Below, piece by piece: positions 1 to 64,000 of a DNA stretch of 64,000 nucleotides; the first letter of the stretch is position 1; the number at the start of each line of letters is the position of its first letter. The notes beneath the pieces are model-generated. The model did not search any database, was not told the DNA's origin, and saw only the letters and a program-made list of their open reading frames with translations. The position numbers and the translations under genes were made by a program. Source of the stretch: a candidate division WWE3 bacterium (GTDB taxonomy: Bacteria > Patescibacteriota > 4484-211 > GCA-002791395); assembly GCA_013335095.1 (NCBI GenBank), contig JAAXWF010000003.1, positions 69,960 through 133,959 of the forward strand, written 5' to 3'.

Positions 1-882
1 TTGCCCGAAATTCTATGGCATTTAGATGAGCCGTTAGCTGACCCGGCCGCTGTTCCGGTATTTTTCTTAAGTCAACTTGCTCGAAAAGACGTCACCGTTG
101 TATTAACTGGTGAAGGTGGAGATGAATTATTTGCAGGTTACAAAGAAGATTTTCAATATCCATTAGGTTCATTATTAAAGCCAATGCCGGGAGCTACCCG
201 CAGTGCGCTGGCTATCGCGTTTGCCGAACTACCAATTCAGAGAGGAAAGGCGCGTGGATATCGAAGCTTATTGAGTGAAAAACAACGCGCCGAACATATA
301 CTCACCGATGTTTTCCGATTTCAGCAGCCACCGATCTTACCCCATTCAGCTCCAGACGCATCAGATGAATTTAGTACGTATTCATTTGATTCATTTTGGA
401 ATAAAGCAAATGGTTTATCTTGGCTCGACAAAATGATGTATCTAGAAACTAGTATCTGGTTAAGTGGTGATCCATTAATGAAGGTAGATAAAATGACCAT
501 GGCGCAATCACTCGAGGCGCGGGTTCCGTTATTAGATATGGAAGTTGTCGAGCTTGCGTTTCAGATCCCCTCAGACTATAAAAATCCCCAGGGAGTCGAG
601 AAATACTTACTACGCCAAGCGTTTAAGGATATCTTACCGACAGATATTTTTGAACGTAAAAAGTCGGCATTTGAATTACCTCTCAAATCATGGCTGGCAC
701 ATGAATTAAAAGACATGGTTAATGAACATCTTTCAATTGATCGGCTCAATGCGTCGCCTTATTTGGATGCAACAATGGCGCGCAAAGTCGTAGACGATCA
801 TCAACAAGATCGTAAAAATTATGCATACGAAGTCTGGGCATTACTGTGCTTTCAATTATGGTATCAGCGATGGATGACATAA
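1..882 (+). CDS. asnB: asparagine synthase (glutamine-hydrolysing), C-terminal synthetase-domain fragment; 5' end lies outside window
   Basis: Translation has the AsnB C-terminal signature (HLDEPLADPAAVP...LTGEGGDELFAGY). Frame is open from position 1, so this is the partial C-terminal half. Confidence 0.75.
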   Translation: MPEILWHLDEPLADPAAVPVFFLSQLARKDVTVVLTGEGGDELFAGYKEDFQYPLGSLLKPMPGATRSALAIAFAELPIQRGKARGYRSLLSEKQRAEHILTDVFRFQQPPILPHSAPDASDEFSTYSFDSFWNKANGLSWLDKMMYLETSIWLSGDPLMKVDKMTMAQSLEARVPLLDMEVVELAFQIPSDYKNPQGVEKYLLRQAFKDILPTDIFERKKSAFELPLKSWLAHELKDMVNEHLSIDRLNASPYLDATMARKVVDDHQQDRKNYAYEVWALLCFQLWYQRWMT

Positions 883-886
883 TATT

Positions 887-2041
887 ATGCGAACGCTCGT
901 TTTTGGCCACGCCTATTCAGCTGCCTATAACCGAATCGACAAATTGAGCCGTTTAGCATCCGATAAACGAGTCCAGCGGCTTGGTGTTGTTATCCCATCA
1001 CCTTGGCATGATCGGATGATGGATACCCCACGTAACTTTTCTCGAGTTTCGGTTGATGATTTATATGATGTCTTTACCATTAAACCGCTCTTTACAGGAT
1101 CACAATCTAAATATTTATTTATGCCCAATGCGATTGCCCATGCGATTGAGTCGTTTAATCCGGATGTGATACATGTAGAACAAGAGCCCCACGACCTCAT
1201 TACCGCAGAGATTATTTGGATGAATCTGCAAGTTCATCGGCGTCCAATTGTTGTGTTTACCTGGGAGAATATACAACGACCGATGTCGATATTTAATAAA
1301 CGTGCTTGTAATGTCGTATTGAAACATGTCGACCATATTATTGCCGGGAATCGTGCTGCGGTCTCATTGAATGAATCGTATGGGTACAAGGGCAAAGCTT
1401 CGGTTCTCCCCCAATTTGGTGTCGATACAAATCGTTTCAGAAAAATTGACGTGAATAGTCTAAAAGAATCGCTTGGATTGCGCGATCGATTTATCGTTGG
1501 ATTTGTTGGACGATATACAAGTGAAAAGGGGATTGGGACATTAATTGAAGCCGTGAAAAAACTTGCTGCCGATTCGGATATTCCGCGTTTTACTCTGTTA
1601 TTGATGAGCTCTATGCAGCCACCAAAATGGATTACCGAAATATCTAATGATTTAAAAGATTACATTCGATTTGTTTCGTCGATACCACACGAAGAATTTC
1701 CTCGGTATATGAACCTTTTTGATGTTCTGGTGTTACCATCTGAATCTCAGATAGAGTGGCAAGAGCAGTTCGGACGAGTTCTTATCGAAGCCATGGCATG
1801 TGAGGTTCCTACCATCGGCTCATCAAGCGGTGCAATTCCCGAAGTTATCGGTGATCATGGATGGATCTTTCCAGAAAAAAATTCGTTAGCGTTATCTGAT
1901 ACTCTTAAGCAAGTAATGTTAAACCCATCTCAATTAAACGAAAAAAGACATGAAGTCCGAGAATACGTTACGAATAATTTTACCCATGAGGTCGTTTGCG
2001 ATCAGACGATTAAGATTTGGGAGGAATGTATAAACAAATGA
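887..2041 (+). CDS. glycosyltransferase family 1 (GT4-type)
   Basis: C-terminal GT-B motif FGRVLIEAMACEVPTIGSSSGAIPEVI (the E-X7-E region typical of GT4). Confidence 0.75.
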   Translation: MRTLVFGHAYSAAYNRIDKLSRLASDKRVQRLGVVIPSPWHDRMMDTPRNFSRVSVDDLYDVFTIKPLFTGSQSKYLFMPNAIAHAIESFNPDVIHVEQEPHDLITAEIIWMNLQVHRRPIVVFTWENIQRPMSIFNKRACNVVLKHVDHIIAGNRAAVSLNESYGYKGKASVLPQFGVDTNRFRKIDVNSLKESLGLRDRFIVGFVGRYTSEKGIGTLIEAVKKLAADSDIPRFTLLLMSSMQPPKWITEISNDLKDYIRFVSSIPHEEFPRYMNLFDVLVLPSESQIEWQEQFGRVLIEAMACEVPTIGSSSGAIPEVIGDHGWIFPEKNSLALSDTLKQVMLNPSQLNEKRHEVREYVTNNFTHEVVCDQTIKIWEECINK

Positions 2042-3141
2042 GAATTTTATATGTTGATCATGCGCCGTACGAAGGGGGAGCCGAAGTCTCGCTCAAACAT
2101 CTTATTGTGCATTTAGATAAAAAGAAGTATCAGGCCATCATCGCTGCTCCCAAAGGTGCGGTGTACTCTGAGCCACTTATTACACATAACGTTCCCTACA
2201 TTCCAATTTCGTTTCATTGGTTGCACTATCATTTGCTTTATCCGATTGTATTGGATGTTATAAATCTGTTGATAATTATTAGAAAGGTTCGTCCAAATAT
2301 AGTGCACTTAAATACGCGGGTAACTAATGTACTAGGAGGAATATTAATTCAATTAAGACCTTTTTTGCCTTTTCTCCAATCAATCCGATTCATCCATCAT
2401 GTTCGAGATAAAGATCCTTTGCCTCAATGGAAATTTAATCTTATCGGTAAAGCCGATTGGCTTATTGCAAATTCTTCTCAAGTTAAAGAGTTTTTAGTTG
2501 AAGGTGGTATCGATGAATCCAAGATTTCTGTGATTTATAACGGTGTCGATCTATCAATTTTCAATCCAGTTAGATTCCCGTGTACCGAAGAATCATTTCC
2601 TAAGATTACTTTTATTGGACAACTATATCCACGAAAGGGTGTTCTGTATCTATTGGAAGCGATGAAGCGAATTGTACAAGTATTCCCCAATGTCCGATTA
2701 GAATTAGCGGGGCAGGATCCTACTCCGCATCAGTCGAACCTGCGTCAATACAAACAATTGGCATCCCAGCTTGGAATCGAGCAATCAATCACTTGGTTAG
2801 GGTATCGTGACGATATCGCCCGGGTTTTGTCGTGTACTGATGTCTTTGTGTTGCCTTCTTTAGAGGAGCCGTTTGGAAGAGTTCTTATAGAAGCAATGGC
2901 CCTTAAAATTCCGGTTGTTGCAACTAGGGTTGGTGGTATTCCCGAGATCGTCGTTGATCAACAGACAGGTCTACTCGTGCCACCATCCAATAGTACTGCT
3001 TTAGCTGACGCAATAATCACACTCCTTGCCAATGATTCCGTTCGAGAATCAATGGGACAATCAGGGTATAATCGTGTTTGCTTACATTTTGATTTAGCCC
3101 GGCATGTTGAGTCTGTGCAAAACCTGTATAATCAGTTGTGA
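2038..3141 (+). CDS. glycosyltransferase family 1 (GT4-type)
   Basis: FGRVLIEAMALKIPVVATRVGGIPEIV motif. ATG at 2038 overlaps the upstream stop (ATGA coupling); the ORF-track start at 2017 is less likely. Confidence 0.7.
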   Translation: MRILYVDHAPYEGGAEVSLKHLIVHLDKKKYQAIIAAPKGAVYSEPLITHNVPYIPISFHWLHYHLLYPIVLDVINLLIIIRKVRPNIVHLNTRVTNVLGGILIQLRPFLPFLQSIRFIHHVRDKDPLPQWKFNLIGKADWLIANSSQVKEFLVEGGIDESKISVIYNGVDLSIFNPVRFPCTEESFPKITFIGQLYPRKGVLYLLEAMKRIVQVFPNVRLELAGQDPTPHQSNLRQYKQLASQLGIEQSITWLGYRDDIARVLSCTDVFVLPSLEEPFGRVLIEAMALKIPVVATRVGGIPEIVVDQQTGLLVPPSNSTALADAIITLLANDSVRESMGQSGYNRVCLHFDLARHVESVQNLYNQL

Positions 3142-4622
3142 TGTTTTCACGTATCTGGATAATAACTGCTATTAATCGTTTTCTAGAGCCAGTATTCAAG
3201 CGATTTGACTTAATATTATTAGGTCTGATCATCCTCATACTCATTCTCCCTAAGTTTCCATTTATTCCTGTAGAGGGCATTTATGTTAATATCCGCATCG
3301 AAGATTTTTTGATTGCTTTTGTGTATATTCTCTGGTTGCTCGGCTACCTTGCCGGGCGGTATCGTATCGGATCAATTTATAATAGTCACGTTATTCTCTT
3401 TTTTCTTGGGTATGGGTTATTGATTACCTTATTAGGGTTAGAGGTTTTGGGTACGATTAGTAATACCAAGGTTGCTCTTTTACATTGGCTCCGACGAGTC
3501 GAGTACATGGGGATATTTTTTGTCGCGGCTACTGTTTTAAGAAAAGAGGGTTTAAAAACCTATATATATGCACTGTTAGGTACGGGTGTTTTTACCTGGA
3601 TTTATGGCTTTCTTCAATGGAAGGATTTGGTTCCAGGGGTTCACACATTAAGCAAATCGGGACAAATTGGTACTTTTTCGGAAATTGGGTATGTCATTTC
3701 TACCTTTGGTGCCCATTATGATTTTGCTGCATTTTTAATTCTGATGATGGTCTTGTCGATTTGGGGGTATTATTCGCATACCAGCCGAAAATATAAAGTT
3801 TTATTCGTATTTTTAGCGTTTGCTTTCTGGTGGATGTCTCGTTTAGTGTATGGTCGTTCGGCGTATTTAGGTATGTTGGTTGCGGCTATTTTTATCTTTT
3901 TAGTTAAGCGGAGTGCGTTTGTCCTTATTCCTGGATGGGAAGTTTTTCAAACGTTTAGTCGGTATTTTGGTGGCCGTTTTAGTAAGTATTCGTACGAATT
4001 TAAGTTTAATATTTTGCCTTCGCCAATGCCCGAACCTACTCTTGTTATTCCAACACCTACAGTTTTACCCACTGATGTCGATTCATTAACGCCGACTCCC
4101 ACACCAAGTGGAGCATTTGGTGCCGGTGTTTCTGAGCAGGCAAAAGCCACCCAGACTTGGCTCGATATCCATACCCATGAATGGTCTCAGATGCTACGCC
4201 AGTATTTACTACGTCTCGATGTTAACTTTGATCCATCAGCTAATATTCGTATAACTTTATGGCAAGATGCATTGGCCAAGGTCGGTTATAACTTTTTGTG
4301 GGGTGGTGGATACTCAATTAACGGGATTGGTACCGATGGCGATTATGTTCGTCATATTGTTGAGGTTGGAGTGATTGGTTTGTCGGTTTTTCTGTTAATC
4401 CTTTTTGATTTTATGCGTATTTCTTGGCGTACATATCGTCAGGAAACTGATTTAGCTACTCGTCATTTTCATCTGGCGATGATTGCATTTATTATCGGGC
4501 TTTTAATTGAGGCTCTGTTTATTGATATTTTTGCCGCATCAAAAATAGCCCTTCTATTTTGGTTTCTCATGGGATTTGTTGCCCTCTATGCTCCTAAACC
4601 GTCAGAACAGGTTGCCAGGTAA
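3138..4622 (+). CDS. polytopic membrane protein, O-antigen ligase / Wzy-like polymerase family, with an internal Pro/Thr-rich linker
   Basis: About 10 predicted TM helices and a periplasmic loop with a PTPTVLPTDVDSLTPTPTPS low-complexity linker. Lies within a GT cluster. Confidence 0.45.
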   Translation: MMFSRIWIITAINRFLEPVFKRFDLILLGLIILILILPKFPFIPVEGIYVNIRIEDFLIAFVYILWLLGYLAGRYRIGSIYNSHVILFFLGYGLLITLLGLEVLGTISNTKVALLHWLRRVEYMGIFFVAATVLRKEGLKTYIYALLGTGVFTWIYGFLQWKDLVPGVHTLSKSGQIGTFSEIGYVISTFGAHYDFAAFLILMMVLSIWGYYSHTSRKYKVLFVFLAFAFWWMSRLVYGRSAYLGMLVAAIFIFLVKRSAFVLIPGWEVFQTFSRYFGGRFSKYSYEFKFNILPSPMPEPTLVIPTPTVLPTDVDSLTPTPTPSGAFGAGVSEQAKATQTWLDIHTHEWSQMLRQYLLRLDVNFDPSANIRITLWQDALAKVGYNFLWGGGYSINGIGTDGDYVRHIVEVGVIGLSVFLLILFDFMRISWRTYRQETDLATRHFHLAMIAFIIGLLIEALFIDIFAASKIALLFWFLMGFVALYAPKPSEQVAR

Positions 4623-4653
4623 CACTATTTCTAATTTTAATAAAAAGTATGAA

Positions 4654-4690
4654 TAAAAAAATGGAGAGCGTCGTTGTGTTGACGCCCTCC
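4654..4690 (-). terminator. rho-independent terminator for the minus-strand gene 4697..5104
   Basis: Hairpin ggagagcgtc/gacgccctcc (4663-4690) directly after the stop. A 7-nt A-run on plus gives the U-run on the minus transcript. Confidence 0.55.
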
Positions 4691-4696
4691 AGCTGC

Positions 4697-5104
4697 TTAG
4701 TTGTCGCGGTTGAGTAGTACCTCAACGGCCCAGATCGGCGGCTCGTTGGAGGGTGATGTATCTGTCATTCGACAGAACAGACACGTACATCCTATGAGGT
4801 GTTTTCCGCGTGGCGGGAGCTGCTCGAGGCGTGCCGGACCGCCGCTTCCGAGCTGTCCGTCGAACACGGGCACAGTACCATCAGGCTTTGAGTAGCCTTC
4901 AGGTACTGCCACCGCCCCTTTTTCGGGGGGGATAAGCGGCGTGGCTTTCACCTTAGCCAGCTGTTCCTGGAAGTTCCAGGGTTTGGGCTGTGGGAAAAAC
5001 CTGTGTTCTGGCAAAAATGCCCACTTAAAAGCGAGCGCCAGGCCTCCGAACGCGATCAGGCCGAGTATGAACCTGATCAGGTCGAACCAAAAAAGTCCGT
5101 CCAA
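4697..5104 (-). CDS. hypothetical membrane-anchored protein (N-terminal TM helix, CxC..C motif); very high GC3 codon usage
   Basis: TTG start at 5104 preceded by strong SD taaggagg. High-GC coding in a low-GC genome. Own terminator downstream. Confidence 0.45.
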   Translation of the reverse strand: MDGLFWFDLIRFILGLIAFGGLALAFKWAFLPEHRFFPQPKPWNFQEQLAKVKATPLIPPEKGAVAVPEGYSKPDGTVPVFDGQLGSGGPARLEQLPPRGKHLIGCTCLFCRMTDTSPSNEPPIWAVEVLLNRDN

Positions 5105-5184
5105 TGTCGGCCTCCTTACGGTTATCCGATATAGCTATATTATACGTTAGTTGAAAAGGTTATTGAGATCTGAGTGGAAATTTA

Positions 5185-5230
5185 GAAAAATAGGGCCGGA
5201 TTTCGTGGTTGTAAACCACGAAACCCGGCC
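5185..5230 (-). terminator. rho-independent terminator of gene 5308..5739 (cassette terminator, copy 1)
   Basis: ggccggatttcgtggtt / aaccacgaaacccggcc stem followed on the minus strand by ctattttt. Confidence 0.6.
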
Positions 5231-5307
5231 GAAGCCGACGACGAACTGATGTGGGCCGTCAAGCGATGTGAACATTGCAGGGTGGTGCAACCCTGCGGGC
5301 TAGGGCG

Positions 5308-5739
5308 TTAGCCGTCAATCCAGACGACGGTCGCCCAACAATTGGCGTACCAGGGGACTCCTAGTAGCCAGCCGTTGCTGAGTGCCTTAGGGCACGCGAC
5401 CGGGTTCCAGCTCCACAGCTGGGTGGTGTTGTAGCTGACATGTCCACACTCTGTGAACTGTCCGTTATAGTAGGCCGTCTCCCATGGCTTGGTCGGGTTA
5501 AAGAAGTTACCCGTCCAGGTGACCTGGGTCGACTGGGCCCCGGGGCAGGCCGAGTAGTGGGCGATGTCCAGCTGCTGATCAGCGGGCTGATCAATCGACG
5601 CCGACATCGGGGCCGAGTTGTCGACCTGCTGGTCGGCCGCGTGGGCCGACTGCGGTGCGAACGAGCCGATCAGGCTGGCGATCACTGCGAGCAGGGTCAC
5701 GAGCTGGGCGAGACGCTTCATGGTGTAGCTGCGCAGCAT
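5308..5739 (-). CDS. small secreted protein, 4 Cys, Trp-rich C-terminus (paralog family member 1)
   Basis: ATG at 5739 with SD aaaggag 6 nt upstream. Sec-type signal peptide MKRLAQLVTLLAVIASLIGSFAPQSAHA. GC3 near saturation. The ORF-track N-terminal extension (TTG at 5862) would bury the signal peptide, so the shorter start is preferred. Confidence 0.6.
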   Translation of the reverse strand: MLRSYTMKRLAQLVTLLAVIASLIGSFAPQSAHAADQQVDNSAPMSASIDQPADQQLDIAHYSACPGAQSTQVTWTGNFFNPTKPWETAYYNGQFTECGHVSYNTTQLWSWNPVACPKALSNGWLLGVPWYANCWATVVWIDG

Positions 5740-5802
5740 ATGCTGCTCCTTTCGTAAAGCTGAAATAAGCTTAGGGGCGTAGTGTGCCCCTCTTCCATAA
5801 AA

Positions 5803-6078
5803 ATCCCGTCCGCTGACTAGCACCATCATCAGGGGGCGGGGTAAAGTTGTTTTGGCTTTCAAAACAACTTAATCCCACCTCCTAACAAAGGGCTAGAAGC
5901 AAGGTAATGCACCAAACTGTCAATGTACAGAATATGAGAATTACTCACATTCATATAATAATGATAGTACTATGGGTTAGGAAAGCAAATGTTTAAGTAT
6001 GAAATTTGTACAATTTATGAAGAAAAATAGGGCCGGATTTCGTGGTTAGACCACGAGATCCGGCCAGTGCCGACGACG
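5803..6078. repeat. ~276-bp noncoding direct repeat, copy 1 (terminator of upstream cassette + AT-rich promoter region + GC-rich leader of downstream cassette)
   Basis: About 95% identical to 6604..6879 by direct comparison of the two stretches. Confidence 0.8.
6022..6065 (-). terminator. rho-independent terminator of gene 6134..6553 (cassette terminator, copy 2)
   Basis: ggccggatttcgtgg / ccacgagatccggcc stem plus U-run on the minus transcript. Confidence 0.6.
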
Positions 6079-6133
6079 TTAGGACGTCAAGCTTTGCGTA
6101 CAGTGCAGGGCGGTGCAACCCTGCCAGGTTAGT

Positions 6134-6553
6134 TTACCACCAGATAGGCTCTTCCCACCAGCAATTGCTCCCCTTCGGGAGCGGTAGCGGGTGACCTTCC
6201 CACCAGCTGGGGCACGGAACGTCATTTGTCCACCACTCTCGGGCCCAGTTTCGGTGACCGCAGTAGATCCAGGTCCGTGTCACTTCGAAGTAGAGGTTGC
6301 TGTTGGCAGCCACGTAGTGACCAGTCCAATGGACTTGCGTTCGTTCCGCAGTTGGGCACTGGGCGTACTTCACCATCTCGTCGCTGGACGAATCCGGCAG
6401 GTCGATGGCAGTACGGCTGATCTGGGTGCTCTTGGCGATCTCGCTATTTGCCGCAGCGGCCTTTTGTGGCGTCGCCAGGCTAATGAGCGTCAGACCGAAG
6501 AGCAAGACGAACAGGGTGGACAGCCTCTTCACGAGGCGCTTGTTGCGCAACAT
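6134..6553 (-). CDS. small secreted protein, 4 Cys, Trp-rich C-terminus (paralog family member 2)
   Basis: SD aaggag 6 nt before the ATG. Signal peptide LSTLFVLLFGLTLISLATPQKAAAA. Shares Y..CP.A..TQV.WTG...CGH...CP...NCW...W with 5308..5739. Confidence 0.6.
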   Translation of the reverse strand: MLRNKRLVKRLSTLFVLLFGLTLISLATPQKAAAANSEIAKSTQISRTAIDLPDSSSDEMVKYAQCPTAERTQVHWTGHYVAANSNLYFEVTRTWIYCGHRNWAREWWTNDVPCPSWWEGHPLPLPKGSNCWWEEPIWW

Positions 6554-6603
6554 TTTGCGCTCCTTCTTAGGTGATTTGGGGCGCTAGAGCCCCGACTTTT
6601 CCT

Positions 6604-6879
6604 ATCCCGTCCGCTGACTAGCACCATCATCAGGGGGCGGGGTAAAGGTGTTTTGGTTTTCAAAACAACTTGATCCCACCTCCTAACAAAGGGCTAGAAG
6701 CAAGGTAATTCACCAAACTGTCAATGTACAGAATATGAGAATTACTCACATTCATATAATAATGATAGTACTATGGGTTAGGAAAGCAAATGTTTGAGTA
6801 TGAAATTTGAACAAAGTGAGAAGAAAAATAGGGCCGGATTTTGTGGTTAGACCACAAAATCCGGCCAGTGCCGACGACG
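6604..6879. repeat. ~276-bp noncoding direct repeat, copy 2
   Basis: See 5803..6078. Confidence 0.8.
6823..6866 (-). terminator. rho-independent terminator of gene 6898..7251 (cassette terminator, copy 3)
   Basis: Perfect stem ggccggattttgtggt / accacaaaatccggcc plus U-run. Confidence 0.6.
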
Positions 6880-6897
6880 GTTAGGCCGTCTGGCCTT

Positions 6898-7251
6898 TTA
6901 CTCGAACCGGTAATACCAGTTATAGTAGATCCCGTCTTGGTAGAGGGATCCTGGGTACTGGTTCCCGGCCAGGTCGAACGTCGGGGGGGTAACCCCGTAG
7001 ACGGGGCCGCTGTGGGCCTTGTGGGGGCCCATCAGCGGGACGGTGATCATAACGCTCGAGCAGTCCGAGCGGATGATTGTACCGATTACGCCACCACTGT
7101 AGAGGTTGATCACGATCTGACAGACCTTTGCCGCCGGGCTGGCGGCGGTGGTCGAGGCCTCGACGTGGGGCGGGTTAACCGCCGTGAAGCCGAGGGACGC
7201 GAGCAGGGCCATGATAATGAGCCAGTGGCTCCAGTGCAGGCGCGGCAACAT
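6898..7251 (-). CDS. small secreted protein (signal peptide, 2 Cys), high GC3
   Basis: SD aaaggagcggcatATG. A cccccatttggggg hairpin sits just upstream of the SD. Hydrophobic N-terminus WLIIMALLASLGFTA. Confidence 0.5.
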   Translation of the reverse strand: MLPRLHWSHWLIIMALLASLGFTAVNPPHVEASTTAASPAAKVCQIVINLYSGGVIGTIIRSDCSSVMITVPLMGPHKAHSGPVYGVTPPTFDLAGNQYPGSLYQDGIYYNWYYRFE

Positions 7252-7491
7252 ATGCCGCTCCTTTCTCCCCCAAATGGGGGTGGTAGGAAGATCCTCCGTG
7301 ACCGGTGTCAGGAGGCATTACTGCTTATTATCCTAATAGTCAGAAATGCCCCCTGAAGAGGTCTTGGATATGTGCCTGGTATGTAAACGTTCGATAGAGG
7401 CATGTAGAACATGCCTATTTCTAGTATAGACCCACTGAGCCTATAGTAAAGTTGATGGGAGATTTAGTTCATTCTTTGTTACAATAGCCAT

Positions 7492-8400
7492 ATGAAGTTG
7501 TCGGTGATCGTTCTTTCATACAATACCCGTGCTCAAACTCGTGATTGTCTGGCATCATTGGTTGGGTTACGTGATGTCTCTATCGGAAAGGATTTTGAAG
7601 TCATCGTTGTTGATAATTTTAGTAGTGACGGTAGTCAGCAAATGATAAAAGATGAATTCCCTCAAGTGACTTTAATCGAACAACGTTCTAATCTCGGATT
7701 TTCTAAAGGTAATAATGTCGGAATCAACTCACTTCATAAGGATAGCCAATATGTTCTGTTTTTGAACCCCGATACAATTGTTCCTTCGGGCACATTAAGC
7801 GAAATGACTAAATTTATGGATGAGAATTTGATGGTAGGTGTGGCTACGTGCAAGGTCCAATTAGCCGATGGGGGTATTGATATGGATTGTCATCGTGGAT
7901 TTCCTCGTCCATGGGTCGCCGCAACTCACTTTGTTGGACTCGATAAGTTATTTCCGAATAATCGGTTAGTATCCGAATATCATTTGGGATGGGAAGATTT
8001 ACAACGTCCTCATGAGATCGGTTCGGCTGTAGGAGCATTTCTTTTTGTCCGTCGTACTATCGGTGATTCAATAAACTGGTTTGATGAAGATTACTTCTTA
8101 AACGGTGAAGATATCGATCTGTGTTACCGAATTCATAAAGCCGGATACTTAGTGATGTATTATCCAAAAGTAACGATTACTCATTTGCGCGGAGTTGCAA
8201 AAGGTACCCGTAAAGAATCAACCCACATAACCAGTGCTGATTATGAACGGAAAAAGATGGTAACTAATGCAACGGTGAATGCAATGCAGCTGTTTTATGA
8301 TAAACACTACCGTAATAAGGATCCAAGATGGAAAAATTTGATCGTTGACGCAGGTATCTTTTTGCTCCGTCAAAAGAGACTGTGGTCTATTCACTCATGA
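7492..8400 (+). CDS. glycosyltransferase family 2
   Basis: N-terminal LSVIVLSYNTRAQTRDCLASL...VIVVDNFSSDGS (GT-A fold, DXD region). Confidence 0.75.
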   Translation: MKLSVIVLSYNTRAQTRDCLASLVGLRDVSIGKDFEVIVVDNFSSDGSQQMIKDEFPQVTLIEQRSNLGFSKGNNVGINSLHKDSQYVLFLNPDTIVPSGTLSEMTKFMDENLMVGVATCKVQLADGGIDMDCHRGFPRPWVAATHFVGLDKLFPNNRLVSEYHLGWEDLQRPHEIGSAVGAFLFVRRTIGDSINWFDEDYFLNGEDIDLCYRIHKAGYLVMYYPKVTITHLRGVAKGTRKESTHITSADYERKKMVTNATVNAMQLFYDKHYRNKDPRWKNLIVDAGIFLLRQKRLWSIHS

Positions 8401-9383
8401 CCCGTTTAATTAGACTTCTCATATTATGTTGTATAAGTATCTTTTTCCTATGGTTGGCGATGAAAGATGTTCATTTAGGTGTTGTTTGGGAATCGTTGAG
8501 CAAGTTCAACAAATTAGGTGTTCTTGGGGCGTTATGTATTTGGATGTGCGGATATATGATCCGGGCGTTCCGTTGGCAAATTTTTTTGAATGCAATTGAT
8601 CATGTGTCATGGCGTAAATCGTTTAACGTCTTGGTTATTGGTTTTATGTCGAATGCATTACTTCCATTACGAGCAGGTGAATTTATTCGAGCATATCTTT
8701 TGAATCAGGTAAATGAAAAAATACCAACCAGTACTGCTTTTGCGACCATTGCCGGTGAGCGGGTATTTGATGGATTGATTGTCGTTGCGCTAACGATTTG
8801 GGGAGCATCGTCACTCCCAGTTCCTGATTGGGCTTCTGCCACCATTCAATTCTCAACGATCTTATTTATTTTCTGTTTTTTTTGTTTTTTGATTGTCGCT
8901 CATTATGCTCGACAATCAATTCAAATTATCAAATCTTTTAGTCGATATTTCCCCAAACGATTAAACCCTCTTATCTATACTTTGAGCGACAAATTTATCG
9001 GCGGTTTAGTGACTCTGACTTCTTGGAAAAACCTGCTGCTGCTACTAGTCCTAAGTATTATTACCTGGTCATTTGAGCTCATTTTTATGTTGCTTTGTGC
9101 CTATAGTTTTCATTTTTCTGTATCATTACATCAAATTGCCTTGCTTACCGGTTTATTAAATCTAGGGGTAATGATCCCGGCTGCACCTGGTGGGGTCGGT
9201 ACTATCGAATTTATCAATGTAGCTGTGTTAACCTTGTTTAGTATTCAAAATTCCGAAGCTTTAGCATATGGCGTTGTTACCCACGCGGCCACAACGATCG
9301 GGATCCTCGGACTGGGCATCTTTGCATTATCCCGTATGCATACAAGCATTGCTCAAATTTGGCAGCGAGTTCGTAATCAATAA
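8397..9383 (+). CDS. flippase-like / lysylphosphatidylglycerol-synthase-TM-family polytopic membrane protein
   Basis: 8 TM helices. Family is typically paired with GT2. ATGA overlap with the upstream gene. Confidence 0.45.
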   Translation: MTRLIRLLILCCISIFFLWLAMKDVHLGVVWESLSKFNKLGVLGALCIWMCGYMIRAFRWQIFLNAIDHVSWRKSFNVLVIGFMSNALLPLRAGEFIRAYLLNQVNEKIPTSTAFATIAGERVFDGLIVVALTIWGASSLPVPDWASATIQFSTILFIFCFFCFLIVAHYARQSIQIIKSFSRYFPKRLNPLIYTLSDKFIGGLVTLTSWKNLLLLLVLSIITWSFELIFMLLCAYSFHFSVSLHQIALLTGLLNLGVMIPAAPGGVGTIEFINVAVLTLFSIQNSEALAYGVVTHAATTIGILGLGIFALSRMHTSIAQIWQRVRNQ

Positions 9384-9416
9384 GTGTTCATATCCGGTGT
9401 GTTTTATAATAGGTAT

Positions 9417-10577
9417 ATGCCGCGTATTGGAATTGACGCCCGAATCTATAAAACAGGAATTGGCCGGTACACAAGAAATTTATTAGATCAACTTGCCACC
9501 ATCGCACCGGATGATTCCGAGTTTATTATCTTTTTACGTAAGGATGGCTTTGACGAATATCAGCCACCAGGTAAACGTTTCACCAAAGTTCTGGCAGATT
9601 ATCAGCCGTACACATTTTCCGAACAGATTCGTTTTTTAAACGATCTACGCAAATATCGACTCGATTTAGTTCATTTCACCAATTTTAATGTGCCGATTTT
9701 ATGGTGGGGAAACTATGTGGTTACCATTCATGACTTAATTCACCAAAGTCACTCAACGTTTGGTAGCAGTACTCGAAATTATCTGTATTATGTCTTTAAA
9801 AAATTGGTCTACTGGTTTGTGATTCGGTGGGTAGGATTGCGTGCTCAGCGCGTTATTGTACCTTCTATTGCAACAAAAGATGATATCGTGCGTGATCTCG
9901 GAATCGATCCTGCTAAAGTAGTTGTAACCTACGAAGGTATGGATGAATCGTTGCTCGCACGTAGTAATAATGCGACTACATCTGAAGATGATGCGGTACT
10001 TAAACGACACGGTATTGATTCGGGGTACATTTTATATGTTGCGACTATGTATCCGCATAAAAACCACGCATCACTCATCGAGGCTTTTAGACAATTATTG
10101 CATGATGGTCGAACTTATAAACTGGTTTTGGTTGGCAAGGTTGATTTCTTCTCAAATAAACTTAGGGCATCGGTATTAGATTCAGATATAAGGGACCAGG
10201 TGATTTTTCCTAATTTTAACGTGGCTGATGGATATCTATCCGATCAAGAACTGCAGGTTCTTTATCGCCATGCATCAATCTATGTATTTCCTTCGTTGAA
10301 GGAGGGGTTTGGTATACCTATTCTGGAAGCTCAAGCATACGGATTACCGGTCGTTTCATCGAATAAATCATGTCTTCCTGAAATTGGTGGTGATTCGGTT
10401 ATATATGTAAATCCCGAAAATCCAGCTGAGCTTAAAACTGCAATTACCAAATTACTTGATGATGCCTCGCTGCGTGATTCATTGGTTAAAAAAGGGTATG
10501 AAAATATAAAGCGGTTTAGCTGGAACACTATGGCTAAAGAAACGTATCAGGCATATCGGGAGGTCTTAAAAATATGA
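9417..10577 (+). CDS. glycosyltransferase family 1 (GT4-type)
   Basis: C-terminal GFGIPILEAQAYGLPVVSSNKSCLPEIGGDSV motif. ATG at 9417 preferred over GTG at 9384. Confidence 0.7.
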   Translation: MPRIGIDARIYKTGIGRYTRNLLDQLATIAPDDSEFIIFLRKDGFDEYQPPGKRFTKVLADYQPYTFSEQIRFLNDLRKYRLDLVHFTNFNVPILWWGNYVVTIHDLIHQSHSTFGSSTRNYLYYVFKKLVYWFVIRWVGLRAQRVIVPSIATKDDIVRDLGIDPAKVVVTYEGMDESLLARSNNATTSEDDAVLKRHGIDSGYILYVATMYPHKNHASLIEAFRQLLHDGRTYKLVLVGKVDFFSNKLRASVLDSDIRDQVIFPNFNVADGYLSDQELQVLYRHASIYVFPSLKEGFGIPILEAQAYGLPVVSSNKSCLPEIGGDSVIYVNPENPAELKTAITKLLDDASLRDSLVKKGYENIKRFSWNTMAKETYQAYREVLKI

Positions 10578-11671
10578 AGATTGCCTTAGTCCATGACGAT
10601 TTTATGCAGTGGGGCGGAGCGGAGCGTTTGTTTACGGCCCTAGCAGAAATGCTCCCAGAATCACCGATATTTACCTCAATGGTATCGGATGACGTATTAA
10701 CCAAGTCCAAACTTGATCGAAGCCGTTTCCATACCTCATGGATGGATAAGATTCCCGCTAAAAAAATATTTAATAAAGCAGTTTTTGCTTGGTATCCAAT
10801 GACATTCGAGAACTTTGATTTTACCGAGTATGACATTGTAATCTCTTCATCGACGCGTTTTGCGCACGGCATAATTACCAAGCCTTCAACGCGCCATATC
10901 GCCTATATCAACTCACCATTTCGCGGATTTTGGGAACCACGGGCATATTTTGGGGATAGTCGTGCAGGAAAACTGTCATATTGGTCACTCCTTCCCTTGT
11001 TATCATATTTTCGAGAATGGGATTATATCGCCGGACAACGAGCCGATATTGTTATCGCGAATAGCCAAACATCCCGTGCTCGAGTCCAAAAATATTACCG
11101 TCGGGACGCTCAAATTATGTATCCGTTTGTTGATCTCGATCGTTTTAAACATTCAGCTAAACCATCATTTACGTTGCCAGATGAATATTTTGTAGTAGTT
11201 TCTCGTTTAGTCGAATGGAAGCGTATTGATGTTGTTATTCAGGCAGCTAACGCGACAGGAAAACAAGTTCTTATCATTGGTACTGGACCCGATAAAGCAC
11301 GACTCGAAGACCTGGCTGGTTCAACGGTCAAATTGCTCGGTTTTGTACCCGATGACGAAGCTACGTATATTCTTGAGCATGCCACCGCGCTTATTCATCC
11401 TCAAAAAGAAGATTTCGGAATGACCGTATTAGAAGCGAATGCCGTAGGAACTCCGGTTATCGCATATAAACGAGGGGGCGCGACTGAAACCGTTGTTGAA
11501 GGTGAAACAGGAACCTTTTTCAAGAAACAAGAAGCATCATCTTTAAGTGAAGCACTTAGTCAATTTGATCGGTCATTATATGATAAAGAGGTAATGGTGG
11601 CTCATGCTCAAACGTTTTCTAAACAATCATTTCTTAATGGATGGCGAGAATTTCTTGATCACCTGGCTTAG
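10574..11671 (+). CDS. glycosyltransferase family 1 (GT4-type)
   Basis: DFGMTVLEANAVGTPVIAYKRGGATETV motif. Confidence 0.7.
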   Translation: MKIALVHDDFMQWGGAERLFTALAEMLPESPIFTSMVSDDVLTKSKLDRSRFHTSWMDKIPAKKIFNKAVFAWYPMTFENFDFTEYDIVISSSTRFAHGIITKPSTRHIAYINSPFRGFWEPRAYFGDSRAGKLSYWSLLPLLSYFREWDYIAGQRADIVIANSQTSRARVQKYYRRDAQIMYPFVDLDRFKHSAKPSFTLPDEYFVVVSRLVEWKRIDVVIQAANATGKQVLIIGTGPDKARLEDLAGSTVKLLGFVPDDEATYILEHATALIHPQKEDFGMTVLEANAVGTPVIAYKRGGATETVVEGETGTFFKKQEASSLSEALSQFDRSLYDKEVMVAHAQTFSKQSFLNGWREFLDHLA

Positions 11672-12521
11672 GGCGATTCGAATTCGGCAATGGATTAAAA
11701 ACCTTATTGTCATTGCTCCGCTTATTTTTTCCGGTCAATTATTAATTTTTCAGGATATAATCAAGACGCTCGATGCCTTTTGCGCCTTCTGTTTGGCCAG
11801 TAGTGCTGTTTATTTATTTAATGACTTGTATGATCAGGATGTTGATAAACTCCATCCCCAAAAACGAAACCGCCCAATTGCCTCAGGTATAATTTCATCT
11901 CAATCTGCAACTTTTGTATCGCTCCTCTTTGTTGTTCTCTCATTGCTTATTGGACAACAGTTAGGATGGCTATTTAATGTGGTCCTTTCGGGTTTTTTCC
12001 TAGTGAACATATTTTATACGATGGGTATTAAAAAATTAGTGATTTGGGACGTTATTTTTCTTGCATTAAGCTTTGTTATTCGCGCGATTGGTGGCGTTGT
12101 GGCAATTAATGCGTTTTTGTCGCCTTGGCTTTTTGTCTTAACGTTATTTTTAGCGGTACTTTTAGCTCTGGGTAAAAGAAGACATGAGTTAGTATTGTTA
12201 GGGGGAAATGCCGGAAAGCACCGGCGAATTCTAGATAAATATACCGTCCAGCTTTTTGACCAATTGATGGTAGTAATGGTAACGGCGAGTTTAATGGCTT
12301 TCATGTTATATACAATGGCTGAAGAAACCGTGATTCATGTAGGGTCAGTAAAGCTTGTCTATTCAATGCCTTTAGTACTGTACGGTTTGTTCCGTTATTT
12401 GTATCTGGTGTATCGCTATGAACAAGGGGGAAATCCGACCGAGACGCTTTTGTCCGATCCACCCCTTCTTATGAGCGTAATCTTGTGGGGGGTGCTCGCG
12501 GTTGCTATAATTTACACCTGA
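11637..12521 (+). CDS. UbiA-family prenyltransferase (decaprenyl-phosphate phosphoribosyltransferase-like)
   Basis: Motif NDLYDQDVDKLHPQKRNRPIASG (UbiA NDxxDxxxD). 8-9 TM helices. Overlaps the upstream GT by ~35 nt in a different frame. Confidence 0.6.
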   Translation: MDGENFLITWLRAIRIRQWIKNLIVIAPLIFSGQLLIFQDIIKTLDAFCAFCLASSAVYLFNDLYDQDVDKLHPQKRNRPIASGIISSQSATFVSLLFVVLSLLIGQQLGWLFNVVLSGFFLVNIFYTMGIKKLVIWDVIFLALSFVIRAIGGVVAINAFLSPWLFVLTLFLAVLLALGKRRHELVLLGGNAGKHRRILDKYTVQLFDQLMVVMVTASLMAFMLYTMAEETVIHVGSVKLVYSMPLVLYGLFRYLYLVYRYEQGGNPTETLLSDPPLLMSVILWGVLAVAIIYT

Positions 12522-12531
12522 CTAGATTTAT

Positions 12532-13983
12532 ATGAGGAAGAGTCAATTATTTATTGCAATTTTTCAGCTTATCGTCGACTATACCGCCGTTATCTCGGCG
12601 TTTTCCGTCGCTTATTGGCTTCGTAGCCGTTGGGATGGTAGCCCACTTGTTCCGTTTGGTGATTTTTTTCTTTTTGCTATGCTGGCTGGTTTAATTTATG
12701 TGTTGATGTTTGGTTATTTAGGGTTGTATGCGATTCGGCGTCATCGTGACCTGGTCGATCAATTATTCGGTATGATTGTTGGAGGACTTTCGGCAACTGC
12801 TTTATCTGGTTCTATAATTTACTTTGGGAAGAACTTCGATTACTCACGGTTAATTCTTGGAACGACATTTATGTTATCAATTGTTTTTGTATGGTTTGGC
12901 CGACTATTTATCGATCAATTGGAGCATATTTGGTATCGCAAAGGATTTGGTATTGTACGCACGCTACTTATCGGTTCGGGATCTCTTTTAACAATGACCA
13001 TTAATGGGTACAGCACCTCAGATGGAAGTGCTTTTCGGGTAATCGGCTTACTGTACACTGGGTCTGATGAGCTGGAAAAATCTATTAACGGTGTACGAGT
13101 TCTTGGTACGTTGAGCGTTGATGGCGTAGAAAAGTTAATTAAGGAGGAAGGCCTTCATGAGGTCGTCGTGGCAGATTCCCAAATAGATGAAAATATTGCC
13201 CTCGATCTAATAAATCTATGCGAAATGTACGGTGTGGTGTTTAAATTCGTTCCGGATACCTTCGAGGTCGCGACTGCACGTGTTGTTACTCATGATTTGG
13301 CGGGGTTAGCACTGATTGAACTTAGGCCCACGATACTTGCTGGCTGGATGCTCATTGTTAAACGTGTTCTCGATTTGATCGGTTCCATTTGTGCACTCGT
13401 TCTTTTATCTCCATTATTTGTTATTACGGCGATTGCTATTCGATTAGATTCCAATGGTCCAATCATCTTCAAGCATCGTCGAGTTGGTCGAAATGGCGTT
13501 GAGTTCGATCTATATAAATTCCGTAGTATGTACATGGTTGAAAAAAATGGACAGATGTTGCATGCCAGTGAAAATACTGCTGTCGAAAAACTTAAAGAGC
13601 AGCAATCTAATTACAAACTAGAAAATGACCCTCGTGTCACTAAAGTCGGAAGCATAATTCGCAAAATGAGTATCGATGAATTACCTCAATTTATTAATGT
13701 TATTCGTGGTGAACTCAGTCTTGTTGGACCTCGGGCATATTTAGCTAAAGAACTCGAAAAGCAGCAGGGAACTTACCCGCAGACTAAGGAACTCGTACGC
13801 CGACTTTTAGCTGTTAAACCTGGGATTACGGGATTGTGGCAAGTTTCAGGACGAAGCAATATTGATTTTAAAGAACGAGTGGCGATGGATGCTTATTATG
13901 CTACTCATGCGACAATCTGGATGGATATTAAATTGTTGTTCCAAACTATTCCAGTAGTATTAAAAGGTTCCGGCGCGATGTAA
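12532..13983 (+). CDS. polyprenyl-phosphate sugar phosphotransferase (WbaP / bacterial sugar transferase family)
   Basis: C-terminal domain LDLIGSICALVLLSPLFVITAIAIRLDSNGPIIFKHRRVGRNGVEFDLYKFRSM and ...ELPQFINVIRGELSLVGPR. Confidence 0.75.
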   Translation: MRKSQLFIAIFQLIVDYTAVISAFSVAYWLRSRWDGSPLVPFGDFFLFAMLAGLIYVLMFGYLGLYAIRRHRDLVDQLFGMIVGGLSATALSGSIIYFGKNFDYSRLILGTTFMLSIVFVWFGRLFIDQLEHIWYRKGFGIVRTLLIGSGSLLTMTINGYSTSDGSAFRVIGLLYTGSDELEKSINGVRVLGTLSVDGVEKLIKEEGLHEVVVADSQIDENIALDLINLCEMYGVVFKFVPDTFEVATARVVTHDLAGLALIELRPTILAGWMLIVKRVLDLIGSICALVLLSPLFVITAIAIRLDSNGPIIFKHRRVGRNGVEFDLYKFRSMYMVEKNGQMLHASENTAVEKLKEQQSNYKLENDPRVTKVGSIIRKMSIDELPQFINVIRGELSLVGPRAYLAKELEKQQGTYPQTKELVRRLLAVKPGITGLWQVSGRSNIDFKERVAMDAYYATHATIWMDIKLLFQTIPVVLKGSGAM

Positions 13984-14037
13984 ACAATGGTATCGGTCCT
14001 TTTAATTGTGCGTTATTTCTTTTATCCTTAATACAGT

Positions 14038-15882
14038 ATGTTTCGAATATATGCTGAAAACAAATGGCGAATAGTATTAGTGCTTGGCGTTATTATAACC
14101 ATGCAACTCTGCTTGTATGTGCTGTTTATAAAGCCAATCCGCGATATTGCATATACTGCCGGGGAATTATATGGCGAAGTATTAGCTTTTCGTTCCACTA
14201 TTTCTTCTAATGATCTCTCGAGCGCCGAAACTCATATGAGTTCAATTAAGCTACGGTTAGAGGATCTTCGTGTGCGCCTGAATAAAATTAGGTATGTCCG
14301 TCATTTCCCTTATTTAAGTGGATATTACGAAGATTCTCAGAACCTTATTCAGGCAGGGATCATTTTTAGCAATTCAGCCGAAGACTTTTTAGTCGATTTT
14401 TTGCCGTTTGCCCCGGTCGTTGGTATCGGTTCTGGTTCGGAAACTGGTACTAGTGATCAAAAGTTGCAACAGCTGGTGACGCTCGCCCCTCAATTGCTTC
14501 CGACTATTGATCGGAGCATTGATGATCTAGAAAAAGCCTTGCCATATCTATTAAATTTGCATTGGGAGCTATATCCAAACACATCAGAGTATCCGATTCG
14601 GGACACACTTCATAAAGTTGTAGATGTTTCTACCGTCGCTCAATCGTATTTATCTGAGGCAAGGACATTTCTGAAAGTCTTTCCCTCTATGTTCGGTGAG
14701 CCAAGTACCAAAAAATACTTGGTTCTGTTCCAAAACGATAAGGAAATCCGTCCAACAGGAGGGTTCATTACTTCTTATACCACGTTAACCATTGATAGCG
14801 GGAAGATTACGATCGAAGATGCAAAAAATATATATGAAGTCTCTAAGAGCGAAGGTTTTTTACCGGCACCTGATCCGATTAAGCAATACTTAAAAGTTAC
14901 CGCATGGCACATGCGAGATACAAACTTTTCACCAGATTTTAAAACCTCAATGGATACGTTTGATAGTTATTGGCGACAACTTGGCCTGACTAAGATTGAC
15001 GGCATCATAACGCTAGATACCCAATTTGTCGCTGGCTTATTGAAACAACTTGGACCAATCGAGATTGCCGACTATGATAATGATTTTTCTGCATATCCAA
15101 ATGTACCGGCAGAATGCAAGCAAGGTGGAAGTACTTTTACCTCGGATAATGTCGTGTGTCGGTTAGAGTACTATGCCCAGCGCTTAACCAACGAGCAAAC
15201 AACACGAAAAGCTGTTATCGGAGATTTGATGGAAAAGATGTTTGATCAATTGATGACCGCTCCTTCAAATAAATGGTATCCGTTAATTTCTGAAGTTCTA
15301 ACGGAGCTTAGTCAAAAACACATGCTCACGTACTTTAAAGATCAAGACGTTCAAGATCTTGGTGAACGACTTAACTGGACTGGTCGTATCCAAGATACTT
15401 CGGGTGACTATCTCCATATTAATGATGCCAATCTTGCTGGTCTAAAATCGGATATGTATCTAAAGCGTTCGGTGGATCAACGATTAGATATTGCTGCTGA
15501 TGGAAGTATTACAAAAACCGTTGCGTTAACCTACGAAAATACTGGTGCGTTTGACGGATGGCTCAATGCCACAGCTCGTAACTACGTTCGAGTGTACGTG
15601 CCAAAGGGATCAAAACTTATTGACGTCAGTGGCGGGGAGGCTAAAACGACGACTCACGATGATTTAGGTAAAACAGTTTTTGATAACTTTATTACGGTAA
15701 AGCCAAAGTCATCTACTACGATAACTTTTACCTATCAGATCCCCATGAAGTATAGTGATGATATGGACATCTTAATCCAAAAACAACCAGGTATTGATCG
15801 AGCTTATCATTCTTTGGATGTAAATGGTCAGAAACAACAGTTTGAATTACTTACTGATTTGCGTTTAAACATAAAAAAGTGA
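14038..15882 (+). CDS. large N-terminally membrane-anchored hypothetical protein (DUF4012-like, envelope-associated)
   Basis: Single N-terminal TM helix, then a long soluble domain. Sits next to the sugar transferase. Confidence 0.35.
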   Translation: MFRIYAENKWRIVLVLGVIITMQLCLYVLFIKPIRDIAYTAGELYGEVLAFRSTISSNDLSSAETHMSSIKLRLEDLRVRLNKIRYVRHFPYLSGYYEDSQNLIQAGIIFSNSAEDFLVDFLPFAPVVGIGSGSETGTSDQKLQQLVTLAPQLLPTIDRSIDDLEKALPYLLNLHWELYPNTSEYPIRDTLHKVVDVSTVAQSYLSEARTFLKVFPSMFGEPSTKKYLVLFQNDKEIRPTGGFITSYTTLTIDSGKITIEDAKNIYEVSKSEGFLPAPDPIKQYLKVTAWHMRDTNFSPDFKTSMDTFDSYWRQLGLTKIDGIITLDTQFVAGLLKQLGPIEIADYDNDFSAYPNVPAECKQGGSTFTSDNVVCRLEYYAQRLTNEQTTRKAVIGDLMEKMFDQLMTAPSNKWYPLISEVLTELSQKHMLTYFKDQDVQDLGERLNWTGRIQDTSGDYLHINDANLAGLKSDMYLKRSVDQRLDIAADGSITKTVALTYENTGAFDGWLNATARNYVRVYVPKGSKLIDVSGGEAKTTTHDDLGKTVFDNFITVKPKSSTTITFTYQIPMKYSDDMDILIQKQPGIDRAYHSLDVNGQKQQFELLTDLRLNIKK

Positions 15883-15908
15883 GGTCCGGATGAACCTCAC
15901 TTCCGTTT
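15874..15908. terminator. bidirectional rho-independent terminator between convergent genes
   Basis: gtgaggt-ccggatga-acctcac hairpin flanked by an A-run on one side and a T-run on the other. Confidence 0.55.
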
Positions 15909-15915
15909 AGGCGAT

Positions 15916-16248
15916 CTACGCAGCGTATACATCTTTGTATAACTGCGCAGCTTCAGTTGCGAGCTTTCGACAGCCCGTGACAGCAAGCATCATTGCTTCC
16001 ATATCACGGACAGCCTCCTCAACACACTGCTTTTTGGCCCATTCCTTTCTGTAATAGTTTTTGAGTACCCAAACCGTCGCGTCATGGAACAGGATGAATA
16101 GTTGTGCTGGATTTTCGATCCATTTTCCAGCGTTCTCCATCATCCTTGTCCAAACGATGTCGACCATCACCCCATTGCTTGCTTCTGCGAGCAGGCGACG
16201 AATAGTCGCTCCATCCTCCGGGAGTTGTATCCGGTTGATCTTGGCCAT
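15916..16248 (-). CDS. hypothetical protein
   Basis: ORF of 110 aa with terminator downstream. No recognisable motif. Confidence 0.35.
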   Translation of the reverse strand: MAKINRIQLPEDGATIRRLLAEASNGVMVDIVWTRMMENAGKWIENPAQLFILFHDATVWVLKNYYRKEWAKKQCVEEAVRDMEAMMLAVTGCRKLATEAAQLYKDVYAA

Positions 16249-16357
16249 ATGGCCTCCTGATTATGCCGGTTTGGCCTATAATAATATTATACCTTATTTT
16301 GATCGCTGTTCAATGGTTTCTTGTGCTGTACTAGTCAGACTGAGTACACTTGTTAGT

Positions 16358-16951
16358 ATGATTACGCAAAATGAACGCGGATGGGTAATGAGCCGCTATC
16401 CCTATGGAGAAGGAAGCAGCATGCTGCATGTGTTTACCCGTCAAAGCGGTGTTGTGAGCGTTGTGGCAAAGTCGGTCCGAAAACCATCTTCGCGGCGGGG
16501 TGGGCATGTCGATCTGTTTAATGAAATAGAATGCTCGATTCGGCCATTCGGCGAGGTCTTTGTTTTATCTGAGGTGACTGTGGTGAAAGCATTTGAGAGT
16601 TTAAAACAAGATTTACATAAATTATCGTATCTGTATTACTTTGCCGAGCTTATCGAACTTTTTATTCAACAGGAGTCTGGGCATCATGTATTATATGACA
16701 AGCTGATTTCGGGAATTGAATTTATTGAGAATCACTCGACAAACCACACTCGAAACCTCGATGAAGTCGCCCGGAGATTTGAGATCTACCTGTTAAGATC
16801 TTTGGGTTTTTGGGCTGATGAAGTTCAGGGGAATGACTATCCTACAAACCCTTCTGAACAACAAAAGTATAATCACCAATTAATACGAGAGGTTGTACAT
16901 CGAAACCTTAAGACGCCATCATTTATTGATTTAAATAAAAATAAAAAGTAA
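16358..16951 (+). CDS. recO: DNA repair protein RecO (short form, no zinc-finger C-terminus)
   Basis: N-terminal OB-fold region ERGWVMSRYPYGEGSSMLHVFTRQSGVVSVVAKSVRKPSSRR matches the RecO N-terminus. The ORF-track start at 16061 is antisense-overlapped upstream extension. Confidence 0.55.
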   Translation: MITQNERGWVMSRYPYGEGSSMLHVFTRQSGVVSVVAKSVRKPSSRRGGHVDLFNEIECSIRPFGEVFVLSEVTVVKAFESLKQDLHKLSYLYYFAELIELFIQQESGHHVLYDKLISGIEFIENHSTNHTRNLDEVARRFEIYLLRSLGFWADEVQGNDYPTNPSEQQKYNHQLIREVVHRNLKTPSFIDLNKNKK

Positions 16952-16966
16952 ATGATTATGTAACCG

Positions 16967-18334
16967 TTAATTTAACTTCTCCTGAAGATATGATTTAAGT
17001 TCGGAGATTGCTACTCGTTCCTGATTTGTTGTGTCGCGATCGCGTACCGTAATCGTATCGTTCTCGAGCGTATCAAAATCAATCGTAATGCACCATGGTG
17101 TTCCGATCTCATCTTGGGCGTAATAGCGTTTTCCAATATTGCCACGCTCATCCCATGCTACCGCCATATCTGAACCAATCATTGCATAGACCTCTTTTGC
17201 CTTCGAGACTAATTCGGGTTTATTTTTGAGGAGTGGAAATACGGCCGCTTGATACGGTGCTAGCGTTGGTTTTATTGATAGCCAGACTCGTTGATCATCT
17301 TCTTGGTACGCTGCACAAAGAATCATTAACGCGGTACGGTTCACCCCAAATGTCGGTTCGATAACATGAGGGATGAGTCGGGTGTTTTGCTGTTGGTCAA
17401 AATAATCTAACTGTGTGCCGGATTTTTCTGAATGATTTCTAAGGTCATAATCGGTACGATAGGCGAGCCCATATAATTCTTTGAAGCCTCCAAATGGATA
17501 ATTATATTCAACATCTTCAGTCCTCGTCGAATAAAATGACAATTCGTCATCGGTATGACGCCTCCATCGTAAATCATTTTCAGGAATACCAAGTCCTGTT
17601 ACCCATGTCCACATATCTTTCTTCCATGATTCGTACTGAGCTTCCCACTCGTCGGGACGAATAAAATACTCTATCTCCATCTGTTCAAATTCGAGAGTTC
17701 TAAAAATAAAATTCCCTTTAGTGATTTCATTACGAAACGCTTTACCGATTTGAGCGATACCAAATGGCAATTTGGGGCTCATTGAATCCATGATTGCCTT
17801 GAAGTTTACAAACATACCTTGTGCAGTTTCGCCTCGTAAATAGGCGAGCGATTCACTTTCGGGTACTATTCCAATATGCGTGGTAAATAGTAGATTAAAT
17901 TGACGGGCTGGGGTCCAATCAAATTCCTGACATGTCGGACAAGTTAAATGATTTTGAGTAATTAGCTGATCCAATTCAGTTGTTGGCAATCCCTCAACTT
18001 TGATGTCTTTTAATGCACCTTCAATTAGGTGATCGGCTCGAGTTCGGGTATGGCACTTTTTGCACTCAACCATCGCGTCTGCAAAGTTATCTGCATGGCC
18101 TGAAGCCCTCCATACGGCTGGATTCATAATAATAGGTGTTTCTATTCCATAAATATCAGGACGCTGACCTACAAAAAATTGCCACCATTGGTTTCGTATA
18201 TTTCGTAAAAGTGCCGTACCTAAAGGACCATATGTCCATGTATTTGCGAGTCCGCCGTAAATTTCTGAATCCTGGAAAATGAATCCTCGTCTTTTGGCTA
18301 GCGCAACGATCTTATCCATCTTATTTTCAATCAT
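16967..18334 (-). CDS. glyQS: glycine--tRNA ligase (dimeric alpha2 type)
   Basis: LAKRRGFIFQDSEIYGGLANTWTYGPLG... is the typical class II GlyRS N-terminus. True start may be the MDKIV ATG at 18319. Confidence 0.85.
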   Translation of the reverse strand: MIENKMDKIVALAKRRGFIFQDSEIYGGLANTWTYGPLGTALLRNIRNQWWQFFVGQRPDIYGIETPIIMNPAVWRASGHADNFADAMVECKKCHTRTRADHLIEGALKDIKVEGLPTTELDQLITQNHLTCPTCQEFDWTPARQFNLLFTTHIGIVPESESLAYLRGETAQGMFVNFKAIMDSMSPKLPFGIAQIGKAFRNEITKGNFIFRTLEFEQMEIEYFIRPDEWEAQYESWKKDMWTWVTGLGIPENDLRWRRHTDDELSFYSTRTEDVEYNYPFGGFKELYGLAYRTDYDLRNHSEKSGTQLDYFDQQQNTRLIPHVIEPTFGVNRTALMILCAAYQEDDQRVWLSIKPTLAPYQAAVFPLLKNKPELVSKAKEVYAMIGSDMAVAWDERGNIGKRYYAQDEIGTPWCITIDFDTLENDTITVRDRDTTNQERVAISELKSYLQEKLN

Positions 18335-18517
18335 TACGTTACTATAGCATTATCCTGCAAAAAAATAACCTGTGTATTCTCTTTCTATTGTTTAATATTT
18401 AAGATCCTTGAGAACTTTTACTCGTAGTTTTATTCCCCCGATCTTGATCTATCGCCTTATTAATATGATGTGTACAAAGTTGATGTTATGAGCCTCTATG
18501 GCGGTACGTATTGATCG

Positions 18518-18547
18518 TTGACACCTGTCTACTATTGGCGGTATATT
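18518..18547 (+). promoter_or_regulatory. sigma70-like promoter of the dcw operon (TTGACA-N18-TATATT)
   Basis: Perfect -35 hexamer 18518-18523 and -10 at 18542-18547, about 65 nt upstream of mraZ. Confidence 0.5.
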
Positions 18548-18548
18548 T

Positions 18549-18575
18549 TGGTGAGAATTGGTGATTTATGGTGAT
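18549..18575 (+). promoter_or_regulatory. putative MraZ operator: three direct repeats TGGTGA(G/T) with exact 10-bp phasing
   Basis: Repeats at 18549, 18559, 18569 immediately downstream of the -10. MraZ proteins autoregulate via phased direct repeats in this position. Confidence 0.45.
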
Positions 18576-18613
18576 TAGCGAATTAATGATGGTATCAACA
18601 CAAAAAACTTATT

Positions 18614-19054
18614 ATGTTTTTAGGAGAGTATCGTTCCTCAATTACTTCAGGCAGCCGAATTGCAATACCGAAACCTTTTCGTATCTTTGGTGATGAAAGT
18701 ATCATCTTAACCCGAGGGTATGAGAACTGTATTGTAATGGTCGGGCGTAGCAATTTTGAAAAGTTATTAGATGGGGTGGCGAATATACCTTTTATATCAA
18801 CTGATAAGAGGCAGACTGCACGGTTCTTATTAGCTGGTGCTCACGAGGTTCTACCCGATAGTCAAGGTCGGGTTGTTTTGCCTGTAAATCTAATTGAACA
18901 TGCTCGTTTAAGAAGTGGCGAAGTCGCATTTTTAGGCGTCGGAGAATGGATAGAGATTTGGGATCTTTCTAATTGGAAAGAGTATCAATCTCAACTCGAT
19001 CAACAGGCTCCTGAAATTGCGAATAGATTAGCGAGTCTTAAGGCTCGTGAATAA
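18614..19054 (+). CDS. mraZ: transcriptional regulator MraZ
   Basis: Double MraZ/SpoVT-AbrB-like halves. First gene of the dcw cluster. Confidence 0.85.
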   Translation: MFLGEYRSSITSGSRIAIPKPFRIFGDESIILTRGYENCIVMVGRSNFEKLLDGVANIPFISTDKRQTARFLLAGAHEVLPDSQGRVVLPVNLIEHARLRSGEVAFLGVGEWIEIWDLSNWKEYQSQLDQQAPEIANRLASLKARE

Positions 19055-19302
19055 CAGGATAAGCGTAAATGTCCTAATAAGTGTTGCACCTTGAATTTAT
19101 CTCTCGAATGTATATTCGAGTTGTGACCCATCGGTGGAGGGCGGTGTCGGCCTGGTAAGAGTCGCTGTCCCTTACCTGAAGCTTGCTTCAGATAAAATGT
19201 GTACTCGAAGCGCTATAAAGAAATAGCCTGTGTATTCCTTTTGACCCCCTCTACCGTTGTGGCGCTAAAACTGGTACTATTTGTAACGTGTCCAGTAGAC
19301 AG

Positions 19303-20175
19303 ATGTCACCTACGCACATTCCAGTCATGCTTAACGAAGCAATTGATGCCCTCTCTATTGAGGATGGCCAGTGGTATATTGATGCCACCTTGGGTGGTGG
19401 CGGTCATGCCTCTGCAATCATTGCAGCCGGAGGAAATGTGTTGGGTATTGAACAAGACCACGCTTCGTTAACTCGAACATCTGCTCAACTGAGCGTTTTT
19501 AATGACCATTTCAAACCAGTATTGGGGCGATTCGGTTCAATAAAATCCCTTGCTACAGATAACGGTTTACAAAATGTATCAGGTATCCTAATGGATTTAG
19601 GATATTCCAGCGATCAACTCGATGATTCCTCTATCGGTATGTCATTTCAACAGGATGCATTACTTGATATGCGATTAAGCGGCGAACTTGGCGTAAGTGC
19701 GGCTGATTTGGTGAACGGATTAGTTTTATCTGAACTCGTTCATTTATTTCAGGAATACGGCGAAGTTGATCGAGCTCGGCGTATTGCTCTGGCTATTGTC
19801 GAATATCGTAAGATCCAACCGATTAAAACGACTGGTCAATTACGAAAAATAATTGAGGATGTGTATGGTGGCCATTGGGCCGATCGAATCCATCCGGCGA
19901 CAAAGGTTTTTCAAGCATTACGAATAGCCGTTAACGATGAACTCGGTCAACTCGAAAAAGGATTAATACAATCGGTCGAATTATTAAACGAACAAGGTCG
20001 ACTTGTTGTTATTGGATTCCATTCACTCGAGGACCGAATGGTGAAGCGCTTTATGCTGAATAATCATGAGCTTACACCGGTCAAGCCATTTCCGATGATG
20101 CCAAGCGAAGATGAAATAGCACGAAATAGTCGATCAAGATCAGCCAAAATGCGAGTAGCAATTAAACAAACTTAA
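19303..20175 (+). CDS. rsmH: 16S rRNA (cytosine1402-N4)-methyltransferase RsmH
   Basis: HIPVMLNEAIDAL...YIDATLGGGGHA SAM-binding motif. Confidence 0.85.
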   Translation: MSPTHIPVMLNEAIDALSIEDGQWYIDATLGGGGHASAIIAAGGNVLGIEQDHASLTRTSAQLSVFNDHFKPVLGRFGSIKSLATDNGLQNVSGILMDLGYSSDQLDDSSIGMSFQQDALLDMRLSGELGVSAADLVNGLVLSELVHLFQEYGEVDRARRIALAIVEYRKIQPIKTTGQLRKIIEDVYGGHWADRIHPATKVFQALRIAVNDELGQLEKGLIQSVELLNEQGRLVVIGFHSLEDRMVKRFMLNNHELTPVKPFPMMPSEDEIARNSRSRSAKMRVAIKQT

Positions 20176-20189
20176 GACCAAAAAATATT

Positions 20190-20534
20190 ATGACAACTGC
20201 CCGACGTCGTAAAACACAACAACAAATTGTTAGTCGATCTCCAAAAGCAACTATGATGTGGTGGGCTGCACTTATTGGTGCTGGTTCTCTTTTTGCAATT
20301 CAAGTCACGCTTTCGGCACGAGTGGCAACTAACGGTGAAGAAATAAAAGAGTTACAGACAAAACAGACTACTTACGAGACCGAGAATAGAGAATTACGAC
20401 GAGAAATTGCTCTATTGGGGTCAATGATTCGTGTTGAAAATGTCGCAGTCAATGACCTCCATATGGTGAAAGCATATAACAACGTTCTGTACCTTCCAGC
20501 CGATCCATCAGGACCCATTGCTAGTAATCAATGA
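20190..20534 (+). CDS. ftsL: cell division protein FtsL-like (single TM + coiled coil)
   Basis: Position between rsmH and ftsI. N-terminal TM helix then coiled coil ELQTKQTTYETENRELRREIALL. Confidence 0.5.
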   Translation: MTTARRRKTQQQIVSRSPKATMMWWAALIGAGSLFAIQVTLSARVATNGEEIKELQTKQTTYETENRELRREIALLGSMIRVENVAVNDLHMVKAYNNVLYLPADPSGPIASNQ

Positions 20535-20542
20535 TCTAATTT

Positions 20543-22504
20543 ATGGCCGGAAGATTTCATTTTATACGATTTTTAATTTGGTGTGTATTTGGCGTGATCT
20601 TTGTCCGTTTATTTGTGATTATGATTGTTCAACATAATCATTATAAAGTGTTGGCATATCGTCAGCATGTTGTTGAGACTAAGCTATCGGCAAACCGCGG
20701 CGAAATCTTTACGAGTGATGGATATCCTTTAGTCGTTAATACCGATGCCTATTTAATGTTTGCTGTTCCTTCAGAAAACTTCGACAAAAATGCTTTAGTT
20801 CAATCAGTTGCCTCTGAGATCGTAAAGCGCGTTGATCTAATTGCGCTTGATCCGGAACTTGAAGATCGGTATAAAAAAATCGAACGCAGAATTAATCCTA
20901 ATTCAACTCCGACGCCAAGTCCTTCGCCTTCGGTATCGACTACCGACCCGAATCAACTACTACCTGTTTACCGCAACTTAACCCTTCCGGTGACGCTTCA
21001 TTATTTGCGATACTTGTACATCCCTTACGAAAATGAACCGGATTGGAAGCAGATGTTAAGAACTGATTTAGAATATGTCTTACCAAAATTGTTAAGTGAT
21101 GACAAAAATTACTTCGTGCAGTTAATCAACCAACTCGATTATGACGACGAAGAAGCGTTAGAAAAGAATGATTGGAAAGGTATTCATTTTACCCCCCAAA
21201 ATAAGCGTACGTATCCAGAGAAGGATATGGCCGCACATCTTCTTGGCATTGTTGGTAAAGATGAAAAGGGTGAAGACAAAGGATACTTCGGTTTGGAGGG
21301 ATATTATAATGGCGACTTGTCTGGACAATCAGGGTATGCCGTTACCGAACAAGATATCGAAGGTAAGATGATTCCAATTGGACTGCAGATGACTAATAAA
21401 CCTTTACATGGACGTGATCTTATTTTAACGATAGATCGAGAATTACAGTACATGCTTGAAAAAAAGATCAGTGAGAGTGTGAAGAAATTTGGAGCAAAGA
21501 ATGGAACAGGAATTATTCTGGATCCCCATTCCGGAGCCATTCTAGCGATGGCTAATGCGCCATCTTATAATCCCGAGTATTGGACTGAGGAACTGTGGGG
21601 CGAAGGGGACGTCAGTAAAGTGGATGTTTTCCGCAACTATGCAATTGCCGCAAACTATGAACCAGGATCAATTATGAAACCAGTTACGATGTCTATGGCT
21701 CTTAATGAATCTTTAGTTACTCCGTTAACAATCTTTCATGATACAGGCCCCGTTACGTACAGTGGGTACCAAGTTCGTACCTGGAATAATAAATATTCTG
21801 GCGATATTTCGATGATGCAGATTTTGCAGTTATCGAACAATACAGGTGCAGCATGGGTCGGGCATCAGGTCGGATTCAATCGATTTGCGGATTATTTAAC
21901 TAAGTTCAACCTGGGGCAGTCTACCGGGATCGATTTACAAGGAGAAGAATCTGGAATAGTCCGCGATGCCCGTGAGTGGCGTGATATCGATTTAGCGAAT
22001 ATGTCGTTTGGTCAGGGTATTTCGGTCACGCCAATTCAAATGACCGCAATCTTTGGGGCGCTCGTTAATGGAGGTATTTTATATCAGCCATATGTTGTTA
22101 AAGAATTAGTCGATCATCTACCGGATGGCGATAAAGTGATTAAAAAAGATCCGGCGGTATTAGGACGTACCATTTCACCGGAAACTTCGGAAAAAATACG
22201 GTACATGTTACGCTCGGTTGTTACTGATGGAGAATTCAAATGGTTCGTACAGAAGGCGGGTATGGATCACTATAGTATTGGTGGCAAAACCGGAACTGCC
22301 CAGATTCCTGTAAACGGACAGTATGACCCAAACAAAACGAATACCACCTTTGTCGGCTTCTCATCTGTTGATGATCCAAAATTTGTGATGTTAATTCGAT
22401 TTAGTCAACCTTCCAGCTCAACATATTCGGCTGATACCGCGGTACCCGCATGGATGGAGGCCGCGAAGGAATTGATGGTACGATTCCAGATTCAGCCAGA
22501 ATAA
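20543..22504 (+). CDS. ftsI: penicillin-binding protein (class B transpeptidase, FtsI/PBP2-like)
   Basis: SxxK (SIMK), SxN (SNN) and KTG(T) motifs present. N-terminal TM. P/S/T-rich insert. Confidence 0.8.
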   Translation: MAGRFHFIRFLIWCVFGVIFVRLFVIMIVQHNHYKVLAYRQHVVETKLSANRGEIFTSDGYPLVVNTDAYLMFAVPSENFDKNALVQSVASEIVKRVDLIALDPELEDRYKKIERRINPNSTPTPSPSPSVSTTDPNQLLPVYRNLTLPVTLHYLRYLYIPYENEPDWKQMLRTDLEYVLPKLLSDDKNYFVQLINQLDYDDEEALEKNDWKGIHFTPQNKRTYPEKDMAAHLLGIVGKDEKGEDKGYFGLEGYYNGDLSGQSGYAVTEQDIEGKMIPIGLQMTNKPLHGRDLILTIDRELQYMLEKKISESVKKFGAKNGTGIILDPHSGAILAMANAPSYNPEYWTEELWGEGDVSKVDVFRNYAIAANYEPGSIMKPVTMSMALNESLVTPLTIFHDTGPVTYSGYQVRTWNNKYSGDISMMQILQLSNNTGAAWVGHQVGFNRFADYLTKFNLGQSTGIDLQGEESGIVRDAREWRDIDLANMSFGQGISVTPIQMTAIFGALVNGGILYQPYVVKELVDHLPDGDKVIKKDPAVLGRTISPETSEKIRYMLRSVVTDGEFKWFVQKAGMDHYSIGGKTGTAQIPVNGQYDPNKTNTTFVGFSSVDDPKFVMLIRFSQPSSSTYSADTAVPAWMEAAKELMVRFQIQPE

Positions 22505-22543
22505 TGGTAAAATATCCGGTCAGAGTATAATTTTTAATATAAT

Positions 22544-23887
22544 ATGGGCATTCTATTTGATGGAAAAAAACGACCACTTAGGGGAATCTATCACGTATCT
22601 CCGGCGCAAGAGTTGTCGAAAAAAATGATGCTAACCAGCCTTCTTTCAGGCAAGGAAAGTATCGTACATAATATCGTTAGCTCTACGAGCTTAAATCAAG
22701 TGATTGAAGTGGTGGAGTTTCTTGGGGCTCAAACTCACTGGGTAAATAATACCTCCATTGCAATAAAGTCTGATACGGTTGGTTCAATCGCACTACCCAA
22801 AGGGATGCTGAATAATCTCCCATTATATTGGTTTGCATTTGCCGTTGTATTAGCCAAGAACGGTAAGGCGGCAATTCCTTTTGAAAACTTTATTGATACT
22901 CATGGTGAGCTGTCCCAGCGAATTTTTACCTTGTTCAATGACCTCGGAGTTGAATTGATTCAGGAGAAAGGTTATTTGATTGGAACCCTGCCAAAAGACT
23001 GGTATGAAGATCGTCCTGTTGTAATGAACTTACCGTACTCATATAAAGAAGAGACTGAAGTTGCGATTTTATTGTCGGTGCTTAGACATAATGTTCATAC
23101 AACGATTCGGAACGTATCAAATGAATTAACGATTGATGTGTTGATTCGGTTTTTGTCTATCGGGGGAGCGGTTATTAGTCGGCCTGACCCTCACACTATA
23201 GTCATTGAGGGGTCAGAACAGCTTGATGCAATGGAGGATTCGGTTCAATCTGATATTACCGAGGCGGGACTTATTGCTTTATGTACTGCTGCTACTGGGG
23301 GAGAGGTTGAGATTCGCAACGTTGAAAAAGAGGGATTACTGCCGCTCATGACTAAGCTAGATCAGATTGGCATTGGATATCGATTTGATGGGGATATTCT
23401 TCGCGTCTGGGCAGAGCAAAATGATCCATTTAATCCTATCGAAATCCGCACTGGTTTATACCCCAGGTTCTCAACCCGTTGGTTAGCACCAATCAGCATA
23501 CTGTTATCTCAATGCAATGGAGAGTCTCGAATTATTGAAACGGTCGACAGTCGTGGTCTTACATTTCTAGATATATTACAGAAAGCTGGTGCCGTATTCT
23601 CGGTGTTCGTGCCTGAAGATTTCGATTATTTGTCTGATTTTGCTTATGATAGTTCAATTTTAAATGGTGAGTACCCTTCATTTGCTGCTAAGATTTTTGG
23701 TCCTACCAAACTAACCTCTCCTTCAGTCATTGATCCTGAAAATACTGCACAGTCTTTGGTCGGATTATTCCTAGGGTTAATGGCCGAGACTCCGGTATCT
23801 ATGTCTAATGCGGAGATTTTAACTGAGGAGTATCCACGAATGATTAGCCAACTTATTGATCTTGGCGCAGGAATAAAATACAGTTGA
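22544..23887 (+). CDS. EPSP-synthase-fold enolpyruvyl-transferase homolog (divergent MurA-like)
   Basis: N-terminal region resembles MurA (…LTSLLSGKESIVHNIVSSTSLNQVIEVVEFLGAQ…). Length matches the fold. Assignment by eye only. Confidence 0.4.
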   Translation: MGILFDGKKRPLRGIYHVSPAQELSKKMMLTSLLSGKESIVHNIVSSTSLNQVIEVVEFLGAQTHWVNNTSIAIKSDTVGSIALPKGMLNNLPLYWFAFAVVLAKNGKAAIPFENFIDTHGELSQRIFTLFNDLGVELIQEKGYLIGTLPKDWYEDRPVVMNLPYSYKEETEVAILLSVLRHNVHTTIRNVSNELTIDVLIRFLSIGGAVISRPDPHTIVIEGSEQLDAMEDSVQSDITEAGLIALCTAATGGEVEIRNVEKEGLLPLMTKLDQIGIGYRFDGDILRVWAEQNDPFNPIEIRTGLYPRFSTRWLAPISILLSQCNGESRIIETVDSRGLTFLDILQKAGAVFSVFVPEDFDYLSDFAYDSSILNGEYPSFAAKIFGPTKLTSPSVIDPENTAQSLVGLFLGLMAETPVSMSNAEILTEEYPRMISQLIDLGAGIKYS

Positions 23888-23891
23888 CACT

Positions 23892-24911
23892 ATGACCTTT
23901 CAAACTATTTCTGATAAGGATATTTGGGATAATTATTTTGACTCTTATAGACCATCTTCAATGTTGCAGTCATGGGCATGGGGTGAATTTCATCAGAATC
24001 AGCACCACCGTGTTTTTCGTATTGGTGAGTTCGATCAGGATTCATTAATTGGTGCGGCTATTATTGTTGAGGTGAGAGCAAAGCGTGGATCATATATTAC
24101 TTGTCAGGGGGGGCCAATGATCGATTGGGATGACCTTGGCCAACGGAATCGATGGATGAATTATCTTGCTGAATTGGCCAAAACTCAACGTGTCGATTTC
24201 GTTCGATTGCAAGTACCGCTAGAACACAATCAAGAAAACATACAGTCCTTTTTTCGCCATGGATATCGTCTCGCACCGATGTACATGCCTGCAGAACACA
24301 CGTTATTACTTGATTTAACAAAATCTGAAGATGAGTTATTAGCAGGGATGCGAAAACAGACCAGGTATTATATTCGTCGAGCCGAAAAGGATGGAGTCGT
24401 CGTACATGTTTCCCATGAGACTAAGGATTTAAAGATTCTTTATGAACTTTATCAAGAAACAGTTAAGCGTCAGCATTTTATTCCTTATTCTGAAAAGTAT
24501 TTTAATGATGAAGTCTCGGCTTTTGCTCAGGATAATCAGGTCGAAGTATTTTTAGGCTATGATCGGGATATTGTGCGATCCGCGGCTATGATTATTTACG
24601 CAGGCGATACCGCGTACTATCATCACGGCGCATCCAAACGGATGGAGCATGAAGAAAGCTTTGCGAGTTATCTTGTTCAATGGCAAGCAATTCGGAGGGC
24701 AAAAGAAAAAGGAATGAAGTTATACGATTTTTGGGGTGTGGCTCCTACCGATGATGGAAATCATGCAAAGTCAGGTCTGACTACATTTAAGCGTGGATTT
24801 GGCGGTACGAGGGTACATAGATTACATACAATTGATCTGCCTATTTCTTGGAAATATTGGCCAATGTGGTTATACAGTAAGGTCGAACGGTATAAACGAG
24901 GTTGGGTTTAG
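23892..24911 (+). CDS. FemAB-family peptidoglycan interpeptide-bridge aminoacyltransferase
   Basis: Resembles the FemAB family (PF02388) along its length (WAWGEF…ITCQGGPMIDW…YYHHGAS…). Confidence 0.55.
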   Translation: MTFQTISDKDIWDNYFDSYRPSSMLQSWAWGEFHQNQHHRVFRIGEFDQDSLIGAAIIVEVRAKRGSYITCQGGPMIDWDDLGQRNRWMNYLAELAKTQRVDFVRLQVPLEHNQENIQSFFRHGYRLAPMYMPAEHTLLLDLTKSEDELLAGMRKQTRYYIRRAEKDGVVVHVSHETKDLKILYELYQETVKRQHFIPYSEKYFNDEVSAFAQDNQVEVFLGYDRDIVRSAAMIIYAGDTAYYHHGASKRMEHEESFASYLVQWQAIRRAKEKGMKLYDFWGVAPTDDGNHAKSGLTTFKRGFGGTRVHRLHTIDLPISWKYWPMWLYSKVERYKRGWV

Positions 24912-25084
24912 GTTTTACATATTATTGACACATAGTTTGTGATTTGTTAAATAGGAAGTATGCAAAATGCATTCAATGTAAAAACGAAATCTATTATTGC
25001 TCTCCACATTATGTGTGGTTGCCTACTCGTAGGCAACTAGTACATAGGGAGGGACCAATAATGGTCACCGTCACAAGACGTAAA

Positions 25085-25107
25085 CCCTCCCACCGGGAGG
25101 GTTTTTT
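25085..25107 (+). terminator. intrinsic terminator / attenuator hairpin in the leader upstream of 25244
   Basis: ccctccc-acc-gggaggg followed by TTTTTT. An upstream agggaggg (25045-25052) could pair alternatively with ccctccc. Confidence 0.45.
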
Positions 25108-25243
25108 CGTTTTGGCACATTAATAAAATTTAATAGTTTGTGGGAATAACTGCATTTAAAATGAGTGCATTTATTTCCCCAAACTATTTCAATGGTGCTG
25201 GGGGCACAGGTTTTGCCCGTGCTAATGAAGCAGGAGGTCTCTA

Positions 25244-27076
25244 ATGGATCCGGTTCACATCGAACGTTTGTTCGAACCTTACCGACTTCAGGGAGGATTG
25301 ATCGATCGGTCTCGACTCACGTGCTTGACGTATGTAATTACCACAAGCTCGTTAAGCCTTTCCGGTTTTGATCAAATGCTTCTAATTGCTGCAACTGGAG
25401 CTACCTCAATCGTAAAGTATCCATCTGATTTGGCATACTTTATTCGCCGAACCAACGAAGCGTTAGCAAATAGTACGCTTCATGTACCTAGGGAGATTGC
25501 GATCGACGGGATCACCTCGATCGAGCAACTCTATGCACTGGTCGGGGATGATTGGCGGGTTGAGTTACTCAATGACAAGCGTGCTGCGGAAGCGCGACTA
25601 ATGCGAAAGCATGTTGTCATACATGAGGCAACTGCTTTAGGTTCTTTCTATGAGGTCCAGACCAACAAAACCGCAATACTGCGGGTCTTGGTGTATGACC
25701 AAGACATGACCTCATTGATGCAAACAGCCCACGCGATTTCTCGTGCGCTTGGGATTGGTGTTAATGAATTAGTTTTCATCTCGTCATCGGGTGAAGTTTT
25801 ATACCCGCCTGACCGGCCTGCGGTGATGACGCGGAGTGTCCATGAGGGAATAAAGCACATTCGCCTTATTCCTCGGACTCTGCCACTCTCTGAGGATGTG
25901 CTTCAAGTGTGTGCTCGACGGGCAGTATCTGGAAAATATAGTCAGATCAAGCCTCTTTCTGTAGGTGAGAAGAGTGGTCGGATTCCGTCGACTCTTCCGG
26001 AGGCTGTTATCGCTCGAACTATCCAGGATGTTACGAATCGGGGTTTAAACCGGGTCGTTTCATCGCTTACTGGAATTACCGATACGCCGCTTATATATGA
26101 GGCGACCGATGTCGGTGGCAATTGCATGGAATTATTCCAGCTTATGGTCGCATGTCTGCGAACTGGGTTGCCTGGCGTATTTAGTATCGAGCATCGTGCC
26201 CACAACATCGGCGACTACTTTGAGCGTGTGCTCGGTCCATCTCTTGCTCTTATCGGTAATATGACGACGTTGTTGCCCGAGCTACATCAACAACGTGCCG
26301 ATCATATGACCGGAGCGGATTTATTTGCGACACTCAACGTACAACTGACCCCACCGCTCGCTGCTCTATCTCATTTGCCGGTCGGTAATTTTTACCGAGC
26401 GGTGCATGAATACCTTGTTCGGCGGGTATGCCAGATCCTTCGGCTCGCCGTTCGAGTTGCTGTTGTCGATGCGGAAACACTTTTTAGTGAAGCTACGCCG
26501 CTACTAACCTTGGGGGAGGCGGTAGATTTGATTCGAAGCGAGCTCGATGAACGAGTTATTGCCAATGTCTATGAGCATGGCCGACAACGTCAGATTTATA
26601 CATCTGATATAGATCGATCCAGGCAGTGGGAGCGCGTGTGTACCTTTTTGCAGGGCACTCAGGCGTGGCCTGGTGGGGCGTTAACGTATCTACTTCTTGC
26701 CGCATTATCGCACCATGGGCCGACCATCTTAAATTTGAAAGATAGTCGGCTTGGAGATGTGGCTAGAGCGTCGTTGACTTCCATTCATCTTATGGGCGGA
26801 GTTAATCATGCTCAGATAGCGGTCTCGGGAGTAACCAGGTGCTATCCGATTGGACGAGAAGCTCATACCGGGGATAATGTCGATCCGGTTATTTTTGCCA
26901 TGATGCTTGATCAGTATCCGACTGAAATGGCGGAATTGATCAGATCGATGATGGCTAGCTGGATTTTCCCGGTAACTCCGGAAAATGCTGGTCTCGTTCA
27001 GGTCTTTTGGTTAGGGAGCAGAGGGCGATGGTTCTCCACCCGATACCTTGATTCGGCTGGTGGTCAGCGTCCATGA
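25244..27076 (+). CDS. hypothetical protein (610 aa), moderately elevated GC
   Basis: Strong SD aggaggt before the ATG. No motif recognised. Confidence 0.45.
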   Translation: MDPVHIERLFEPYRLQGGLIDRSRLTCLTYVITTSSLSLSGFDQMLLIAATGATSIVKYPSDLAYFIRRTNEALANSTLHVPREIAIDGITSIEQLYALVGDDWRVELLNDKRAAEARLMRKHVVIHEATALGSFYEVQTNKTAILRVLVYDQDMTSLMQTAHAISRALGIGVNELVFISSSGEVLYPPDRPAVMTRSVHEGIKHIRLIPRTLPLSEDVLQVCARRAVSGKYSQIKPLSVGEKSGRIPSTLPEAVIARTIQDVTNRGLNRVVSSLTGITDTPLIYEATDVGGNCMELFQLMVACLRTGLPGVFSIEHRAHNIGDYFERVLGPSLALIGNMTTLLPELHQQRADHMTGADLFATLNVQLTPPLAALSHLPVGNFYRAVHEYLVRRVCQILRLAVRVAVVDAETLFSEATPLLTLGEAVDLIRSELDERVIANVYEHGRQRQIYTSDIDRSRQWERVCTFLQGTQAWPGGALTYLLLAALSHHGPTILNLKDSRLGDVARASLTSIHLMGGVNHAQIAVSGVTRCYPIGREAHTGDNVDPVIFAMMLDQYPTEMAELIRSMMASWIFPVTPENAGLVQVFWLGSRGRWFSTRYLDSAGGQRP

Positions 27077-27125
27077 AATCGTGCAGGTTGCTCTTTATGA
27101 GCTGCCTGCATATGTACAAATTCTT

Positions 27126-27863
27126 ATGAATACTAAAGAACAAAAACAAATAAATACAATGGGTCACAAGCAGCATAAAAGTGTTTTAGTTGTGACGGCC
27201 CATGCTGATGATCATATTGCGAGCGCTGGAACAATCTTCAAACTAAAGGATCAGGGCTACGAAGTGTATGAACTTATTATGACAGATTCGAGTGAAGGAC
27301 GTGATTATCGTCACTTAAATGGATCATATGATGTTAGTCAAATGCGCGAAGATGAGTTTAGTGATGCTTCGTTGTTTCTTGGTACAAAAGAAATATACCG
27401 ATTAGGTCAGGAAGATCTGAATTTGCGATATTCAAAACAACTCGTATTCCAAACCGCTCATATAATTCGTCAGATCCGTCCGACAGTTGGTATCATCATG
27501 AATAATTTTGATTGGCACTCGGATCATATTGCTTCATATCGTATCGCTTCAACGGCGTTTAAAATCGCCGCAACTGGTATTAGGCCGGAATTGGGGGATC
27601 ATCATCGTACTCCAATGGTTTTGGCTGTCGAGGGAATGATCCCAATTAAACCTTCAATACTTGTTGATATCACAAATTACTATGATAAAAAAATAGAGTT
27701 ATTTAAAATTTATGAGTCACAAGCTTCATCAAAATCGTTAGGATTTCATGAGGGTTTAGCAAAAGTTCGTGGCTATCACGTTCGTCGCAATGGTAGCTTG
27801 CTTGCAGAAGCATTCTCTACCGATCCAACATCTCCAATTATTCTTTTCGATGAAGAACTATGA
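27126..27863 (+). CDS. PIG-L / LmbE-family N-acetylglucosaminyl deacetylase
   Basis: VLVVTAHADDH is the LmbE AHPDDE-type zinc motif. Confidence 0.65.
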   Translation: MNTKEQKQINTMGHKQHKSVLVVTAHADDHIASAGTIFKLKDQGYEVYELIMTDSSEGRDYRHLNGSYDVSQMREDEFSDASLFLGTKEIYRLGQEDLNLRYSKQLVFQTAHIIRQIRPTVGIIMNNFDWHSDHIASYRIASTAFKIAATGIRPELGDHHRTPMVLAVEGMIPIKPSILVDITNYYDKKIELFKIYESQASSKSLGFHEGLAKVRGYHVRRNGSLLAEAFSTDPTSPIILFDEEL

Positions 27864-28750
27864 ACACTGTTTCTCCAACCATCAACACTAATATTCCCGT
27901 ATTAGGGGATCCTACGAATCGTAAAATTGTTAACCTAACTGATGGTGATTCAAACCAAGTCTACCGAGTTAATGGACGATACATATATAAAGAATACTTT
28001 TCTTCGGAACAACTTAATTACGAGACGACGGGGTGCTTAGTGTTTAATCTCCTTTCATCGTATGGTATTCCAATGCTTCTTGATAAAGGGCCAAACTATT
28101 TGGTAACGGAGTATATCGATTCTACATCATGCTTGATGCTGTACCGCCAGGGACAACTAAGTAAGACTGAAATTGGTCGGAAGGCAAGTACTTTTTTATC
28201 CGAAGTCTATTGGAATTACCGTTACTTTAATCGCAGTAAGGTTGCGCTTTTTCAAAATATTGCCTGGAAAGATCGATTTATTGCAATCTTGAATTACACT
28301 CAAGCTCACTATCAAGATTGGAATATTCATCTAGATGCGGGGGATCTTCGTCAGATTGGAGACATACTGACTCGGCTGAGTTGTATATACATACCACCAC
28401 AATCGCTAACTTTTCTGCATCGGGATTTGCACCTTGATAATGTCCTCATACAAGAAAAAAAGTCCGGACGTGATTCTAACTTTTTCATTGATTTTGAGCA
28501 CTGCATGGAGGGACCAATTGAGTTTGAGTTGCAGAATTCAATCTTCTGGGATGATGAGTGGTCATTGCCGGTCAACTTTGTCCGCGACGAATTGATAAAA
28601 GTACATGATATCCCATATTCTATTGAATTAGAAAAACAGCTCCTCGGTCTGTATTATGTAGATCAACTTAATTTAGCTTATTCAAAACTTGACTATACAA
28701 AGATGAACATTCTTGCGGATCGATTTCGATCTTTTTATGCACCGAGCTAG
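27860..28750 (+). CDS. aminoglycoside-phosphotransferase / choline-kinase-like small-molecule kinase
   Basis: Catalytic loop HRDLHLDNVL and IDFEH (DFG-like). ATGA overlap with the deacetylase. Confidence 0.55.
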   Translation: MNTVSPTINTNIPVLGDPTNRKIVNLTDGDSNQVYRVNGRYIYKEYFSSEQLNYETTGCLVFNLLSSYGIPMLLDKGPNYLVTEYIDSTSCLMLYRQGQLSKTEIGRKASTFLSEVYWNYRYFNRSKVALFQNIAWKDRFIAILNYTQAHYQDWNIHLDAGDLRQIGDILTRLSCIYIPPQSLTFLHRDLHLDNVLIQEKKSGRDSNFFIDFEHCMEGPIEFELQNSIFWDDEWSLPVNFVRDELIKVHDIPYSIELEKQLLGLYYVDQLNLAYSKLDYTKMNILADRFRSFYAPS

Positions 28751-28826
28751 TTGATTATTGCAATTTATGTTGCAATTATATCCTATAATGTAAGAGTCTC
28801 TAAGTTCAGGTAGGAAAGGAGGAGCG

Positions 28827-29453
28827 ATGCCGTTAGTGTATCGCGAGGAATGCTGGACCCTTAAGGGTGATACAGGTACGGCTAATACGCCGGACCTGTT
28901 TATCACTAGAAGGATTCCAGTCGGATCAGCCGAGGTGAGCCTTTCTCGGCTCGTCGTTCAACGAATCGAGCGGGAGGTGACAATCGTCGTTGTCCACTTT
29001 CGCCTTGATTACGCTGATGAAAGCCCGGTTCTGATCCAACAGGAGCCAGTCAGGTTTTTTTGCGACTGGCTGCAGGTTCAATGGACCCCGATCTTGGGGC
29101 GGATCAACACGGGATACTATGACCTCAGTGGTCCTAGTACACAGAAGCTAAACAGCTACACACCCAAACGTGCCGCTGATGTCAACCAGGTAACCAAACT
29201 GGATGACGTGCTTCTGTTTGGCGATCCGCTGCAGGTGGCCGTCCGCGCTCAGGGGTTTGGTGTTCCGGTGAAGGAATACCTGCGCCGGCTGCGTAACGAA
29301 CCCCGTCGACTGCTGGTGGCCGCGATGACCAGCAAGATCGACACGCTCCTGCAGACATTGGTGGTACCATGGCGGTTACCATCGACGTGGATTGGAACAG
29401 ACGAGCTTGATCCGTTCGAAGGATCGCTTAAAGCTCGTTTTCGCTGGCGGTAG
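28827..29453 (+). CDS. hypothetical protein, high GC (~55%)
   Basis: SD aaaggagg before the ATG. Strong terminator downstream. Confidence 0.4.
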   Translation: MPLVYREECWTLKGDTGTANTPDLFITRRIPVGSAEVSLSRLVVQRIEREVTIVVVHFRLDYADESPVLIQQEPVRFFCDWLQVQWTPILGRINTGYYDLSGPSTQKLNSYTPKRAADVNQVTKLDDVLLFGDPLQVAVRAQGFGVPVKEYLRRLRNEPRRLLVAAMTSKIDTLLQTLVVPWRLPSTWIGTDELDPFEGSLKARFRWR

Positions 29454-29462
29454 GTAAGTCCT

Positions 29463-29497
29463 GGGACTGACTGTGAATAACAGTCGGTCCCTTTTTA
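29463..29497 (+). terminator. rho-independent terminator
   Basis: 11-bp stem gggactgactg/cagtcggtccc followed by TTTTTA. Confidence 0.6.
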
Positions 29498-29537
29498 TAC
29501 TCCCGGTAAAGTTATTCGGTGGTAAAATAAACGAGAA

Positions 29538-30569
29538 ATGGACAAGTTTTTTGGGATCTTATTACTTTCTTCATCATTTACCGCATTACTCATGGTTCCC
29601 TTTATCAATTTATTGTATTTTCTAAAGTTTCGTACGCCTCAGGTTGAAAGCGTTGATTCACTTGGGCGCAAAACCCCGTTTAATAAATTAATGGGAAACA
29701 AGGTCGGGACGCCGACCGGTGGGGGAGTCCTTTTGATAACTTCTACATTTTTATTCACCTTAATCTTTTATGGATTAACCCAATTTTCACTAAACTGGAC
29801 GGCATGGATTCTGTTTGCCACATTGTTTTTATTTGGAATGCTTGGGCTCTACGACGACTGGTTAAAGTTTTTTGGTGTTAAAGAAAAGAAAGCATGGTTA
29901 TTCGATTTTAAATATAAGTTATTTGTACAGATTTTATTTGGAATAATCGTTTCTTCACTTTTGTATTACAAAATGGGATTACATTTAATTTCAATACCTG
30001 TAATTACCGCACTGACGAGTTTTCGTTTAGAGCTCGGGTGGTGGTTTATTCCAATTGCCGCATTCATAATTATTTCTACGAGCAATGCGTTTAATATTGC
30101 CGACGGACTAGACGGCTTATCAGCTGGCCTTTTAGTTATTGCTCTCAGTGCTTTTTGGGCTCTCACTGGTTATTCTTCGTATGGTGGGGATGTCAGTTTA
30201 TTTATTGCAACTATAATTGGAGCGTTATTAGTATATCTTTATTTCAATATTTTTCCTGCGCGTATTTTTTATGGAGATACAGCCGCGTTAGCATTTGGAG
30301 CGGTGCTCGCGGTAATTGCATTGATACTCGATCAAGCGCTAGTCTTACCAATTATCGGAGGTATGTTCGTTGTCGAAGGTGCGTCGAGCTTAATTCAGAT
30401 GTTATCGTTTAAGTTTCGAAACGGTAAACGTGTCTTTAAGATCGCCCCATTGCATCATCATTTTCAAGTAATCGGATGGGAAGAGACAAAAGTGACGATG
30501 AGGTTCTGGTTATTCGGTATTGTATTGGCATTCGCCGGACTCTTTTTAGCTACGTTTGGACTTGGTTAA
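29538..30569 (+). CDS. mraY: phospho-N-acetylmuramoyl-pentapeptide transferase
   Basis: MraY signatures incl. NKVGTPTGGG and C-terminal HHHFQ. Confidence 0.85.
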   Translation: MDKFFGILLLSSSFTALLMVPFINLLYFLKFRTPQVESVDSLGRKTPFNKLMGNKVGTPTGGGVLLITSTFLFTLIFYGLTQFSLNWTAWILFATLFLFGMLGLYDDWLKFFGVKEKKAWLFDFKYKLFVQILFGIIVSSLLYYKMGLHLISIPVITALTSFRLELGWWFIPIAAFIIISTSNAFNIADGLDGLSAGLLVIALSAFWALTGYSSYGGDVSLFIATIIGALLVYLYFNIFPARIFYGDTAALAFGAVLAVIALILDQALVLPIIGGMFVVEGASSLIQMLSFKFRNGKRVFKIAPLHHHFQVIGWEETKVTMRFWLFGIVLAFAGLFLATFGLG

Positions 30570-30646
30570 ATATTTCATGATCAATCTAATACTGCCCCAA
30601 TATGTTTTATCCATGAATCGATTAGTATTATGCTTAGGAGGATACT

Positions 30647-31849
30647 GTGCCGATTAAGAATAAAAAGAAACCCGCCAGTGTTGCTCGAACAAAAAGTAGG
30701 CTAAGGCTAAACTATGACGATGTTCCTGTTATTGATTATGTGTTGGCAGGTGTGATTGTTTTATTGACATTATTTGGTGTCGTGATGGTCTATAATACCA
30801 GCATAATTTTAGCGTTTGAACAATTTGGTGATAAATATTGGTTTTTAAAAAACCAAGCTATGTGGGCTATTCTTGGTTTAACCGGTGGTTTATTTACCAG
30901 CATGATAGATTATCGCGTTTGGCGTAAATTCGCTTTTCCTTTGGTTGTTATTACGATTGTTATGTTGATATTGGTTTTAGTGCCGGGGCTTTCAAATGAA
31001 GTCTATGGAGCAAAGCAACGATTGATTATTCCAGGAGGGCTACCATTTTTGAAACATATTTTTATTCAGCCCTCAGAAGTGGCAAAACTGACCCTAATAA
31101 TGTATTTGGGAAGTCTACTTGCAAAATATAATGAGCAAAAAAAACACGAATTCCCTCATGCCCAGTTTTGGATAATTACATCGATTATTCTAGGTTTAAC
31201 AGCTATCGAGCCCGATTTAGGTAATGCAATTTTAATAATGGGAGGAGCATTCGCCGTATATTTTGTGTCCGGGGCTCCGCTTCTGTATATTCTTAGTTTA
31301 GTTGCTGTGGGAGGGCTTGCCGCACTGGGTTATGCCTTTTCAAGCGAATATCGTCGTCAGCGCCTCTTTACGTTTCTTGATCCCAACAACGATCCTCAGG
31401 GTGTGTCATACCATGTTACCCAGATATTAATAGCGCTTGGTTCAGGTGGTTTCTTTGGATTGGGTCTAGGGAATTCGAGACAAAAGCATCAATATATCCC
31501 AGAAGTGCCAACAGATTCGATTTTTGCCATAATCGGTGAAGAACTTGGCTTTGTCGGAGCCTGTCTTGTTATTTCTGCATTGATCTTTATTATTTGGCGG
31601 GGGATTAAAATTGCATTCGCATGCGAGGATACTTTTGGTAGATTGCTTGCCATCGGTATTATTACAAATATTGCACTACAAACTGTAGTTAACTTAGGCG
31701 GAATGGTCGGAATTATGCCGCTTACGGGCGTTCCATTGCCGTTTATTAGTTATGGCGGATCTTCGTTAACCTTAATGTTGGTCTCAATCGGAATCCTGCT
31801 CAATATTTCAAAATCAACAACGGTACGTTCGGTAAAAAGTCAAAAGTAA
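30647..31849 (+). CDS. ftsW: SEDS-family peptidoglycan polymerase FtsW/RodA
   Basis: 10 TM helices and conserved SEDS C-terminal region (…MPLTGVPLPFISYGGSS). Confidence 0.8.
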   Translation: MPIKNKKKPASVARTKSRLRLNYDDVPVIDYVLAGVIVLLTLFGVVMVYNTSIILAFEQFGDKYWFLKNQAMWAILGLTGGLFTSMIDYRVWRKFAFPLVVITIVMLILVLVPGLSNEVYGAKQRLIIPGGLPFLKHIFIQPSEVAKLTLIMYLGSLLAKYNEQKKHEFPHAQFWIITSIILGLTAIEPDLGNAILIMGGAFAVYFVSGAPLLYILSLVAVGGLAALGYAFSSEYRRQRLFTFLDPNNDPQGVSYHVTQILIALGSGGFFGLGLGNSRQKHQYIPEVPTDSIFAIIGEELGFVGACLVISALIFIIWRGIKIAFACEDTFGRLLAIGIITNIALQTVVNLGGMVGIMPLTGVPLPFISYGGSSLTLMLVSIGILLNISKSTTVRSVKSQK

Positions 31850-31908
31850 TTCAACAATAACACACGTTTTTTCCAGTGATTGGCATCCTACTGTGGTATA
31901 AAAGTAGG

Positions 31909-33042
31909 ATGGATTCATTGTTACCAACGATTGCTTTTACTGGAGGACATCACAATTCAGCCTTATCTGTTGCTGTTGAGGTTGAAAAAAGAAAGCTCGC
32001 AAAAGTTATCTGGTTTGGACATAAGTTTACGATGCTCGGGGATACAAAACCGTCTGCTGAGTTTACCGAAGTTACTAAAAATAATATTCCTTTTTATGAT
32101 ATTAAAGCGGGTAAAGTTTATAAGACATTTAATTTAATCCATTGGTTACGCTTACCATTTGGTTTTTTTCAATCCTACTGGTATCTGATGCGGGTTCGTC
32201 CCGCACTGGTGGTGAGCTTTGGAGGCTATTTAGCAGCTCCAGTTGTTTTGGCTGCTTGGTTACAAGGTATTCCATCGGTTACCCATGAACAGACCTCAGT
32301 CGTTGGTTTATCTAATCGATTCATTTCTCTATTTGTTAAAAAGATATTTATCACTTGGCCGCAGTCAAAGCAGTATTTTGATAGCGAGAAGACTGTGGTA
32401 ACTGGGTTACCCTTGCGCGAAAATATTTTTACTACACAGACTAGCGAAAAACTATTCAACAACTCTCTTCCGGTAATTTATGTAACCGGCGGTAAACAAG
32501 GAAGTCACGTCATTAATATGGCAATTCGTGATGTCTTACCTCGACTGTTAGAATTTGCGAATGTTATTCACCAGTCGGGAGCGACTACCGTCACTAATGA
32601 CTTTGAAGCATTAGCTGAGATTCGAAAACGACTTCCTGATAATCTACGTGATCGATATCTGTTGTTTCCATATATTTACCAGGATCAAATAGGTAATATC
32701 TTTTCACAAACTGATTTGATTATTGCTCGGGCAGGTGCTCATACCGTGTATGAAGTCGCCGCATTGGGAATGCCCGCGTTGTTTATTCCAATCCCTTGGG
32801 TTTCTCATAATGAGCAATATAAAAATGCGCGTATGCTCGTAAATAAAGGGTCGGCAATAATTGTGCCTGAAGATAGTCTAACGCCTCAGTCTCTTTTACA
32901 AGAGATAAAGCGTATGCTCGATCAAAAGGAACATTATCAAGAACACGCACACGAAGCAAAAACAAGTGTAATATTTAATGCAAAGGAGCGAATGGTTGAT
33001 GAATTGGCTGCCCTACTTTCAACAGAAACGAAAAAATATTAA
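31909..33042 (+). CDS. murG: undecaprenyldiphospho-muramoylpentapeptide beta-N-acetylglucosaminyltransferase
   Basis: FTGGHHNSAL motif (the G-loop GGTGGH of MurG) and C-terminal GT-B domain. Confidence 0.8.
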   Translation: MDSLLPTIAFTGGHHNSALSVAVEVEKRKLAKVIWFGHKFTMLGDTKPSAEFTEVTKNNIPFYDIKAGKVYKTFNLIHWLRLPFGFFQSYWYLMRVRPALVVSFGGYLAAPVVLAAWLQGIPSVTHEQTSVVGLSNRFISLFVKKIFITWPQSKQYFDSEKTVVTGLPLRENIFTTQTSEKLFNNSLPVIYVTGGKQGSHVINMAIRDVLPRLLEFANVIHQSGATTVTNDFEALAEIRKRLPDNLRDRYLLFPYIYQDQIGNIFSQTDLIIARAGAHTVYEVAALGMPALFIPIPWVSHNEQYKNARMLVNKGSAIIVPEDSLTPQSLLQEIKRMLDQKEHYQEHAHEAKTSVIFNAKERMVDELAALLSTETKKY

Positions 33043-33838
33043 AAAACGCCGAACTAATTCGGATCAAACTTATGCATGGTGGCGATCAAAATCCTTTAGT
33101 GGCGGAATCGTAACTGGCATTTTACTTATTAGTTTATTTGTACTGATAAAATCTGAAGTGTTATTGGTTAAACGTATTGATGTTAATATAACAAACTCTC
33201 GTTTTATTAAAAATCAGGATATAAATATTTATTTGGCCCCGTATATTCGAGAATCAATTTTTTCAATTCGCACTCACCAGATCGAACTCGATTTATTAAA
33301 AAAGTTTCCTCAATTACAAACTATAAACGTGACAAAAGTACTACCCGATACTATTCAAGTGACCGGTAAAGAATATGATATCGACGTTGTATTGAAAGTC
33401 GGGGATGTGCCCTATGTTGTTTCTCCTCAGGGGTATATTTTTGGCCAATTGCAACCAGACGAGATTGCAAATGTTGCAATTATTGAATTTAAGCAACTCG
33501 ATTTATTTAAAGATACTCAACAAATTGTGGGGCAATCAGTGCCTCAATCCACCCAAGATGATATTCAACAGATTCTTTCATATGATTGGTCTGCGCTTCA
33601 AATCAAGGTGAAAAGCATTTTTGTTTTTAATCAATATTACGAGTTGATTTGTAACTCACGTTTGGGCAATAATGGAGGCTCGGGGGAATCATCATTTGTG
33701 CTGCGGATTGGAGTAAAGAACTCTGTTACAGAGCTTTTTAAGCGTATGGAAGTAATCTTATCCTCAGCCGAAAAAGATAATCGTCGATTAGAACTTTTAG
33801 ATTTACGATTCCAAGCCCCTGTGGTAAGATTTAAATAG
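32978..33838 (+). CDS. ftsQ: cell division protein FtsQ/DivIB-like (TM + POTRA)
   Basis: Position between murG and ftsA. Single TM helix then POTRA-like region (LLVKRIDVNITNSRF…). Confidence 0.5.
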   Translation: MQRSEWLMNWLPYFQQKRKNIKKRRTNSDQTYAWWRSKSFSGGIVTGILLISLFVLIKSEVLLVKRIDVNITNSRFIKNQDINIYLAPYIRESIFSIRTHQIELDLLKKFPQLQTINVTKVLPDTIQVTGKEYDIDVVLKVGDVPYVVSPQGYIFGQLQPDEIANVAIIEFKQLDLFKDTQQIVGQSVPQSTQDDIQQILSYDWSALQIKVKSIFVFNQYYELICNSRLGNNGGSGESSFVLRIGVKNSVTELFKRMEVILSSAEKDNRRLELLDLRFQAPVVRFK

Positions 33839-33844
33839 CGAAAC

Positions 33845-35149
33845 ATGGCTAAAGAACAAATAATTTCCGCTATTGACGTAGGCTCGTCGAAGATCGTTTG
33901 CCTGATCGCTGAGATCCTTGAAGACAAGATCCAGATTATTGGCGTATCGACCCTCCCATCACGCGGCATAAAAAAAGGCGTTGTTGTAGATATTGATGAA
34001 GCTGTTGAGGTGCTCTCAGAAGGCATGGAAGCCGCTGAGCGCATGGCAGGTGTTTCAGTATCACGGGTGTGGGTAACGGTTAACGGGAGTCATATCTCTT
34101 CAGTTAATTCACAAGGTGTTGTGGCTGTCTCGGCACCTGATGGAGAGATTTCTGTATCCGATGTGAATCGTGTGACCGAGGCTGCTCGGGCTATTTCTAT
34201 GCCATCCTCACGCGAAATCATTCATGTGATACCACGTACCTTTATTGTCGATTCTCAGGAGGGGATTGATGATCCGGTAGGGATGAGCGGGGTACGTTTA
34301 CAAGTTGAAACACATATTGTTTCTGGTGCAACAACAAGTATGCGCAACTTGGTAAAGTGTATTCAACAGGTTGGTCTCGATGCAGAAAATTTAACCTTTA
34401 CTGGACTCGCTGCTTCGGAAAGCGTATTGTCAGAGACAGAAAAAGAATTAGGTGTTGTCGTTGCTGATATCGGTGGCGGAACGAGCAATATTTGTATATT
34501 TGTTGACGGCTCACCTGTTTACAGTAGTGTGTTAAAACTCGGCGGTAAAAATATTACCTCTGATATTGCGATCGGACTTCGTGTTTCTCTTGAAGAAGCC
34601 GAAGAGATTAAAAAGTACATGGGTGTGTATGAGGCAAAACTTGCACAAAAATCAAAAGCTGGCGGCGAGCGATCTTATTTTAGCGGAGCAACAACAAATA
34701 AAGATGACGAAGATATTGATATCTCATCGCTAGGATTACCGAATATTCAAAAAGTAAATCGAAAGTTTCTTATCGAAGGTATTATTCAACCCAGACTAGA
34801 AGAGATCGCTGATGAGATTCAACAAGAGATTAAAAAGAGTGGGTATGAAGGATTGATGCCTGCTGGTGTTGTTGTTGCAGGAGGCACTGCATTAACCGTT
34901 AGCTTGAAGGATACTTTTAGCATTGTGTTAAATCTTCCTGTCCGAATTGCTGAACCAACAGGTGTATCCGGATTAATTGATGAAGTGAATGGACCTGCGT
35001 TTGCTGCGAGTATCGGAGGTATTATTTATGCAGCAAAAAATAGCGTTGGCGGGGTAAGATCAATGGTTCCGAAATTTAAATTACCACTTGGAAGTGTCAA
35101 ATCCGCATTTGATCGGGTTGTACATATTTTTAAAGGATTCATGCCCTAA
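33845..35149 (+). CDS. ftsA: cell division protein FtsA
   Basis: Actin-fold N-terminus AIDVGSSKIVCLIAE and ADIGGGTSN phosphate-2 motif. Confidence 0.85.
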   Translation: MAKEQIISAIDVGSSKIVCLIAEILEDKIQIIGVSTLPSRGIKKGVVVDIDEAVEVLSEGMEAAERMAGVSVSRVWVTVNGSHISSVNSQGVVAVSAPDGEISVSDVNRVTEAARAISMPSSREIIHVIPRTFIVDSQEGIDDPVGMSGVRLQVETHIVSGATTSMRNLVKCIQQVGLDAENLTFTGLAASESVLSETEKELGVVVADIGGGTSNICIFVDGSPVYSSVLKLGGKNITSDIAIGLRVSLEEAEEIKKYMGVYEAKLAQKSKAGGERSYFSGATTNKDDEDIDISSLGLPNIQKVNRKFLIEGIIQPRLEEIADEIQQEIKKSGYEGLMPAGVVVAGGTALTVSLKDTFSIVLNLPVRIAEPTGVSGLIDEVNGPAFAASIGGIIYAAKNSVGGVRSMVPKFKLPLGSVKSAFDRVVHIFKGFMP

Positions 35150-35244
35150 GGCTTTATGAAAATCAGCGTGATGGTAAACTACTACCATTTGAAAATCATG
35201 TGTTATCATTGTCATCACAACTTACGAAAGGAGTTTTACGATAA

Positions 35245-36351
35245 ATGTTAATAAAACCAGAAGTCGAAAAATTTGCCAAAATAAAAGTCATCGGTGTTGG
35301 CGGAGGCGGCTCTAACGCTATTGCTACCATGATGGAAGAACAAAATATTCAAGGTGTAGATTTTATTGCGGTTAATACCGATGCTCAGCACCTCACCAGT
35401 TCTCCAGCGCCAATAAAAATTCAGATCGGTAAGGAATTAACTAAAGGTCTTGGTGCTGGTGGGAATCCCGAAATCGGGCGTCGTTCGGCTGAAGAGAATG
35501 CCGAATTAATTCATCAACATTTAGATGGTACTGATATGGTGTTTATTACCGCTGGCATGGGAGGCGGAACCGGATCGGGGGCCGCACCATTTATTGCTGA
35601 AGTTGCTAAAAAATTAGGGGCATTAACAGTTGGAGTTGTTACTAAACCATTTTCATTTGAAGGTTCACGTCGAATGATGAATGCAGAAGGATCTTTGAAT
35701 GAGTTGAAAGAACGCGTTGATGCGTTAATTACAATTCCAAATCAGCGTCTACTTGAAATTATAGAACCGGACCGACCGCTCCTTGATGCGTTTAAAGTAG
35801 CAGATTCGGTACTAGGACAATCAGTTCAAGGTATCTCAGACATTATCGTTCTTCCTGGTTTGATCAACCGAGATTTTGCTGATGTAAAAAGTATTATGGC
35901 GGATGCCGGAAGTGCGTTAATGGGCATTGGTTTCGGATCTGGTGAAGATCGAGCGGTTAAGGCGGCCAAAGAAGCCATTGAGAGTCCGCTTCTAGAAAGT
36001 TCAATCGAAGGCGCTAAAGGAATACTGTTTAATGTTATCGGTGATCACTCGCTAACTTTGGCCGAGGTTAACCAGGCTGCTGATGTTATTAGTAGTGCGG
36101 CTGATCCAGATGCCAATATAATCTTTGGTGCAGCAATTAATGAAGAACTAAAAGATCGGATTAAGATAACCGTAATCGCGACTGGATTTGATGAAAATCG
36201 TCAAAAACTTAAGCGTGGTATTACTTCCCAAGTAACTTCTCATGATACTCCGTCGTATTCTGAAGATTTTACGTATTCAAATAATCAAAACAATTCACAT
36301 GAAGATAAAGAAGAAGAATACGAAACCCCGGCATTTTTACGCCGAAGATAA
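35245..36351 (+). CDS. ftsZ: cell division GTPase FtsZ
   Basis: GVGGGGSNA and GGGTGSG tubulin signature. Confidence 0.9.
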   Translation: MLIKPEVEKFAKIKVIGVGGGGSNAIATMMEEQNIQGVDFIAVNTDAQHLTSSPAPIKIQIGKELTKGLGAGGNPEIGRRSAEENAELIHQHLDGTDMVFITAGMGGGTGSGAAPFIAEVAKKLGALTVGVVTKPFSFEGSRRMMNAEGSLNELKERVDALITIPNQRLLEIIEPDRPLLDAFKVADSVLGQSVQGISDIIVLPGLINRDFADVKSIMADAGSALMGIGFGSGEDRAVKAAKEAIESPLLESSIEGAKGILFNVIGDHSLTLAEVNQAADVISSAADPDANIIFGAAINEELKDRIKITVIATGFDENRQKLKRGITSQVTSHDTPSYSEDFTYSNNQNNSHEDKEEEYETPAFLRRR

Positions 36352-36352
36352 A

Positions 36353-36892
36353 TTATCCTTGATGTAGCCAGATTTGATCAGCATACCCCTCGAGCAAATT
36401 GATTTTTCTTGCTAATACAAACAATGCGTCCGAGAGGCGGTTAATGAATTTTAACTGTGTCGGGTTTAATTTATTAACATGATGAAGGGCTACCATATGG
36501 CGTTCGGCTGAACGGCATTGAGTTCGGGCTAGATGGCAGAAAGCCGCGGCTTTACTACCTCCAGGAATAATGAAATTGTGTAATGGAGGGAGTTTTTGTT
36601 CGTAATAATCAATCATTTTTTCAAGATTTTCGACTAATGATTCTGGGAAGGGTAAGTTTGCTCCAGCGATATTACTGCCAAGTGTAAATAGAATTTGCTG
36701 AATATTAAATAAAAGCTGGTTGATTTCATATGAGTGGGGGATGTCGACCAAGTGAGCACGCGTTATACCGATGACGACATTCAATTCGTCTATGGCACCG
36801 ATTAGTTGTGCTTTCCGATCATCCTTATTGATTCGCTCTCCGGTCGCCAGTGAGGTTCTTCCATTGTCTCCTTTTTTAGTATACAGCGACAT
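36353..36892 (-). CDS. ATP:cob(I)alamin adenosyltransferase, PduO type
   Basis: N-terminal YTKKGDNGRTSL motif. Sits next to the B12-dependent RNR. Confidence 0.65.
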   Translation of the reverse strand: MSLYTKKGDNGRTSLATGERINKDDRKAQLIGAIDELNVVIGITRAHLVDIPHSYEINQLLFNIQQILFTLGSNIAGANLPFPESLVENLEKMIDYYEQKLPPLHNFIIPGGSKAAAFCHLARTQCRSAERHMVALHHVNKLNPTQLKFINRLSDALFVLARKINLLEGYADQIWLHQG

Positions 36893-37057
36893 GTCGGCAT
36901 TATAACATGAATCAAGTGGCTTGAGCCTGATGCTAAAGGTAAATACTCTAGATTGGATACAGAAAGCCTAACCGTAATGTAGAAGTTTTTTATTAATGAT
37001 AAGAAGCAAAACACATCGTTGACATCAATGTCACACCGATTAAGATAGAGGGACATT

Positions 37058-39571
37058 ATGAGTTATTTAGATGAGTTCGATAAATTAGTAAAAGAGATTG
37101 TTAATGAGGATGCGTTGGAATTAAATAACACCTTTTCAGAGTTACCTGCTCGTATCTCCGAAATTGAATTATCCGAAAATGCTCGCGAGATTTTTAACCG
37201 TCGTTACCGTCGACGAGATCGTGAAGGTAATTATATGGAATCCATCGAAGAGGCGTTTCAACGTGTCGCCTCGCATGTTGCTGCCGGAGAAGATTCACCT
37301 GAAGCAAAAAATTATTATTCAACTATTTTTTATAATATCCTTGCTTCATTAGATTTTATTCCAAATTCACCAACCTGGACCGGAGCGGGGACTCCTCTTG
37401 GACAACTCGCGGCTTGCTTTGTGTTACCCATTGCCGATGACATGGGAAACGATCCTGATGGTATTTTTTCTACGTTACGTAATGCCGCATTAGTACAAAA
37501 AACTGGTGGCGGAAATGGATTTTCATTTTCTTCCCTGCGACCAAAAGGTGATGTGGTAAAGACCAGTATGGGACAAGCAACTGGACCGGTCGGATTTCTT
37601 GAAGTGTATGACGGTGCGTTTGGGGAGATTGCTCAAGGTGGGGTACGACGCGGAGCTAACATGGCTGTGCTTCGGGTTGATCATCCGGATATCCGTGAGT
37701 TTATTCAGTGCAAAGCTCAGGAAGGTAAAATCCAAAACTTTAATATTTCTGTTGCGATTACTGATGAATTCATGACCGCGGTTAAAAATGATACTGAATT
37801 TTCATTGCGCAATCCACGAAATGGGGAAGTCTGGGAGAACGTTCGTGCTCGTGAGTTATTCGATATGATCGTTGAATTTGCTCATCGCAATGGTGAGCCA
37901 GGTGTATTGTTTATTGACGAAGCGAATCGTTATAACCCCGTACCGAATCAGTATTCGCTTGAAGCAACTAATCCATGTGGCGAACAATGGCTAGGGCCAT
38001 ATGAAAATTGCTGTTTGGGTCATGTCAATTTATCAAATCACTTTCATGATGGAAATCTTGATTGGGATCGATTAGCTCAGACGGTCGAATGGTCGACACG
38101 TTTCTTGGATGATGTCGTCACCGTAAATGCATACGTGGATGCTGTTCCTCAACTTAAAGAAGCCGCGTACAAGAATCGCCGTATTGGCCTAGGATATACT
38201 GGTTTGGCTGATCTTATGTACAAAATGGATATCGCGTATGGAAGTGATGAAGGCGCAGAATTTGCCGCTCAAATTACTGAATTTGTCCGCTATCATTCAA
38301 TGCTCGCCAGCATCTCTTTAGCAAAAGAACGTGGGGCATTTCCTGGAATCTCAGGTAGCATCTATGATTTTGGTTCCATGACTTGGAAATCACCGGTGCC
38401 ATTTCGGGCATACTCGCGAGACTGGATGCGTCCCGAAGTAGACTGGACATTTGTTGTTGACGGTATTCGTGAATTTGGTATCCGCAATTCGACACAAATG
38501 ACCGTTGCACCGACTGGTACTGTTTCGACGATTGCCGGACTAGAAGGCTATGGTTGTGAACCGGTGTTTGCTCTGGCCTATTATCGAAACGTGTATCAAG
38601 CGGCTGGGCAAGATCAACGCTTAACCTTGAAATACATTAGTCCATTAATTAACCAACGATTAGATCAGCTCGATCTTACCCCTGAGCAAAAAGATCGGAT
38701 TATTGATGAAATTATTGAGAGGGGATCAGTGAGTGGTGTAGATGAGCTGCCAAAAAATATACGTGGAGTATTTAAAGTATCTGCTGATATTACTCCTGAA
38801 GAGCATGTATTAATGCAAGCAAGCATTCAGGCTTTTATTGATAATTCGATTTCAAAAACATGTAATTTCCCTGAATCAGCAACCAAAGAAGATGTTTACA
38901 AAGCATATTTTCAAGCTTGGGAAAGTAAGTGTAAAGGACTTACCGTTTATCGAACAGGTTCACGTATGGAAGTAGTGCTCGAAACTAAAGAAACTAAAGA
39001 TAAAAAGCAACAGGCAGAAACTCATCCAGTCGGATTTGTTGTTAGACCAAGACCAAGCGTATTGATGGGAGAAACTCGTAAATTAAACACACCTCTAGGA
39101 AACATGTATATGACAGTGAACCGGAATGATGATGGTGATTACCATGAGATTTTTATTAATCTAGGAAAAGCAGGTTCGGATATTCGGGCTGATGCCGAAG
39201 CTATGGGCAGACTTATTTCATTAATCTTCAGACTTGGGTCAGCGAATAATCAACAGAGAATGGCTGCCGTTATAGAAGAGCTTGAAGGAATCAGTAGCGG
39301 TATGTCTTCAGGGTTTGGGGAAGCTCGGATTCTTTCGATTCCCGATGCAATCGCCCTCGCTTTAAAACAGATCGATAATCCGGCCAATAGTGCAACTCAA
39401 ACAGAGATGCCGCTGTTTCCCGTAGCCGATAATGAGCCTCAAAAAACTTCTTCGCCAAAACAAAATAAAGAAATGTGCCCGTTTTGTGGTAATTATTCGG
39501 TGATTATGGTCGAAGGTTGTAAAAAATGTTCTGTTCAATTAGGCGGTTGCGGTGGATTTTCTGCGTGCTAA
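37058..39571 (+). CDS. nrdJ: adenosylcobalamin-dependent ribonucleotide reductase (class II)
   Basis: ATP-cone-like N-terminus, class II RNR core (…NPCGEQ…), C-terminal CxxC…CxxC zinc ribbon. Confidence 0.8.
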
Positions 39572-39632
39572 TTCATAATTTTTTATTATTGCCGTAAATG
39601 AGTACTATTCATTATAGTATTAGCATCTCGTT

Positions 39633-40208
39633 ATGAAATTAAACTATCGAACTGCAGCAATCTTCGGCGTATTTCTCGTAAGCATATTAATACTAAGTAT
39701 TGGAATATTATTGAAACTAACGCCACAAGATAAGGCGACTCTAAATACTGTCAACATCACCACATTTACTCGTACATATGATGCATATACAAAGCCTAAT
39801 TTAGATTTAGTTTCGATCACACCGACCCCATTACCTGGTGGAAAACCGTGGTGGCTTCAATCATCTGATCAACCTATTAATGACACTGTTGCATTTGGTC
39901 GTAATCTAGGAACAATGATTTTTGATATTCGTTCAAAAAGCGATTTCGATGCAGATCATCTATCCGGGGCGTTTAGTTTACCTTTTGATGTTATTGTTTC
40001 GGGTACATATTCTATTCCATTATCTGCCGAAGTTATCATGTACGGTGACCGAATCACTTCGGATCAAAAGAATATAATTTCAGAGGCACTATTTTCGAAA
40101 GGGATACGCTCTGCTCAAATAATTGATTCATCGTATTCGGAATTAACCAGCATATTACCCCATGAACCTACAAAAGAAACATTTAAAGAAGATGATACAC
40201 ATGAATAA
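39633..40208 (+). CDS. membrane-anchored rhodanese-like domain protein
   Basis: N-terminal TM helix. Region DIRSKSDFDADHLSGAFSLP resembles a rhodanese active-site neighbourhood. Confidence 0.35.
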   Translation: MKLNYRTAAIFGVFLVSILILSIGILLKLTPQDKATLNTVNITTFTRTYDAYTKPNLDLVSITPTPLPGGKPWWLQSSDQPINDTVAFGRNLGTMIFDIRSKSDFDADHLSGAFSLPFDVIVSGTYSIPLSAEVIMYGDRITSDQKNIISEALFSKGIRSAQIIDSSYSELTSILPHEPTKETFKEDDTHE

Positions 40209-42558
40209 ACTAATACATTTGTTAATTTATTCAGTATTTATTAGTACGTGTATTTTATATATCTTTTGCCCAGCTCTAACCTATGCAGCGCCCACCGCAA
40301 CAAAACGAATCGGAACGTTAAATGGCACTAACTTTGTAGAAAAAAATACCTTTACAGTTGGGGAAAAGGCTACCTACGAATTAACAATTAATGGGCCAGC
40401 TAATTCCACCAGCAGTCGAAGAGTTCCGATGGACGTTATGTTTGTCGTTGATGATTCAGGTAGTACTACAATGGCGAATTGGCCCGGGGCATATTCGTAT
40501 GGTTCTCCAAAACCTCTGGTAATCGAGGTTGCTCAGTACGCCATGAAATCAATGCTTGATATGGCTGATCCAACTATTGATCGATTCGGACTGGTCTACT
40601 TCAAAATGGATGCTAAATTGACCCAACCATTAACAAATGATTTTAATTTACTAAAAAGCAAAATTGATGGTTTGCCGAGGACTGACGGTGGTTCTGATCT
40701 TGGGGAAGGTGCACTTACTGCATCTCAGCATCTCGTTGCTCAATCACGACCAGATGCGTCACGTAATGTTATTTTATTGAGTGATGGAGGGATTACCTGT
40801 TGTGCTCCTTGGACTATTGATCTACTGGATCCATCAGTCACTGATTATCAGATTAATAACGGAATTACTGGTCATAGTGTTGGGATGGGGGCTGGTACCA
40901 TTCAGGTTCCTAATAGTCGGTTTGATGATTATGTGTATACCTGTCCTATTGGCAATGTTCGCGTTCGAAGTGGAGAGGAGTATTTAAAATGTTATTCTCA
41001 AATGACGGGGGGCACGTATACGTATGGACCTGATCCTGATTCTTTTGTGGCGGCATTTCAGGCTATGGTGCAAATAATAAATGAGAATCTGTCGACATCG
41101 GTTGAAGATTATATAAATACAACACATTTTCAAAACCCACGGTTAGTTAGTGTTACTGATTTATATGGCAATACAACATCAGATACCGTAACTATTACGG
41201 GTAATCGTGTTTCAGCTGATTTTGGCAACCTCTCCAGTGGGGATGGGCGTAGAATTTATGTTGAAGCAGATGTTACAGCCGGTTCTACAGGTACTTCATG
41301 GAGCGTCACCGCCGATGCTCAACCAGATAATAGTAATTCGGTGAATTATACGGTTGATACCGGATCGATTCAATCGACAGCAATATTTAATAATCCGCTC
41401 ATTACGGTTCATTACCCGCTACCTGGATCAATAAGTGGACGTGTTTACCTTGATTTAAGTAATAACTGCTCATTAGAAAGCGGTGAAGCTGGTACCAATT
41501 CAGCTAGTCTTCGCCTTGATCAGTTACTACCAAGTTCATGTTCTCCTTCAACGCGAACTACAATACCTGATAGTAGTGGTAATTATACTTTTTCTAACCT
41601 AGACTGTTTTGAACCGAGCGGCGGCGCTACATATCGTCTATTTGTAACTTCAACTAATGCTGATTTCACCACAACAACATGTGGTAATTCATATACGATA
41701 AACCTAAGTCCAGGTGAGGATTATCAGATAAATCCTCCGCTATCCGTACTAAAAGATCCATGGTTCCAATTATCTGGAGGATCTGTGTACGCTCATGGGA
41801 TGATTAACTCTCCAATACCAAATTCGGCGATAGATAAATATATAATCTCTTCAAATGCAACTCTTAGTGCGGGTCATATTGCGACTGACTCGACAATCCA
41901 ACTTGATAATGGAGATATTTCATCGAAGCATTGGAGTACTGTCCCGTATTCTGAAACTATTGCCTCCACAATGATGCCTGACCAGGTTGTATCTATGTTA
42001 CAAAATTATATTGATGATCCCAATTACGATGGGTCTGCACCAAAGGCAGGGGATGCAACTGATGGTATCGCGGTGTATTCATCGAAAAGATCAACCCTGA
42101 CGTTATCTGGAAATTGGCAGCATATTAATTTCCCGGTAATAGTAATTATGGACAGCACTGCTGGCGGCATGGATGTACGTATTCCAAGTTCAATTACCCA
42201 GGGGCATATTAGTTTAAACCAAAAGGGATTTCTCATGATTATTGCTCGGGATATCTTTATCGATTCAGGTCTTGGTGAGGACGATAATAGTTCGACATCG
42301 CCAACCTTAGAGGGACTTTTTATTGCCCGACGTAATTTTGATGCGGGTGGGAGTGGAGATCCAGCCATCGACAAACGATTAAATATCAGTGGTTCTGTTA
42401 TTACCGGAACTGATAGCTTGGGTGGATATACGAGTCAACGCACTCATGAAGAAAATTATTTATATCCAGCCGATTATTTTGTATTTAATCCCAAACTACT
42501 GTTAAATTACCCATCGCAATTGATGCCGTCTCATTATAGTTGGAACGAAGTCCATTGA
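40201..42558 (+). CDS. large secreted surface protein: signal peptide, vWA domain, CnaB/SdrD-B-like domain, conserved C-terminal module
   Basis: Signal peptide MNKLIHLLIYSVFISTCILYIFCPALTYA. MIDAS DxSxS (VVDDSGS). Motif GRVYLDLSNNC…GEAG. About 380 C-terminal aa paralogous to 43116..45863. Confidence 0.6.
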   Translation: MNKLIHLLIYSVFISTCILYIFCPALTYAAPTATKRIGTLNGTNFVEKNTFTVGEKATYELTINGPANSTSSRRVPMDVMFVVDDSGSTTMANWPGAYSYGSPKPLVIEVAQYAMKSMLDMADPTIDRFGLVYFKMDAKLTQPLTNDFNLLKSKIDGLPRTDGGSDLGEGALTASQHLVAQSRPDASRNVILLSDGGITCCAPWTIDLLDPSVTDYQINNGITGHSVGMGAGTIQVPNSRFDDYVYTCPIGNVRVRSGEEYLKCYSQMTGGTYTYGPDPDSFVAAFQAMVQIINENLSTSVEDYINTTHFQNPRLVSVTDLYGNTTSDTVTITGNRVSADFGNLSSGDGRRIYVEADVTAGSTGTSWSVTADAQPDNSNSVNYTVDTGSIQSTAIFNNPLITVHYPLPGSISGRVYLDLSNNCSLESGEAGTNSASLRLDQLLPSSCSPSTRTTIPDSSGNYTFSNLDCFEPSGGATYRLFVTSTNADFTTTTCGNSYTINLSPGEDYQINPPLSVLKDPWFQLSGGSVYAHGMINSPIPNSAIDKYIISSNATLSAGHIATDSTIQLDNGDISSKHWSTVPYSETIASTMMPDQVVSMLQNYIDDPNYDGSAPKAGDATDGIAVYSSKRSTLTLSGNWQHINFPVIVIMDSTAGGMDVRIPSSITQGHISLNQKGFLMIIARDIFIDSGLGEDDNSSTSPTLEGLFIARRNFDAGGSGDPAIDKRLNISGSVITGTDSLGGYTSQRTHEENYLYPADYFVFNPKLLLNYPSQLMPSHYSWNEVH

Positions 42559-42621
42559 TACGATGAGGATAGAGGTTAAAGGTCGTTTCTATACTGTTAT
42601 TTTATGTTTTGATGTTCTATT

Positions 42622-43122
42622 ATGATAGAAGATATGTTTCGAAACATAACACTTGGATGGAAAAAAGTGCTTGCAATAAGTATTATTGCTGTTTTTATTG
42701 GTGTTTCAGGATATGGCCTCGTAACCTATTTATCACATGAAACTTCAAGGACTATTCAGTTAGACGATGGACAACAGTTACTTGCGGTTCTTCAACATCA
42801 AGCGGTTCCACTCGAATCGACATCAATTGAAAGCGCTGGACTCTTATACTTAATTAGTGGGGTAGTTAATGATGTAACTCCGGCTTACAATGCTAATCAA
42901 CAGGGGATTTCGTTTCACCTTATTGATGGCCAGGGTAATCTCTTACCACCACAATTTATGTTATATGACAGCTCTACATCTATCGTTCATCTCGATAGTC
43001 AGGGAGAAAGCCAAGCCTCGATTAAAGATATTCGTCAAGGTGATGCCGTTAAGGTAAATTATTACGTTGATTTAAAGTCTGGCGAATCGTTGGTTACCAA
43101 AATAGCATTGCTTACATGGTAA
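42622..43122 (+). CDS. hypothetical membrane-anchored protein
   Basis: One TM helix near the N-terminus. Lies between the two giant paralogs. Confidence 0.35.
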   Translation: MIEDMFRNITLGWKKVLAISIIAVFIGVSGYGLVTYLSHETSRTIQLDDGQQLLAVLQHQAVPLESTSIESAGLLYLISGVVNDVTPAYNANQQGISFHLIDGQGNLLPPQFMLYDSSTSIVHLDSQGESQASIKDIRQGDAVKVNYYVDLKSGESLVTKIALLTW

Positions 43123-45863
43123 AGCTCAAGTATTTTCTCCTCCTGTTTTTAATATTAACTCCGATGTTTTTATCTTCGTTTTCTCGTGTAGCCTCTGCTG
43201 CATGTGTTTGTTCTGGCGCGTTTGGGGCATGTTCCTGTTCGAGTTCAGGCTGCAATGGCATACAGGTATGCAATGGAACTGACAATATAACTGGAGCATC
43301 ATGTGTTCTCTCCCAGAGTTGTAATTTACCACCAAATACAAATAGTTGTGATTGTAGTGGTGTTAAATGTAATGGGAGTGGGGAATGTTGGAATTACAGT
43401 AACACGTCATGTACATATCCCAGTCAGTGTACCGGGGCATTGGGGGGGGGGACTGGGTGTCATTATTGCCAGACTCCGCTTGTTACTGCAACACCAGTAC
43501 CAACAACGCCTCCATTATCTGGTTCATGCGGTGGTGGTTGTGGCTTTTGTGAATGGCGTGGTAGTGATGGAGCCTGTCATGGCGGAGCCCGTCCTGGTGG
43601 TGGATGGTGCTGTCATCGTTCTTGTGTAAATGGTACATGCGCAACAGTCGATGGATCTGGTTCCGATTCTTGTGCGTCTAATGGTTCTACATGTGCTATG
43701 CCAACTCCTGGTCCTGGTGTTTGTGTTAATGGTGCTTCATGTAGCTGCTCTGGCGCAAGTGCCGGTCATTGTTCACAGTGTGGTGGCAGTTGGTGCAATG
43801 GTGGCCATTGTAGTTGTGGAGGGAGTGGTGGGTGCTCGACCCAACTGACCTGTTCTAATTTTACTGCAACTGGGCCAAGTGGTACGGTTATTCATGCGAT
43901 ATCACAAGATGATCATAATAAAGGCTATGCAGTCCCTGAATTAATAGTTCGACCAAATGATAATATTCGGTTCTATAACGATATATTTCCAGATGAGCCG
44001 TACGGTATGCGTGGTGAATATAATTGGGGCGATGGTACATCATGTCGTGAATGGTTAGTCGGTAATCATTCATCGCCGCGCGCGGTTTACTTCTGTAATG
44101 CCGGGAAGCTCAATAATGCCTGGTATAACGATGCTAATCTGCCCAACGTTACGATTGCTCCCAAACCGTACCCGTGGTGTGATGAAGACCTTTGGGACTC
44201 CGGCGACTGCGACTGTACTGCTGATGGGCGTACGATGATGTGCTTAATGCATGCCGACGATGGCGTCGCATATCGACGATATGCAGCATCTGGAGTCTAT
44301 TCCGTTGCTTTACGTGCTCAAACAGCATGTGTTTGGGATGATAATAATTCAAATCCGTGTTTATTGAAAATTCGTGTGCAAGCACCTCCAACGATTCCAA
44401 CTGGTCTACAAGTTGTATGTAATAATGGTAGTGGAAACGCTACATTCTCGTGGAACGCATCAACGAACACTGCTCGATATGTATTACGTATAAATAAAGA
44501 ACCAGCCGCCGACTGGGCAAATGTTGCTGCCGGTGATCAGTACATTGAAACCTCGGCAACTTCATATACGACTAATATAACTTTCGGCGATTCATATGCA
44601 TGGTGGAGTGTGCAGCCTGTGGCTGTCGGCGAAATGTATCCGTATTCTTCGACCGCGGCATATAGTGGTGCTTTCGCGTGTCCGAATGTGACACCAACCC
44701 CGCTACCTACCTTAACACCTGTTCCTGCCCAAGTCGGGGGTAATGTTTTCCTTGATATAAGTAATAATTGTATGAAGGATTCGGGTGAACCGGGTTCATC
44801 GGATGCAACGCTTCGATTAGAGCGCCTACTTCCTGGTTCTTGCCCAGCTTATTCACAGAATCAAAATCCAACTGCAAGTGGTACGTATTCATTTACTAAT
44901 TTAAATTGTTTTGATGCCGCTGCGAGTTCGACATACCGATTGCGAGCCAGTACTGCAAATGCTAATTATGAACTACGATGTGGCAATGACCTCAACTTAA
45001 ATGTTATTGGTGGCGCAAATGTTCAGCGCGATTTTGGCTTAACTATCTTACGGGATCCTTGGTTTCAGGCATATAGTGGTGCGATATATGCTGATGGTTC
45101 GATTGACTCAAAGATTCCTGCATCAGCAATAAATCCTCGGTTAGTATATTCTGATATTGTTCATTCTCCAGAGGTTGTGTCTGGGGGCACTATTAATACA
45201 AACAGCGGAACCGTATCATCGACGAATTGGAAGATTTCAAGTTACGCATCTGAGGCTGAATTGCCCGTGAGTATGACGCAAATTATTAAGACATTAACGG
45301 GAAAGGTTGACCGAAATAATTGGAATGGTGCTCCCCCAGTGGCTAGTGATGCGACCGATGGTATCGCCGTATACTATAACAAGGCGGATAATGTGACACT
45401 AAATGGAAATTGGCAGAACATCAATTTTCCTGCAGTTGTTATGGTCGAAGGGACCTCTGCTACTAATGGAAATATTACAATTCCAAATACGATTGTTGGT
45501 CAACGAATTACGCTTGGAGCAAATGGCTTTTTGATGGTTCTTGCGTACAACGATATATTAGTGTCATCTTCGATTGGAGAAATGTTCAATATGTCTAGTA
45601 CTCCAGATTTAGAAGGTCTCTTTATCGCCGGGCGTAATGTGAATGTCGGCGGGACGAATGACCGTCTTGTTGATAAACGTATTAATATCTCCGGTAATGT
45701 TATTACCGGCACTCGGGTTGCGGGTACGTACATCTCAAGGCGTAGTCATGAAGATAACCATCTTTATCCTTCTGACTATTTTATTTACAATCCTAAGTTA
45801 ATACTCAATATCCCACGCATCTTGTCTGATCCCGCATATGAATGGGGCGAACAACTAAAGTAG
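43116..45863 (+). CDS. large secreted cysteine-rich surface protein with FN3-like middle region and the same CnaB-like + C-terminal module as 40201..42558
   Basis: Signal peptide; about 250 aa with >40 Cys. C-terminal region alignable to the vWA paralog (…DPWFQ…SGG.VYA.G.I.S.IP.SAI…ISG.VITGT…YNPKL.LN.P). Confidence 0.6.
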   Translation: MVKLKYFLLLFLILTPMFLSSFSRVASAACVCSGAFGACSCSSSGCNGIQVCNGTDNITGASCVLSQSCNLPPNTNSCDCSGVKCNGSGECWNYSNTSCTYPSQCTGALGGGTGCHYCQTPLVTATPVPTTPPLSGSCGGGCGFCEWRGSDGACHGGARPGGGWCCHRSCVNGTCATVDGSGSDSCASNGSTCAMPTPGPGVCVNGASCSCSGASAGHCSQCGGSWCNGGHCSCGGSGGCSTQLTCSNFTATGPSGTVIHAISQDDHNKGYAVPELIVRPNDNIRFYNDIFPDEPYGMRGEYNWGDGTSCREWLVGNHSSPRAVYFCNAGKLNNAWYNDANLPNVTIAPKPYPWCDEDLWDSGDCDCTADGRTMMCLMHADDGVAYRRYAASGVYSVALRAQTACVWDDNNSNPCLLKIRVQAPPTIPTGLQVVCNNGSGNATFSWNASTNTARYVLRINKEPAADWANVAAGDQYIETSATSYTTNITFGDSYAWWSVQPVAVGEMYPYSSTAAYSGAFACPNVTPTPLPTLTPVPAQVGGNVFLDISNNCMKDSGEPGSSDATLRLERLLPGSCPAYSQNQNPTASGTYSFTNLNCFDAAASSTYRLRASTANANYELRCGNDLNLNVIGGANVQRDFGLTILRDPWFQAYSGAIYADGSIDSKIPASAINPRLVYSDIVHSPEVVSGGTINTNSGTVSSTNWKISSYASEAELPVSMTQIIKTLTGKVDRNNWNGAPPVASDATDGIAVYYNKADNVTLNGNWQNINFPAVVMVEGTSATNGNITIPNTIVGQRITLGANGFLMVLAYNDILVSSSIGEMFNMSSTPDLEGLFIAGRNVNVGGTNDRLVDKRINISGNVITGTRVAGTYISRRSHEDNHLYPSDYFIYNPKLILNIPRILSDPAYEWGEQLK
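43442..43451 (+). repeat. G10 homopolymer tract inside the coding sequence (encodes GGG)
   Basis: ttg-ggggggggg-gact read directly. Sits about 110 codons into the gene. Confidence 0.85.
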
Positions 45864-45901
45864 TTTTTGTAGAATCTAATCTGAAAGATACGTAAGAGTT
45901 T

Positions 45902-47182
45902 TTAGGAATCTAATCCAGGGACAGGGTAGGTTAGTGCAAAGTCACGTACTTGAGTTTTTAATTCTTCAAGCATTTTTTCATCTTCACGGTTCATTATTGC
46001 TAGATGCATCCAATTCGCAATCTTTGTCATTTCATCCTTTTTTATTCCTCGTGATGTTATTGCTGGTGTACCGATTCTAATTCCAGATGGATTCCATGGT
46101 TTCGCGCTATCATTCGGAACGGTGTTTTTATTGACGATAATGTTGGCTTTTTCTAATGCTACGGCTGCGTCAGTTCCGGTAATATCAAGATTACGAAGAT
46201 CGATGAGAACGAGATGCTTATCCGTGCCACCGGTGCATACATCATAACCTCGATCAACTAATTCTTGTGCCAGCGATTGAGCGTTTTCTACAATCTGTTT
46301 GGTATATTCCTTAAATTCAGGTTGTGCAGCTTGTTTTAACGCTACTGCAATACCTGCGATGCTATGGTTCATTGGTCCACCTTGCAAGCCCGGGAATACC
46401 GATGAATTTATCGCTTCAATATATTCTTTTTTGGCAAATATCATCGCGCCAATCGGTCCGCGTAATGTTTTGCGCGTTGTCATGGTGACAATATCTGCAT
46501 ACGGAAACGGTGATTTATTTGCTCCGCCAGCAATAAGTCCTGCTTCATGGGCCACATCTGCCATATAGAGTGCACCCACCTTATCGGCGATTTCTTTCAT
46601 TCTTTTGTAATCGATTTCACGTGGATACGCAGTTCCACCGGAAATTATTATTTTGGGTTTATGCTCAAGAGCAATTTTTTCGACTTCGTCATAATTAAAC
46701 CATCGCGTTTGTGGATCAACATAATAATAGACGGGGTGGTACACCTTGCTCGTCATGCTTACTGGTTTACCGTTCGGGAGCTTCCAACCATGGGATAAAT
46801 GTCCGCCATCATATAGAAACATCGACATAATTGTATCGCCGGGCTGAAGGAGTGCATTATATACCGACAAATTGGCTACACTTCCGGTAACTGCTTGGAC
46901 ATTAACCCCCCATAATTCCGGATCTAAATTAAATACGCCGAGTGCTCGTTTTTTAGTTAAGTCTTCAATATAGTCAATAAATTCATTCCCCTGGTAGTAT
47001 CGTTTGAATGCTTGGCCTTCAGAGTATTTATTCATTAATGGGCTACCAACGGCTTCACGTACCGCTAAGCTTACATAGTTTTCCGAAGGGATCATTTCAA
47101 GTTGTTCTCGTTGACGGTGTTCTTCGCTTTCGATCAGCGTATAAAGCTCTTGATCTTCATTTATGAGATTTTCGTAGGCCAT
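45902..47182 (-). CDS. glyA: serine hydroxymethyltransferase
   Basis: Full-length SHMT with PLP-lysine region (…TTRKTLRGP…). Confidence 0.9.
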   Translation of the reverse strand: MAYENLINEDQELYTLIESEEHRQREQLEMIPSENYVSLAVREAVGSPLMNKYSEGQAFKRYYQGNEFIDYIEDLTKKRALGVFNLDPELWGVNVQAVTGSVANLSVYNALLQPGDTIMSMFLYDGGHLSHGWKLPNGKPVSMTSKVYHPVYYYVDPQTRWFNYDEVEKIALEHKPKIIISGGTAYPREIDYKRMKEIADKVGALYMADVAHEAGLIAGGANKSPFPYADIVTMTTRKTLRGPIGAMIFAKKEYIEAINSSVFPGLQGGPMNHSIAGIAVALKQAAQPEFKEYTKQIVENAQSLAQELVDRGYDVCTGGTDKHLVLIDLRNLDITGTDAAVALEKANIIVNKNTVPNDSAKPWNPSGIRIGTPAITSRGIKKDEMTKIANWMHLAIMNREDEKMLEELKTQVRDFALTYPVPGLDS

Positions 47183-47286
47183 GTCATATTATAGTCATCC
47201 CGCCAACTATTATTCAATAAGTTTCGTGTGGTACTATTGTGAGCACCTTATTATGAGGTCTGTGTATCGTTTGAAGGAGGGTAGGT

Positions 47287-48210
47287 ATGCGGTATTTACC
47301 GTACTCACAGCGGAGGCCGGATCGGCAGTATAGTCAGCTTCTGGTCGAGATCCTTAATTCAGGTCTTTGGTCGCCCGCACAACAAGGTGGCCGGACAAGA
47401 AGTCGGTTGGGCTGCCAGATGCGGTTTCCATTATCGAACGGATTTCCGATTGTGACCGTCAGGGATCTGGCTACTCCATTTAAGAGTGGCCGCTCAATCC
47501 TTGGGCAGGCGCTGGGCGAACTGTGCGGGTTTCTTAATGGTGCTCGTACCCAAGAAGAGCTGGAGCAATTCGGCTGCTATTGGTGGGCACCATGGGTAAC
47601 CGAAGCAAAATGTGCCAAGCGTGGACTTGAGGAAGGGGATCTTGGACCAGGCTCATATGGGCCAGTCTGGACGGCATTTCCAACGCCTGATGGTAGCACC
47701 TTTAATCAGTTTGATGCGATGGTTCAGCAGATGATTGAACTCCCGCATCTTAAAACTCACCAGGTTGTACCGTGGTTTCCGCCGTACAATTTTCGTGGTG
47801 ACGGTGTTTTACAGCAGGTCGTTGTTGTGCCGTGTCATGGATGGGTGAATGTCGCTGTATATCCAGAACTCGGTGAATTCGACCTAGTCCACGTACAGCG
47901 GAGTGCTGATGTACCGGTTGGGCTGGTGGCGAATATGATTCAGTACGCTGCCCTCATGCTTATGCTTGAGGTGCTTACGGGATATCATCCACGTGAGCTG
48001 GTGTATATGATCGTGAACGCCCATGTGTTCGAATCGCAGCTGGTGGCTGTCGATAAGATCCTTGGGGTGGAGCCTGTCGAATTTCCTACAGTGACCATCG
48101 CCGAGCATGCCCAAGCACATTCAAGTGTTCGGGATTTTCGTGCCGGTGATTTTATTGTTTCCGATTATCATCCGGTTCTTCCGGTGATGCGGATTCCAAC
48201 ACCGGTATAA
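47287..48210 (+). CDS. thyA: thymidylate synthase ThyA-family (divergent; see findings)
   Basis: PCH active-site motif (VVVPCHGWV). GPVW…PTPDG, QRSADV…N…Y and C-terminal H..FE blocks alignable to ThyA. SD aaggaggg. Confidence 0.7.
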   Translation: MRYLPYSQRRPDRQYSQLLVEILNSGLWSPAQQGGRTRSRLGCQMRFPLSNGFPIVTVRDLATPFKSGRSILGQALGELCGFLNGARTQEELEQFGCYWWAPWVTEAKCAKRGLEEGDLGPGSYGPVWTAFPTPDGSTFNQFDAMVQQMIELPHLKTHQVVPWFPPYNFRGDGVLQQVVVVPCHGWVNVAVYPELGEFDLVHVQRSADVPVGLVANMIQYAALMLMLEVLTGYHPRELVYMIVNAHVFESQLVAVDKILGVEPVEFPTVTIAEHAQAHSSVRDFRAGDFIVSDYHPVLPVMRIPTPV

Positions 48211-48219
48211 GGAGGCGCT

Positions 48220-48753
48220 GTGGAACCGAACTCTTCTCGGCTGAAGGTCTCAATTATCGCCGCGGTTAGCGACCATGGTTGTATCGGTTTACGCGGGGCT
48301 CTGCCATGGGATCTTCATACCGATCTCCGGCGGTTCGCGCGGATAACCGCAGGTCAGCCGGTAATTATGGGGCGTTCGACTTGGGAATCTATCGTCGCGA
48401 TGCGGGGAGGGGCTCTCCCTGGTCGGACGAATATTGTTCTGACCAGTCAAGTTCCGTATCGTGTTCCGGATGATGTGATCGTAGTGAATTCGCTTCACCG
48501 CGCGTTACTCATCGTGCCGGGTGATAGTGTGTTTGTGATCGGCGGAGCATCTTTATATGCACCGGCCCTGCCTCTGGCGACATCGTTGCATATTACCTGG
48601 GTACATGCACGAATTGTTGGCGATCGCCACTTTCCTGCGTTTAATCCAGCGAACTGGGATGTCGTGACGACTGAAGAGGTCTCAATCGGCCCGCAGGATC
48701 AGTACGCATCAACGTACACACTGTATAAACGGAGGGTTCATGGATCAGAGTAG
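48220..48753 (+). CDS. folA: dihydrofolate reductase
   Basis: VSIIAAVSDHGCIGLRGALPWDLHTDLRRFARIT is the DHFR N-terminal signature. Confidence 0.8.
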   Translation: MEPNSSRLKVSIIAAVSDHGCIGLRGALPWDLHTDLRRFARITAGQPVIMGRSTWESIVAMRGGALPGRTNIVLTSQVPYRVPDDVIVVNSLHRALLIVPGDSVFVIGGASLYAPALPLATSLHITWVHARIVGDRHFPAFNPANWDVVTTEEVSIGPQDQYASTYTLYKRRVHGSE

Positions 48754-49177
48754 TCAGCCCTTCGTTGTGCTTGAGCATGCACGCTCGGCAGATCAGCTGC
48801 TGGTCATGCAACAGATCACTGCGGATGGGGTGTGCCCATTTTGTATGGAGCATCTGTTCTCTTACCATGATCAACCGATCTTGTGGGGGGGCATATCGTG
48901 GATCATTACCCCTAGCCGTTGGCCGTATGCTGGAACGAGGTTGCACCTTTTGGCGATTTCTATCCAGCACGTAGAACATCTATCCGATGTCACCCCGTCG
49001 GCGGCGATGGATCTATGGCAAGGCTTAAGTTGGGTCGAGCAGAACTTTACGCTTGCGGGGGGAGCGATTGGTCTGCGTTTTGGTGATCCTACCTTAAATG
49101 GTGGGAGTGTTCGACACCTACATGCTCATATCATTGTGGCGGACGGGCAGCAGCCCGTTCGTTTCAAGATGGGTTGA
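48740..49177 (+). CDS. HIT-family (histidine triad) nucleotide hydrolase/transferase with CxxC
   Basis: HLHAHII histidine triad. Confidence 0.7.
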   Translation: MDQSSQPFVVLEHARSADQLLVMQQITADGVCPFCMEHLFSYHDQPILWGGISWIITPSRWPYAGTRLHLLAISIQHVEHLSDVTPSAAMDLWQGLSWVEQNFTLAGGAIGLRFGDPTLNGGSVRHLHAHIIVADGQQPVRFKMG

Positions 49178-49191
49178 TGTAGGTAACGTAT

Positions 49192-49226
49192 ATGCCTCGG
49201 TCGTAATTGATCGAGGCATTTTTATT
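49192..49226 (+). terminator. rho-independent terminator of the thyA-folA-HIT operon
   Basis: atgcctcg…cgaggcat stem followed by TTTTATT. Confidence 0.6.
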
Positions 49227-49231
49227 ATAGG

Positions 49232-49260
49232 TTGACGATGGTGTTTGTTGTATATATAAT
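49232..49260 (+). promoter_or_regulatory. consensus sigma70 promoter TTGACG-N17-TATAAT driving a noncoding transcript
   Basis: -35 at 49232-49237, -10 at 49255-49260. No ORF of 60 aa or more lies downstream before the terminator at 49872. Confidence 0.55.
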
Positions 49261-49295
49261 ATGTAACATTCTACGTGTGAGGCGCACCGGAAAGA

Positions 49296-49375
49296 CTGTG
49301 AACTGGATCAACCCCGTTTTCCATAGGGGTTGGCGGTTTGGGCTCGAAAGAGCTAGAGGCTGAAGAAGCCCACAG
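49296..49375 (+). repeat. structured repeat module A (P1 ctgtg/cacag; hairpin aacccc…ggggtt; GNRA-capped hairpin gctcGAAAgagc)
   Basis: Read directly. About 90% identical to C and about 85% to B. Confidence 0.8.
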
Positions 49376-49436
49376 TCGCCCTGCCGTGGGGTTATTCACG
49401 GCTGCGGAGGACTTTGTCCTCCAAAAATCCTAAATT

Positions 49437-49513
49437 CTGTGAACTGGATCGATCCCGTTTTGAGGGGTCGGCGGTTTGGGCTCGAAAGAGCTAGTGGCTG
49501 AAGAAGCCCACAG
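49437..49513 (+). repeat. structured repeat module B
   Basis: Hairpin 1 changed to gatccc…ggggtc. Pairing is preserved (A-U to G-C plus a G-U), i.e. a compensatory change. Confidence 0.8.
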
Positions 49514-49548
49514 AGTTTAGGATCTCGGCATCCGTTCATGATGGATGA

Positions 49549-49628
49549 CTGTGAACTGGATCAACCCCATTTTCCATAGGGGTTGGCGGTTCGGGCTCGG
49601 AAGAGCTATAGGCTGAAGAAGCCCACAG
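49549..49628 (+). repeat. structured repeat module C
   Basis: Tetraloop variant gctcGGAAgagc. Otherwise as module A. Confidence 0.8.
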
Positions 49629-49871
49629 TTATTCATCATGGATGTGTTGCCATGGAGAGCCTGCGGCGTTATCCGTAGGTCTACCCTCTCCATTACTCGC
49701 CCTCAATCGAGGGCTGCGGGGAAATTTCCCTGCGCGCACCGGTAGAGTGCGCTACATCACCCGGGGTGGATTGCTTGGCAACACCCCTTTCCAGCAAGGC
49801 TGGATCTGATCAATTTAACGCTGCTACTTAAATTTTTCGCAGCAATTTTGATCGATCTCGTCTTGCGATAT

Positions 49872-49911
49872 GGCCGGCACTCCGAAAGGGATGCCGGCCT
49901 TTTCTTTTTTT
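49872..49911 (+). terminator. rho-independent terminator (8-bp GC stem + U-run)
   Basis: ggccggca-ctccgaaaggga-tgccggcc-ttttcttttttt. Confidence 0.65.
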
Positions 49912-50761
49912 ACTCCATTGAATTAGGAACTATCACGTGAACAATACGTACACCAAAGTGTTTCAGTATTGTTTGACCATCGAGCATTGCATAGCCATCT
50001 GCATAGTACATCGTCCGAATGCCTGAGCATCCGATTAACTTTGCACACGCTGGGCAGGGAAATGTACTTACATAGAGATGGCTTCCTTTTGTCCGAAATC
50101 CATCTCTAGCTGCCATTGCGATTACATACGCTTCGGCATGAATTGCCGTGGTTAGATCAACATGCACTGCTTTATACAATGCATTACGCGGATCCCCGTC
50201 ACTATATGGGGTAAGTGGATGCGGGAGGTGACGGTTAAACCCCGTGATGAGTATTTGTCCTCGCGGGGAGACCAATACCGCTCCTACCTGACGCCACCAA
50301 TCCGAAGATTGATGCGCCGCTTTTTGTGCCCGCCCAAGCAGTTCAACATGACAAGCCTCTGCCGTGATGACTTGATCCGGTATAACCTCTTGTTCGGTAA
50401 CCGTACGCCGTTTATCCCATCGCAAAAAGATCGCCGAATAGATGGTCTGATTACGTTTGAAGTACTGGTGCGCCAATTGATGACACACATCTTCGTCGGG
50501 CATCACTATCAGTGAGGCTTGCATTGCTAGTTCCCGAAGACCGTCCTCATCGATTACACGAACGCTTGGTATGATCCCGATGACTCGTAGCGCATCAGCA
50601 ATCATATGGGGCGTGAGTGACCGAATCTCTTTGGCCAGGTAATCAAACTGATCAATTAACTCTTGTGAGATGATACAGAGTTGATCAGCATCAGCGTGGC
50701 ATTTAAGTAGATCGATATATCCACGATGAAGTATGGGGATATAGGCTACGATGACCTTCAT
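49910..50761 (-). CDS. dCMP / deoxycytidylate deaminase with ~130-aa N-terminal extension of unknown function
   Basis: Zinc motifs HAE and PCPAC in the C-terminal half. N-terminal half unassigned. Confidence 0.6.
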   Translation of the reverse strand: MKVIVAYIPILHRGYIDLLKCHADADQLCIISQELIDQFDYLAKEIRSLTPHMIADALRVIGIIPSVRVIDEDGLRELAMQASLIVMPDEDVCHQLAHQYFKRNQTIYSAIFLRWDKRRTVTEQEVIPDQVITAEACHVELLGRAQKAAHQSSDWWRQVGAVLVSPRGQILITGFNRHLPHPLTPYSDGDPRNALYKAVHVDLTTAIHAEAYVIAMAARDGFRTKGSHLYVSTFPCPACAKLIGCSGIRTMYYADGYAMLDGQTILKHFGVRIVHVIVPNSME

Positions 50762-51336
50762 CCATCACCCCCTACGAGTTGATCGATTTGTTGGGTTAGT
50801 TGTGCCAACAAATCCTTGATTTGGCTGGCTAGCGTAACATGCATCATCCGTATCCTGGCGGTTGTCGATGTGGTCGCCTGCGATTCGATTACCTCAATTG
50901 CGCCACAAAACTGCAGTAACTCAGCCAATTCATCTTCTGAGTATGCAGTTCTTCGAGATACCACGAGAACATCTGGCTTTACTGCGCGAATAAGTCCCCA
51001 ACGAACTTCTTCGGCTGGTTTGATATACACCAGTGTTACCGATCGCAAAAAACACAGCATCGTTACCCGTTCCTGTTCGGGAACTATCGGACGATGTGGT
51101 CCTTTGCGTTTTTTAATCCGCTCATCGCTATCGACCCCGACGATAAGCGCATCACCGAGTGCATGCGCTCGTTCAAGATATAGTCCATGACCCCAATGTA
51201 TGAGATCCCACGAACCTGATGTGAGAACGATCCGACATCCCAGTGTCCGTAGGGCTGACACTTTCGCAATAACGTCGTCAAGTGACGTACATACGCGACG
51301 TTCTGGTTCAGATCCAGCTCCAAATACATCGCCCAT
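50758..51336 (-). CDS. cytidylyltransferase-like nucleotidyltransferase (TagD / RfaE-domain-II-like, HxGH)
   Basis: TSGSWDLIHWGHGLYLERAHALGDALIVGVDSDE matches the (H/T)xGH nucleotidyltransferase fold. ATG at 51336 has SD aggagga. ATGA overlap with the deaminase. Confidence 0.6.
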   Translation of the reverse strand: MGDVFGAGSEPERRVCTSLDDVIAKVSALRTLGCRIVLTSGSWDLIHWGHGLYLERAHALGDALIVGVDSDERIKKRKGPHRPIVPEQERVTMLCFLRSVTLVYIKPAEEVRWGLIRAVKPDVLVVSRRTAYSEDELAELLQFCGAIEVIESQATTSTTARIRMMHVTLASQIKDLLAQLTQQIDQLVGGDG

Positions 51337-51534
51337 GGCAAATCCTCCTGTTGTCTTCCAATGATCGGGTGGGCAGAGTGGGTATACTTTAGCCGATGTT
51401 ATTATAATGATCAATCGTCATTTGAGCCTTTATATCGGTATTTTAGTTGGACTCTTTCGCCGAGGCTCTTGTACCGTGGAAAACTAGTGTTTGTTTTCGA
51501 TCGAATCTGTACTAATATCAATACTAGAACGCGC

Positions 51535-53211
51535 ATGGCGAAATATATTTTTGTAACTGGCGGTGTCCTATCAGGACTTGGCAAAGGCATAACAGCCGCA
51601 TCTCTTGCGCTTTTACTTAAATCCCGAGGCTATACTATAACTGCAGCAAAATGTGACATGTATCTCAATGTAGATGCAGGTACGATGAACCCATTAGAAC
51701 ATGGAGAAGTGTTTGTGACTCAAGATGGTTTAGAGACTGATCAAGACTTAGGACATTACGAACGGTTCCTCTCAACTATGCTAACGCGAGATAATTACAT
51801 GACCAACGGTCAAATTTATTGGGAAGTACTACAAAAAGAACGTGCTCTTGAATATGGTGGGAAATGCGTTCAGCCGTATCACCATATACCTCCGGTTATC
51901 ATTAATCATTTGAATAAGGCTATACACGAACATCACGCCGATATTATTTTAGTCGAATTAGGCGGAACCGTTGGTGAATATGAAGGACTTTTATTTCTAG
52001 AAACAATCAGACGACTTAAAAGACAGTATCCCGGTGATGTCGCGCTGGTTCATGTTGGATATTTGCCTGCCCCAGCATCAATTGGTGAATTAAAGTCGAA
52101 ACCACTCCAACAATCAGTCACGCAACTTAATGCCGTTGGGCTCGAACCTGATTTTATTATTGCCCGAGCAGCTAAACCCATCGATCATATCCGTAAAGAA
52201 AAGATCGCCTTAGCAGCAGGACTACCGGTTGAACACATTATTTCAAATCCAGATGTAAAAAGTATCTATGAAGTTCCGTTGATCTTAAAAGAACAACATT
52301 TCGATGAGATCGTCCTTGATCGTCTTAATCTAAAACATAAGAAAAGTGATTTAAAGGATTGGGAGCATTTAGTGAGGCGAATAAAAGCCGATAAACCCGA
52401 AATCAAGATTGCGATGGTGGGGAAGTATCAGACAACAGGTGATTATACCCTTGAAGATGCGTACGTGTGTGTAGTTGAAGCACTAAAACATGCCGGTTGG
52501 GCTCAGGGTGTATCGCCAAAACTGACCTGGATTGATGCCGAAAAACTGCAAGAAAGTACGCCATCTCAAGTTGATGAAATATTAAAGGATTTTGATGGTA
52601 TGATCGTTCCTCAAGGATGGGGAAGTCGTGGAGTTGAAGGTAAGATTAAAGCGATTGAATATGCCCGCGAACATAAGCTCCCTTACCTCGGACTGTGTTT
52701 TGGAATGCAGATGGCTGTAATTGAGTTTGCCCGCCACGTTGTTGGTCTAACCGGGGCTAATTCAACCGAGGTTAACGATAAAACCAAGTATCCTGTGATT
52801 CACGTGATGCCACACCAAAAAGAGTACTTAGAAAACAAACAGTACGGTGGAACGATCCGCATGGGGCAATGGCCGTGTGTGTTAAAAGAAGGGACTCATC
52901 TGCATGCGGCATATCAGGAAATGTCAAAAGATATTCCCTATGTTGAACGCAAACGTCCGTTAACTGTACTAGAGCGTCATCGTCATCGATATGAGTTTAA
53001 CAACGAATTCAAAAAACAACTTGAGCAAGCGGGACTAATAATTTCGGGTACGTCTCCTGATGGAAAATTAGTTGAATCAGTAGAGCTGCCTACCGATGTC
53101 CATCCTTTTTTTGTTGCAACGCAGTTTCATCCGGAATATCAATCGTGGCCACTTATTCCTAATCCTGTATTTATGGCCTTTATTGAACATGTGCGCACCA
53201 ATTCAAAGTGA
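51535..53211 (+). CDS. pyrG: CTP synthase
   Basis: MAKYIFVTGGVLSGLGKGI N-terminus and glutamine amidotransferase C-terminus (GLCFGMQ). The ORF-track upstream extension is discarded. Confidence 0.9.
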   Translation: MAKYIFVTGGVLSGLGKGITAASLALLLKSRGYTITAAKCDMYLNVDAGTMNPLEHGEVFVTQDGLETDQDLGHYERFLSTMLTRDNYMTNGQIYWEVLQKERALEYGGKCVQPYHHIPPVIINHLNKAIHEHHADIILVELGGTVGEYEGLLFLETIRRLKRQYPGDVALVHVGYLPAPASIGELKSKPLQQSVTQLNAVGLEPDFIIARAAKPIDHIRKEKIALAAGLPVEHIISNPDVKSIYEVPLILKEQHFDEIVLDRLNLKHKKSDLKDWEHLVRRIKADKPEIKIAMVGKYQTTGDYTLEDAYVCVVEALKHAGWAQGVSPKLTWIDAEKLQESTPSQVDEILKDFDGMIVPQGWGSRGVEGKIKAIEYAREHKLPYLGLCFGMQMAVIEFARHVVGLTGANSTEVNDKTKYPVIHVMPHQKEYLENKQYGGTIRMGQWPCVLKEGTHLHAAYQEMSKDIPYVERKRPLTVLERHRHRYEFNNEFKKQLEQAGLIISGTSPDGKLVESVELPTDVHPFFVATQFHPEYQSWPLIPNPVFMAFIEHVRTNSK

Positions 53212-53239
53212 TTTTTCAATACATTAATAGCGGAAGTTT

Positions 53240-53449
53240 TTACGCTCCGGCAGTTAGCCGAATTCCTAGAAATGAAGCAACAATAACAACGATTAGAAAA
53301 GCGATTAATAGCTTTAAAATAAGTGAAGAAACGACTTTAAGAAATGATAACAACGTAACCGTAATCGAGAATACGACGATCAAGATAATTAAATATCGTG
53401 GAGTTAGTAAAATCGGTAAAACCGTTTGGAAAAATGTTGATAATGTCAT
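53240..53449 (-). CDS. possible small two-TM membrane protein (69 aa)
   Basis: Two strongly hydrophobic segments; weak SD. Could be spurious in an AT-rich spacer. Confidence 0.2.
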   Translation of the reverse strand: MTLSTFFQTVLPILLTPRYLIILIVVFSITVTLLSFLKVVSSLILKLLIAFLIVVIVASFLGIRLTAGA

Positions 53450-53487
53450 AACCTTTATTCTATAGTATAACGCGATGGCTCGAATGA

Positions 53488-53976
53488 TTAAAGCTGTGCC
53501 GGATGCATTCCACCTGCTAAACGTAATCTAAGTGCACCGAGTTGTAACAGTGATTCCGGTGCTAATCGAGATTTAACCGAACCGTCTTTATCCTGGTCGA
53601 TCAAGAATCCGAGATGTCTAATTGCGTGAATGACTACGTCTTGTTGTTTTAAATTTGCTGGGCGGGGGATAATCGGATTGGTTTGTTCAATCGCGGTAAA
53701 TTGCTCGAATTCAAGGGAATCGTTCGGCTCGATGGTGATAGCATCACAATAAATGAGATACGTAATGATGATCTGATTGGGATTTTCGAATCGCCAACTC
53801 GTTGAATGAACAATTGCTTTTTGTAGATTTAGACCTGGTATTGTTTGGGTGGCTAGCCATTGATGAACGGTATCGTCCGGATTTTGCGGGGTATTAGTTG
53901 TATCAAGTGGTGTTATGCGATATCGAATGGTTCTCTCGATTAATGTCGCGACTATACATTCAATGATCGTGTTCAT
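53488..53976 (-). CDS. hypothetical protein
   Basis: ORF trimmed to ATG at 53976, because the ORF-track start runs into tRNA-Leu. Confidence 0.35.
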   Translation of the reverse strand: MNTIIECIVATLIERTIRYRITPLDTTNTPQNPDDTVHQWLATQTIPGLNLQKAIVHSTSWRFENPNQIIITYLIYCDAITIEPNDSLEFEQFTAIEQTNPIIPRPANLKQQDVVIHAIRHLGFLIDQDKDGSVKSRLAPESLLQLGALRLRLAGGMHPAQL

Positions 53977-53985
53977 GAATTTAAG

Positions 53986-54072
53986 TGGTGCCGGAGGAGA
54001 GACTCGAACTCTCACGGGTTTTGAATCCATCGGATTTTAAGTCCGACGCGTCTGCCATTCCGCCACTCCGGC
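53986..54072 (-). tRNA. tRNA-Leu (anticodon UAA), CCA encoded
   Basis: Cloverleaf folded by hand: acceptor GCCGGAG/CTCCGGC, anticodon loop CUUAAAA, long variable arm, T-loop TTCGAGT, 3' ACCA. Confidence 0.85.
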
Positions 54073-54128
54073 TTATAAAACGTACCCCTGTATTGTATCA
54101 GACTTGCCCAGAATGTGGAGTATGCGCA

Positions 54129-54791
54129 CTATTTTTCTGAGGTCGTTGCGGGCGTTTCAAGGGGGATATTTTTAGATACACGTGAAATTGAACTGTTTGG
54201 AATAATATGAATGGCTTTATCGGGTGATTCAATGATCGTGGTACGTAAATTGACCTGTTTTACAACGCCTTTAACCCCGGCGATATCGACTACGTCGCCA
54301 ATGTTATATTGATTTTCCAAAATCATAAAAAAACCGGTTACAACATCCTGGACTAGCTTTTGAGATCCGAATCCTACCGCCAGTCCAACGACTCCGGCAC
54401 TGGTAATAATTGGCGCAATATTTACACCCCATTCGGCTAACGCCATAACAAATACAATTCCCCATACCAGAACAGCCGCGGCGTTGCCCATAATGCTTTT
54501 TAGTGTATGTAAACGAGGCGATATTGTGGTCGATGATCCGACACCGTCATTGATCCGTTTAAGAAGTCGGGATATTGAGGTATTTATTATTTGAATCGCA
54601 ATATACCCGGCAACCAAATATACCGAGGTTTTTATCAGTTTATTCGTATACACGGGCAGTTCAGCCATCAGTATTGTCGCGTTTTGTTGTAGTAATGCGG
54701 TATCTATTGGCTTCATGTACCCCTCTATTGTACTGTTTCTGGCAAGAAATTGGTATGTTCGGAGATTTTTAACCGTATAATTATAAGTCAA
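54129..54791 (-). CDS. small-conductance mechanosensitive channel (MscS family)
   Basis: Three TM helices followed by MscS beta domain (…GDVVDIAGVKGVVKQVNLRTTIIESPDKAIHIIPNS). Confidence 0.65.
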   Translation of the reverse strand: MTYNYTVKNLRTYQFLARNSTIEGYMKPIDTALLQQNATILMAELPVYTNKLIKTSVYLVAGYIAIQIINTSISRLLKRINDGVGSSTTISPRLHTLKSIMGNAAAVLVWGIVFVMALAEWGVNIAPIITSAGVVGLAVGFGSQKLVQDVVTGFFMILENQYNIGDVVDIAGVKGVVKQVNLRTTIIESPDKAIHIIPNSSISRVSKNIPLETPATTSEK

Positions 54792-55297
54792 TGAACATGT
54801 ATGGGTACGCTTTTTATCGACGAAATAGTGGTTGTCGGCTGTTATATTCCCTGACAGGTTTTGACTACCGGTGTCTTATATTTGGCGAAAAATCTTTGCA
54901 TACCTTTATTAACCGACTAATCACTGATCAACCAGATTATGTTATTGGATTTGGGGTGTACGGCGGCCGTGATCAGGATAAGCTCAGGATTGAAACTGTA
55001 TGTCGGAACACTTTTGGCCGTAAACCGGTTATCGAAGGCGGACCGCCTGAGTTACTGATGAAGCCGTTTATTCATCCGACATTAAATCTTAAGAATGCCA
55101 AGTGGATGGGAAATTCGTGGTGTAATCGGAGTTCGTACGAAATTACTAATCAAAAGGCACGCGGACAATTATCGTCGGCATTCACATTCATTCATGTACC
55201 TAAAAAGATAACCGAGGGACATATCTATGACCTACAATCTCAGATCGATTCATTATTACAGGGGGAGTTCGTTATTCCGGCAGAAGGCGTTCTATAA
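54791..55297 (+). CDS. hypothetical protein
   Basis: ORF only. Confidence 0.3.
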   Translation: MNMYGYAFYRRNSGCRLLYSLTGFDYRCLIFGEKSLHTFINRLITDQPDYVIGFGVYGGRDQDKLRIETVCRNTFGRKPVIEGGPPELLMKPFIHPTLNLKNAKWMGNSWCNRSSYEITNQKARGQLSSAFTFIHVPKKITEGHIYDLQSQIDSLLQGEFVIPAEGVL

Positions 55298-55832
55298 GGT
55301 TAAATTCTTGTTCGCAGCCGGGATATTGAACGGTACGTTTTTTCCCGTTTAAATTTACATAATAGGTAGCCGAATAGTCCATGACGACTGGGGCGTCGCA
55401 CTGCTTATCGAGTATATTTTGTTGTGAAATGGTCGTTTTAATCTGTTCGAGTGTTTGTGAAGATAGGGCTTTTTGACGTCTGTTGTATCCGTCATAAATT
55501 AATCGTCCATCTGTATATACGGTCGTGGTTTGGCTGCATGCACTTGGATTTTCACTACAATCACCGTTTGGCGTCTTGCCCCATGATTCACTTTTTTGAA
55601 AGATAATATCGTCGGTTGGTGTTATTGGGTTTTGATTTTGGTTGTTGTTTTGAGATGCCATTCGTCGGCCAAGTAGATACCCTCCGATACTAAAGATAAT
55701 CGCGCACACCACCGCTACGCGGACTAAGTTCGTCACATTTATTGCTGAGATGTTCATGAATGCTGGTTCAGCAGGTGATGTTTTGGGTAGGGAGTTTTTC
55801 TTTTTAGGACGTGTCGGGTTTTTTACCGGCAT
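55272..55832 (-). CDS. hypothetical membrane-anchored protein (signal-anchor, 6 Cys ectodomain)
   Basis: Basic N-terminus, single TM helix, Q/N-rich linker. Confidence 0.35.
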   Translation of the reverse strand: MPVKNPTRPKKKNSLPKTSPAEPAFMNISAINVTNLVRVAVVCAIIFSIGGYLLGRRMASQNNNQNQNPITPTDDIIFQKSESWGKTPNGDCSENPSACSQTTTVYTDGRLIYDGYNRRQKALSSQTLEQIKTTISQQNILDKQCDAPVVMDYSATYYVNLNGKKRTVQYPGCEQEFNLIERLLPE

Positions 55833-55983
55833 GGGTTTAGTCTAACCAAAGATATCTAATGAGGCAAGTTTTAAATTGATCTGATCGGGTAGGCAGTTGG
55901 TGTCAATGCGAATAATATGGGTAAGGATGGCGTTATATACAAACACCGCATTATTTATCTGCTGTGGTGGCAGATACTGCTTT

Positions 55984-56427
55984 TTAGGCTTTAATTGCAA
56001 TTGATTGAATATGCGAAACGGTGATCCAGGCTGCCATCGAGCCAAATCCCGCTTTATTAATAAAAAAGGGATGCACGTCGCGTACGTTGGAGAGAAATAT
56101 CAGGATACAGTATCTTTTACTACTAAATAAGTTTATGTAATGTCCAAGTTGATCGTCTGATATCCCGTCGGCTTTTCCGTATTCGGCAAGAATTTGGGTA
56201 ACTTTTTGGGGGGCTAGGTCTTCAAACTGGATAACGCGCGATACGCTTGCCGCAAGCTTCACTGGTTCTCCGGTATCTTTAAAATAAATCGTGTCTCCTG
56301 ATTCGACCTCGTTCCATGGGCGATAGCGGTGTTTGTACCAGCGTGATTCGATCTGTTTTTCACCAGAACGGATCTTTTCGGTTAACCCCCATGACTTGTT
56401 CATTATTGCGACATGATCGCGTGGCAT
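55984..56427 (-). CDS. ASCH-domain (PUA-like) protein
   Basis: IRSGEKQIESRW matches the ASCH G(E/K)KT.E.R motif. Confidence 0.45.
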   Translation of the reverse strand: MPRDHVAIMNKSWGLTEKIRSGEKQIESRWYKHRYRPWNEVESGDTIYFKDTGEPVKLAASVSRVIQFEDLAPQKVTQILAEYGKADGISDDQLGHYINLFSSKRYCILIFLSNVRDVHPFFINKAGFGSMAAWITVSHIQSIAIKA

Positions 56428-56444
56428 CGTAACGATAGTATAGT

Positions 56445-56951
56445 ATGAAGGGTGATATGGCTAAACCAGCATTTTCGATAGCGCGTATTGATGAACGGAT
56501 CAAGACTTTGTGGCCGTCTGCTTCTCCTACCGTGGCGGCACAATGGGCGATTGACTGTACTGTTCGTGTGTTGCCGTTTTTTGAACAGGAGTATCCAAAC
56601 GATACTCGGCCACGTCAGGCTCTTGCTGCACTCACGCAGTGGATGAATACCGGCGTATTTAAGATGGCCGTTATACGTACCGCGTCGCTTGATTCACATG
56701 CCGCGGCGCGCGAAGTTGGCAATGATACTCCCGCCCGATCAGCGGCTCGTTCTGCAGGACAAACGTGTGCAACGGCTCATGTTAAAGATCATGCAATTGC
56801 CGCAGCGATGTATGCTCAGCAGGCATTGTTTCGGAGCGCGCTACCAGAGCTGTCATTGGATTTGGTCGCCAGCGAACGAGAGTGGCAGTATGAGCATTTG
56901 TGTGAGCTTATTCGTGTATCACCAGCGGATGCTGTCTCTACTGACAAATAG
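56445..56951 (+). CDS. alpha-helical hypothetical protein, Imm5-like putative immunity-protein family
   Basis: W..DC..RVLP.FE….D.RPRQA motif recalled from putative-immunity-protein families. GC higher than neighbours. Confidence 0.35.
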   Translation: MKGDMAKPAFSIARIDERIKTLWPSASPTVAAQWAIDCTVRVLPFFEQEYPNDTRPRQALAALTQWMNTGVFKMAVIRTASLDSHAAAREVGNDTPARSAARSAGQTCATAHVKDHAIAAAMYAQQALFRSALPELSLDLVASEREWQYEHLCELIRVSPADAVSTDK

Positions 56952-56986
56952 AATTTCTGGTAAAAATAGCGTAGTATACGTACATC

Positions 56987-57265
56987 ATGGCGCACACTTC
57001 ACGCGAAGAATTACTCAAAAAGCTAGAACATGCTAAATCTATGGTCGAGATTGGGGCTGAGTATCAACATGTGAAGTCGGGAGGTCGGTATGTGGTGACC
57101 GATATCGTTATTCGCGAAGACAACGAAGAGATTCGGGTTATTTATCAGGAGTTAGAGCATACTCCAACAATCAGTTGGGATCGTTCGTTTGATGGTACCG
57201 ATGGTTGGATTGTGCCGACCGAAGTTGATGGTAAAGAATCTCCCCGGTTTGTTCGTTGTGCATAG
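56987..57265 (+). CDS. DUF1653-like small protein
   Basis: Y.HVKSGG.Y.V….E…I..YQ.L pattern. Confidence 0.4.
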   Translation: MAHTSREELLKKLEHAKSMVEIGAEYQHVKSGGRYVVTDIVIREDNEEIRVIYQELEHTPTISWDRSFDGTDGWIVPTEVDGKESPRFVRCA

Positions 57266-57978
57266 GTCTTGTTTATCTTTATTATTTCTTGGTTTACAAT
57301 TTAGCGCAGATGGATTTTTCAACCGATGAGAAATTGATTGTGCGCCAGTCGCTCGAGGTCTATGCGGCGATTATTTGTGTTTGGATTGTGTTGTGGATTA
57401 TTAAGTCGCCAATTAATGATCCGAGTACGTTTTTAGGGAGTTCTTTAGGTGGGGTGTTATTTTGGACGGTTGCGAAGGTGATTGTGTGGATTTTGCCGTC
57501 GCTGTATTTGATTCGTTTTTCTAATCGTACGGTTGGTGATGTGTTTAATGTTACGGCCTGGCGTCAGTGGCTTGTGTGGGGAGTTGGGAGTGGGATGCTC
57601 GTTGCGATTATTAATACGATTCCTAAGATTATGGCGAACCAGCCGCTTGTGCCGCCGCATTTTGCCATTTCGTATATGAGTGCAGGATTTATTACGCCGA
57701 TTTTGGAGGAGTTTTTTATGCGTGGCGCGTTGATGGGGAATATGCAAAAACAGTTTTCTTTTTGGAAGGCGAATGTGATTACGTCGGTGTTATTTTTAGG
57801 GCTTCATTTACCGGGATGGTATTTTATGGGAACGTTGGTTGATAATTTTACCAAACCAATTGGAGGTGCGTTTTCGATCTTTTTACTTGGGTTATTGTTT
57901 GGATACGTGACTCACAAAGGTAAATCTGTCTTGGCCGGTACGATTGTTCATAGTTTAAATAATTTGACGGTGGGGTAA
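57256..57978 (+). CDS. CPBP-family intramembrane metalloprotease (CAAX protease / Abi-like)
   Basis: EEFFMRG (EExxxR), FLGLH (FxxxH) and HSLNN (HxxxN) motifs. Multi-TM. Confidence 0.7.
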   Translation: MCIGLVYLYYFLVYNLAQMDFSTDEKLIVRQSLEVYAAIICVWIVLWIIKSPINDPSTFLGSSLGGVLFWTVAKVIVWILPSLYLIRFSNRTVGDVFNVTAWRQWLVWGVGSGMLVAIINTIPKIMANQPLVPPHFAISYMSAGFITPILEEFFMRGALMGNMQKQFSFWKANVITSVLFLGLHLPGWYFMGTLVDNFTKPIGGAFSIFLLGLLFGYVTHKGKSVLAGTIVHSLNNLTVG

Positions 57979-58273
57979 TTGTACAAGGAGGCATTCCCGC
58001 GAGACGAAACCCTTTGGTAGCCCTCCAATCGTGATAATATCAATTATACCAATCAAATAAAAATCATTAAGTTGTACGATGATTTCCTCTAGATGGGCAC
58101 AGCTGCGACCATGCCATAACTATCAGATAGAAAAGCAAAAAAAGTAGGGCTAGTATATGCTAGAATCATGCTACCGAATGGTCTTTGTAGTGAAAGTACC
58201 TTTTAAGGGAGCAAATGTTGGCACAGTAATGTGATCCATCTTTGCTACATGGACCGCCTAGGATTAAACCAAT

Positions 58274-61066
58274 ATGGACAAAGGAGCTCACTTTTACAAA
58301 TGTGATTTTCAAGTTCACACTCCTCGGGACGCAAACTGGGAGGGTGCGGAAGCCATCACAGAGCAAGACCGTAAAGCTTATGCAGAGGAGCTTATTCAAG
58401 CATGCCGAGCAAAGAATATTGATGTAATTGCAGTAACTGATCATCACGATTTCTGCATGTTCCCATATGTGAAAGCCGCAGCTGCAACAGAGGTGAATGC
58501 TACAGGAGACTCCATTCTGAAAGAGAATCAGATTATTGTCTTTCCTGGCATCGAAATCACGCTTTCATCTCCACCTTGCCAAGCGATACTTTTATTCGAT
58601 GCTGATTTCGATGAGACAAAATTTGGAGACATTCTAACAACGCTCACTATTGCTGCCACAGATCCGGCAAATAGCAAACTTGCAAGCGTTGAGTCTGTAT
58701 CACCGGCATCAATCACCGGATTGAACGATCTCGAAGAACGACTAAATCAGCATCCATGGCTTAAAGGAAAATACATCATACTTCCGAACGTCACTTCAGC
58801 AGGATATAAAACTCTTTTTCGGGATGGATTCGCAAAACACTACAAAGAGATGCGTTGCGTGGGTGGTTATGTTGATGGTGATTATTCAAAGTCGAGTGAT
58901 GGACATAAAAATATCCTTGAGGGTCGCCAGCAAAATAATGGATACAAACCGATTGCCGTCTTTCAAACTTCAGATAACCGCAAGCGTGATCATTCTGATC
59001 TTGGTTCGTCTAGCACATACGTCAAATGGTCAGAGCCGACTGCAGAGGCACTGCGTCAGGCATGCTTGGCTAGAGAATCTAGGGTTTCTCTCATTGAACC
59101 CGAACTTCCGAATCTTTGGATTACATCAATCAGCGTTACAAACTCCAAGTTTCTTGGACAAATTGGCTTTGATTTAAACCAGCAATACAACGCCATTATT
59201 GGCGGTCGTGGTACGGGCAAGTCTACAATTCTCGAATATCTCCGATGGGGACTTTGTGATCAGCCGATGGAAAGCGAGGACATGGATATTGTGCAAACTA
59301 AACGTAAGAACTTGATCGACAATACTCTCCAGAAATTCGACGGTGAAGTGCATGTGGAATTTTTACTCAATGACGTTCCTCATATCGTAAAACGTAACTC
59401 AAAGAAGCAGGAAATTTTGCTTAAAATTGGCGACGGTGATTTTACTCTTGCCACAGAACAACAAGTGCGAAATTTGCTTCCGATTCAAGCGTACAGTCAG
59501 AAACAGCTTAGTAGCGTAGGTGTACGCATCGATGAGCTCAAGCGTTTTGTCGAATTACCAATCAAACAGGAACTCGATCAGATTCGTTCGGATGTAAGAG
59601 ACATCGAAGCGAAGATGCGATCCACCTATGGCGATCTAATTCGGATGAATGAAGTCAAAGCCGAAATCGATAAAAACAACGTTGAGATAGCTTCTTCGAC
59701 TAAACAACTGGAGAAACTTCGCAAGAGTCTTAAAGGTTTATCTAAAGAGGATCAGGAAACTATCGATCAAAAGGCAAAGTACGATAACGAAGAAGCGATC
59801 ATTGAGGGTCTCAAAAACGAGCTAGAAACGACCCAAAAGCACGTCGGTAGTCTTGTTGTTGAAGCATTGGAGAGCGAAGATGTAGAGGAGGAAGATTTCG
59901 AGCTTGAGAACAAATCTCTGATCGGCCGTATTCAAGAGAAATATGCTTCTAAATTTATCGAAATAGAAGCTGGTGTTTCTTCACTCGCTAATCTCTTCAA
60001 TCCAACATCGCTCAAGAGTATCAATGACGAAGTTGAAGAATGGGAAAAACTCAAGACGGCGTTTGATAAGAAATACGAAGCCGCAAAAGTAAAAGCTAAG
60101 GATAACCAGCAACAGCTCGATCAGATCCAAACTCTTGAGAAGCGTATTGCCGCACTCAAAAAACAACAGACGGAAAAACGCAATGCACTTGCGGCTCTTG
60201 GCGATCCAGAAACTGCGTACAAAAAACTCCGCACCAAGTGGGACGGTTTGCATACCCAAAAAATCACAGCTCTTGAGAAGCAGTGTACTCAGTTCACCGC
60301 ACTCTCTGACGATCTCATTAAGGCAGAAATTACAAACAGTCTGGACACTACATCCCTCACATTAAAACTCAAGACTGCTTTTTCCGGCATGAACATTAAC
60401 GAAGCAAAGCTTGAGAAAGTCTGCCAATCCCTCTTAGAAGCGAGTGATCCCCTTGTTGAATGGAACAGCATTCTTTCTGAACTTGAAAAGCTCGCATTTT
60501 ACTCCACAGAGGGACCGGATGAAATACCGGATACCCCGATTCTTAACAAGTGCAATTTTATTGACACTGAGCGTACAAGAATTGCGGGGAGTTTTGACTC
60601 TGCACGATGGCTTGATCTTTCTGTCACAGAGCTTGAATTTAATCCAAAGTTTTCTTATTGCACTAACAAAACGGAAAAAGATTATATCGGATTCTCGGAT
60701 GCATCAGCTGGTCAACAAGCTACCGCCTTGCTTACCGTTCTGTTGAACCAGCCAGGTGCGCCACTCATTATCGATCAACCTGAGGATGATATCGACAGTA
60801 AGATGTTCAAAGATATTGTTCAGCAGGTGTGGAGGGCTAAGGGTAAACGTCAGCTTGTTTTTGCGAGCCATAGTGCGAACATTGTCGTCAACGGTGATGC
60901 CGAACTGGTGGTCTGTTGTGACTACATAAAAACTGGTGATCAGACCCGTGGAGCAATTAAAGCTATGGGTGCGATCGATAAAAAAGAGATTAAAGAAGAA
61001 ATCATTCTTGTCACAGAAGGTGGACGGGATGCATTCAAATTAAGAATGGATCAATACGGTTTTTAA
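58274..61066 (+). CDS. PHP-domain phosphoesterase fused to SMC/ABC-type ATPase (Walker A GGRGTGKST, long coiled coil, Walker B LIIDQPEDDID); candidate single-gene anti-phage defence protein
   Basis: N-terminus CDFQVHTPRD…VTDHHD has PHP His motifs. The ATPase head is split by a ~350-aa coiled coil. ABC signature-like SDASAGQQ precedes Walker B. Confidence 0.7.
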   Translation: MDKGAHFYKCDFQVHTPRDANWEGAEAITEQDRKAYAEELIQACRAKNIDVIAVTDHHDFCMFPYVKAAAATEVNATGDSILKENQIIVFPGIEITLSSPPCQAILLFDADFDETKFGDILTTLTIAATDPANSKLASVESVSPASITGLNDLEERLNQHPWLKGKYIILPNVTSAGYKTLFRDGFAKHYKEMRCVGGYVDGDYSKSSDGHKNILEGRQQNNGYKPIAVFQTSDNRKRDHSDLGSSSTYVKWSEPTAEALRQACLARESRVSLIEPELPNLWITSISVTNSKFLGQIGFDLNQQYNAIIGGRGTGKSTILEYLRWGLCDQPMESEDMDIVQTKRKNLIDNTLQKFDGEVHVEFLLNDVPHIVKRNSKKQEILLKIGDGDFTLATEQQVRNLLPIQAYSQKQLSSVGVRIDELKRFVELPIKQELDQIRSDVRDIEAKMRSTYGDLIRMNEVKAEIDKNNVEIASSTKQLEKLRKSLKGLSKEDQETIDQKAKYDNEEAIIEGLKNELETTQKHVGSLVVEALESEDVEEEDFELENKSLIGRIQEKYASKFIEIEAGVSSLANLFNPTSLKSINDEVEEWEKLKTAFDKKYEAAKVKAKDNQQQLDQIQTLEKRIAALKKQQTEKRNALAALGDPETAYKKLRTKWDGLHTQKITALEKQCTQFTALSDDLIKAEITNSLDTTSLTLKLKTAFSGMNINEAKLEKVCQSLLEASDPLVEWNSILSELEKLAFYSTEGPDEIPDTPILNKCNFIDTERTRIAGSFDSARWLDLSVTELEFNPKFSYCTNKTEKDYIGFSDASAGQQATALLTVLLNQPGAPLIIDQPEDDIDSKMFKDIVQQVWRAKGKRQLVFASHSANIVVNGDAELVVCCDYIKTGDQTRGAIKAMGAIDKKEIKEEIILVTEGGRDAFKLRMDQYGF

Positions 61067-61125
61067 ATGTTAGATCCGACTCCGGTTGCCAGTGTCCAAA
61101 TCTCCCAGGCTAACGCCAAAAAACG

Positions 61126-61152
61126 AAAAAACCTGGCTCGTACCAGGTTTTC
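61126..61152. terminator. bidirectional intrinsic terminator
   Basis: aaaaaa-cctgg-ctcgta-ccagg-ttttc. Confidence 0.5.
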
Positions 61153-61189
61153 AAGGCTAAATTTGAAGATTTTTCAGTTTATTATCGTA

Positions 61190-61264
61190 TGGAGCGGGTA
61201 GCGGGAATCGAACCCGCATCTTCACCTTGGAAGGGTGACATAATAGCCTTTATACAATACCCGC
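61190..61264 (-). tRNA. tRNA-Gly (anticodon UCC), CCA encoded
   Basis: Cloverleaf folded by hand: acceptor GCGGGTA/TACCCGC, anticodon stem TCACC/GGTGA with loop CUUCCAA, T-arm GCGGG-TTCGATT-CCCGC. Confidence 0.85.
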
Positions 61265-61312
61265 ACACTAATTGGTCACTACGCTCAATATTATAACAAA
61301 AAAGGGAAAGAG

Positions 61313-61978
61313 TTACTGTACCTCGTTTAACCTAGCCGACTCAATAAACACCGGCTCAGTTGGAGTAGACTGCTCACCATACATATTACCTTCTACCGGC
61401 GTATCGGCAATCTTATCAATCGTCTCAAGACCGCTAACTACCTGGCCAAAAATCGTATACTGCTTTGGCAACGGATAATCAGCATGCATAATAAAGAACT
61501 GGCTTCCGCTCGTATTTGCACCCGAATTTGCATACGCAATCACCCCACGCTTATAATCACGAGTCACCGGTTCATCCTTAATCTCATAGCCTGGACCACC
61601 CGTACCGTCACCTGACGGATCGCCACCCTGAATCATAAAACCCTTAATAATTCGGTGGAACGAAAGACCATCATAAAAACCCTCTTTAACTAAAAACGCG
61701 AAATTATTTGCTGCAATTGGAGTCTCCTTATTAAACAGCTCAATCGTCATATCACCGTCCGACGTCTTCATCGTAACCTGATACTTCTTATTGGCATCTA
61801 AAAATTGTTCTGGTGCTGAAGAATATGTCTTACTCATCTGACTTGTTGGTCTTGGTGTACTTGTTGTCGACGTACCAGTTGGCGCATTCGTATCTTTAGG
61901 CGCACCAAACAAAACAAATACAACTACAATTATAGCGCCTATTGCAATCAGCCACTTTGTCGTCGATTCACCATTCAT
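61313..61978 (-). CDS. peptidyl-prolyl cis-trans isomerase, cyclophilin type, with signal anchor
   Basis: HRIIKGFMIQGGDP and GSQFFI cyclophilin motifs. N-terminal TM helix. Confidence 0.85.
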   Translation of the reverse strand: MNGESTTKWLIAIGAIIVVVFVLFGAPKDTNAPTGTSTTSTPRPTSQMSKTYSSAPEQFLDANKKYQVTMKTSDGDMTIELFNKETPIAANNFAFLVKEGFYDGLSFHRIIKGFMIQGGDPSGDGTGGPGYEIKDEPVTRDYKRGVIAYANSGANTSGSQFFIMHADYPLPKQYTIFGQVVSGLETIDKIADTPVEGNMYGEQSTPTEPVFIESARLNEVQ

Positions 61979-62084
61979 ACGACTTGATTATAGTGAAATA
62001 TCCGATTAATTCAACCAGCACAAACCATTTTTACATCATCGAAAAATACTAGTTGTGTTAGCATAGAAATAGCGACATTTTCCT

Positions 62085-64000
62085 ATGCGGTATCAACCAA
62101 TCTCACGTCTGTATAACTACCTAAAAAAACTAACCACCCGTCGACCGTTTATACCAATAATAAACCTAATCATCTTTATTGCTGCAATGGTCATAGTGAG
62201 CCGGATAAATCACCTCACCGCATCAATCGAACCACTCGCACCAGACGGCAGTGTATCGGGTGAAGTCGTTCCAACATTCGATCATGGAGTTAGTCCACAA
62301 TTTCTCATAAACAGCGGGGGAATCGTTATCGAACCTGCCACCGCATCATCAACTGGAACGTTGGATACCGAAACCGGACAAGTTAGTGCCAGACTCATAC
62401 AACAAGATGGGGTCGAAGTCGATACCAAACCGATTATTGATACTTCTCCTGCTGGGCCTAACGAATTCTTAGTCAAAATTCCGGCTGGTTCACAATTCAC
62501 CCCGGGGAAGTTTCATCTCGAAGTCGAACTAAATGGACGAAACCGACATCAAACCTTAACCCAAGATTTTACCTGGGGGGTATTAGCGGTAAATGTCGAT
62601 AAATCTGTGTATTACCCGAATGAAGTTGTACCAATTGGGATCGCCGTACTCGATGACGATGGAACCACACTGTGCGATGCCAGGCTTTCGGTTGTGGTAA
62701 CGGCTCCAAGCGGTAAACGAACCGAATACACCTCGGACAATAACCAGGTCTCGGTATCAAAAACCTGCCGGGATAAAAACGTCACGTATGACCCTGATTA
62801 TTTAGTCACCCACACCGTTGATGAGATCGGAACATACGGCGTATCAGTCTGGGCAAATACGGTAAATGGGCTTCGTAGTACCGAGCTTAGTTTTGATGTA
62901 GTTGAAAGTGCCGAAATCGTTATTCATCGTGACACTATGGCTATGCGAATATATCCACCCGAATATTACCGTGCTCAGGCGAAACTCGAAGTCCTGCGGG
63001 ACTTTCAAGGAACGGTTACCGAAAAAGTTCCGGCAAGCTTTGAAGTCTCGGGGGCGGTGTTATATCGATTGCGTCCCGGGATAGAAGAACCCGAACTGAT
63101 AAGTTCGGTCGAGTTTACTGATTTGCCTCAAGATAAAGCAAAGCTGATGCGGTGGAATGATGTTAGGCTTTCGCCCAGTGATCAGGCGTGGATTACCTAT
63201 ACCTACAAAATGCCCGATGTCAGCCCGGAGTTTTACTTAGTTGGGCCAATCACCATGACGCAGCAGGCAATAAATGGCGATGAAGGTGGAATTGTTCAGC
63301 CTACGTTAGTGGTCTCTGAACCGCGTCAATGGCAGATCGCCGCCGACTCATTGACCGATGCCAGCGCTACCAGGTTATGGTCAGCGGGATTTGAACTTAA
63401 CTCAACCACGGCCGATATGGAGTACACGGCTAATATTGGTACGACTCCTTCAATAAGTTCGGGAACCGTAAGATCGGGAACATACTCACTACAAACAAAT
63501 TTAGGATCAGACGGAACCAGTGGGATTAGGTATGCATTTGCTACTGCTGATACGGCAACAAGAACGTTTTTTAGAGCGTACATTCGCGTTGCTACCCTAC
63601 CCAATGCCACAACTACGATTATGACTCTGAGAGATTTGGCCGGGACGGACCAGGCGGGACTTCGTATGACCACCGGCGGCGCACTACAGCTTTATAATGA
63701 AGAAGATAGCGCACAAATCGGAAGCAATTCATCGGCATTATCAACAAATACCTGGTATCGGCTCGAACTTGCGGCTGACTTTGGTACGGCAGCAACCGGC
63801 GATACTCGTGTTGCGGCACGAATTGATGGGAATGAATTTGCCCTTTCAACAACGACCAATTGGGCGAATGGTACGGCTGCAGTTACCATCGGTATTCTAA
63901 CGACTGCAACCGCCAACTTTTATTGGGATGATCTTGCGGTTAACCAGGATGCGTATACCGGGCAAGAAAACTGGCCCGGTGCCGGAAACATCGTTTATTT
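62085..64000 (+). CDS. large membrane-anchored surface protein (partial, continues beyond window); C-terminal region LamG/concanavalin-like
   Basis: Hand translation from ATG 62085 gives over 630 codons with no stop to the window end. N-terminal TM helix IPIINLIIFIAAMVIVS. Absent from the ORF track, presumably because there is no stop in the window. Only antisense ORFs are listed there. Confidence 0.5.
   Translation, partial: MRYQPISRLYNYLKKLTTRRPFIPIINLIIFIAAMVIVSRINHLTASIEPLAPDGSVSGEVVPTFDHGVSPQFLINSGGIVIEPATASSTGTLDTETGQVSARLIQQDGVEVDTKPIIDTSPAGPNEFLVKIPAGSQFTPGKFHLEVELNGRNRHQTLTQDFTWGVLAVNVDKSVYYPNEVVPIGIAVLDDDGTTLCDARLSVVVTAPSGKRTEYTSDNNQVSVSKTCRDKNVTYDPDYLVTHTVDEIGTYGVSVWANTVNGLRSTELSFDVVESAEIVIHRDTMAMRIYPPEYYRAQAKLEVLRDFQGTVTEKVPASFEVSGAVLYRLRPGIEEPELISSVEFTDLPQDKAKLMRWNDVRLSPSDQAWITYTYKMPDVSPEFYLVGPITMTQQAINGDEGGIVQPTLVVSEPRQWQIAADSLTDASATRLWSAGFELNSTTADMEYTANIGTTPSISSGTVRSGTYSLQTNLGSDGTSGIRYAFATADTATRTFFRAYIRVATLPNATTTIMTLRDLAGTDQAGLRMTTGGALQLYNEEDSAQIGSNSSALSTNTWYRLELAADFGTAATGDTRVAARIDGNEFALSTTTNWANGTAAVTIGILTTATANFYWDDLAVNQDAYTGQENWPGAGNIVY

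Follow-up and report, generated by a model that had tools for sequence, protein, structure and literature searches.

Four tightly packed genes lie on the + strand at 39633-45863 of a 64,000-nucleotide stretch of DNA (the window, i.e. the whole of the sequence analysed) from the genome of an uncultured, ultra-small bacterium of candidate division WWE3 (Patescibacteria/CPR). The balance of evidence gives an even chance to the view that their products are two Sec-exported modular cell-surface proteins, here called protA and protB, and two small single-pass membrane proteins. The longest open reading frame of protA begins at 40162 and encodes 798 aa; the likely start is the ATG used in the deposited NTV31301.1, which is annotated as a "VWA domain-containing protein" of candidate division WWE3. 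protB has been deposited from an internal Met as the 721-aa NTV31304.1. An earlier interpretation made from the letters alone (the sequence-only reading) called the two proteins giant, which overstates sizes of 798 and 915 aa, and correctly placed a rhodanese-like gene and a small membrane-protein gene among them. At two junctions a stop codon overlaps the next start, by 8 nt between the rhodanese-like gene and protA (ATGAATAA) and by 7 nt between the small membrane-protein gene and protB; the 166-aa small membrane protein has no detectable homologues in related loci. The parts of protA follow one another as a signal peptide, Ig-like strands with an inserted vWA domain, an SdrD-B-like domain and a C-terminal module, and those of protB as a signal peptide, a Cys-rich region, a PKD-like region, an FN3-like segment, a Pro/Thr linker, an SdrD-B-like domain and a C-terminal module (Table 1).

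Table 1. Positions of the genes and protein regions in the window, with the basis of each assignment
Feature	Position	Strand	Basis
Rhodanese-like protein, membrane-anchored, 191 aa	39633..40208	+	Pfam, upstream homologues, alignment
protA, 785 aa from likely start ATG 40201	40201..42558	+	ORF, BLASTP, Pfam, AF2, Foldseek, NTV31301.1
protA putative Sec signal peptide	40201..40287	+	read by eye; cleavage between MNKLIHLLIYSVFISTCILYIFCPALTYA and AP
protA vWA domain with MIDAS residues DDSGS, GGS, SDG	40429..41082	+	Pfam, orthologues, AF2, Foldseek
protA beta-rich Ig-like region after vWA	41092..41412	+	AF2 secondary structure, Foldseek
protA SdrD-B/CnaB-like domain, Cys 436, 460, 482, 507	41428..41736	+	sub-cut-off Pfam, AF2, alignment
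protA C-terminal module, ~273 aa, end WNEVH	41737..42555	+	BLASTP, family search, AF2
Small single-pass membrane protein, 166 aa	42622..43122	+	ORF, sequence
protB, 915 aa	43116..45863	+	ORF, BLASTP, Pfam, NTV31304.1
protB putative Sec signal peptide	43116..43199	+	read by eye; cleavage between MVKLKYFLLLFLILTPMFLSSFSRVASA and AC
protB Cys-rich region, aa 29-246	43200..43853	+	Cys count
protB middle region, PKD-like motifs, tentative	43854..44375	+	sequence motifs only
protB FN3-like segment, aa ~421-525	44376..44690	+	homologous repeats, weak profile matches to PDB
protB SdrD-B/CnaB-like domain, Cys 552, 576, 598, 622	44730..45035	+	sub-cut-off Pfam, alignment
protB C-terminal module, ~275 aa, end WGEQLK	45036..45860	+	BLASTP, family search

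Interchangeable heads on a common C-terminal module

The C-terminal likeness of the two large proteins is far above chance. protA 424-796 aligns with protB 540-912 at 165/375 identities (44%, E 2e-102), and BLASTP finds no similarity between the N-terminal halves, so that the proposal of a common C-terminal region carrying different heads holds, the significance of the pairwise alignment included. The common region consists of a four-Cys SdrD-B/CnaB-like domain followed by a domain of ~275 aa, an order that is seen in the window's subfamily. The N-terminal heads are interchangeable on the common module: among the relatives they comprise VWA, SdrD_B, Big_7, CarboxypepD_reg, FG-GAP, CBM_4_9, PKD, cadherin and Hint domains.

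In protA the vWA domain with its MIDAS is confirmed by Pfam scores above the cut-off for VWA_2 (PF13519; 42 bits against 27, E 1.6e-10) and VWA (PF00092; 34.9 bits against 23.8), and by the metal-site residues, of which D56, S58, S60, D167 and G168 are invariant across six orthologues and a Ser or Thr follows GG in 6/6; protB has no vWA match in Pfam. The AF2 model of the head, which is of moderate confidence (pLDDT 74, pTM 0.55), shows at residues 49-266 the strand/helix alternation of a Rossmann-like alpha/beta fold, matched by Foldseek with probability 1.0 to many vWA structures. Its top multi-domain matches are PitA (4e-18), Mfa5 (8e-17), SpaC (9e-16) and RrgA (9e-14). The strands at aa 45-77 and the Ig-like region after the vWA, modelled with moderate confidence (pLDDT 50-85), probably form a sandwich that holds the inserted vWA domain. 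This likeness of the modelled head to solved pilus-tip adhesins fits protA as an adhesin, as had been proposed; adhesion itself and attachment to a host are a plausible inference.

The rhodanese-like protein goes with the vWA head and not with the tail. Its gene lies directly upstream of the vWA type in 5/5 genomes, in which the other neighbours differ, so that beyond being interleaved with the large genes, as had been noted, it accompanies the vWA-headed subfamily as a conserved partner. The window protein itself matches PF00581 weakly (16 bits against a cut-off of 22.2, E 0.017); the homologues that occupy its place next to the vWA gene have unmarked precomputed PF00581 matches in loci L015, L016 and L017 and one marked weak in L005, and BLASTP relates the window protein to them at E 1e-29 to 3e-5. 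The catalytic Cys of the active-site loop is absent from 5/5 aligned partners, its position reading YGD, YGD, YFG, YSE and YGD, and the rhodanese domain should therefore be catalytically inactive. Possible roles for the protein are those of a chaperone, gate or co-receptor on the membrane side.

The head of protB would combine a disulfide-rich region with PKD-like and FN3-like domains. Its Cys-rich region, which has no family match in Pfam, had been credited with more than 40 Cys in ~250 aa; the count is 36 in residues 1-260, all of them within aa 30-246, and 50 in the whole protein. The middle region carries the motifs YNWGDGTS ... GVYSVALRA, tentatively PKD-like, and likewise lacks a Pfam match. 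Repeats homologous to the FN3-like segment occur in the relatives P0133 and P0105, and a four-sequence profile searched against the PDB gives FN3 domains or FN3-containing chains as its top four matches, all weak (E 0.004-0.07); the segment has no Pfam match, and the proposed FN3 likeness thus leans on these profile matches to solved FN3 structures, the best at E 0.004.

The SdrD-B/CnaB-like domain with Cys substitutions is present where the sequence-only reading had put it, its four Cys aligning in eight family members, but against SdrD_B (PF17210, cut-off 29.7 bits) both copies score below the cut-off (protA 22.4 bits, E 1.5e-4; protB 20.4 bits, E 6e-4). The three domain families named in advance accordingly divide, with VWA above its cut-off, SdrD_B below, and FN3 without a Pfam match. 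Since 7/58 relatives match SdrD_B at E <= 0.001 (best E 4.6e-10), homology of the window domains to SdrD_B is likely in spite of their scores. Residues 381-488 of protA are all strands in the AF2 model (block-mean pLDDT 70-91). The Ca-binding motif of SdrD B repeats, D-x-N-x-N-G-x-x-D, is partly kept and here reads LDLSNNCSLESGE with Gly replaced by Cys, and the four aligned Cys suggest a domain held by disulfides in place of isopeptide bonds or Ca. MdbA-like oxidoreductases with VKOR, which serve extracellular disulfide formation, are enriched in CPR genomes (bioRxiv 10.1101/335083), and this fits Cys-rich secreted proteins.

Family and predicted fold of the C-terminal module

The ~275-aa C-terminal domain has no sequence match in Pfam, NCBIfam or the PDB. 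Described at first as a ~300-aa feature local to the two proteins, it is really the defining domain of a large unannotated family with 1,269 cluster representatives (50% identity clusters) at E <= 1e-3, 171 at E <= 1e-10 and 22 at E <= 1e-30. Few members bear an organism name, and all those that do are Patescibacteria (named Patescibacteria, Levybacteria, Microgenomates or Saccharibacteria). Of the 150 best representatives, 138 have 0-1 residue after the module and 131 have W-x-E exactly 5-6 residues from the C-terminus, the usual ending being W-x-E plus 2-3 residues. Only four columns are invariant across the family (W10, G194, G220, R236); the near-invariant ones (Q12, P29, I174, N241, P245, P260, W270, E272) lie mostly near the two ends of the domain. 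Paralogues run in series elsewhere, three consecutive in L016 and two in L007. At least one apparently complete relative, P0025, consists of a signal peptide and the module with the head nearly absent, and in P0124 the head is a ~45-aa Cys-rich stretch only, which speaks for a role of the module itself beyond that of a cargo handle. A constant docking partner for the module was not found, the small membrane proteins beside family genes being of different families.

The AF2 model of the module, built from 39 sequences (pLDDT 91.9, pTM 0.89), is beta-rich with two short helices and is probably a beta-solenoid. Its top fold matches in the PDB and BFVD are ComZ and the DUF3494 ice-binding beta-solenoids, all of them non-significant (beta-solenoid matches at E 0.075-0.3, TM 0.24-0.37). 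An autotransporter barrel was considered and rejected, outer-membrane barrels being absent from the fold matches of this beta-rich model with short helices, and the family proteins ending in H, K or P, not F/W. A distant relationship is indicated to PF23981 (DUF7305), for which we found no mention in the literature: 13/39 modules match it at E <= 0.1 (best E 6e-7), profile positions ~48-165 corresponding to module residues ~122-236, and P0155 has a weak precomputed match. Seven of the matches scored singly give 11.7-22.8 bits, all below the 27-bit gathering score, the window's own modules have no match at E <= 10, and the conserved PWFQ start and W-x-E tail fall outside the matched part. These alignments point to a distant relative of DUF7305 that is not a member of it.

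Secretion, retention and the function of the module

The N-termini of the two window proteins look like ordinary Sec signals and not class III (prepilin) signals, in agreement with the signal peptides first proposed for them: as read by eye, protA begins MNK, a hydrophobic stretch and TYA followed by AP, and protB begins MVKLK, a hydrophobic stretch and ASA followed by AC. A Met and hydrophobic N-terminus is seen in 97/150 of the best relatives (the best 150 of 1,269 representatives). Sortase or other known anchoring signals, which the sequence-only reading had named as worth seeking, did not appear: among the same 150, LPXT[GAS] in the last 60 residues and the prepilin motif (G, then F/M-T-L-x-E) in the first 60 are each found in 0, and the window protein C-termini WNEVH and WGEQLK carry no sorting signal. 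The module contains neither a transmembrane segment nor LPXTG, and it is acidic (median pI 4.7), unlike many wall-binding modules. The Pfam context of the called genes ~10 kb to either side in the identical locus L006 lists neither a sortase nor a pilin family, and related loci have none, L010 excepted (see below); the rest of the 64-kb window was sampled by ten further ORFs.

The whole of these observations would be explained by proteins with swappable ligand-binding heads, a stalk, a retention or assembly tail and a rhodanese-like partner, an explanation that is put forward with evenly divided confidence. The heads would be the ligand-binding ends, the MIDAS metal site of protA coordinating an acidic group of the ligand as in RrgA, SpaC and PitA, and the SdrD-B-like domain, probably with two disulfides, would serve as the stalk. 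The constant C-terminal domain would retain the protein on, or assemble it at, the producing cell, which is the weakest step; it would then stand in for the sortase/LPXTG anchor of similar Gram-positive adhesins. The more specific proposal that this domain is a lineage-specific, sortase-independent display or assembly module of Patescibacteria, with a dead rhodanese-like protein holding or gating the vWA adhesin, is tentative and perhaps doubtful. If true, episymbiotic Patescibacteria would mount swappable host-binding heads (vWA, Cys-rich, CBM, PKD, others) on one base.

A rather unlikely alternative reverses the roles, the C-terminal beta-solenoid being itself the working end that binds or degrades a host or substratum polymer, to which the heads add avidity or targeting. 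The weak fold matches to binding or lytic beta-helices, namely DUF3494 ice-binding proteins, tailspikes, family 3 pectate lyases and the C-terminal domain of tapirins, would agree with such a role, as would the near-headless P0025 and the mostly generic binding or spacer domains (Big, PKD, CBM, CarboxypepD_reg) in the heads of relatives. However, the conserved columns near the domain ends make no obvious catalytic set, no enzyme family is matched significantly by the module, and heads that include a vWA with an intact MIDAS suggest that it is the heads that give specificity.

Docking of the module onto type IV pili or another filament, which would make these proteins non-pilin pilus-tip accessories of CPR by analogy with the ComZ solenoid or with vWA-bearing pilus adhesins of the PilY1/PilB type, is improbable. 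The best PDB fold match is ComZ (6qvi_B, E 0.16, probability 0.60), a pilin located at the tip, with a solenoid similar to ice-binding proteins (PMC6561018), but the match is non-significant. Type IV pili feature prominently in CPR genomes (bioRxiv 10.1101/335083), vWA modules occur on pilus adhesins such as S. sanguinis PilB (Foldseek match 7ba2), and pilin and PilM genes lie ~4 kb away in the related locus L010; on the other side, the 150 best relatives are free of the prepilin motif, no pilin-like gene was seen in the window, and pilus genes are absent from the other loci examined. Most improbable is a module that self-assembles head-to-tail through its PWFQ start and W-x-E tail into a surface fibre or layer with headed paralogues as decorated subunits and headless ones as plain subunits, a pure inference to which the conserved positions near both module ends, the fixed-length C-terminal tail, the headless members and the several paralogues per genome would lend themselves and against which it counts that conserved caps in beta-solenoids usually prevent stacking.

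Relation to known surface proteins

The reading of the tail as a retention or assembly module has general precedents in the cellulosomal dockerins, SLH, the T9SS CTD and the autotransporter beta-domain, in which one constant terminal module likewise serves many functional domains. There is no relation in sequence or fold, and a dockerin or T9SS CTD is far smaller than the module, for which the model gives a soluble beta-rich domain with no membrane barrel among its fold matches. The module shares with FfIBP a short helix beside a beta-rich core, and differs from ComZ, the Thermus competence tip pilin, and from DUF3494 in that a pilin domain and sequence similarity are absent here. Tapirins of Caldicellulosiruptor are secreted surface proteins with a conserved C-terminal beta-helix, in this respect like the module, at a very weak fold match (E 0.87). 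For tapirins, by contrast, both a place in a pilus locus and cellulose binding by the C-terminal domain are established.

The head of protA has its best structural matches in PitA of S. oralis, SpaC of L. rhamnosus, RrgA of S. pneumoniae and the type V pilus tip Mfa5. Like these pilus-tip adhesins it has a putative Sec signal peptide, a stalk-like beta-sandwich and a MIDAS vWA surrounded by Ig-like (CnaA/CnaB-type) domains; unlike them, protA has no LPXTG, no C-terminal membrane helix and no sortase or pilin genes listed within ~10 kb. Its Ig-type domain has four Cys, probably in disulfides, where isopeptide bonds are documented in the pilus-tip adhesins, and its 275-aa beta-rich C-terminal module is missing from them. 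The part order of protA and protB, from a variable and presumably ligand-binding N-terminus over an SdrD-B-like putative stalk to a constant C-terminal part, matches that of MSCRAMM-type proteins such as SdrD, with its A region, B repeats and wall anchor, except that the constant part is here a folded domain instead of a wall-spanning LPXTG region. protA and protB are best classed with the modular secreted adhesins, as a new variant.

Two paralogues with different heads

The two large proteins of the cassette, protA (vWA-headed) and protB (Cys-rich-headed), share a single C-terminal region (protA residues 424-796 against protB 540-912; 165/375 identical, 44%, BLASTP E 2e-102), and outside this one alignment nothing aligns between them. 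The sequence-only reading, which had proposed two giant paralogous secreted proteins with different heads, is thus borne out as to the paralogy and the heads, although "giant" overstates 798 and 915 aa. Its vWA domain is likewise confirmed, with Pfam VWA_2 and VWA above their cut-offs at protA residues 91-212. Other parts of that reading stand with qualification. Both proteins match SdrD_B where the shared region starts, but at 22.4 and 20.4 bits, below the cut-off of 29.7. The Sec signal peptides fit both N-termini as judged by eye, with a basic start, a hydrophobic stretch and TYA/A or ASA/A. The count of more than 40 cysteines in about 250 aa of protB was slightly high, there being 36 in the first 260 residues and 50 in total; the last 275 residues have none. 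The FN3-like stretch of protB has no Pfam match, but a profile of it together with homologous repeats from two relatives places FN3 domains first in the PDB, if weakly (E 0.004-0.07). PKD-like motifs are also seen in protB, in a region that has no Pfam match.

The SdrD-B-like domain carries four cysteines at matching positions in protA, protB and six further family members, a conservation that suggests two disulfides. The window type of this domain occurs in 25 of the 150 best relatives and lies directly before the shared terminal module in 21; the vWA orthologue P0012 does without it, a Pro/Thr linker joining head to module.

The likely start of protA is ATG 40201, giving an 8-nt overlap with the stop codon of the upstream gene (ATGAATAA); protB overlaps the stop codon of the 166-aa gene by 7 nt, and a 63-nt gap separates protA from the latter gene. 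Because of this spacing, and on the spacing only, the four ORFs would form a single transcription unit; promoter and terminator consensus scans gave counts at chance level. protA is deposited as NTV31301.1, "VWA domain-containing protein", and protB as NTV31304.1, a 721-aa "hypothetical protein" beginning at an internal Met. An alternative gene call gives 899 aa; the signal-peptide-like N-terminus and the whole Cys-rich region are present only in the 915-aa ORF, and the deposited model is probably truncated.

Positions of the cassette genes and of other features in the window
Feature	Position	Strand	Remark
ORF	3138-4622		no Pfam match
High-G+C patch, first	4001-8000		G+C 0.50-0.52
ORF	5308-5862	-	no Pfam match
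ORF	6841-7356		no Pfam match
191-aa rhodanese-like protein	39633-40208	+	ORF
protA, 798 aa	40162-42558	+	ORF
166-aa membrane protein	42622-43122	+	ORF
protB, 915 aa	43116-45863	+	ORF
PKD-like motifs, protB aa 247-420	43854-44375		YNWGDGTS and GVYSVALRA, seen by eye
High-G+C patch, second	48001-50000		G+C 0.50-0.52
930-aa ORF	58274-61066		matches AAA_21, AAA_23, SMC_N-type ATPase
tRNA gene	61193-61264

The cassette belongs to a WWE3 (Katanobacteria) organism within the Patescibacteria/CPR; the window's FtsZ shares 100% identity with a protein deposited in NCBI for a candidate division WWE3 bacterium. The genes around the cassette, read on the identical locus L006, are housekeeping genes: MraY, FtsW, MurG, FtsQ, FtsA, FtsZ and ribonucleotide reductase upstream, SHMT, ThyA and DHFR downstream. 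In a Patescibacteria MAG (locus L009) the neighbours of a family gene at 8001-9143 are, like those in the window, SHMT (on the opposite strand), thyA and folA, which may be an old syntenic position. Two patches of the window, free of rRNA, stand out in G+C against about 0.41 elsewhere and may be foreign DNA; the second spans the end of thyA (to 48210), DHFR, a HIT-family ORF and the first bases of a deaminase ORF from 49910. The 930-aa ORF, of the AbiEii-associated AAA family and adjoining a tRNA gene, may encode a defence-type ATPase.

The terminal module as a family

Searches of Pfam, NCBIfam and PDB sequences, taken up to E <= 10, give no match for the last ~275 residues of protA and protB. 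Word-indexed protein searching is insensitive for this family (one relative with the shared region, 18 with a 39-sequence profile), and an exhaustive profile search with the module was therefore needed; its yield across 1.84 billion cluster representatives (clusters at 50% identity) was 1,269 proteins at E <= 1e-3, of which 171 reach <= 1e-10 and 22 reach <= 1e-30. Among the best 150 of the 1,269, the module ends 0-1 residue from the protein end in 138, 131 have a W-x-E at exactly 5-6 residues from the C-terminus (most commonly as WQEVAP or WREVAP), and the N-terminus is Met plus a hydrophobic stretch in 97. Prepilin motifs are absent from the first 60 residues of all 150, and the sortase or other anchoring signal that the sequence-only reading had wished sought was not found, LPXTG being present in the last 60 residues of 0/150.

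What precedes the module is highly variable, with lengths between next to nothing and about 1,400 residues. Heads of 58 scanned members include VWA (5) and SdrD_B (7), together with Big_7, CarboxypepD_reg, FG-GAP, CBM_4_9, PKD, cadherin and Hint/intein domains, among others. Two apparently complete proteins, P0025, in which the module follows a signal peptide or anchor with almost no head between them, and P0124, with only a ~45-aa Cys-rich mini-head, suggest that the module is able to act alone. PT-HINT is matched in 2/58 scanned members; in one relative from Microgenomates (P0068) the Hint/intein-like domain occupies residues 88-243 (C88 ... VHN243). Its place near the N-terminus of the head, not before the module, disposes of a pretoxin-HINT logic in which the module would be a released toxin. 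Wherever the source names an organism it is one of the Patescibacteria ("Patescibacteria group bacterium", Candidatus Levybacteria, "Microgenomates group bacterium", a Candidatus Saccharibacteria MAG and WWE3), and these members are annotated as hypothetical or named after the head domain ("VWA domain-containing"). The tail has no Pfam domain assigned in the members of the family.

The AlphaFold2 model of the module (39-sequence alignment) is confident, with pLDDT 91.9, pTM 0.89, about 15 strands and two short helices, and Foldseek finds it no significant neighbour in PDB or BFVD. The top, non-significant PDB match is ComZ, the Thermus competence tip pilin (E 0.16, probability 0.60, TM 0.37), followed by DUF3494 ice-binding proteins, and then by the tapirin C-terminal domain, pectate lyases and tailspikes; DUF3494 proteins also head the BFVD matches, again non-significantly (E 0.075-0.13). 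The ComZ solenoid is a triangular beta-helix whose nearest relative is the ice-binding protein FfIBP (PMC6561018), and the two top match classes therefore represent one fold class. Pfam DUF7305 is matched by 13/39 modules at E <= 0.1 (best E 6e-7), the aligned part running over module residues ~122-236 and profile positions ~48-165; seven of these matches scored singly all fall below the gathering score, and the modules of protA and protB give no match. Judged from these profile matches, the tail would be related to DUF7305 distantly at most; the literature searched does not mention that family.

Family-wide, W10, G194, G220 and R236 of the module are invariant and Q12, P29, I174, N241, P245, P260, W270 and E272 nearly so. 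The conserved residues cluster mostly at the two ends of the domain, i.e. the PWFQ start and the R...N..YP...P...W-x-E tail, and form no obvious catalytic set. With a median pI of 4.7 the module is acidic, which leaves a basic wall-binding module unsupported; an autotransporter is ruled out by the model and the C-terminal residues.

The vWA head and its rhodanese-like partner

P0006, P0007, P0008, P0009 and P0012 carry orthologues of the whole protA head (aa 30-423; phmmer E 1e-46 to 1e-67), with the MIDAS residues kept in all of these relatives. An AF2 model of the head plus SdrD-B-like domain, of moderate confidence (pLDDT 74, pTM 0.55), runs from N-terminal strands through an alpha/beta vWA domain and a beta-rich region to a well-modelled terminal beta-sandwich. 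Its tip-adhesin-like build is indicated by its best solved matches in Foldseek, the pilus-tip adhesins PitA (E 4e-18), Mfa5 (8e-17), SpaC (9e-16) and RrgA (9e-14); below these rank isolated vWA domains, integrin beta subunits and PilB, a vWA-bearing pilin of S. sanguinis.

Genomic context was read on about a dozen loci; a metagenome scan yielded four short contigs. Every locus examined with a vWA-headed member (the window, L005, L015 plus a second sample, L016 and L017) has, immediately upstream in the same orientation and often overlapping the vWA gene, a gene for a 175-200-aa rhodanese-like protein with an N-terminal membrane anchor; the remaining neighbours all differ. Homology links the five partners (E 1e-29 to 3e-5), and none of the five has the catalytic cysteine, the position reading YGD, YFG or YSE. 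The partner tracks the head, not the tail, since no rhodanese-like neighbour stands beside family genes without a vWA head in the loci examined.

Small single-pass membrane proteins often flank other family genes. One ~130-aa family (E 1e-12 to 1e-33) is present twice in L002 and four times in L007/L008, loci of two unrelated genomes (L002 3031-3826; L007 931-1773 and 5899-6715, also in L008), and shares PF.Y ... I.L.G..G...P.D ... G..A. Membership of the 166-aa protein of the window is not supported (hhalign probability 0.2, no BLAST match), and the protein has no detectable kinship to the small membrane proteins flanking other family genes. A 191-aa membrane-protein gene flanks the family gene in L016, and an RskA_C protein in L018. 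Paralogues also cluster elsewhere, with two family genes in a row in L007 and three in L016 (787, 780 and 709 aa, at 2049-10130), the latter with the 191-aa and rhodanese-like genes between them, a larger version of the window cluster. Among the called genes of the loci examined, none has a listed sortase family.

A possible surface role and known systems

Two Sec-like paralogues combine different heads with a common four-Cys Ig-like domain and a conserved, confidently folded terminal domain, and the vWA head has an intact MIDAS site, a tip-adhesin shape and a conserved inactive rhodanese partner. The ligands bound by the heads would sit on a host cell or surface, with the MIDAS metal ion mediating in the case of the vWA head; the SdrD-B-like domain would serve as stalk, and extracellular disulfides would form in the Cys-rich parts. 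Enrichment in MdbA-like oxidoreductases with VKOR is a feature of CPR genomes (bioRxiv 10.1101/335083).

The constant tail may retain or assemble the proteins on the producing cell. This role is proposed by analogy, because a terminal module common to many otherwise different paralogues is usually there for display, examples being LPXTG regions, SLH domains, dockerins, T9SS CTDs and the domains of autotransporters. Counting against a tail that anchors are the missing docking partner for the module in the loci examined, the acidity of the module, and the nearly head-less P0025 and the ~45-aa head of P0124. For these reasons the overall picture of modular surface proteins is held at about even confidence, and anchoring by the tail is only tentatively favored within it. 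The main rival makes the tail itself a binding or enzymatic end, as in tapirins, and is considered unlikely. Docking of the tail to a pilus is improbable; pilus genes lie within 8 kb in one locus only (L010). Self-assembly of the tail has a similarly slim chance.

The presumed lifestyle of Patescibacteria is one of attachment to other microbes, by way of proteins that are largely unknown, and their genomes are full of secreted proteins that lack annotation. With its conserved tail and swappable heads, the family lets candidate host-binding proteins be sought throughout the radiation. A tail that proves to anchor or assemble would represent a new means of holding surface proteins in a poorly understood envelope; one that is only another binding beta-helix would give a useful family definition and no new principle. 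The vWA type and its inactive rhodanese-like membrane protein, strictly paired in the loci examined, form a directly testable two-component relationship. The finding, with functions that are predicted, is useful and somewhat surprising for CPR cell-surface research.

Modular secreted adhesin-like proteins are known. The literature searched holds no description of the module family or the rhodanese pairing, an absence that is no proof of absence; the apparently undescribed elements, as read from sequence, are the family-wide constant C-terminal domain and the inactive-rhodanese partner of the vWA type. The protA head is built like the vWA pilus-tip adhesins, although protA lacks their defining sortase sorting signal, and both protA and protB mirror the order of head, stalk and constant end that is found in the MSCRAMMs.

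Follow-up and report, generated by a model that had tools for sequence, protein, structure and literature searches.

Slipped-strand phase variation has so far been known mainly from host-adapted pathogens. In Campylobacter jejuni (cj1139, G8; cj0031, G9) and Neisseria meningitidis (hmbR, hpuAB), uninterrupted tracts of 8-11 G lie in the 5' part of reading frames encoding surface or secreted determinants, and slippage by +/-1 leads to a premature stop and to reversible ON/OFF expression (PMC3401435; PMC3786947). Intragenic poly-G tracts of 8-11 switch at high rates in the bacteria studied; in C. jejuni, where the modal tract length was G9, mutability rose about 10-fold when a G8 was lengthened to G11 (PMC3401435). 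Orsi et al. 2010 reported that homopolymeric tracts are generally enriched at the 5' end of genes, and it has been suggested that prokaryotes widely use such tracts for gene inactivation; inlA of Listeria monocytogenes, a secreted/surface gene with a 5' homopolymer, undergoes reversible frameshift inactivation at high frequency (PMC2831843).

Here we describe a run of ten G (G10) within the gene of a Cys-rich secreted protein from a WWE3 (Katanobacteria) bacterium of the CPR. In kind it is a classic intragenic poly-G candidate, unusual only in its host lineage. It has the length, the uninterrupted composition and the 5' intragenic site of the C. jejuni and N. meningitidis tracts, and a slip by one base would likewise bring in a premature stop. 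However, those species have yielded measurements of tract-length polymorphism and of switching rates, whereas G10 is a candidate read from sequence; they harbor tens of such loci per genome, whereas a single tract was present in the 64 kb analysed here, which come from an uncultured environmental host. With inlA the locus shares the 5' homopolymer in a secreted or surface gene, but the tracts of inlA and of the study by Orsi et al. 2010 are poly(A) or poly(T) of about 7, in contrast to a poly(G) of 10 located at codon 110 and not within the first few codons. In our literature search, no publication connected phase variation with CPR bacteria.

The tract-bearing gene, its product and its neighbors

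The stretch of DNA analysed (64 kb, hereafter the window) carries the tract in a 915-aa open reading frame (ORF), preceded by a paralogue and by a small gene:

40201..42558, + strand, paralogue, VWA-domain secreted protein NTV31301.1 (40% identity over the C-terminal 455 aa)
42634..43122, + strand, upstream gene of 162 aa, NTV31302.1, with an N-terminal hydrophobic helix
43116..45863, + strand, 915-aa ORF bearing the tract, encoding a secreted modular protein
43116..43199, + strand, putative signal peptide, aa 1-28 (K-rich n-region, hydrophobic core and A-S-A before the cleavage point, read from the translation)
43200..43472, + strand, N-terminal Cys-rich module, aa 29-119, of an uncharacterised family (profile matches, family alignment and AF2 model)
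43442..43451, + strand, G10 homopolymer GGGGGGGGGG, comprising the last base of Leu109 (TTG) and GGG GGG GGG (Gly110-112), read directly
44730..44906, + strand, SdrD B-like (CnaB-type) domain, a sub-threshold Pfam match (E=6e-4; 20.4 bits against a cutoff of 29.7)
45003..45860, + strand, conserved C-terminal domain, common to the VWA paralogue, P0002, P0030 and P0031

Residues 1-28 resemble a Sec signal peptide, and the same layout appears in all members of the family to which the N-terminal module belongs. The Cys-rich module (29-119) is followed by a Thr/Pro linker and a second Cys-rich stretch extending to about residue 245, and then by a middle region, the SdrD-B/CnaB-like domain and a C-terminal domain of about 280 aa. 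The VWA-domain paralogue adjoins the tract gene, the C-terminal ~450-455 aa being common to both, and an ENA contig showed the C-terminal module behind a further, different head. AF2 modelled the C-terminal domain with low confidence (pLDDT 55.7), and its beta-solenoid-like matches were weak and insignificant. Foldseek comparisons against the PDB using the models of the C-terminal domain and of the N-module returned no match at E below 0.1; neither module matched an entry of Pfam, NCBIfam or PDB, and PDB sequence searches were empty.

The sequence-only reading had presented this product as a surface adhesin candidate, which is reasonable as a candidate function. The signal peptide, the weak SdrD-B-like domain, the Thr/Pro linkers and the adjacent VWA-headed paralogue, related through its C-terminus, are in line with modular Gram-positive adhesins (VWA, CnaB/SdrD-B). 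Unlike those adhesins, the protein displays no recognisable anchor (LPXTG or other), its SdrD_B match is sub-threshold and its C-terminal domain is devoid of significant structure or sequence matches; nor was a characterised homologue of the 915-aa protein found. Together these data support a secreted, modular, probably surface-interaction protein, which might act as an adhesin.

The stop codon of the 162-aa gene overlaps the ATG of the 915-aa ORF (ATGGTAA), an arrangement that suggests co-transcription and translational coupling of the two genes. The mismatch repair genes mutS and mutL were absent among the ORFs scanned in the window, which is a fraction of the genome and is uninformative on genome content.

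Position, authenticity and predicted slip products of the tract

In the frame set by the ATG at 43116, the codons at the tract are TTG(109), GGG GGG GGG(110-112) and ACT(Thr113); the run is preceded by ACCGGGGCATT and followed by ACTGGGTG, and lies at 12% of the 915-aa ORF. It was the sole run of at least 8 G or C in the window, where the next-longest homopolymers were an A8 (31137), a T8 (8876) and four runs of G7, and TRF found no other contingency-type simple sequence repeat (SSR) within these 64 kb. The predicted consequences of slippage depend on three downstream codons:

43550..43552, + strand, TGA, stop reached after G11 (+1) or G8 (-2), with computed products of 145 aa (G11) or 144 aa (G8)
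43627..43629, + strand, TAA, stop reached after G9 (-1) or G12 (+2), with computed products of 170 aa (G9) or 171 aa (G12)
43698..43700, + strand, ATG of Met195, the first in-frame start 3' of the tract, at which the 721-aa coding sequence (CDS) annotated by NCBI begins

Thus, both shifted frames terminate within 33-58 codons, and a product initiated at Met195 would be made without the signal peptide. Two statements of the sequence-only reading are confirmed by these data: direct reading of the sequence and the ORF places the G10 in frame, some 110 codons from the start of the gene for a secreted Cys-rich protein of 915 aa, and the computed slip products show that a +/-1 slip truncates the protein after its first Cys-rich module.

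The same reading had named an assembly error as a possible source of the tract. The Logan assembly of SRR11449211, obtained by an independent pipeline, also contains G10 and agrees with the window at 100% identity across 22.7 kb, its contig ending short of the window on both sides; the tract length was therefore the same in the two assemblies of this sample, on which our literature search found no paper. Furthermore, homologues keep the frame on both flanks of the tract (GALGGGTGCHYC compared with GPIGRGGTGCHYC and GALGDGCHYC). The distant homologue P0002 aligns across it (GALG-GGTGCHYC against GPIGRGGTGCHYC), as do ten more family members. Since only G(10 +/- 3n) fits the homologue frame on both flanks, an assembly artefact is unlikely, and the agreement of the two assemblies together with the conserved frame implies that the tract is real and that the assembled allele is ON.

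It is pertinent to consider the public annotation of this gene, which is split. The NCBI CDS spans 721 aa from Met195 (NTV31304.1 / HGA91_05000), the Logan call spans 899 aa from Met17, and, as accessions and locus tags are numbered consecutively, one more gene (HGA91_04995 / NTV31303.1) is implied to lie between the end of the 162-aa gene (43122) and Met195. Neither the predicted G8, G9, G11 and G12 N-terminal fragments, searched in the protein collection, nor the alternative-frame and antisense ORFs within 43100-43700 had an exact match; a six-frame concatenated homology query for the extra gene gave no match, and the N-terminal fragment was not found in an exhaustive HMMER scan of 1.84 billion representatives. 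The word-indexed search missed known exact matches (P0001 and the paralogue P0007), and its negatives are weak. A hexamer model trained on the window's other genes assigned the true frame over 43116-43697 a coding potential of -0.4, whereas the two genes upstream in the cluster scored +57 and +383; two wrong frames scored about the same as the true one. With a coding potential near zero in the Cys/Gly-rich N-terminus, an ab initio gene finder could start at Met195 and add a spurious small gene upstream. We considered the split annotation as evidence of a frameshift and rejected it, the true frame being non-coding-like across the Cys-rich region by the hexamer measure; the NCBI split is probably an annotation artefact. 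Our analysis corrects the public annotation to a gene of 899-915 aa with a signal peptide, instead of 721 aa.

The Cys-rich module, codon choice and chance expectation

A profile search with the N-terminal module (HMMER, 1.84 billion representatives) retrieved 21 matches, 11 of them with E<1e-10. The 915-aa protein bears the signature of this family, namely a signal peptide and the Cys framework SQSCN, SCDC, VSC and C-x-G-x-L-G...C-H-Y-C. The domains located behind the module in other members comprise N-acetylmuramoyl-L-alanine amidase, lysozyme-like SLT_3, TSP1, PKD and DUF11. No relatives of the locus were found in GTDB representative genomes or JGI metagenomes when the protein and the N-module alignment were used as queries. 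The family is small, rare, fast-evolving and domain-shuffled, and the 915-aa gene is accessory; genes for secreted proteins of such families are typical targets of phase variation.

Within the module, C-x-G-x-L-G is separated from C-H-Y-C by a loop that the tract encodes; according to the family alignment, the length of this loop ranges from 2 to 10 residues across 11 family members and is of four residues (GGTG) here. In the AF2 model of the module (pLDDT 73.5, all-beta), this loop (protein residues 110-114) is a turn between strands 77-82 and 88-92 of the model, and the tract would occupy the tip of an indel-tolerant beta-hairpin loop. As the loop varies in length within the family and is a turn in the model, in-frame length changes should be tolerated. 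None of the 11 family members, which include no true orthologue, carries a Gly run or a homopolymer at the loop; that of P0002, GRGG, is encoded by GGG CGT GGT GGG. The closest family loops read G-A-L-G-D-G-C-H-Y-C, and the extra glycines of the 915-aa protein may therefore have arisen through slippage expansion.

How often such a tract would occur by chance depends on the null model. Under an iid base model, 0.02 G runs of at least 10 were expected in the window, and shuffling synonymous codons within genes gave 0.08 G/C runs of at least 10 per window (P=0.08); extrapolated, the latter corresponds to roughly 0.3-1.3 such tracts per Mb of genome, about one per Mb. G10 is rare within the window, yet not clearly beyond chance at genome scale. 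Codon choice provides a second measure. The 915-aa gene is Gly-rich and has three Gly-Gly-Gly sites; among the Gly-Gly-Gly tripeptides encoded by the genes of the window (n=15), that of G10 is the only one written as three GGG codons, and in the other 14 GGG accounts for 2/42 codons, against 16.7% overall (binomial P=0.02). This scarcity of GGG at the other Gly-Gly-Gly sites implies that G runs are otherwise avoided and that the codon choice at G10 is anomalous.

Phase variation and competing explanations

The case for phase variation is built on the length of the tract, its 5' position, the secreted nature of the product and the anomalous choice of GGG codons. Because of its length the tract would be a hot-spot for slipped-strand mispairing, and we infer from this that it may be hypermutable and switch. 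If replication dropped or added a single G, the frame would shift and the OFF product, of 145 or 170 aa, would end in nonsense sequence behind its signal peptide and first Cys-rich module; a second slip would restore the frame, and slips of three bases would change nothing but the length of the loop. The sampled population would be predominantly ON (G10). The reading that we consider most likely, at slightly less than an even chance, is that the tract is a real slippage hot-spot, rendering the gene stochastically and reversibly switchable between ON and OFF in a population sampled mostly in the ON state. As to its origin, the tract may have been built by selection or may be a by-product of slippage that lengthened a Gly loop tolerant of such change.

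Compared with the attributes expected of a contingency locus, the gene presents an uninterrupted G/C repeat exceeding the about 7-8 units from which slippage is frequent and an intragenic 5' site at which slippage leads to premature stops. Multiple or enriched repeats were not observed, G10 being alone in 64 kb (P=0.08), and the repeat is not kept at the same site in relatives, as judged from 11 family members with no true orthologue among them. We counted these two findings against a switch, together with the equal tract length of the two assemblies and a chance expectation of about one tract per Mb. It is doubtful, in our opinion, that G10 is a bona fide CPR contingency locus toggling the secretion of this Cys-rich-headed protein.

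Much of this evidence can also be read as a chance or neutral homopolymer without regulatory role, in which three GGG codons stand by coincidence after a TTG, in a loop that is rich in Gly and variable in length and that may once have expanded by in-frame slippage, and frameshifts are purged so that the gene is effectively constitutive. The codon-shuffle expectation, the Gly-rich composition of the gene with its three Gly-Gly-Gly sites, the restriction of the tract to the 915-aa protein within its family, the lack of further contingency-like repeats in the window and the identical length in both assemblies are all in agreement with this explanation, which we regard as a serious possibility, if clearly short of even. 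It has to contend, however, with the intrinsic instability of G10 in every bacterium where it was measured (PMC3401435) and with the avoidance of GGG in the other Gly runs (P=0.02). Given these two facts, the persistence of an uninterrupted G10 needs either a recent origin or both tolerance and benefit of the OFF variants; moreover, a 5' site in a secreted accessory gene fits the usual pattern of phase variation.

Less weight is given to two further explanations. Homopolymers are error-prone, and the 721-aa NCBI CDS with an implied extra gene inside the N-terminal 194 codons is the pattern of a frameshifted record, which could mean that the true tract has another length and that the gene is a frameshifted pseudogene, or that the tract is shorter. 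The occurrence of G10 in two independent assemblies, the fact that the residues of the Cys module fall in one frame only with G(10 +/- 3n), the absence of G8, G9, G11 or G12 fragments from the collections and the near-zero hexamer coding potential, which explains the split, make such an artefact highly improbable. The tract could also act on the nucleic acid or on expression without being a heritable switch, either as a G-quadruplex on the sense strand or by causing transcriptional slippage or ribosomal frameshifting that yields a short secreted N-module isoform as a fixed fraction of the product. The motif concerned is the following:

43434..43457, + (sense) strand, canonical G-quadruplex motif GGGGCATTGGGGGGGGGGACTGGG, the only one in the window (regex, both strands; defined by four runs of at least three G with loops of 1-7 nt)

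The position of the sole canonical motif of 64 kb on the sense strand, and the termination of the shifted frames within 33-58 codons, which would give a discrete short product, speak for such a role. Nevertheless, the minimum free energy fold computed with G-quadruplexes enabled did not contain one, no frameshift-stimulating structure and no conserved alternative-frame peptide were found, and the homologues are without the element. In addition, transcriptional slippage has been documented mainly for A/T runs. Taken together, we consider an expression-level function highly improbable.

With respect to the preferred explanation, a reversible ON/OFF switch, a demonstration of tract-length polymorphism would add an uncultured, ultra-small CPR lineage to the known range of classic slipped-strand phase variation and would flag this Cys-rich secreted family as being under fluctuating selection exerted by a host, phage or predator. 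If G10 were a true contingency locus, it would represent, as far as our literature search shows, the first SSR phase-variable gene described in the CPR, and the toggled protein would be one whose Cys-rich head is elsewhere fused to cell-wall hydrolases. Such a locus would imply that an episymbiont hedges its bets when attaching to or attacking its host, or when exposing phage receptors.

Genomic context and annotation of the Cys-rich protein gene

The gene for the 915-aa secreted Cys-rich protein (43116-45863, plus strand) belongs to a small cluster of four genes for secreted or membrane proteins, all in the same orientation (39633-45863), which also encodes a 191-aa protein, a VWA protein and a 162-aa protein whose N-terminus contains a hydrophobic helix. 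This cluster is an insertion flanked on one side by the dcw/ftsAZ-RNR genes and on the other by the genes for nucleotide metabolism, glyA-thyA-folA.

The public annotation of the 915-aa gene is probably wrong. Its main CDS covers 721 aa only, starting at Met195, and the public numbering leaves room for one additional protein-coding gene (HGA91_04995 / NTV31303.1), which would lie within the N-terminal 194 codons; the corresponding protein was not found by exact or homology look-ups. Since the hexamer coding potential of the true frame is near zero across 43123-43697, this extra gene is likely a gene-finder artefact. The same N-terminal region contains, at 43434-43457 (plus strand), GGGGCATTGGGGGGGGGGACTGGG, the sole canonical G-quadruplex motif detected when both strands of the 64 kb were scanned.

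Relatives of the N- and C-terminal modules

The nearest relative of the C-terminal module, with 52% identity, was found in an ENA contig (L003, region 1432-3455; coverage 0.88x). Upstream of it lies a 304-aa ORF carrying a different head domain, which leaves frame inside the Thr/Pro linker; this looks like one gene broken by a low-coverage assembly frameshift.

Among the homologues of the Cys-rich N-terminal module, three distinct proteins (P0016, P0017 and P0020) reach their C-terminus 10-13 residues past the sequence P-W-I-Q-(T/V)-T-G-(G)-D-V-H-S-N. The same motif, as DPWFQ..G.VY, stands at the start of the roughly 280-aa C-terminal domain in the window protein, in the VWA paralogue, and in P0002 and P0014. 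The shared endings could be due to truncation of the contigs or recoding of a stop codon, or could mark a conserved site of processing or sorting.

A GC-rich island and a candidate structured RNA

Two further regions of the window are distinguished by their base composition. The first, at 4600-7400, forms an island with a GC content of about 50%, against about 40% in its surroundings; no long ORF, rRNA match or Rfam match was found there. It encodes the following:

5308-5862, 6134-6553 and 6898-7251, minus strand: three or four small signal-peptide proteins, Trp- and Cys-rich

These proteins appear paralogous, with motifs in common such as Y.QCP...TQV.WTG, and the island may have been gained by horizontal transfer as a cluster encoding small secreted proteins.

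The second region (49230-49910, plus strand) is devoid of genes, and its GC content is about 52% vs 40-43% for the genome. Its features are:

~49232-49262, plus strand: promoter-like TTGACG-N17-TATATAAT
49294-49376, 49432-49514 and 49547-49629, plus strand: three copies of an 83-nt module
~49871-49910, plus strand: intrinsic terminator

No Rfam family was detected in this region, even at E<=1, and a search of viral contigs gave no match. Each copy of the module is predicted to form a three-hairpin junction closed by a CUGUG...CACAG stem, and comparison of the copies revealed at least one compensatory change from A:U to G:C. The predicted fold of the 645-nt transcript has an energy of -316.8 kcal/mol (z = -10.5 vs shuffles). 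The region is a candidate for a novel structured ncRNA built around a module present in three copies.

Follow-up and report, generated by a model that had tools for sequence, protein, structure and literature searches.

The region between the thyA-folA-HIT operon and the convergent dCMP-deaminase gene is probably a stand-alone, lineage-specific gene for a highly structured noncoding RNA of about 645 nt, which would have its own promoter and terminator, act in trans and offer three equivalent modules to one partner. The preliminary description of this DNA had listed a new large structured RNA among several possibilities, and this reading is supported by the bracketed noncoding locus, a strand-specific fold and the lack of any match to the locus in Rfam. 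As far as one sequence allows, the analysis supports a credible new RNA that is a good candidate for a new class. The features of the locus are listed in Table 1; positions refer to the window, i.e. the whole 64-kb stretch of DNA that was analyzed.

Table 1. Features of the RNA locus and its boundaries. CM, covariance model of the module; MFE, minimum free energy.
Feature	Position	Strand	Properties and basis
Intrinsic terminator of the upstream thyA-folA-HIT operon	49192-49219	+	12-bp stem and T-run; 5' boundary of the locus
Sigma-70-type promoter, TTGACG-17-TATAAT	49232-49260	+	11/12 consensus positions; predicted start ~49267
Predicted primary transcript, ~645 nt	49266-49911	+	Promoter and terminator positions; fold MFE -316.8 kcal/mol, z = -13.3
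Small 5' hairpin GUGUG/CGCAC	49275-49287	+	Predicted, mean pair probability 0.82
Arm A: module A on a 7-bp stem, GACUGUG/CACAGUC	49294-49377	+	-37.7 kcal/mol alone, z = -4.2; CM 111.8 bits
Two spacer hairpins, GCCGUGGG/UUCACGGC and GGAGGAC/GUCCUCC	49383-49422	+	Pair probabilities 0.96 and 1.0
Arm B: module B on a 15-bp closing helix	49427-49523	+	-48.5 kcal/mol, z = -6.4; CM 100.2 bits
Arm C: module C on a ~25-bp closing helix	49527-49651	+	-65.1 kcal/mol, z = -7.7; CM 107.8 bits
3' domain with six predicted hairpins/arms, 215 nt	49652-49866	+	Single-sequence prediction only, pair probabilities 0.8-1.0
Intrinsic terminator, GGCCGGCA...UGCCGGCC then UUUUCUUUUUUU	49872-49911	+	GC-rich hairpin and U-tract

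Boundaries and coding potential of the locus

The locus is embedded in a thymidylate/dNTP gene cluster, with ribonucleotide reductase, glyA, thyA, folA and HIT genes on one side and dCMP-deaminase, cytidylyltransferase-like and CTP synthase genes on the other. The HIT ORF ends at 49177 and is followed by the terminator of the thyA-folA-HIT operon, which is present just upstream of the promoter as the preliminary description had stated. The promoter had been called perfect; its location and 17-nt spacer were correctly given, while its -35 element is TTGACG and not TTGACA, which makes it a near-consensus rather than a perfect promoter. Only two sites on both strands of the window (128 kb) matched at least 11 of the 12 consensus positions, namely the locus promoter and a site at 18518, and since there is just one other equally good site in the whole window, a chance match is unlikely for the locus promoter. 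The strong intrinsic terminator previously placed about 640 nt downstream was likewise found and adjoins the stop codon of the convergent dCMP-deaminase gene (ORF 49910-50761, minus strand). Judging from these promoter and terminator matches, the locus would be transcribed from the plus strand. Its GC content is 0.53 compared to 0.43 in the window. The site at 18518 sits upstream of an ORF.

With about 645 nt between promoter and terminator and no credible ORF (at most 58 aa on the minus and 55 aa on the plus strand), the earlier characterization as an orphan promoter-to-terminator noncoding locus without a plausible ORF holds. That the region instead encodes small proteins, for example three paralogous minus-strand peptides, is extremely improbable. 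Minus-strand ORFs of 42, 47 and 58 aa do each span one module; however, module A is read in a different frame than modules B and C, nearly every substituted codon differs in amino acid between the ORFs of B and C, and promoter and terminator lie on the opposite strand. No gene was called in the locus by the gene caller of the public assembly, and a search of 5.8 billion protein clusters with a concatenate of the locus ORFs, which was also meant to catch spurious gene calls over homologous loci, returned no relative at E<=10.

Repeat modules and predicted fold

A repeat search detected three direct repeats (49294-49376, 49432-49514 and 49547-49629) with 88-95% identity to each other. Together with a MAFFT alignment, this search reproduced exactly the previously reported coordinates of the three modules, which extend over 49296-49375 (module A), 49437-49513 (module B) and 49549-49628 (module C) and comprise 77-80 nt each. 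In the alignment, the identity between the copies starts exactly with CTGTG and ends exactly with CACAG, and the flanking sequences are unrelated. The 18-mer GGCTGAAGAAGCCCACAG occurs three times compared to an expectation of 0.02.

Each module folds into a four-way junction consisting of the closing stem CUGUG/CACAG and three hairpins. Hairpin 1 is formed by 13 bp with a GA bulge within the stem and a loop of 7-10 nt, hairpin 2 by 5 bp capped with a GNRA tetraloop (GAAA in modules A and B, GGAA in module C), and hairpin 3 by 4 bp (GGCU-GAAGA-AGCC). The preliminary description had correctly recognized the closing stem and the GNRA loop, but had counted two hairpins only; because the missed GGCU-GAAGA-AGCC hairpin also lies inside the closing stem, the module is a four-way junction. 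The closing stem extends into unique flanks, reaching 7 bp in arm A, 15 bp in arm B and about 25 bp in arm C, and pairing is kept in each arm even though the flank sequences are mutually unrelated. In arm B the outer 10 bp of the closing helix are made up of the unique flanks AUCCUAAAUU/AGUUUAGGAU, and the closing helix of arm C, which is also formed by unique flanks, contains many G-U pairs and holds both copies of AUGGAUG.

Outside of the arms, the transcript is also predicted to be nearly all helical. According to single-sequence prediction, the elements of the 3' domain occupy 49652-49693, 49699-49714, 49716-49733, 49734-49752, 49763-49787 and 49794-49866, and a possible long-range helix between GGAAA (49289-49293) and UUUCC (49788-49792) may close the body of the RNA. 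An alternative 9-nt pairing would connect 49644-49652 with 49776-49784.

The motif CTGGATC was present four times in the locus compared to about 0.08 expected occurrences. The GA of this CTGGATC/TGGAT motif forms the hairpin-1 bulge in the modules, and a similar G-GA-U bulge is predicted at 49768.

Evidence for selection on RNA structure

The 646-nt transcript reached an MFE of -316.8 kcal/mol compared to -226.5 +/- 6.8 kcal/mol for dinucleotide shuffles (z = -13.3). The minus strand reached -260.9 kcal/mol, so the plus strand folds better by 56 kcal/mol. Strand differences were also apparent for arm B (-48.5 kcal/mol on the plus and -32.7 kcal/mol on the minus strand) and arm C (-65.1 and -42.8 kcal/mol, respectively), the difference in arm C being caused by its G-U pairs. 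The many G-U pairs in the helices turn into A-C mismatches on the other strand, which argues for an RNA read from the plus strand and against a DNA palindrome.

When the three arms were aligned, standard pairs accounted for 94.7% of the pair cells, while in a slid register only 32-45% were paired. Double-sided changes among the three paralogous copies affected ten pairs. Nine of these belong to the flanking helices, which are unrelated in sequence but covary completely, and the tenth to hairpin 1; none of 500 column shuffles matched the observed pairing and double changes. The modules themselves differ by nine substitutions and one 3-nt indel, all of which are located in loops or junctions or preserve pairing (A-U to G-C, C-G to U-G, and GAAA to GGAA). 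The compensatory change that had been noticed in hairpin 1 of module B was thereby borne out: an A-U pair was replaced by G-C through changes on both sides, and a C-G pair became U-G. In a simulation, nine random substitutions kept all 27 pairs intact with P = 0.0009, or 0.007 if a four-fold transition bias was assumed. Hairpins 2 and 3 are backed by energy only because they are invariant among the copies. Support for the structure derives entirely from three paralogs within a single sequence and from thermodynamic prediction, as no homolog was found that could provide phylogenetic covariation. With ten double-changed pairs, none of nine substitutions breaking a pair and a z-score of -13.3, the earlier suggestion of selection on RNA structure is supported for the plus-strand fold within these limits.

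Genomic distribution and searches for homologs

A Logan contig from SRR11449211 matches the window in every base, and the HIT protein is identical to one listed at NCBI for a candidate division WWE3 bacterium (CPR/Patescibacteria). The closest HIT homologs beyond this share only 40-50% identity. In the five relatives examined via such homologs, the HIT and dCMP-deaminase genes always abut, being directly convergent or overlapping, and leave no room for an RNA gene. The locus of about 730 bp is therefore a lineage-specific insertion, and its absence from all five relatives implies that it is either young or acquired, and possibly dispensable.

A covariance model of the module scored the three copies at 100-112 bits and the next best site in the window at 11.5 bits. 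It detected no further copy when about 12 kb more of this genome were scanned, so that the search for more copies of the 80-nt module called for in the preliminary description yielded none beyond the three in about 76 kb of genome. The same model found nothing real in the corresponding loci of the five relatives, where the one match consisted of a terminator and a gene start. The exact 18-mer GGCTGAAGAAGCCCACAG had 25 matches in 185,579 species genomes, all of them due to chance with an upstream identity of about 25%. Two transition-tolerant patterns returned zero matches and then one chance match in JGI metagenomes, and pattern scans of IMG/VR viral contigs gave chance matches only. Since the pattern scans required at least 14 exact bases, distant homologs could escape them. 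Neither GenBank phages nor PLSDB plasmids gave a blastn match to the locus. An ORF-poor structured region in one relative did not exhibit significant similarity (23 compared to 21 +/- 2 for shuffles). mRNA targets complementary to the hairpin-1 loop were fewer than expected by chance within the window, and we found no report in the literature of a comparable large structured RNA in candidate-phyla-radiation (CPR)/WWE3 bacteria.

Alternative explanations

The most serious functional rival to a single trans-acting RNA is a polycistronic precursor in which the helices of arms B and C serve as processing stems, for example for RNase III, and release three cloverleaf-like RNAs of about 80-100 nt. 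rRNAs, some tRNAs, crRNAs and ToxI units are cut from longer precursors in this manner, and the locus offers several features that would agree with such processing: copy identity ends exactly at the module borders with the flanks keeping nothing but their pairing, the helix at the module base is long in arms C (~25 bp) and B (15 bp), and all three copies share a single promoter and a single terminator. We nevertheless regard it as rather unlikely, because the closing stem of arm A comprises only 7 bp and the three units thus do not have a processing helix in common, while the 215-nt 3' domain and the spacer hairpins would be left without a role and fit one integrated RNA better. Furthermore, neither ARAGORN nor Rfam revealed a tRNA-like or known small-RNA signature. 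The most serious non-functional rival is a selfish DNA repeat (MITE, REP or Correia type) that would have inserted three times into the spacer, with promoter, terminator and fold being incidental. Recent copying of a small element would also fit the near-identity of the modules including their stems (88-95%), their sharp borders and the short terminal inverted repeat CTGTG...CACAG. The whole locus being an insertion missing from five relatives points in the same direction, and with no homologs found, conservation is unproven. What keeps this reading alive is that the copies are nearly identical and the locus is young. Still, it is unlikely. The terminal inverted repeat shared by the modules spans only 5 bp, target-site duplications are lacking, and the flanks form inverted rather than direct repeats whose pairing, which includes several G-U pairs, extends to the edge of the module, so that the helices are far less stable on the other strand or in DNA. 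Differences between the copies avoid breaking pairs, and the internal four-way junction with GNRA loops does not resemble the simple long hairpins of such elements. The preliminary description had named ordinary genome-wide REP/MITE-like repeats as what would refute its reading, but no dispersed copy was seen in the 64-kb window or the additional sequence of the same genome, and the genome, metagenome and viral collections, GenBank phages and plasmids contained no true match.

Two further possibilities had been raised in the preliminary description. Three tandem ligand-binding aptamers, acting either as a riboswitch-like sensor or in trans as a metabolite "sponge" with a ligand that might relate to the thymidylate/dNTP cluster, would agree with the module size of about 80 nt, the junction of several helices and the invariance of the nucleotides close to it, all of which are aptamer-like, as well as with neighboring genes such as glyA, thyA, folA, HIT, dCMP deaminase, CTP synthase and ribonucleotide reductase. 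This idea is weakened and now appears quite improbable, since the locus has neither a downstream gene on the same strand nor an expression platform and its terminator faces a convergent gene. In addition, no Rfam riboswitch model scored at E<=10, and five relatives carry this gene cluster but lack the RNA. The proposed CsrB/RsmZ-like sponge, which would titrate CsrA/RsmA via many GGA motifs, had been named first among the earlier suggestions and is very improbable despite the stand-alone promoter-to-terminator organization with repeated elements. The AUGGAUG and GGA motifs in which spacers and downstream region had been described as rich are indeed present, with two copies of AUGGAUG and seven of TGGAT compared to about one expected, but GGA itself is neither enriched (15 occurrences compared to 10.9 +/- 2.7 expected) nor exposed. 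Fourteen of the 15 GGA motifs are located in helices or the GA bulge, and the only one in a hairpin loop belongs to the GGAA tetraloop of module C. Both AUGGAUG copies represent the two strands of the quasi-palindromic arm-C helix, and Rfam contained no CsrB/Rsm family match.

Proposed mode of action and significance

For the single trans-acting RNA that we prefer, we propose that transcription on the plus strand would run from the near-consensus promoter to the RNA's own intrinsic terminator and produce a molecule that carries one module at the end of each of three helical arms (7, 15 and about 25 bp), followed by the multi-hairpin 3' domain. The RNA may then act in trans as a multivalent platform that presents three equivalent module surfaces toward one partner, for which a protein, a small ligand or the surface of another RNA, self-assembly included, are candidates. 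Such a platform seems favored, as one elaborate surface that is tripled on unequal arms resembles a scaffold, sponge or self-docking design. Quite possibly, and put forward tentatively, the RNA founds a new class of large bacterial RNAs, so far represented by one genome, in which three copies of an otherwise unknown 80-nt four-way junction are displayed on unequal arms. It would then have been acquired recently by a genome-reduced CPR bacterium and could have a pseudo-symmetric architecture that binds three copies of a partner or self-assembles via the GNRA and GAAGA loops.

Bacterial RNAs that are both large and intricately folded are rare, and unusual functions have often emerged for the characterized ones (PMC5737381). 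Because these bacteria have small genomes, a noncoding insertion of about 730 bp with a near-consensus promoter is unlikely to be long-lasting neutral baggage. Should the RNA prove real, its three copies of one four-way junction would constitute a new modular architecture, and with 645 nt and three identical landmarks it would be tractable for chemical probing or cryo-EM. For now its value is limited as an orphan RNA without homologs from an uncultured organism.

Comparison with known RNA families

Rfam 15 (4227 models, among them RNase P, tmRNA, SRP, 6S, OLE, GOLLD, ROOL, riboswitches and self-cleaving ribozymes) identified only two tRNAs in the whole window at gathering thresholds (53989-54072 and 61193-61264). 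The preliminary description had not been able to match the locus to RNase P, tmRNA, SRP or 6S signatures and had proposed an Rfam scan; in agreement with the former, the latter gave no hit in the locus that accounts for the modules. At E<=10 the locus yielded sub-threshold noise, the best score being 21.3 bits for Esr41, which corresponds to the terminator alone. LOOT RNA (RF03000) was the only Rfam model with a module-length alignment and has a similar order of elements, with a long hairpin tipped by C/G and then two small hairpins of the GAAA type. Its score of 10.8 bits compared to a gathering threshold of 46.4, with E = 4.7 in a 102-nt search and 16 model positions deleted, is noise, and LOOT was rejected.

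Several other candidates were dismissed as well. A tRNA, tmRNA or tRNA-like array was not detected by ARAGORN, the Rfam tRNA model had no match in the locus, and the arm and loop sizes of the modules (13-bp bulged arm, 4-nt loop and 5-nt loop) are unlike those of tRNA. In the case of the hammerhead ribozyme, CUGAAGA is a hairpin loop here and not a core strand. Kink-turn, 11-nt tetraloop receptor and integron attC were dropped on anatomy alone, and no skew switch indicative of a replication origin was present. For a type III toxin-antitoxin system (ToxIN-like), the neighboring genes encode HIT and dCMP deaminase, and there is neither a downstream gene on the same strand nor an adjacent toxin-like gene. 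ToxI arrays likewise consist of tandem, near-identical structured RNA repeats under one promoter, a similarity that suggests processing into units. ToxI repeats are 36 nt long, directly abut each other and precede the toxin gene, whereas the units of this locus comprise 80 nt and are separated by unique structured spacers.

The RNA shares its size class of about 600 nt, its own transcription unit, many helices, multistem junctions and GNRA loops with the ornate RNAs OLE, GOLLD and ROOL (Weinberg et al. 2017, PMC5737381), as well as GC richness relative to an AT-richer genome and a function that is not evident from the context. OLE, GOLLD and ROOL are widespread and defined by covariation over many homologs, in contrast to the RNA of this locus, which has no detectable homolog. 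The Rfam models of these three RNAs matched the locus in neither sequence nor structure. To our knowledge, none of them is made of three near-identical internal modules. Tandem riboswitch aptamers such as the glycine riboswitch (PMC5737381) also repeat a multi-helix junction domain of 80-100 nt in a single transcript; in this locus, however, the three copies are placed on separate arms instead of forming adjacent cooperative aptamers, and no riboswitch model matched. CsrB, RsmY and RsmZ are similar in being stand-alone RNAs with promoter and terminator that repeat one structural element, which suggests multivalent binding, but their unit is a short hairpin with GGA in the loop rather than an 80-nt four-way junction. 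REP, ERIC and Correia elements, finally, are short intergenic repeats with terminal inverted repeats that can fold when transcribed, as can the modules described here; unlike them, the modules are clustered in one locus, adopt a branched fold and continue as strand-specific, G-U-rich helices into unique flanks.

Sequence motifs and promoters

Within the predicted structured non-coding RNA (RNA locus, 49266-49911), the heptamer CTGGATC and the shorter TGGAT were strongly over-represented (four observed versus 0.08 expected and seven versus about one, respectively). GATC was observed nine times versus 3.7 expected. The same G-GA-U bulge was predicted at CTGGATC/TGGAT in all three repeat modules of this RNA as well as at 49768. 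Only two near-consensus sigma-70 promoters were found in the window, that of the RNA locus and one located upstream of an ORF, which suggests that the organism uses canonical -35 and -10 hexamers. A 180-aa ORF overlapping a tRNA gene is probably spurious or mis-started.

Features identified in the window and in relatives
Feature	Position	Details
GC-rich island	4650-7400	GC about 0.50 vs 0.41-0.43
Sigma-70 promoter, near-consensus	18518-18547	TTGACA-18-TATATT; about 70 nt upstream of ORF 18614-19054
Thymidylate/dNTP neighbourhood	37058-53211	also L002, L005, L035, L036, L037
CTGGATC (or TGGAT) sites	49305, 49446, 49558, 49768, 49802	
180-aa ORF	53488-54030	minus strand; overlaps tRNA-Leu(UAA)
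tRNA-Leu(UAA) gene	53986-54072	
ASCH-domain ORF, weak	within 55984-61066	
Imm5-like immunity protein	56445-56951	E = 2.5e-36
CAAX-protease-like membrane protein	within 55984-61066	
930-aa protein	within 55984-61066	AAA_21/AAA_23 (AbiEii/OLD-like ATPase) signatures; weak PHP signature
ORF-poor 675-nt stretch	L005 1400-2075	minus strand; relative with HIT 48% identical

Gene neighbourhood in the window and in relatives

A conserved set consisting of glyA, thyA, folA, a HIT-family gene, dCMP deaminase and a cytidylyltransferase-like gene recurs in WWE3-like relatives; in the window, pyrG and nrd also lie close by. In the relatives (contigs L002, L005, L035, L036 and L037) the HIT gene and the dCMP-deaminase gene are convergent and overlap at their 3' ends. 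The ORF-poor stretch of L005 is flanked on one side by the L10 leader/rplJ and on the other by the genes that precede thyA. It has a GC content of 0.55 vs 0.46 for the L005 locus and a fold z of -6.0, and its sequence is not significantly similar to that of the RNA locus. It may be the remnant of a gene or a further structured RNA that escaped annotation.

Other gene clusters in the window

The GC-rich island contains three or four small minus-strand genes, the 117-184 aa products of which are Trp/Cys-rich and carry signal peptides. Near-identical repeated regions lie upstream of these genes (about 5740-6040 and 6570-6830), and a terminator hairpin, 'gggccggatttcgtggtt...accacga.atccggcc', is repeated near 5190, 6030 and 6830. 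Rfam gave no match in the island. It resembles a cassette for secreted proteins that has been duplicated in tandem, was possibly acquired and has a long, conserved 5' leader. The region 55984-61066, which includes the genes for the Imm5-like and AbiEii/OLD-like proteins, could be a conflict or defence cluster.
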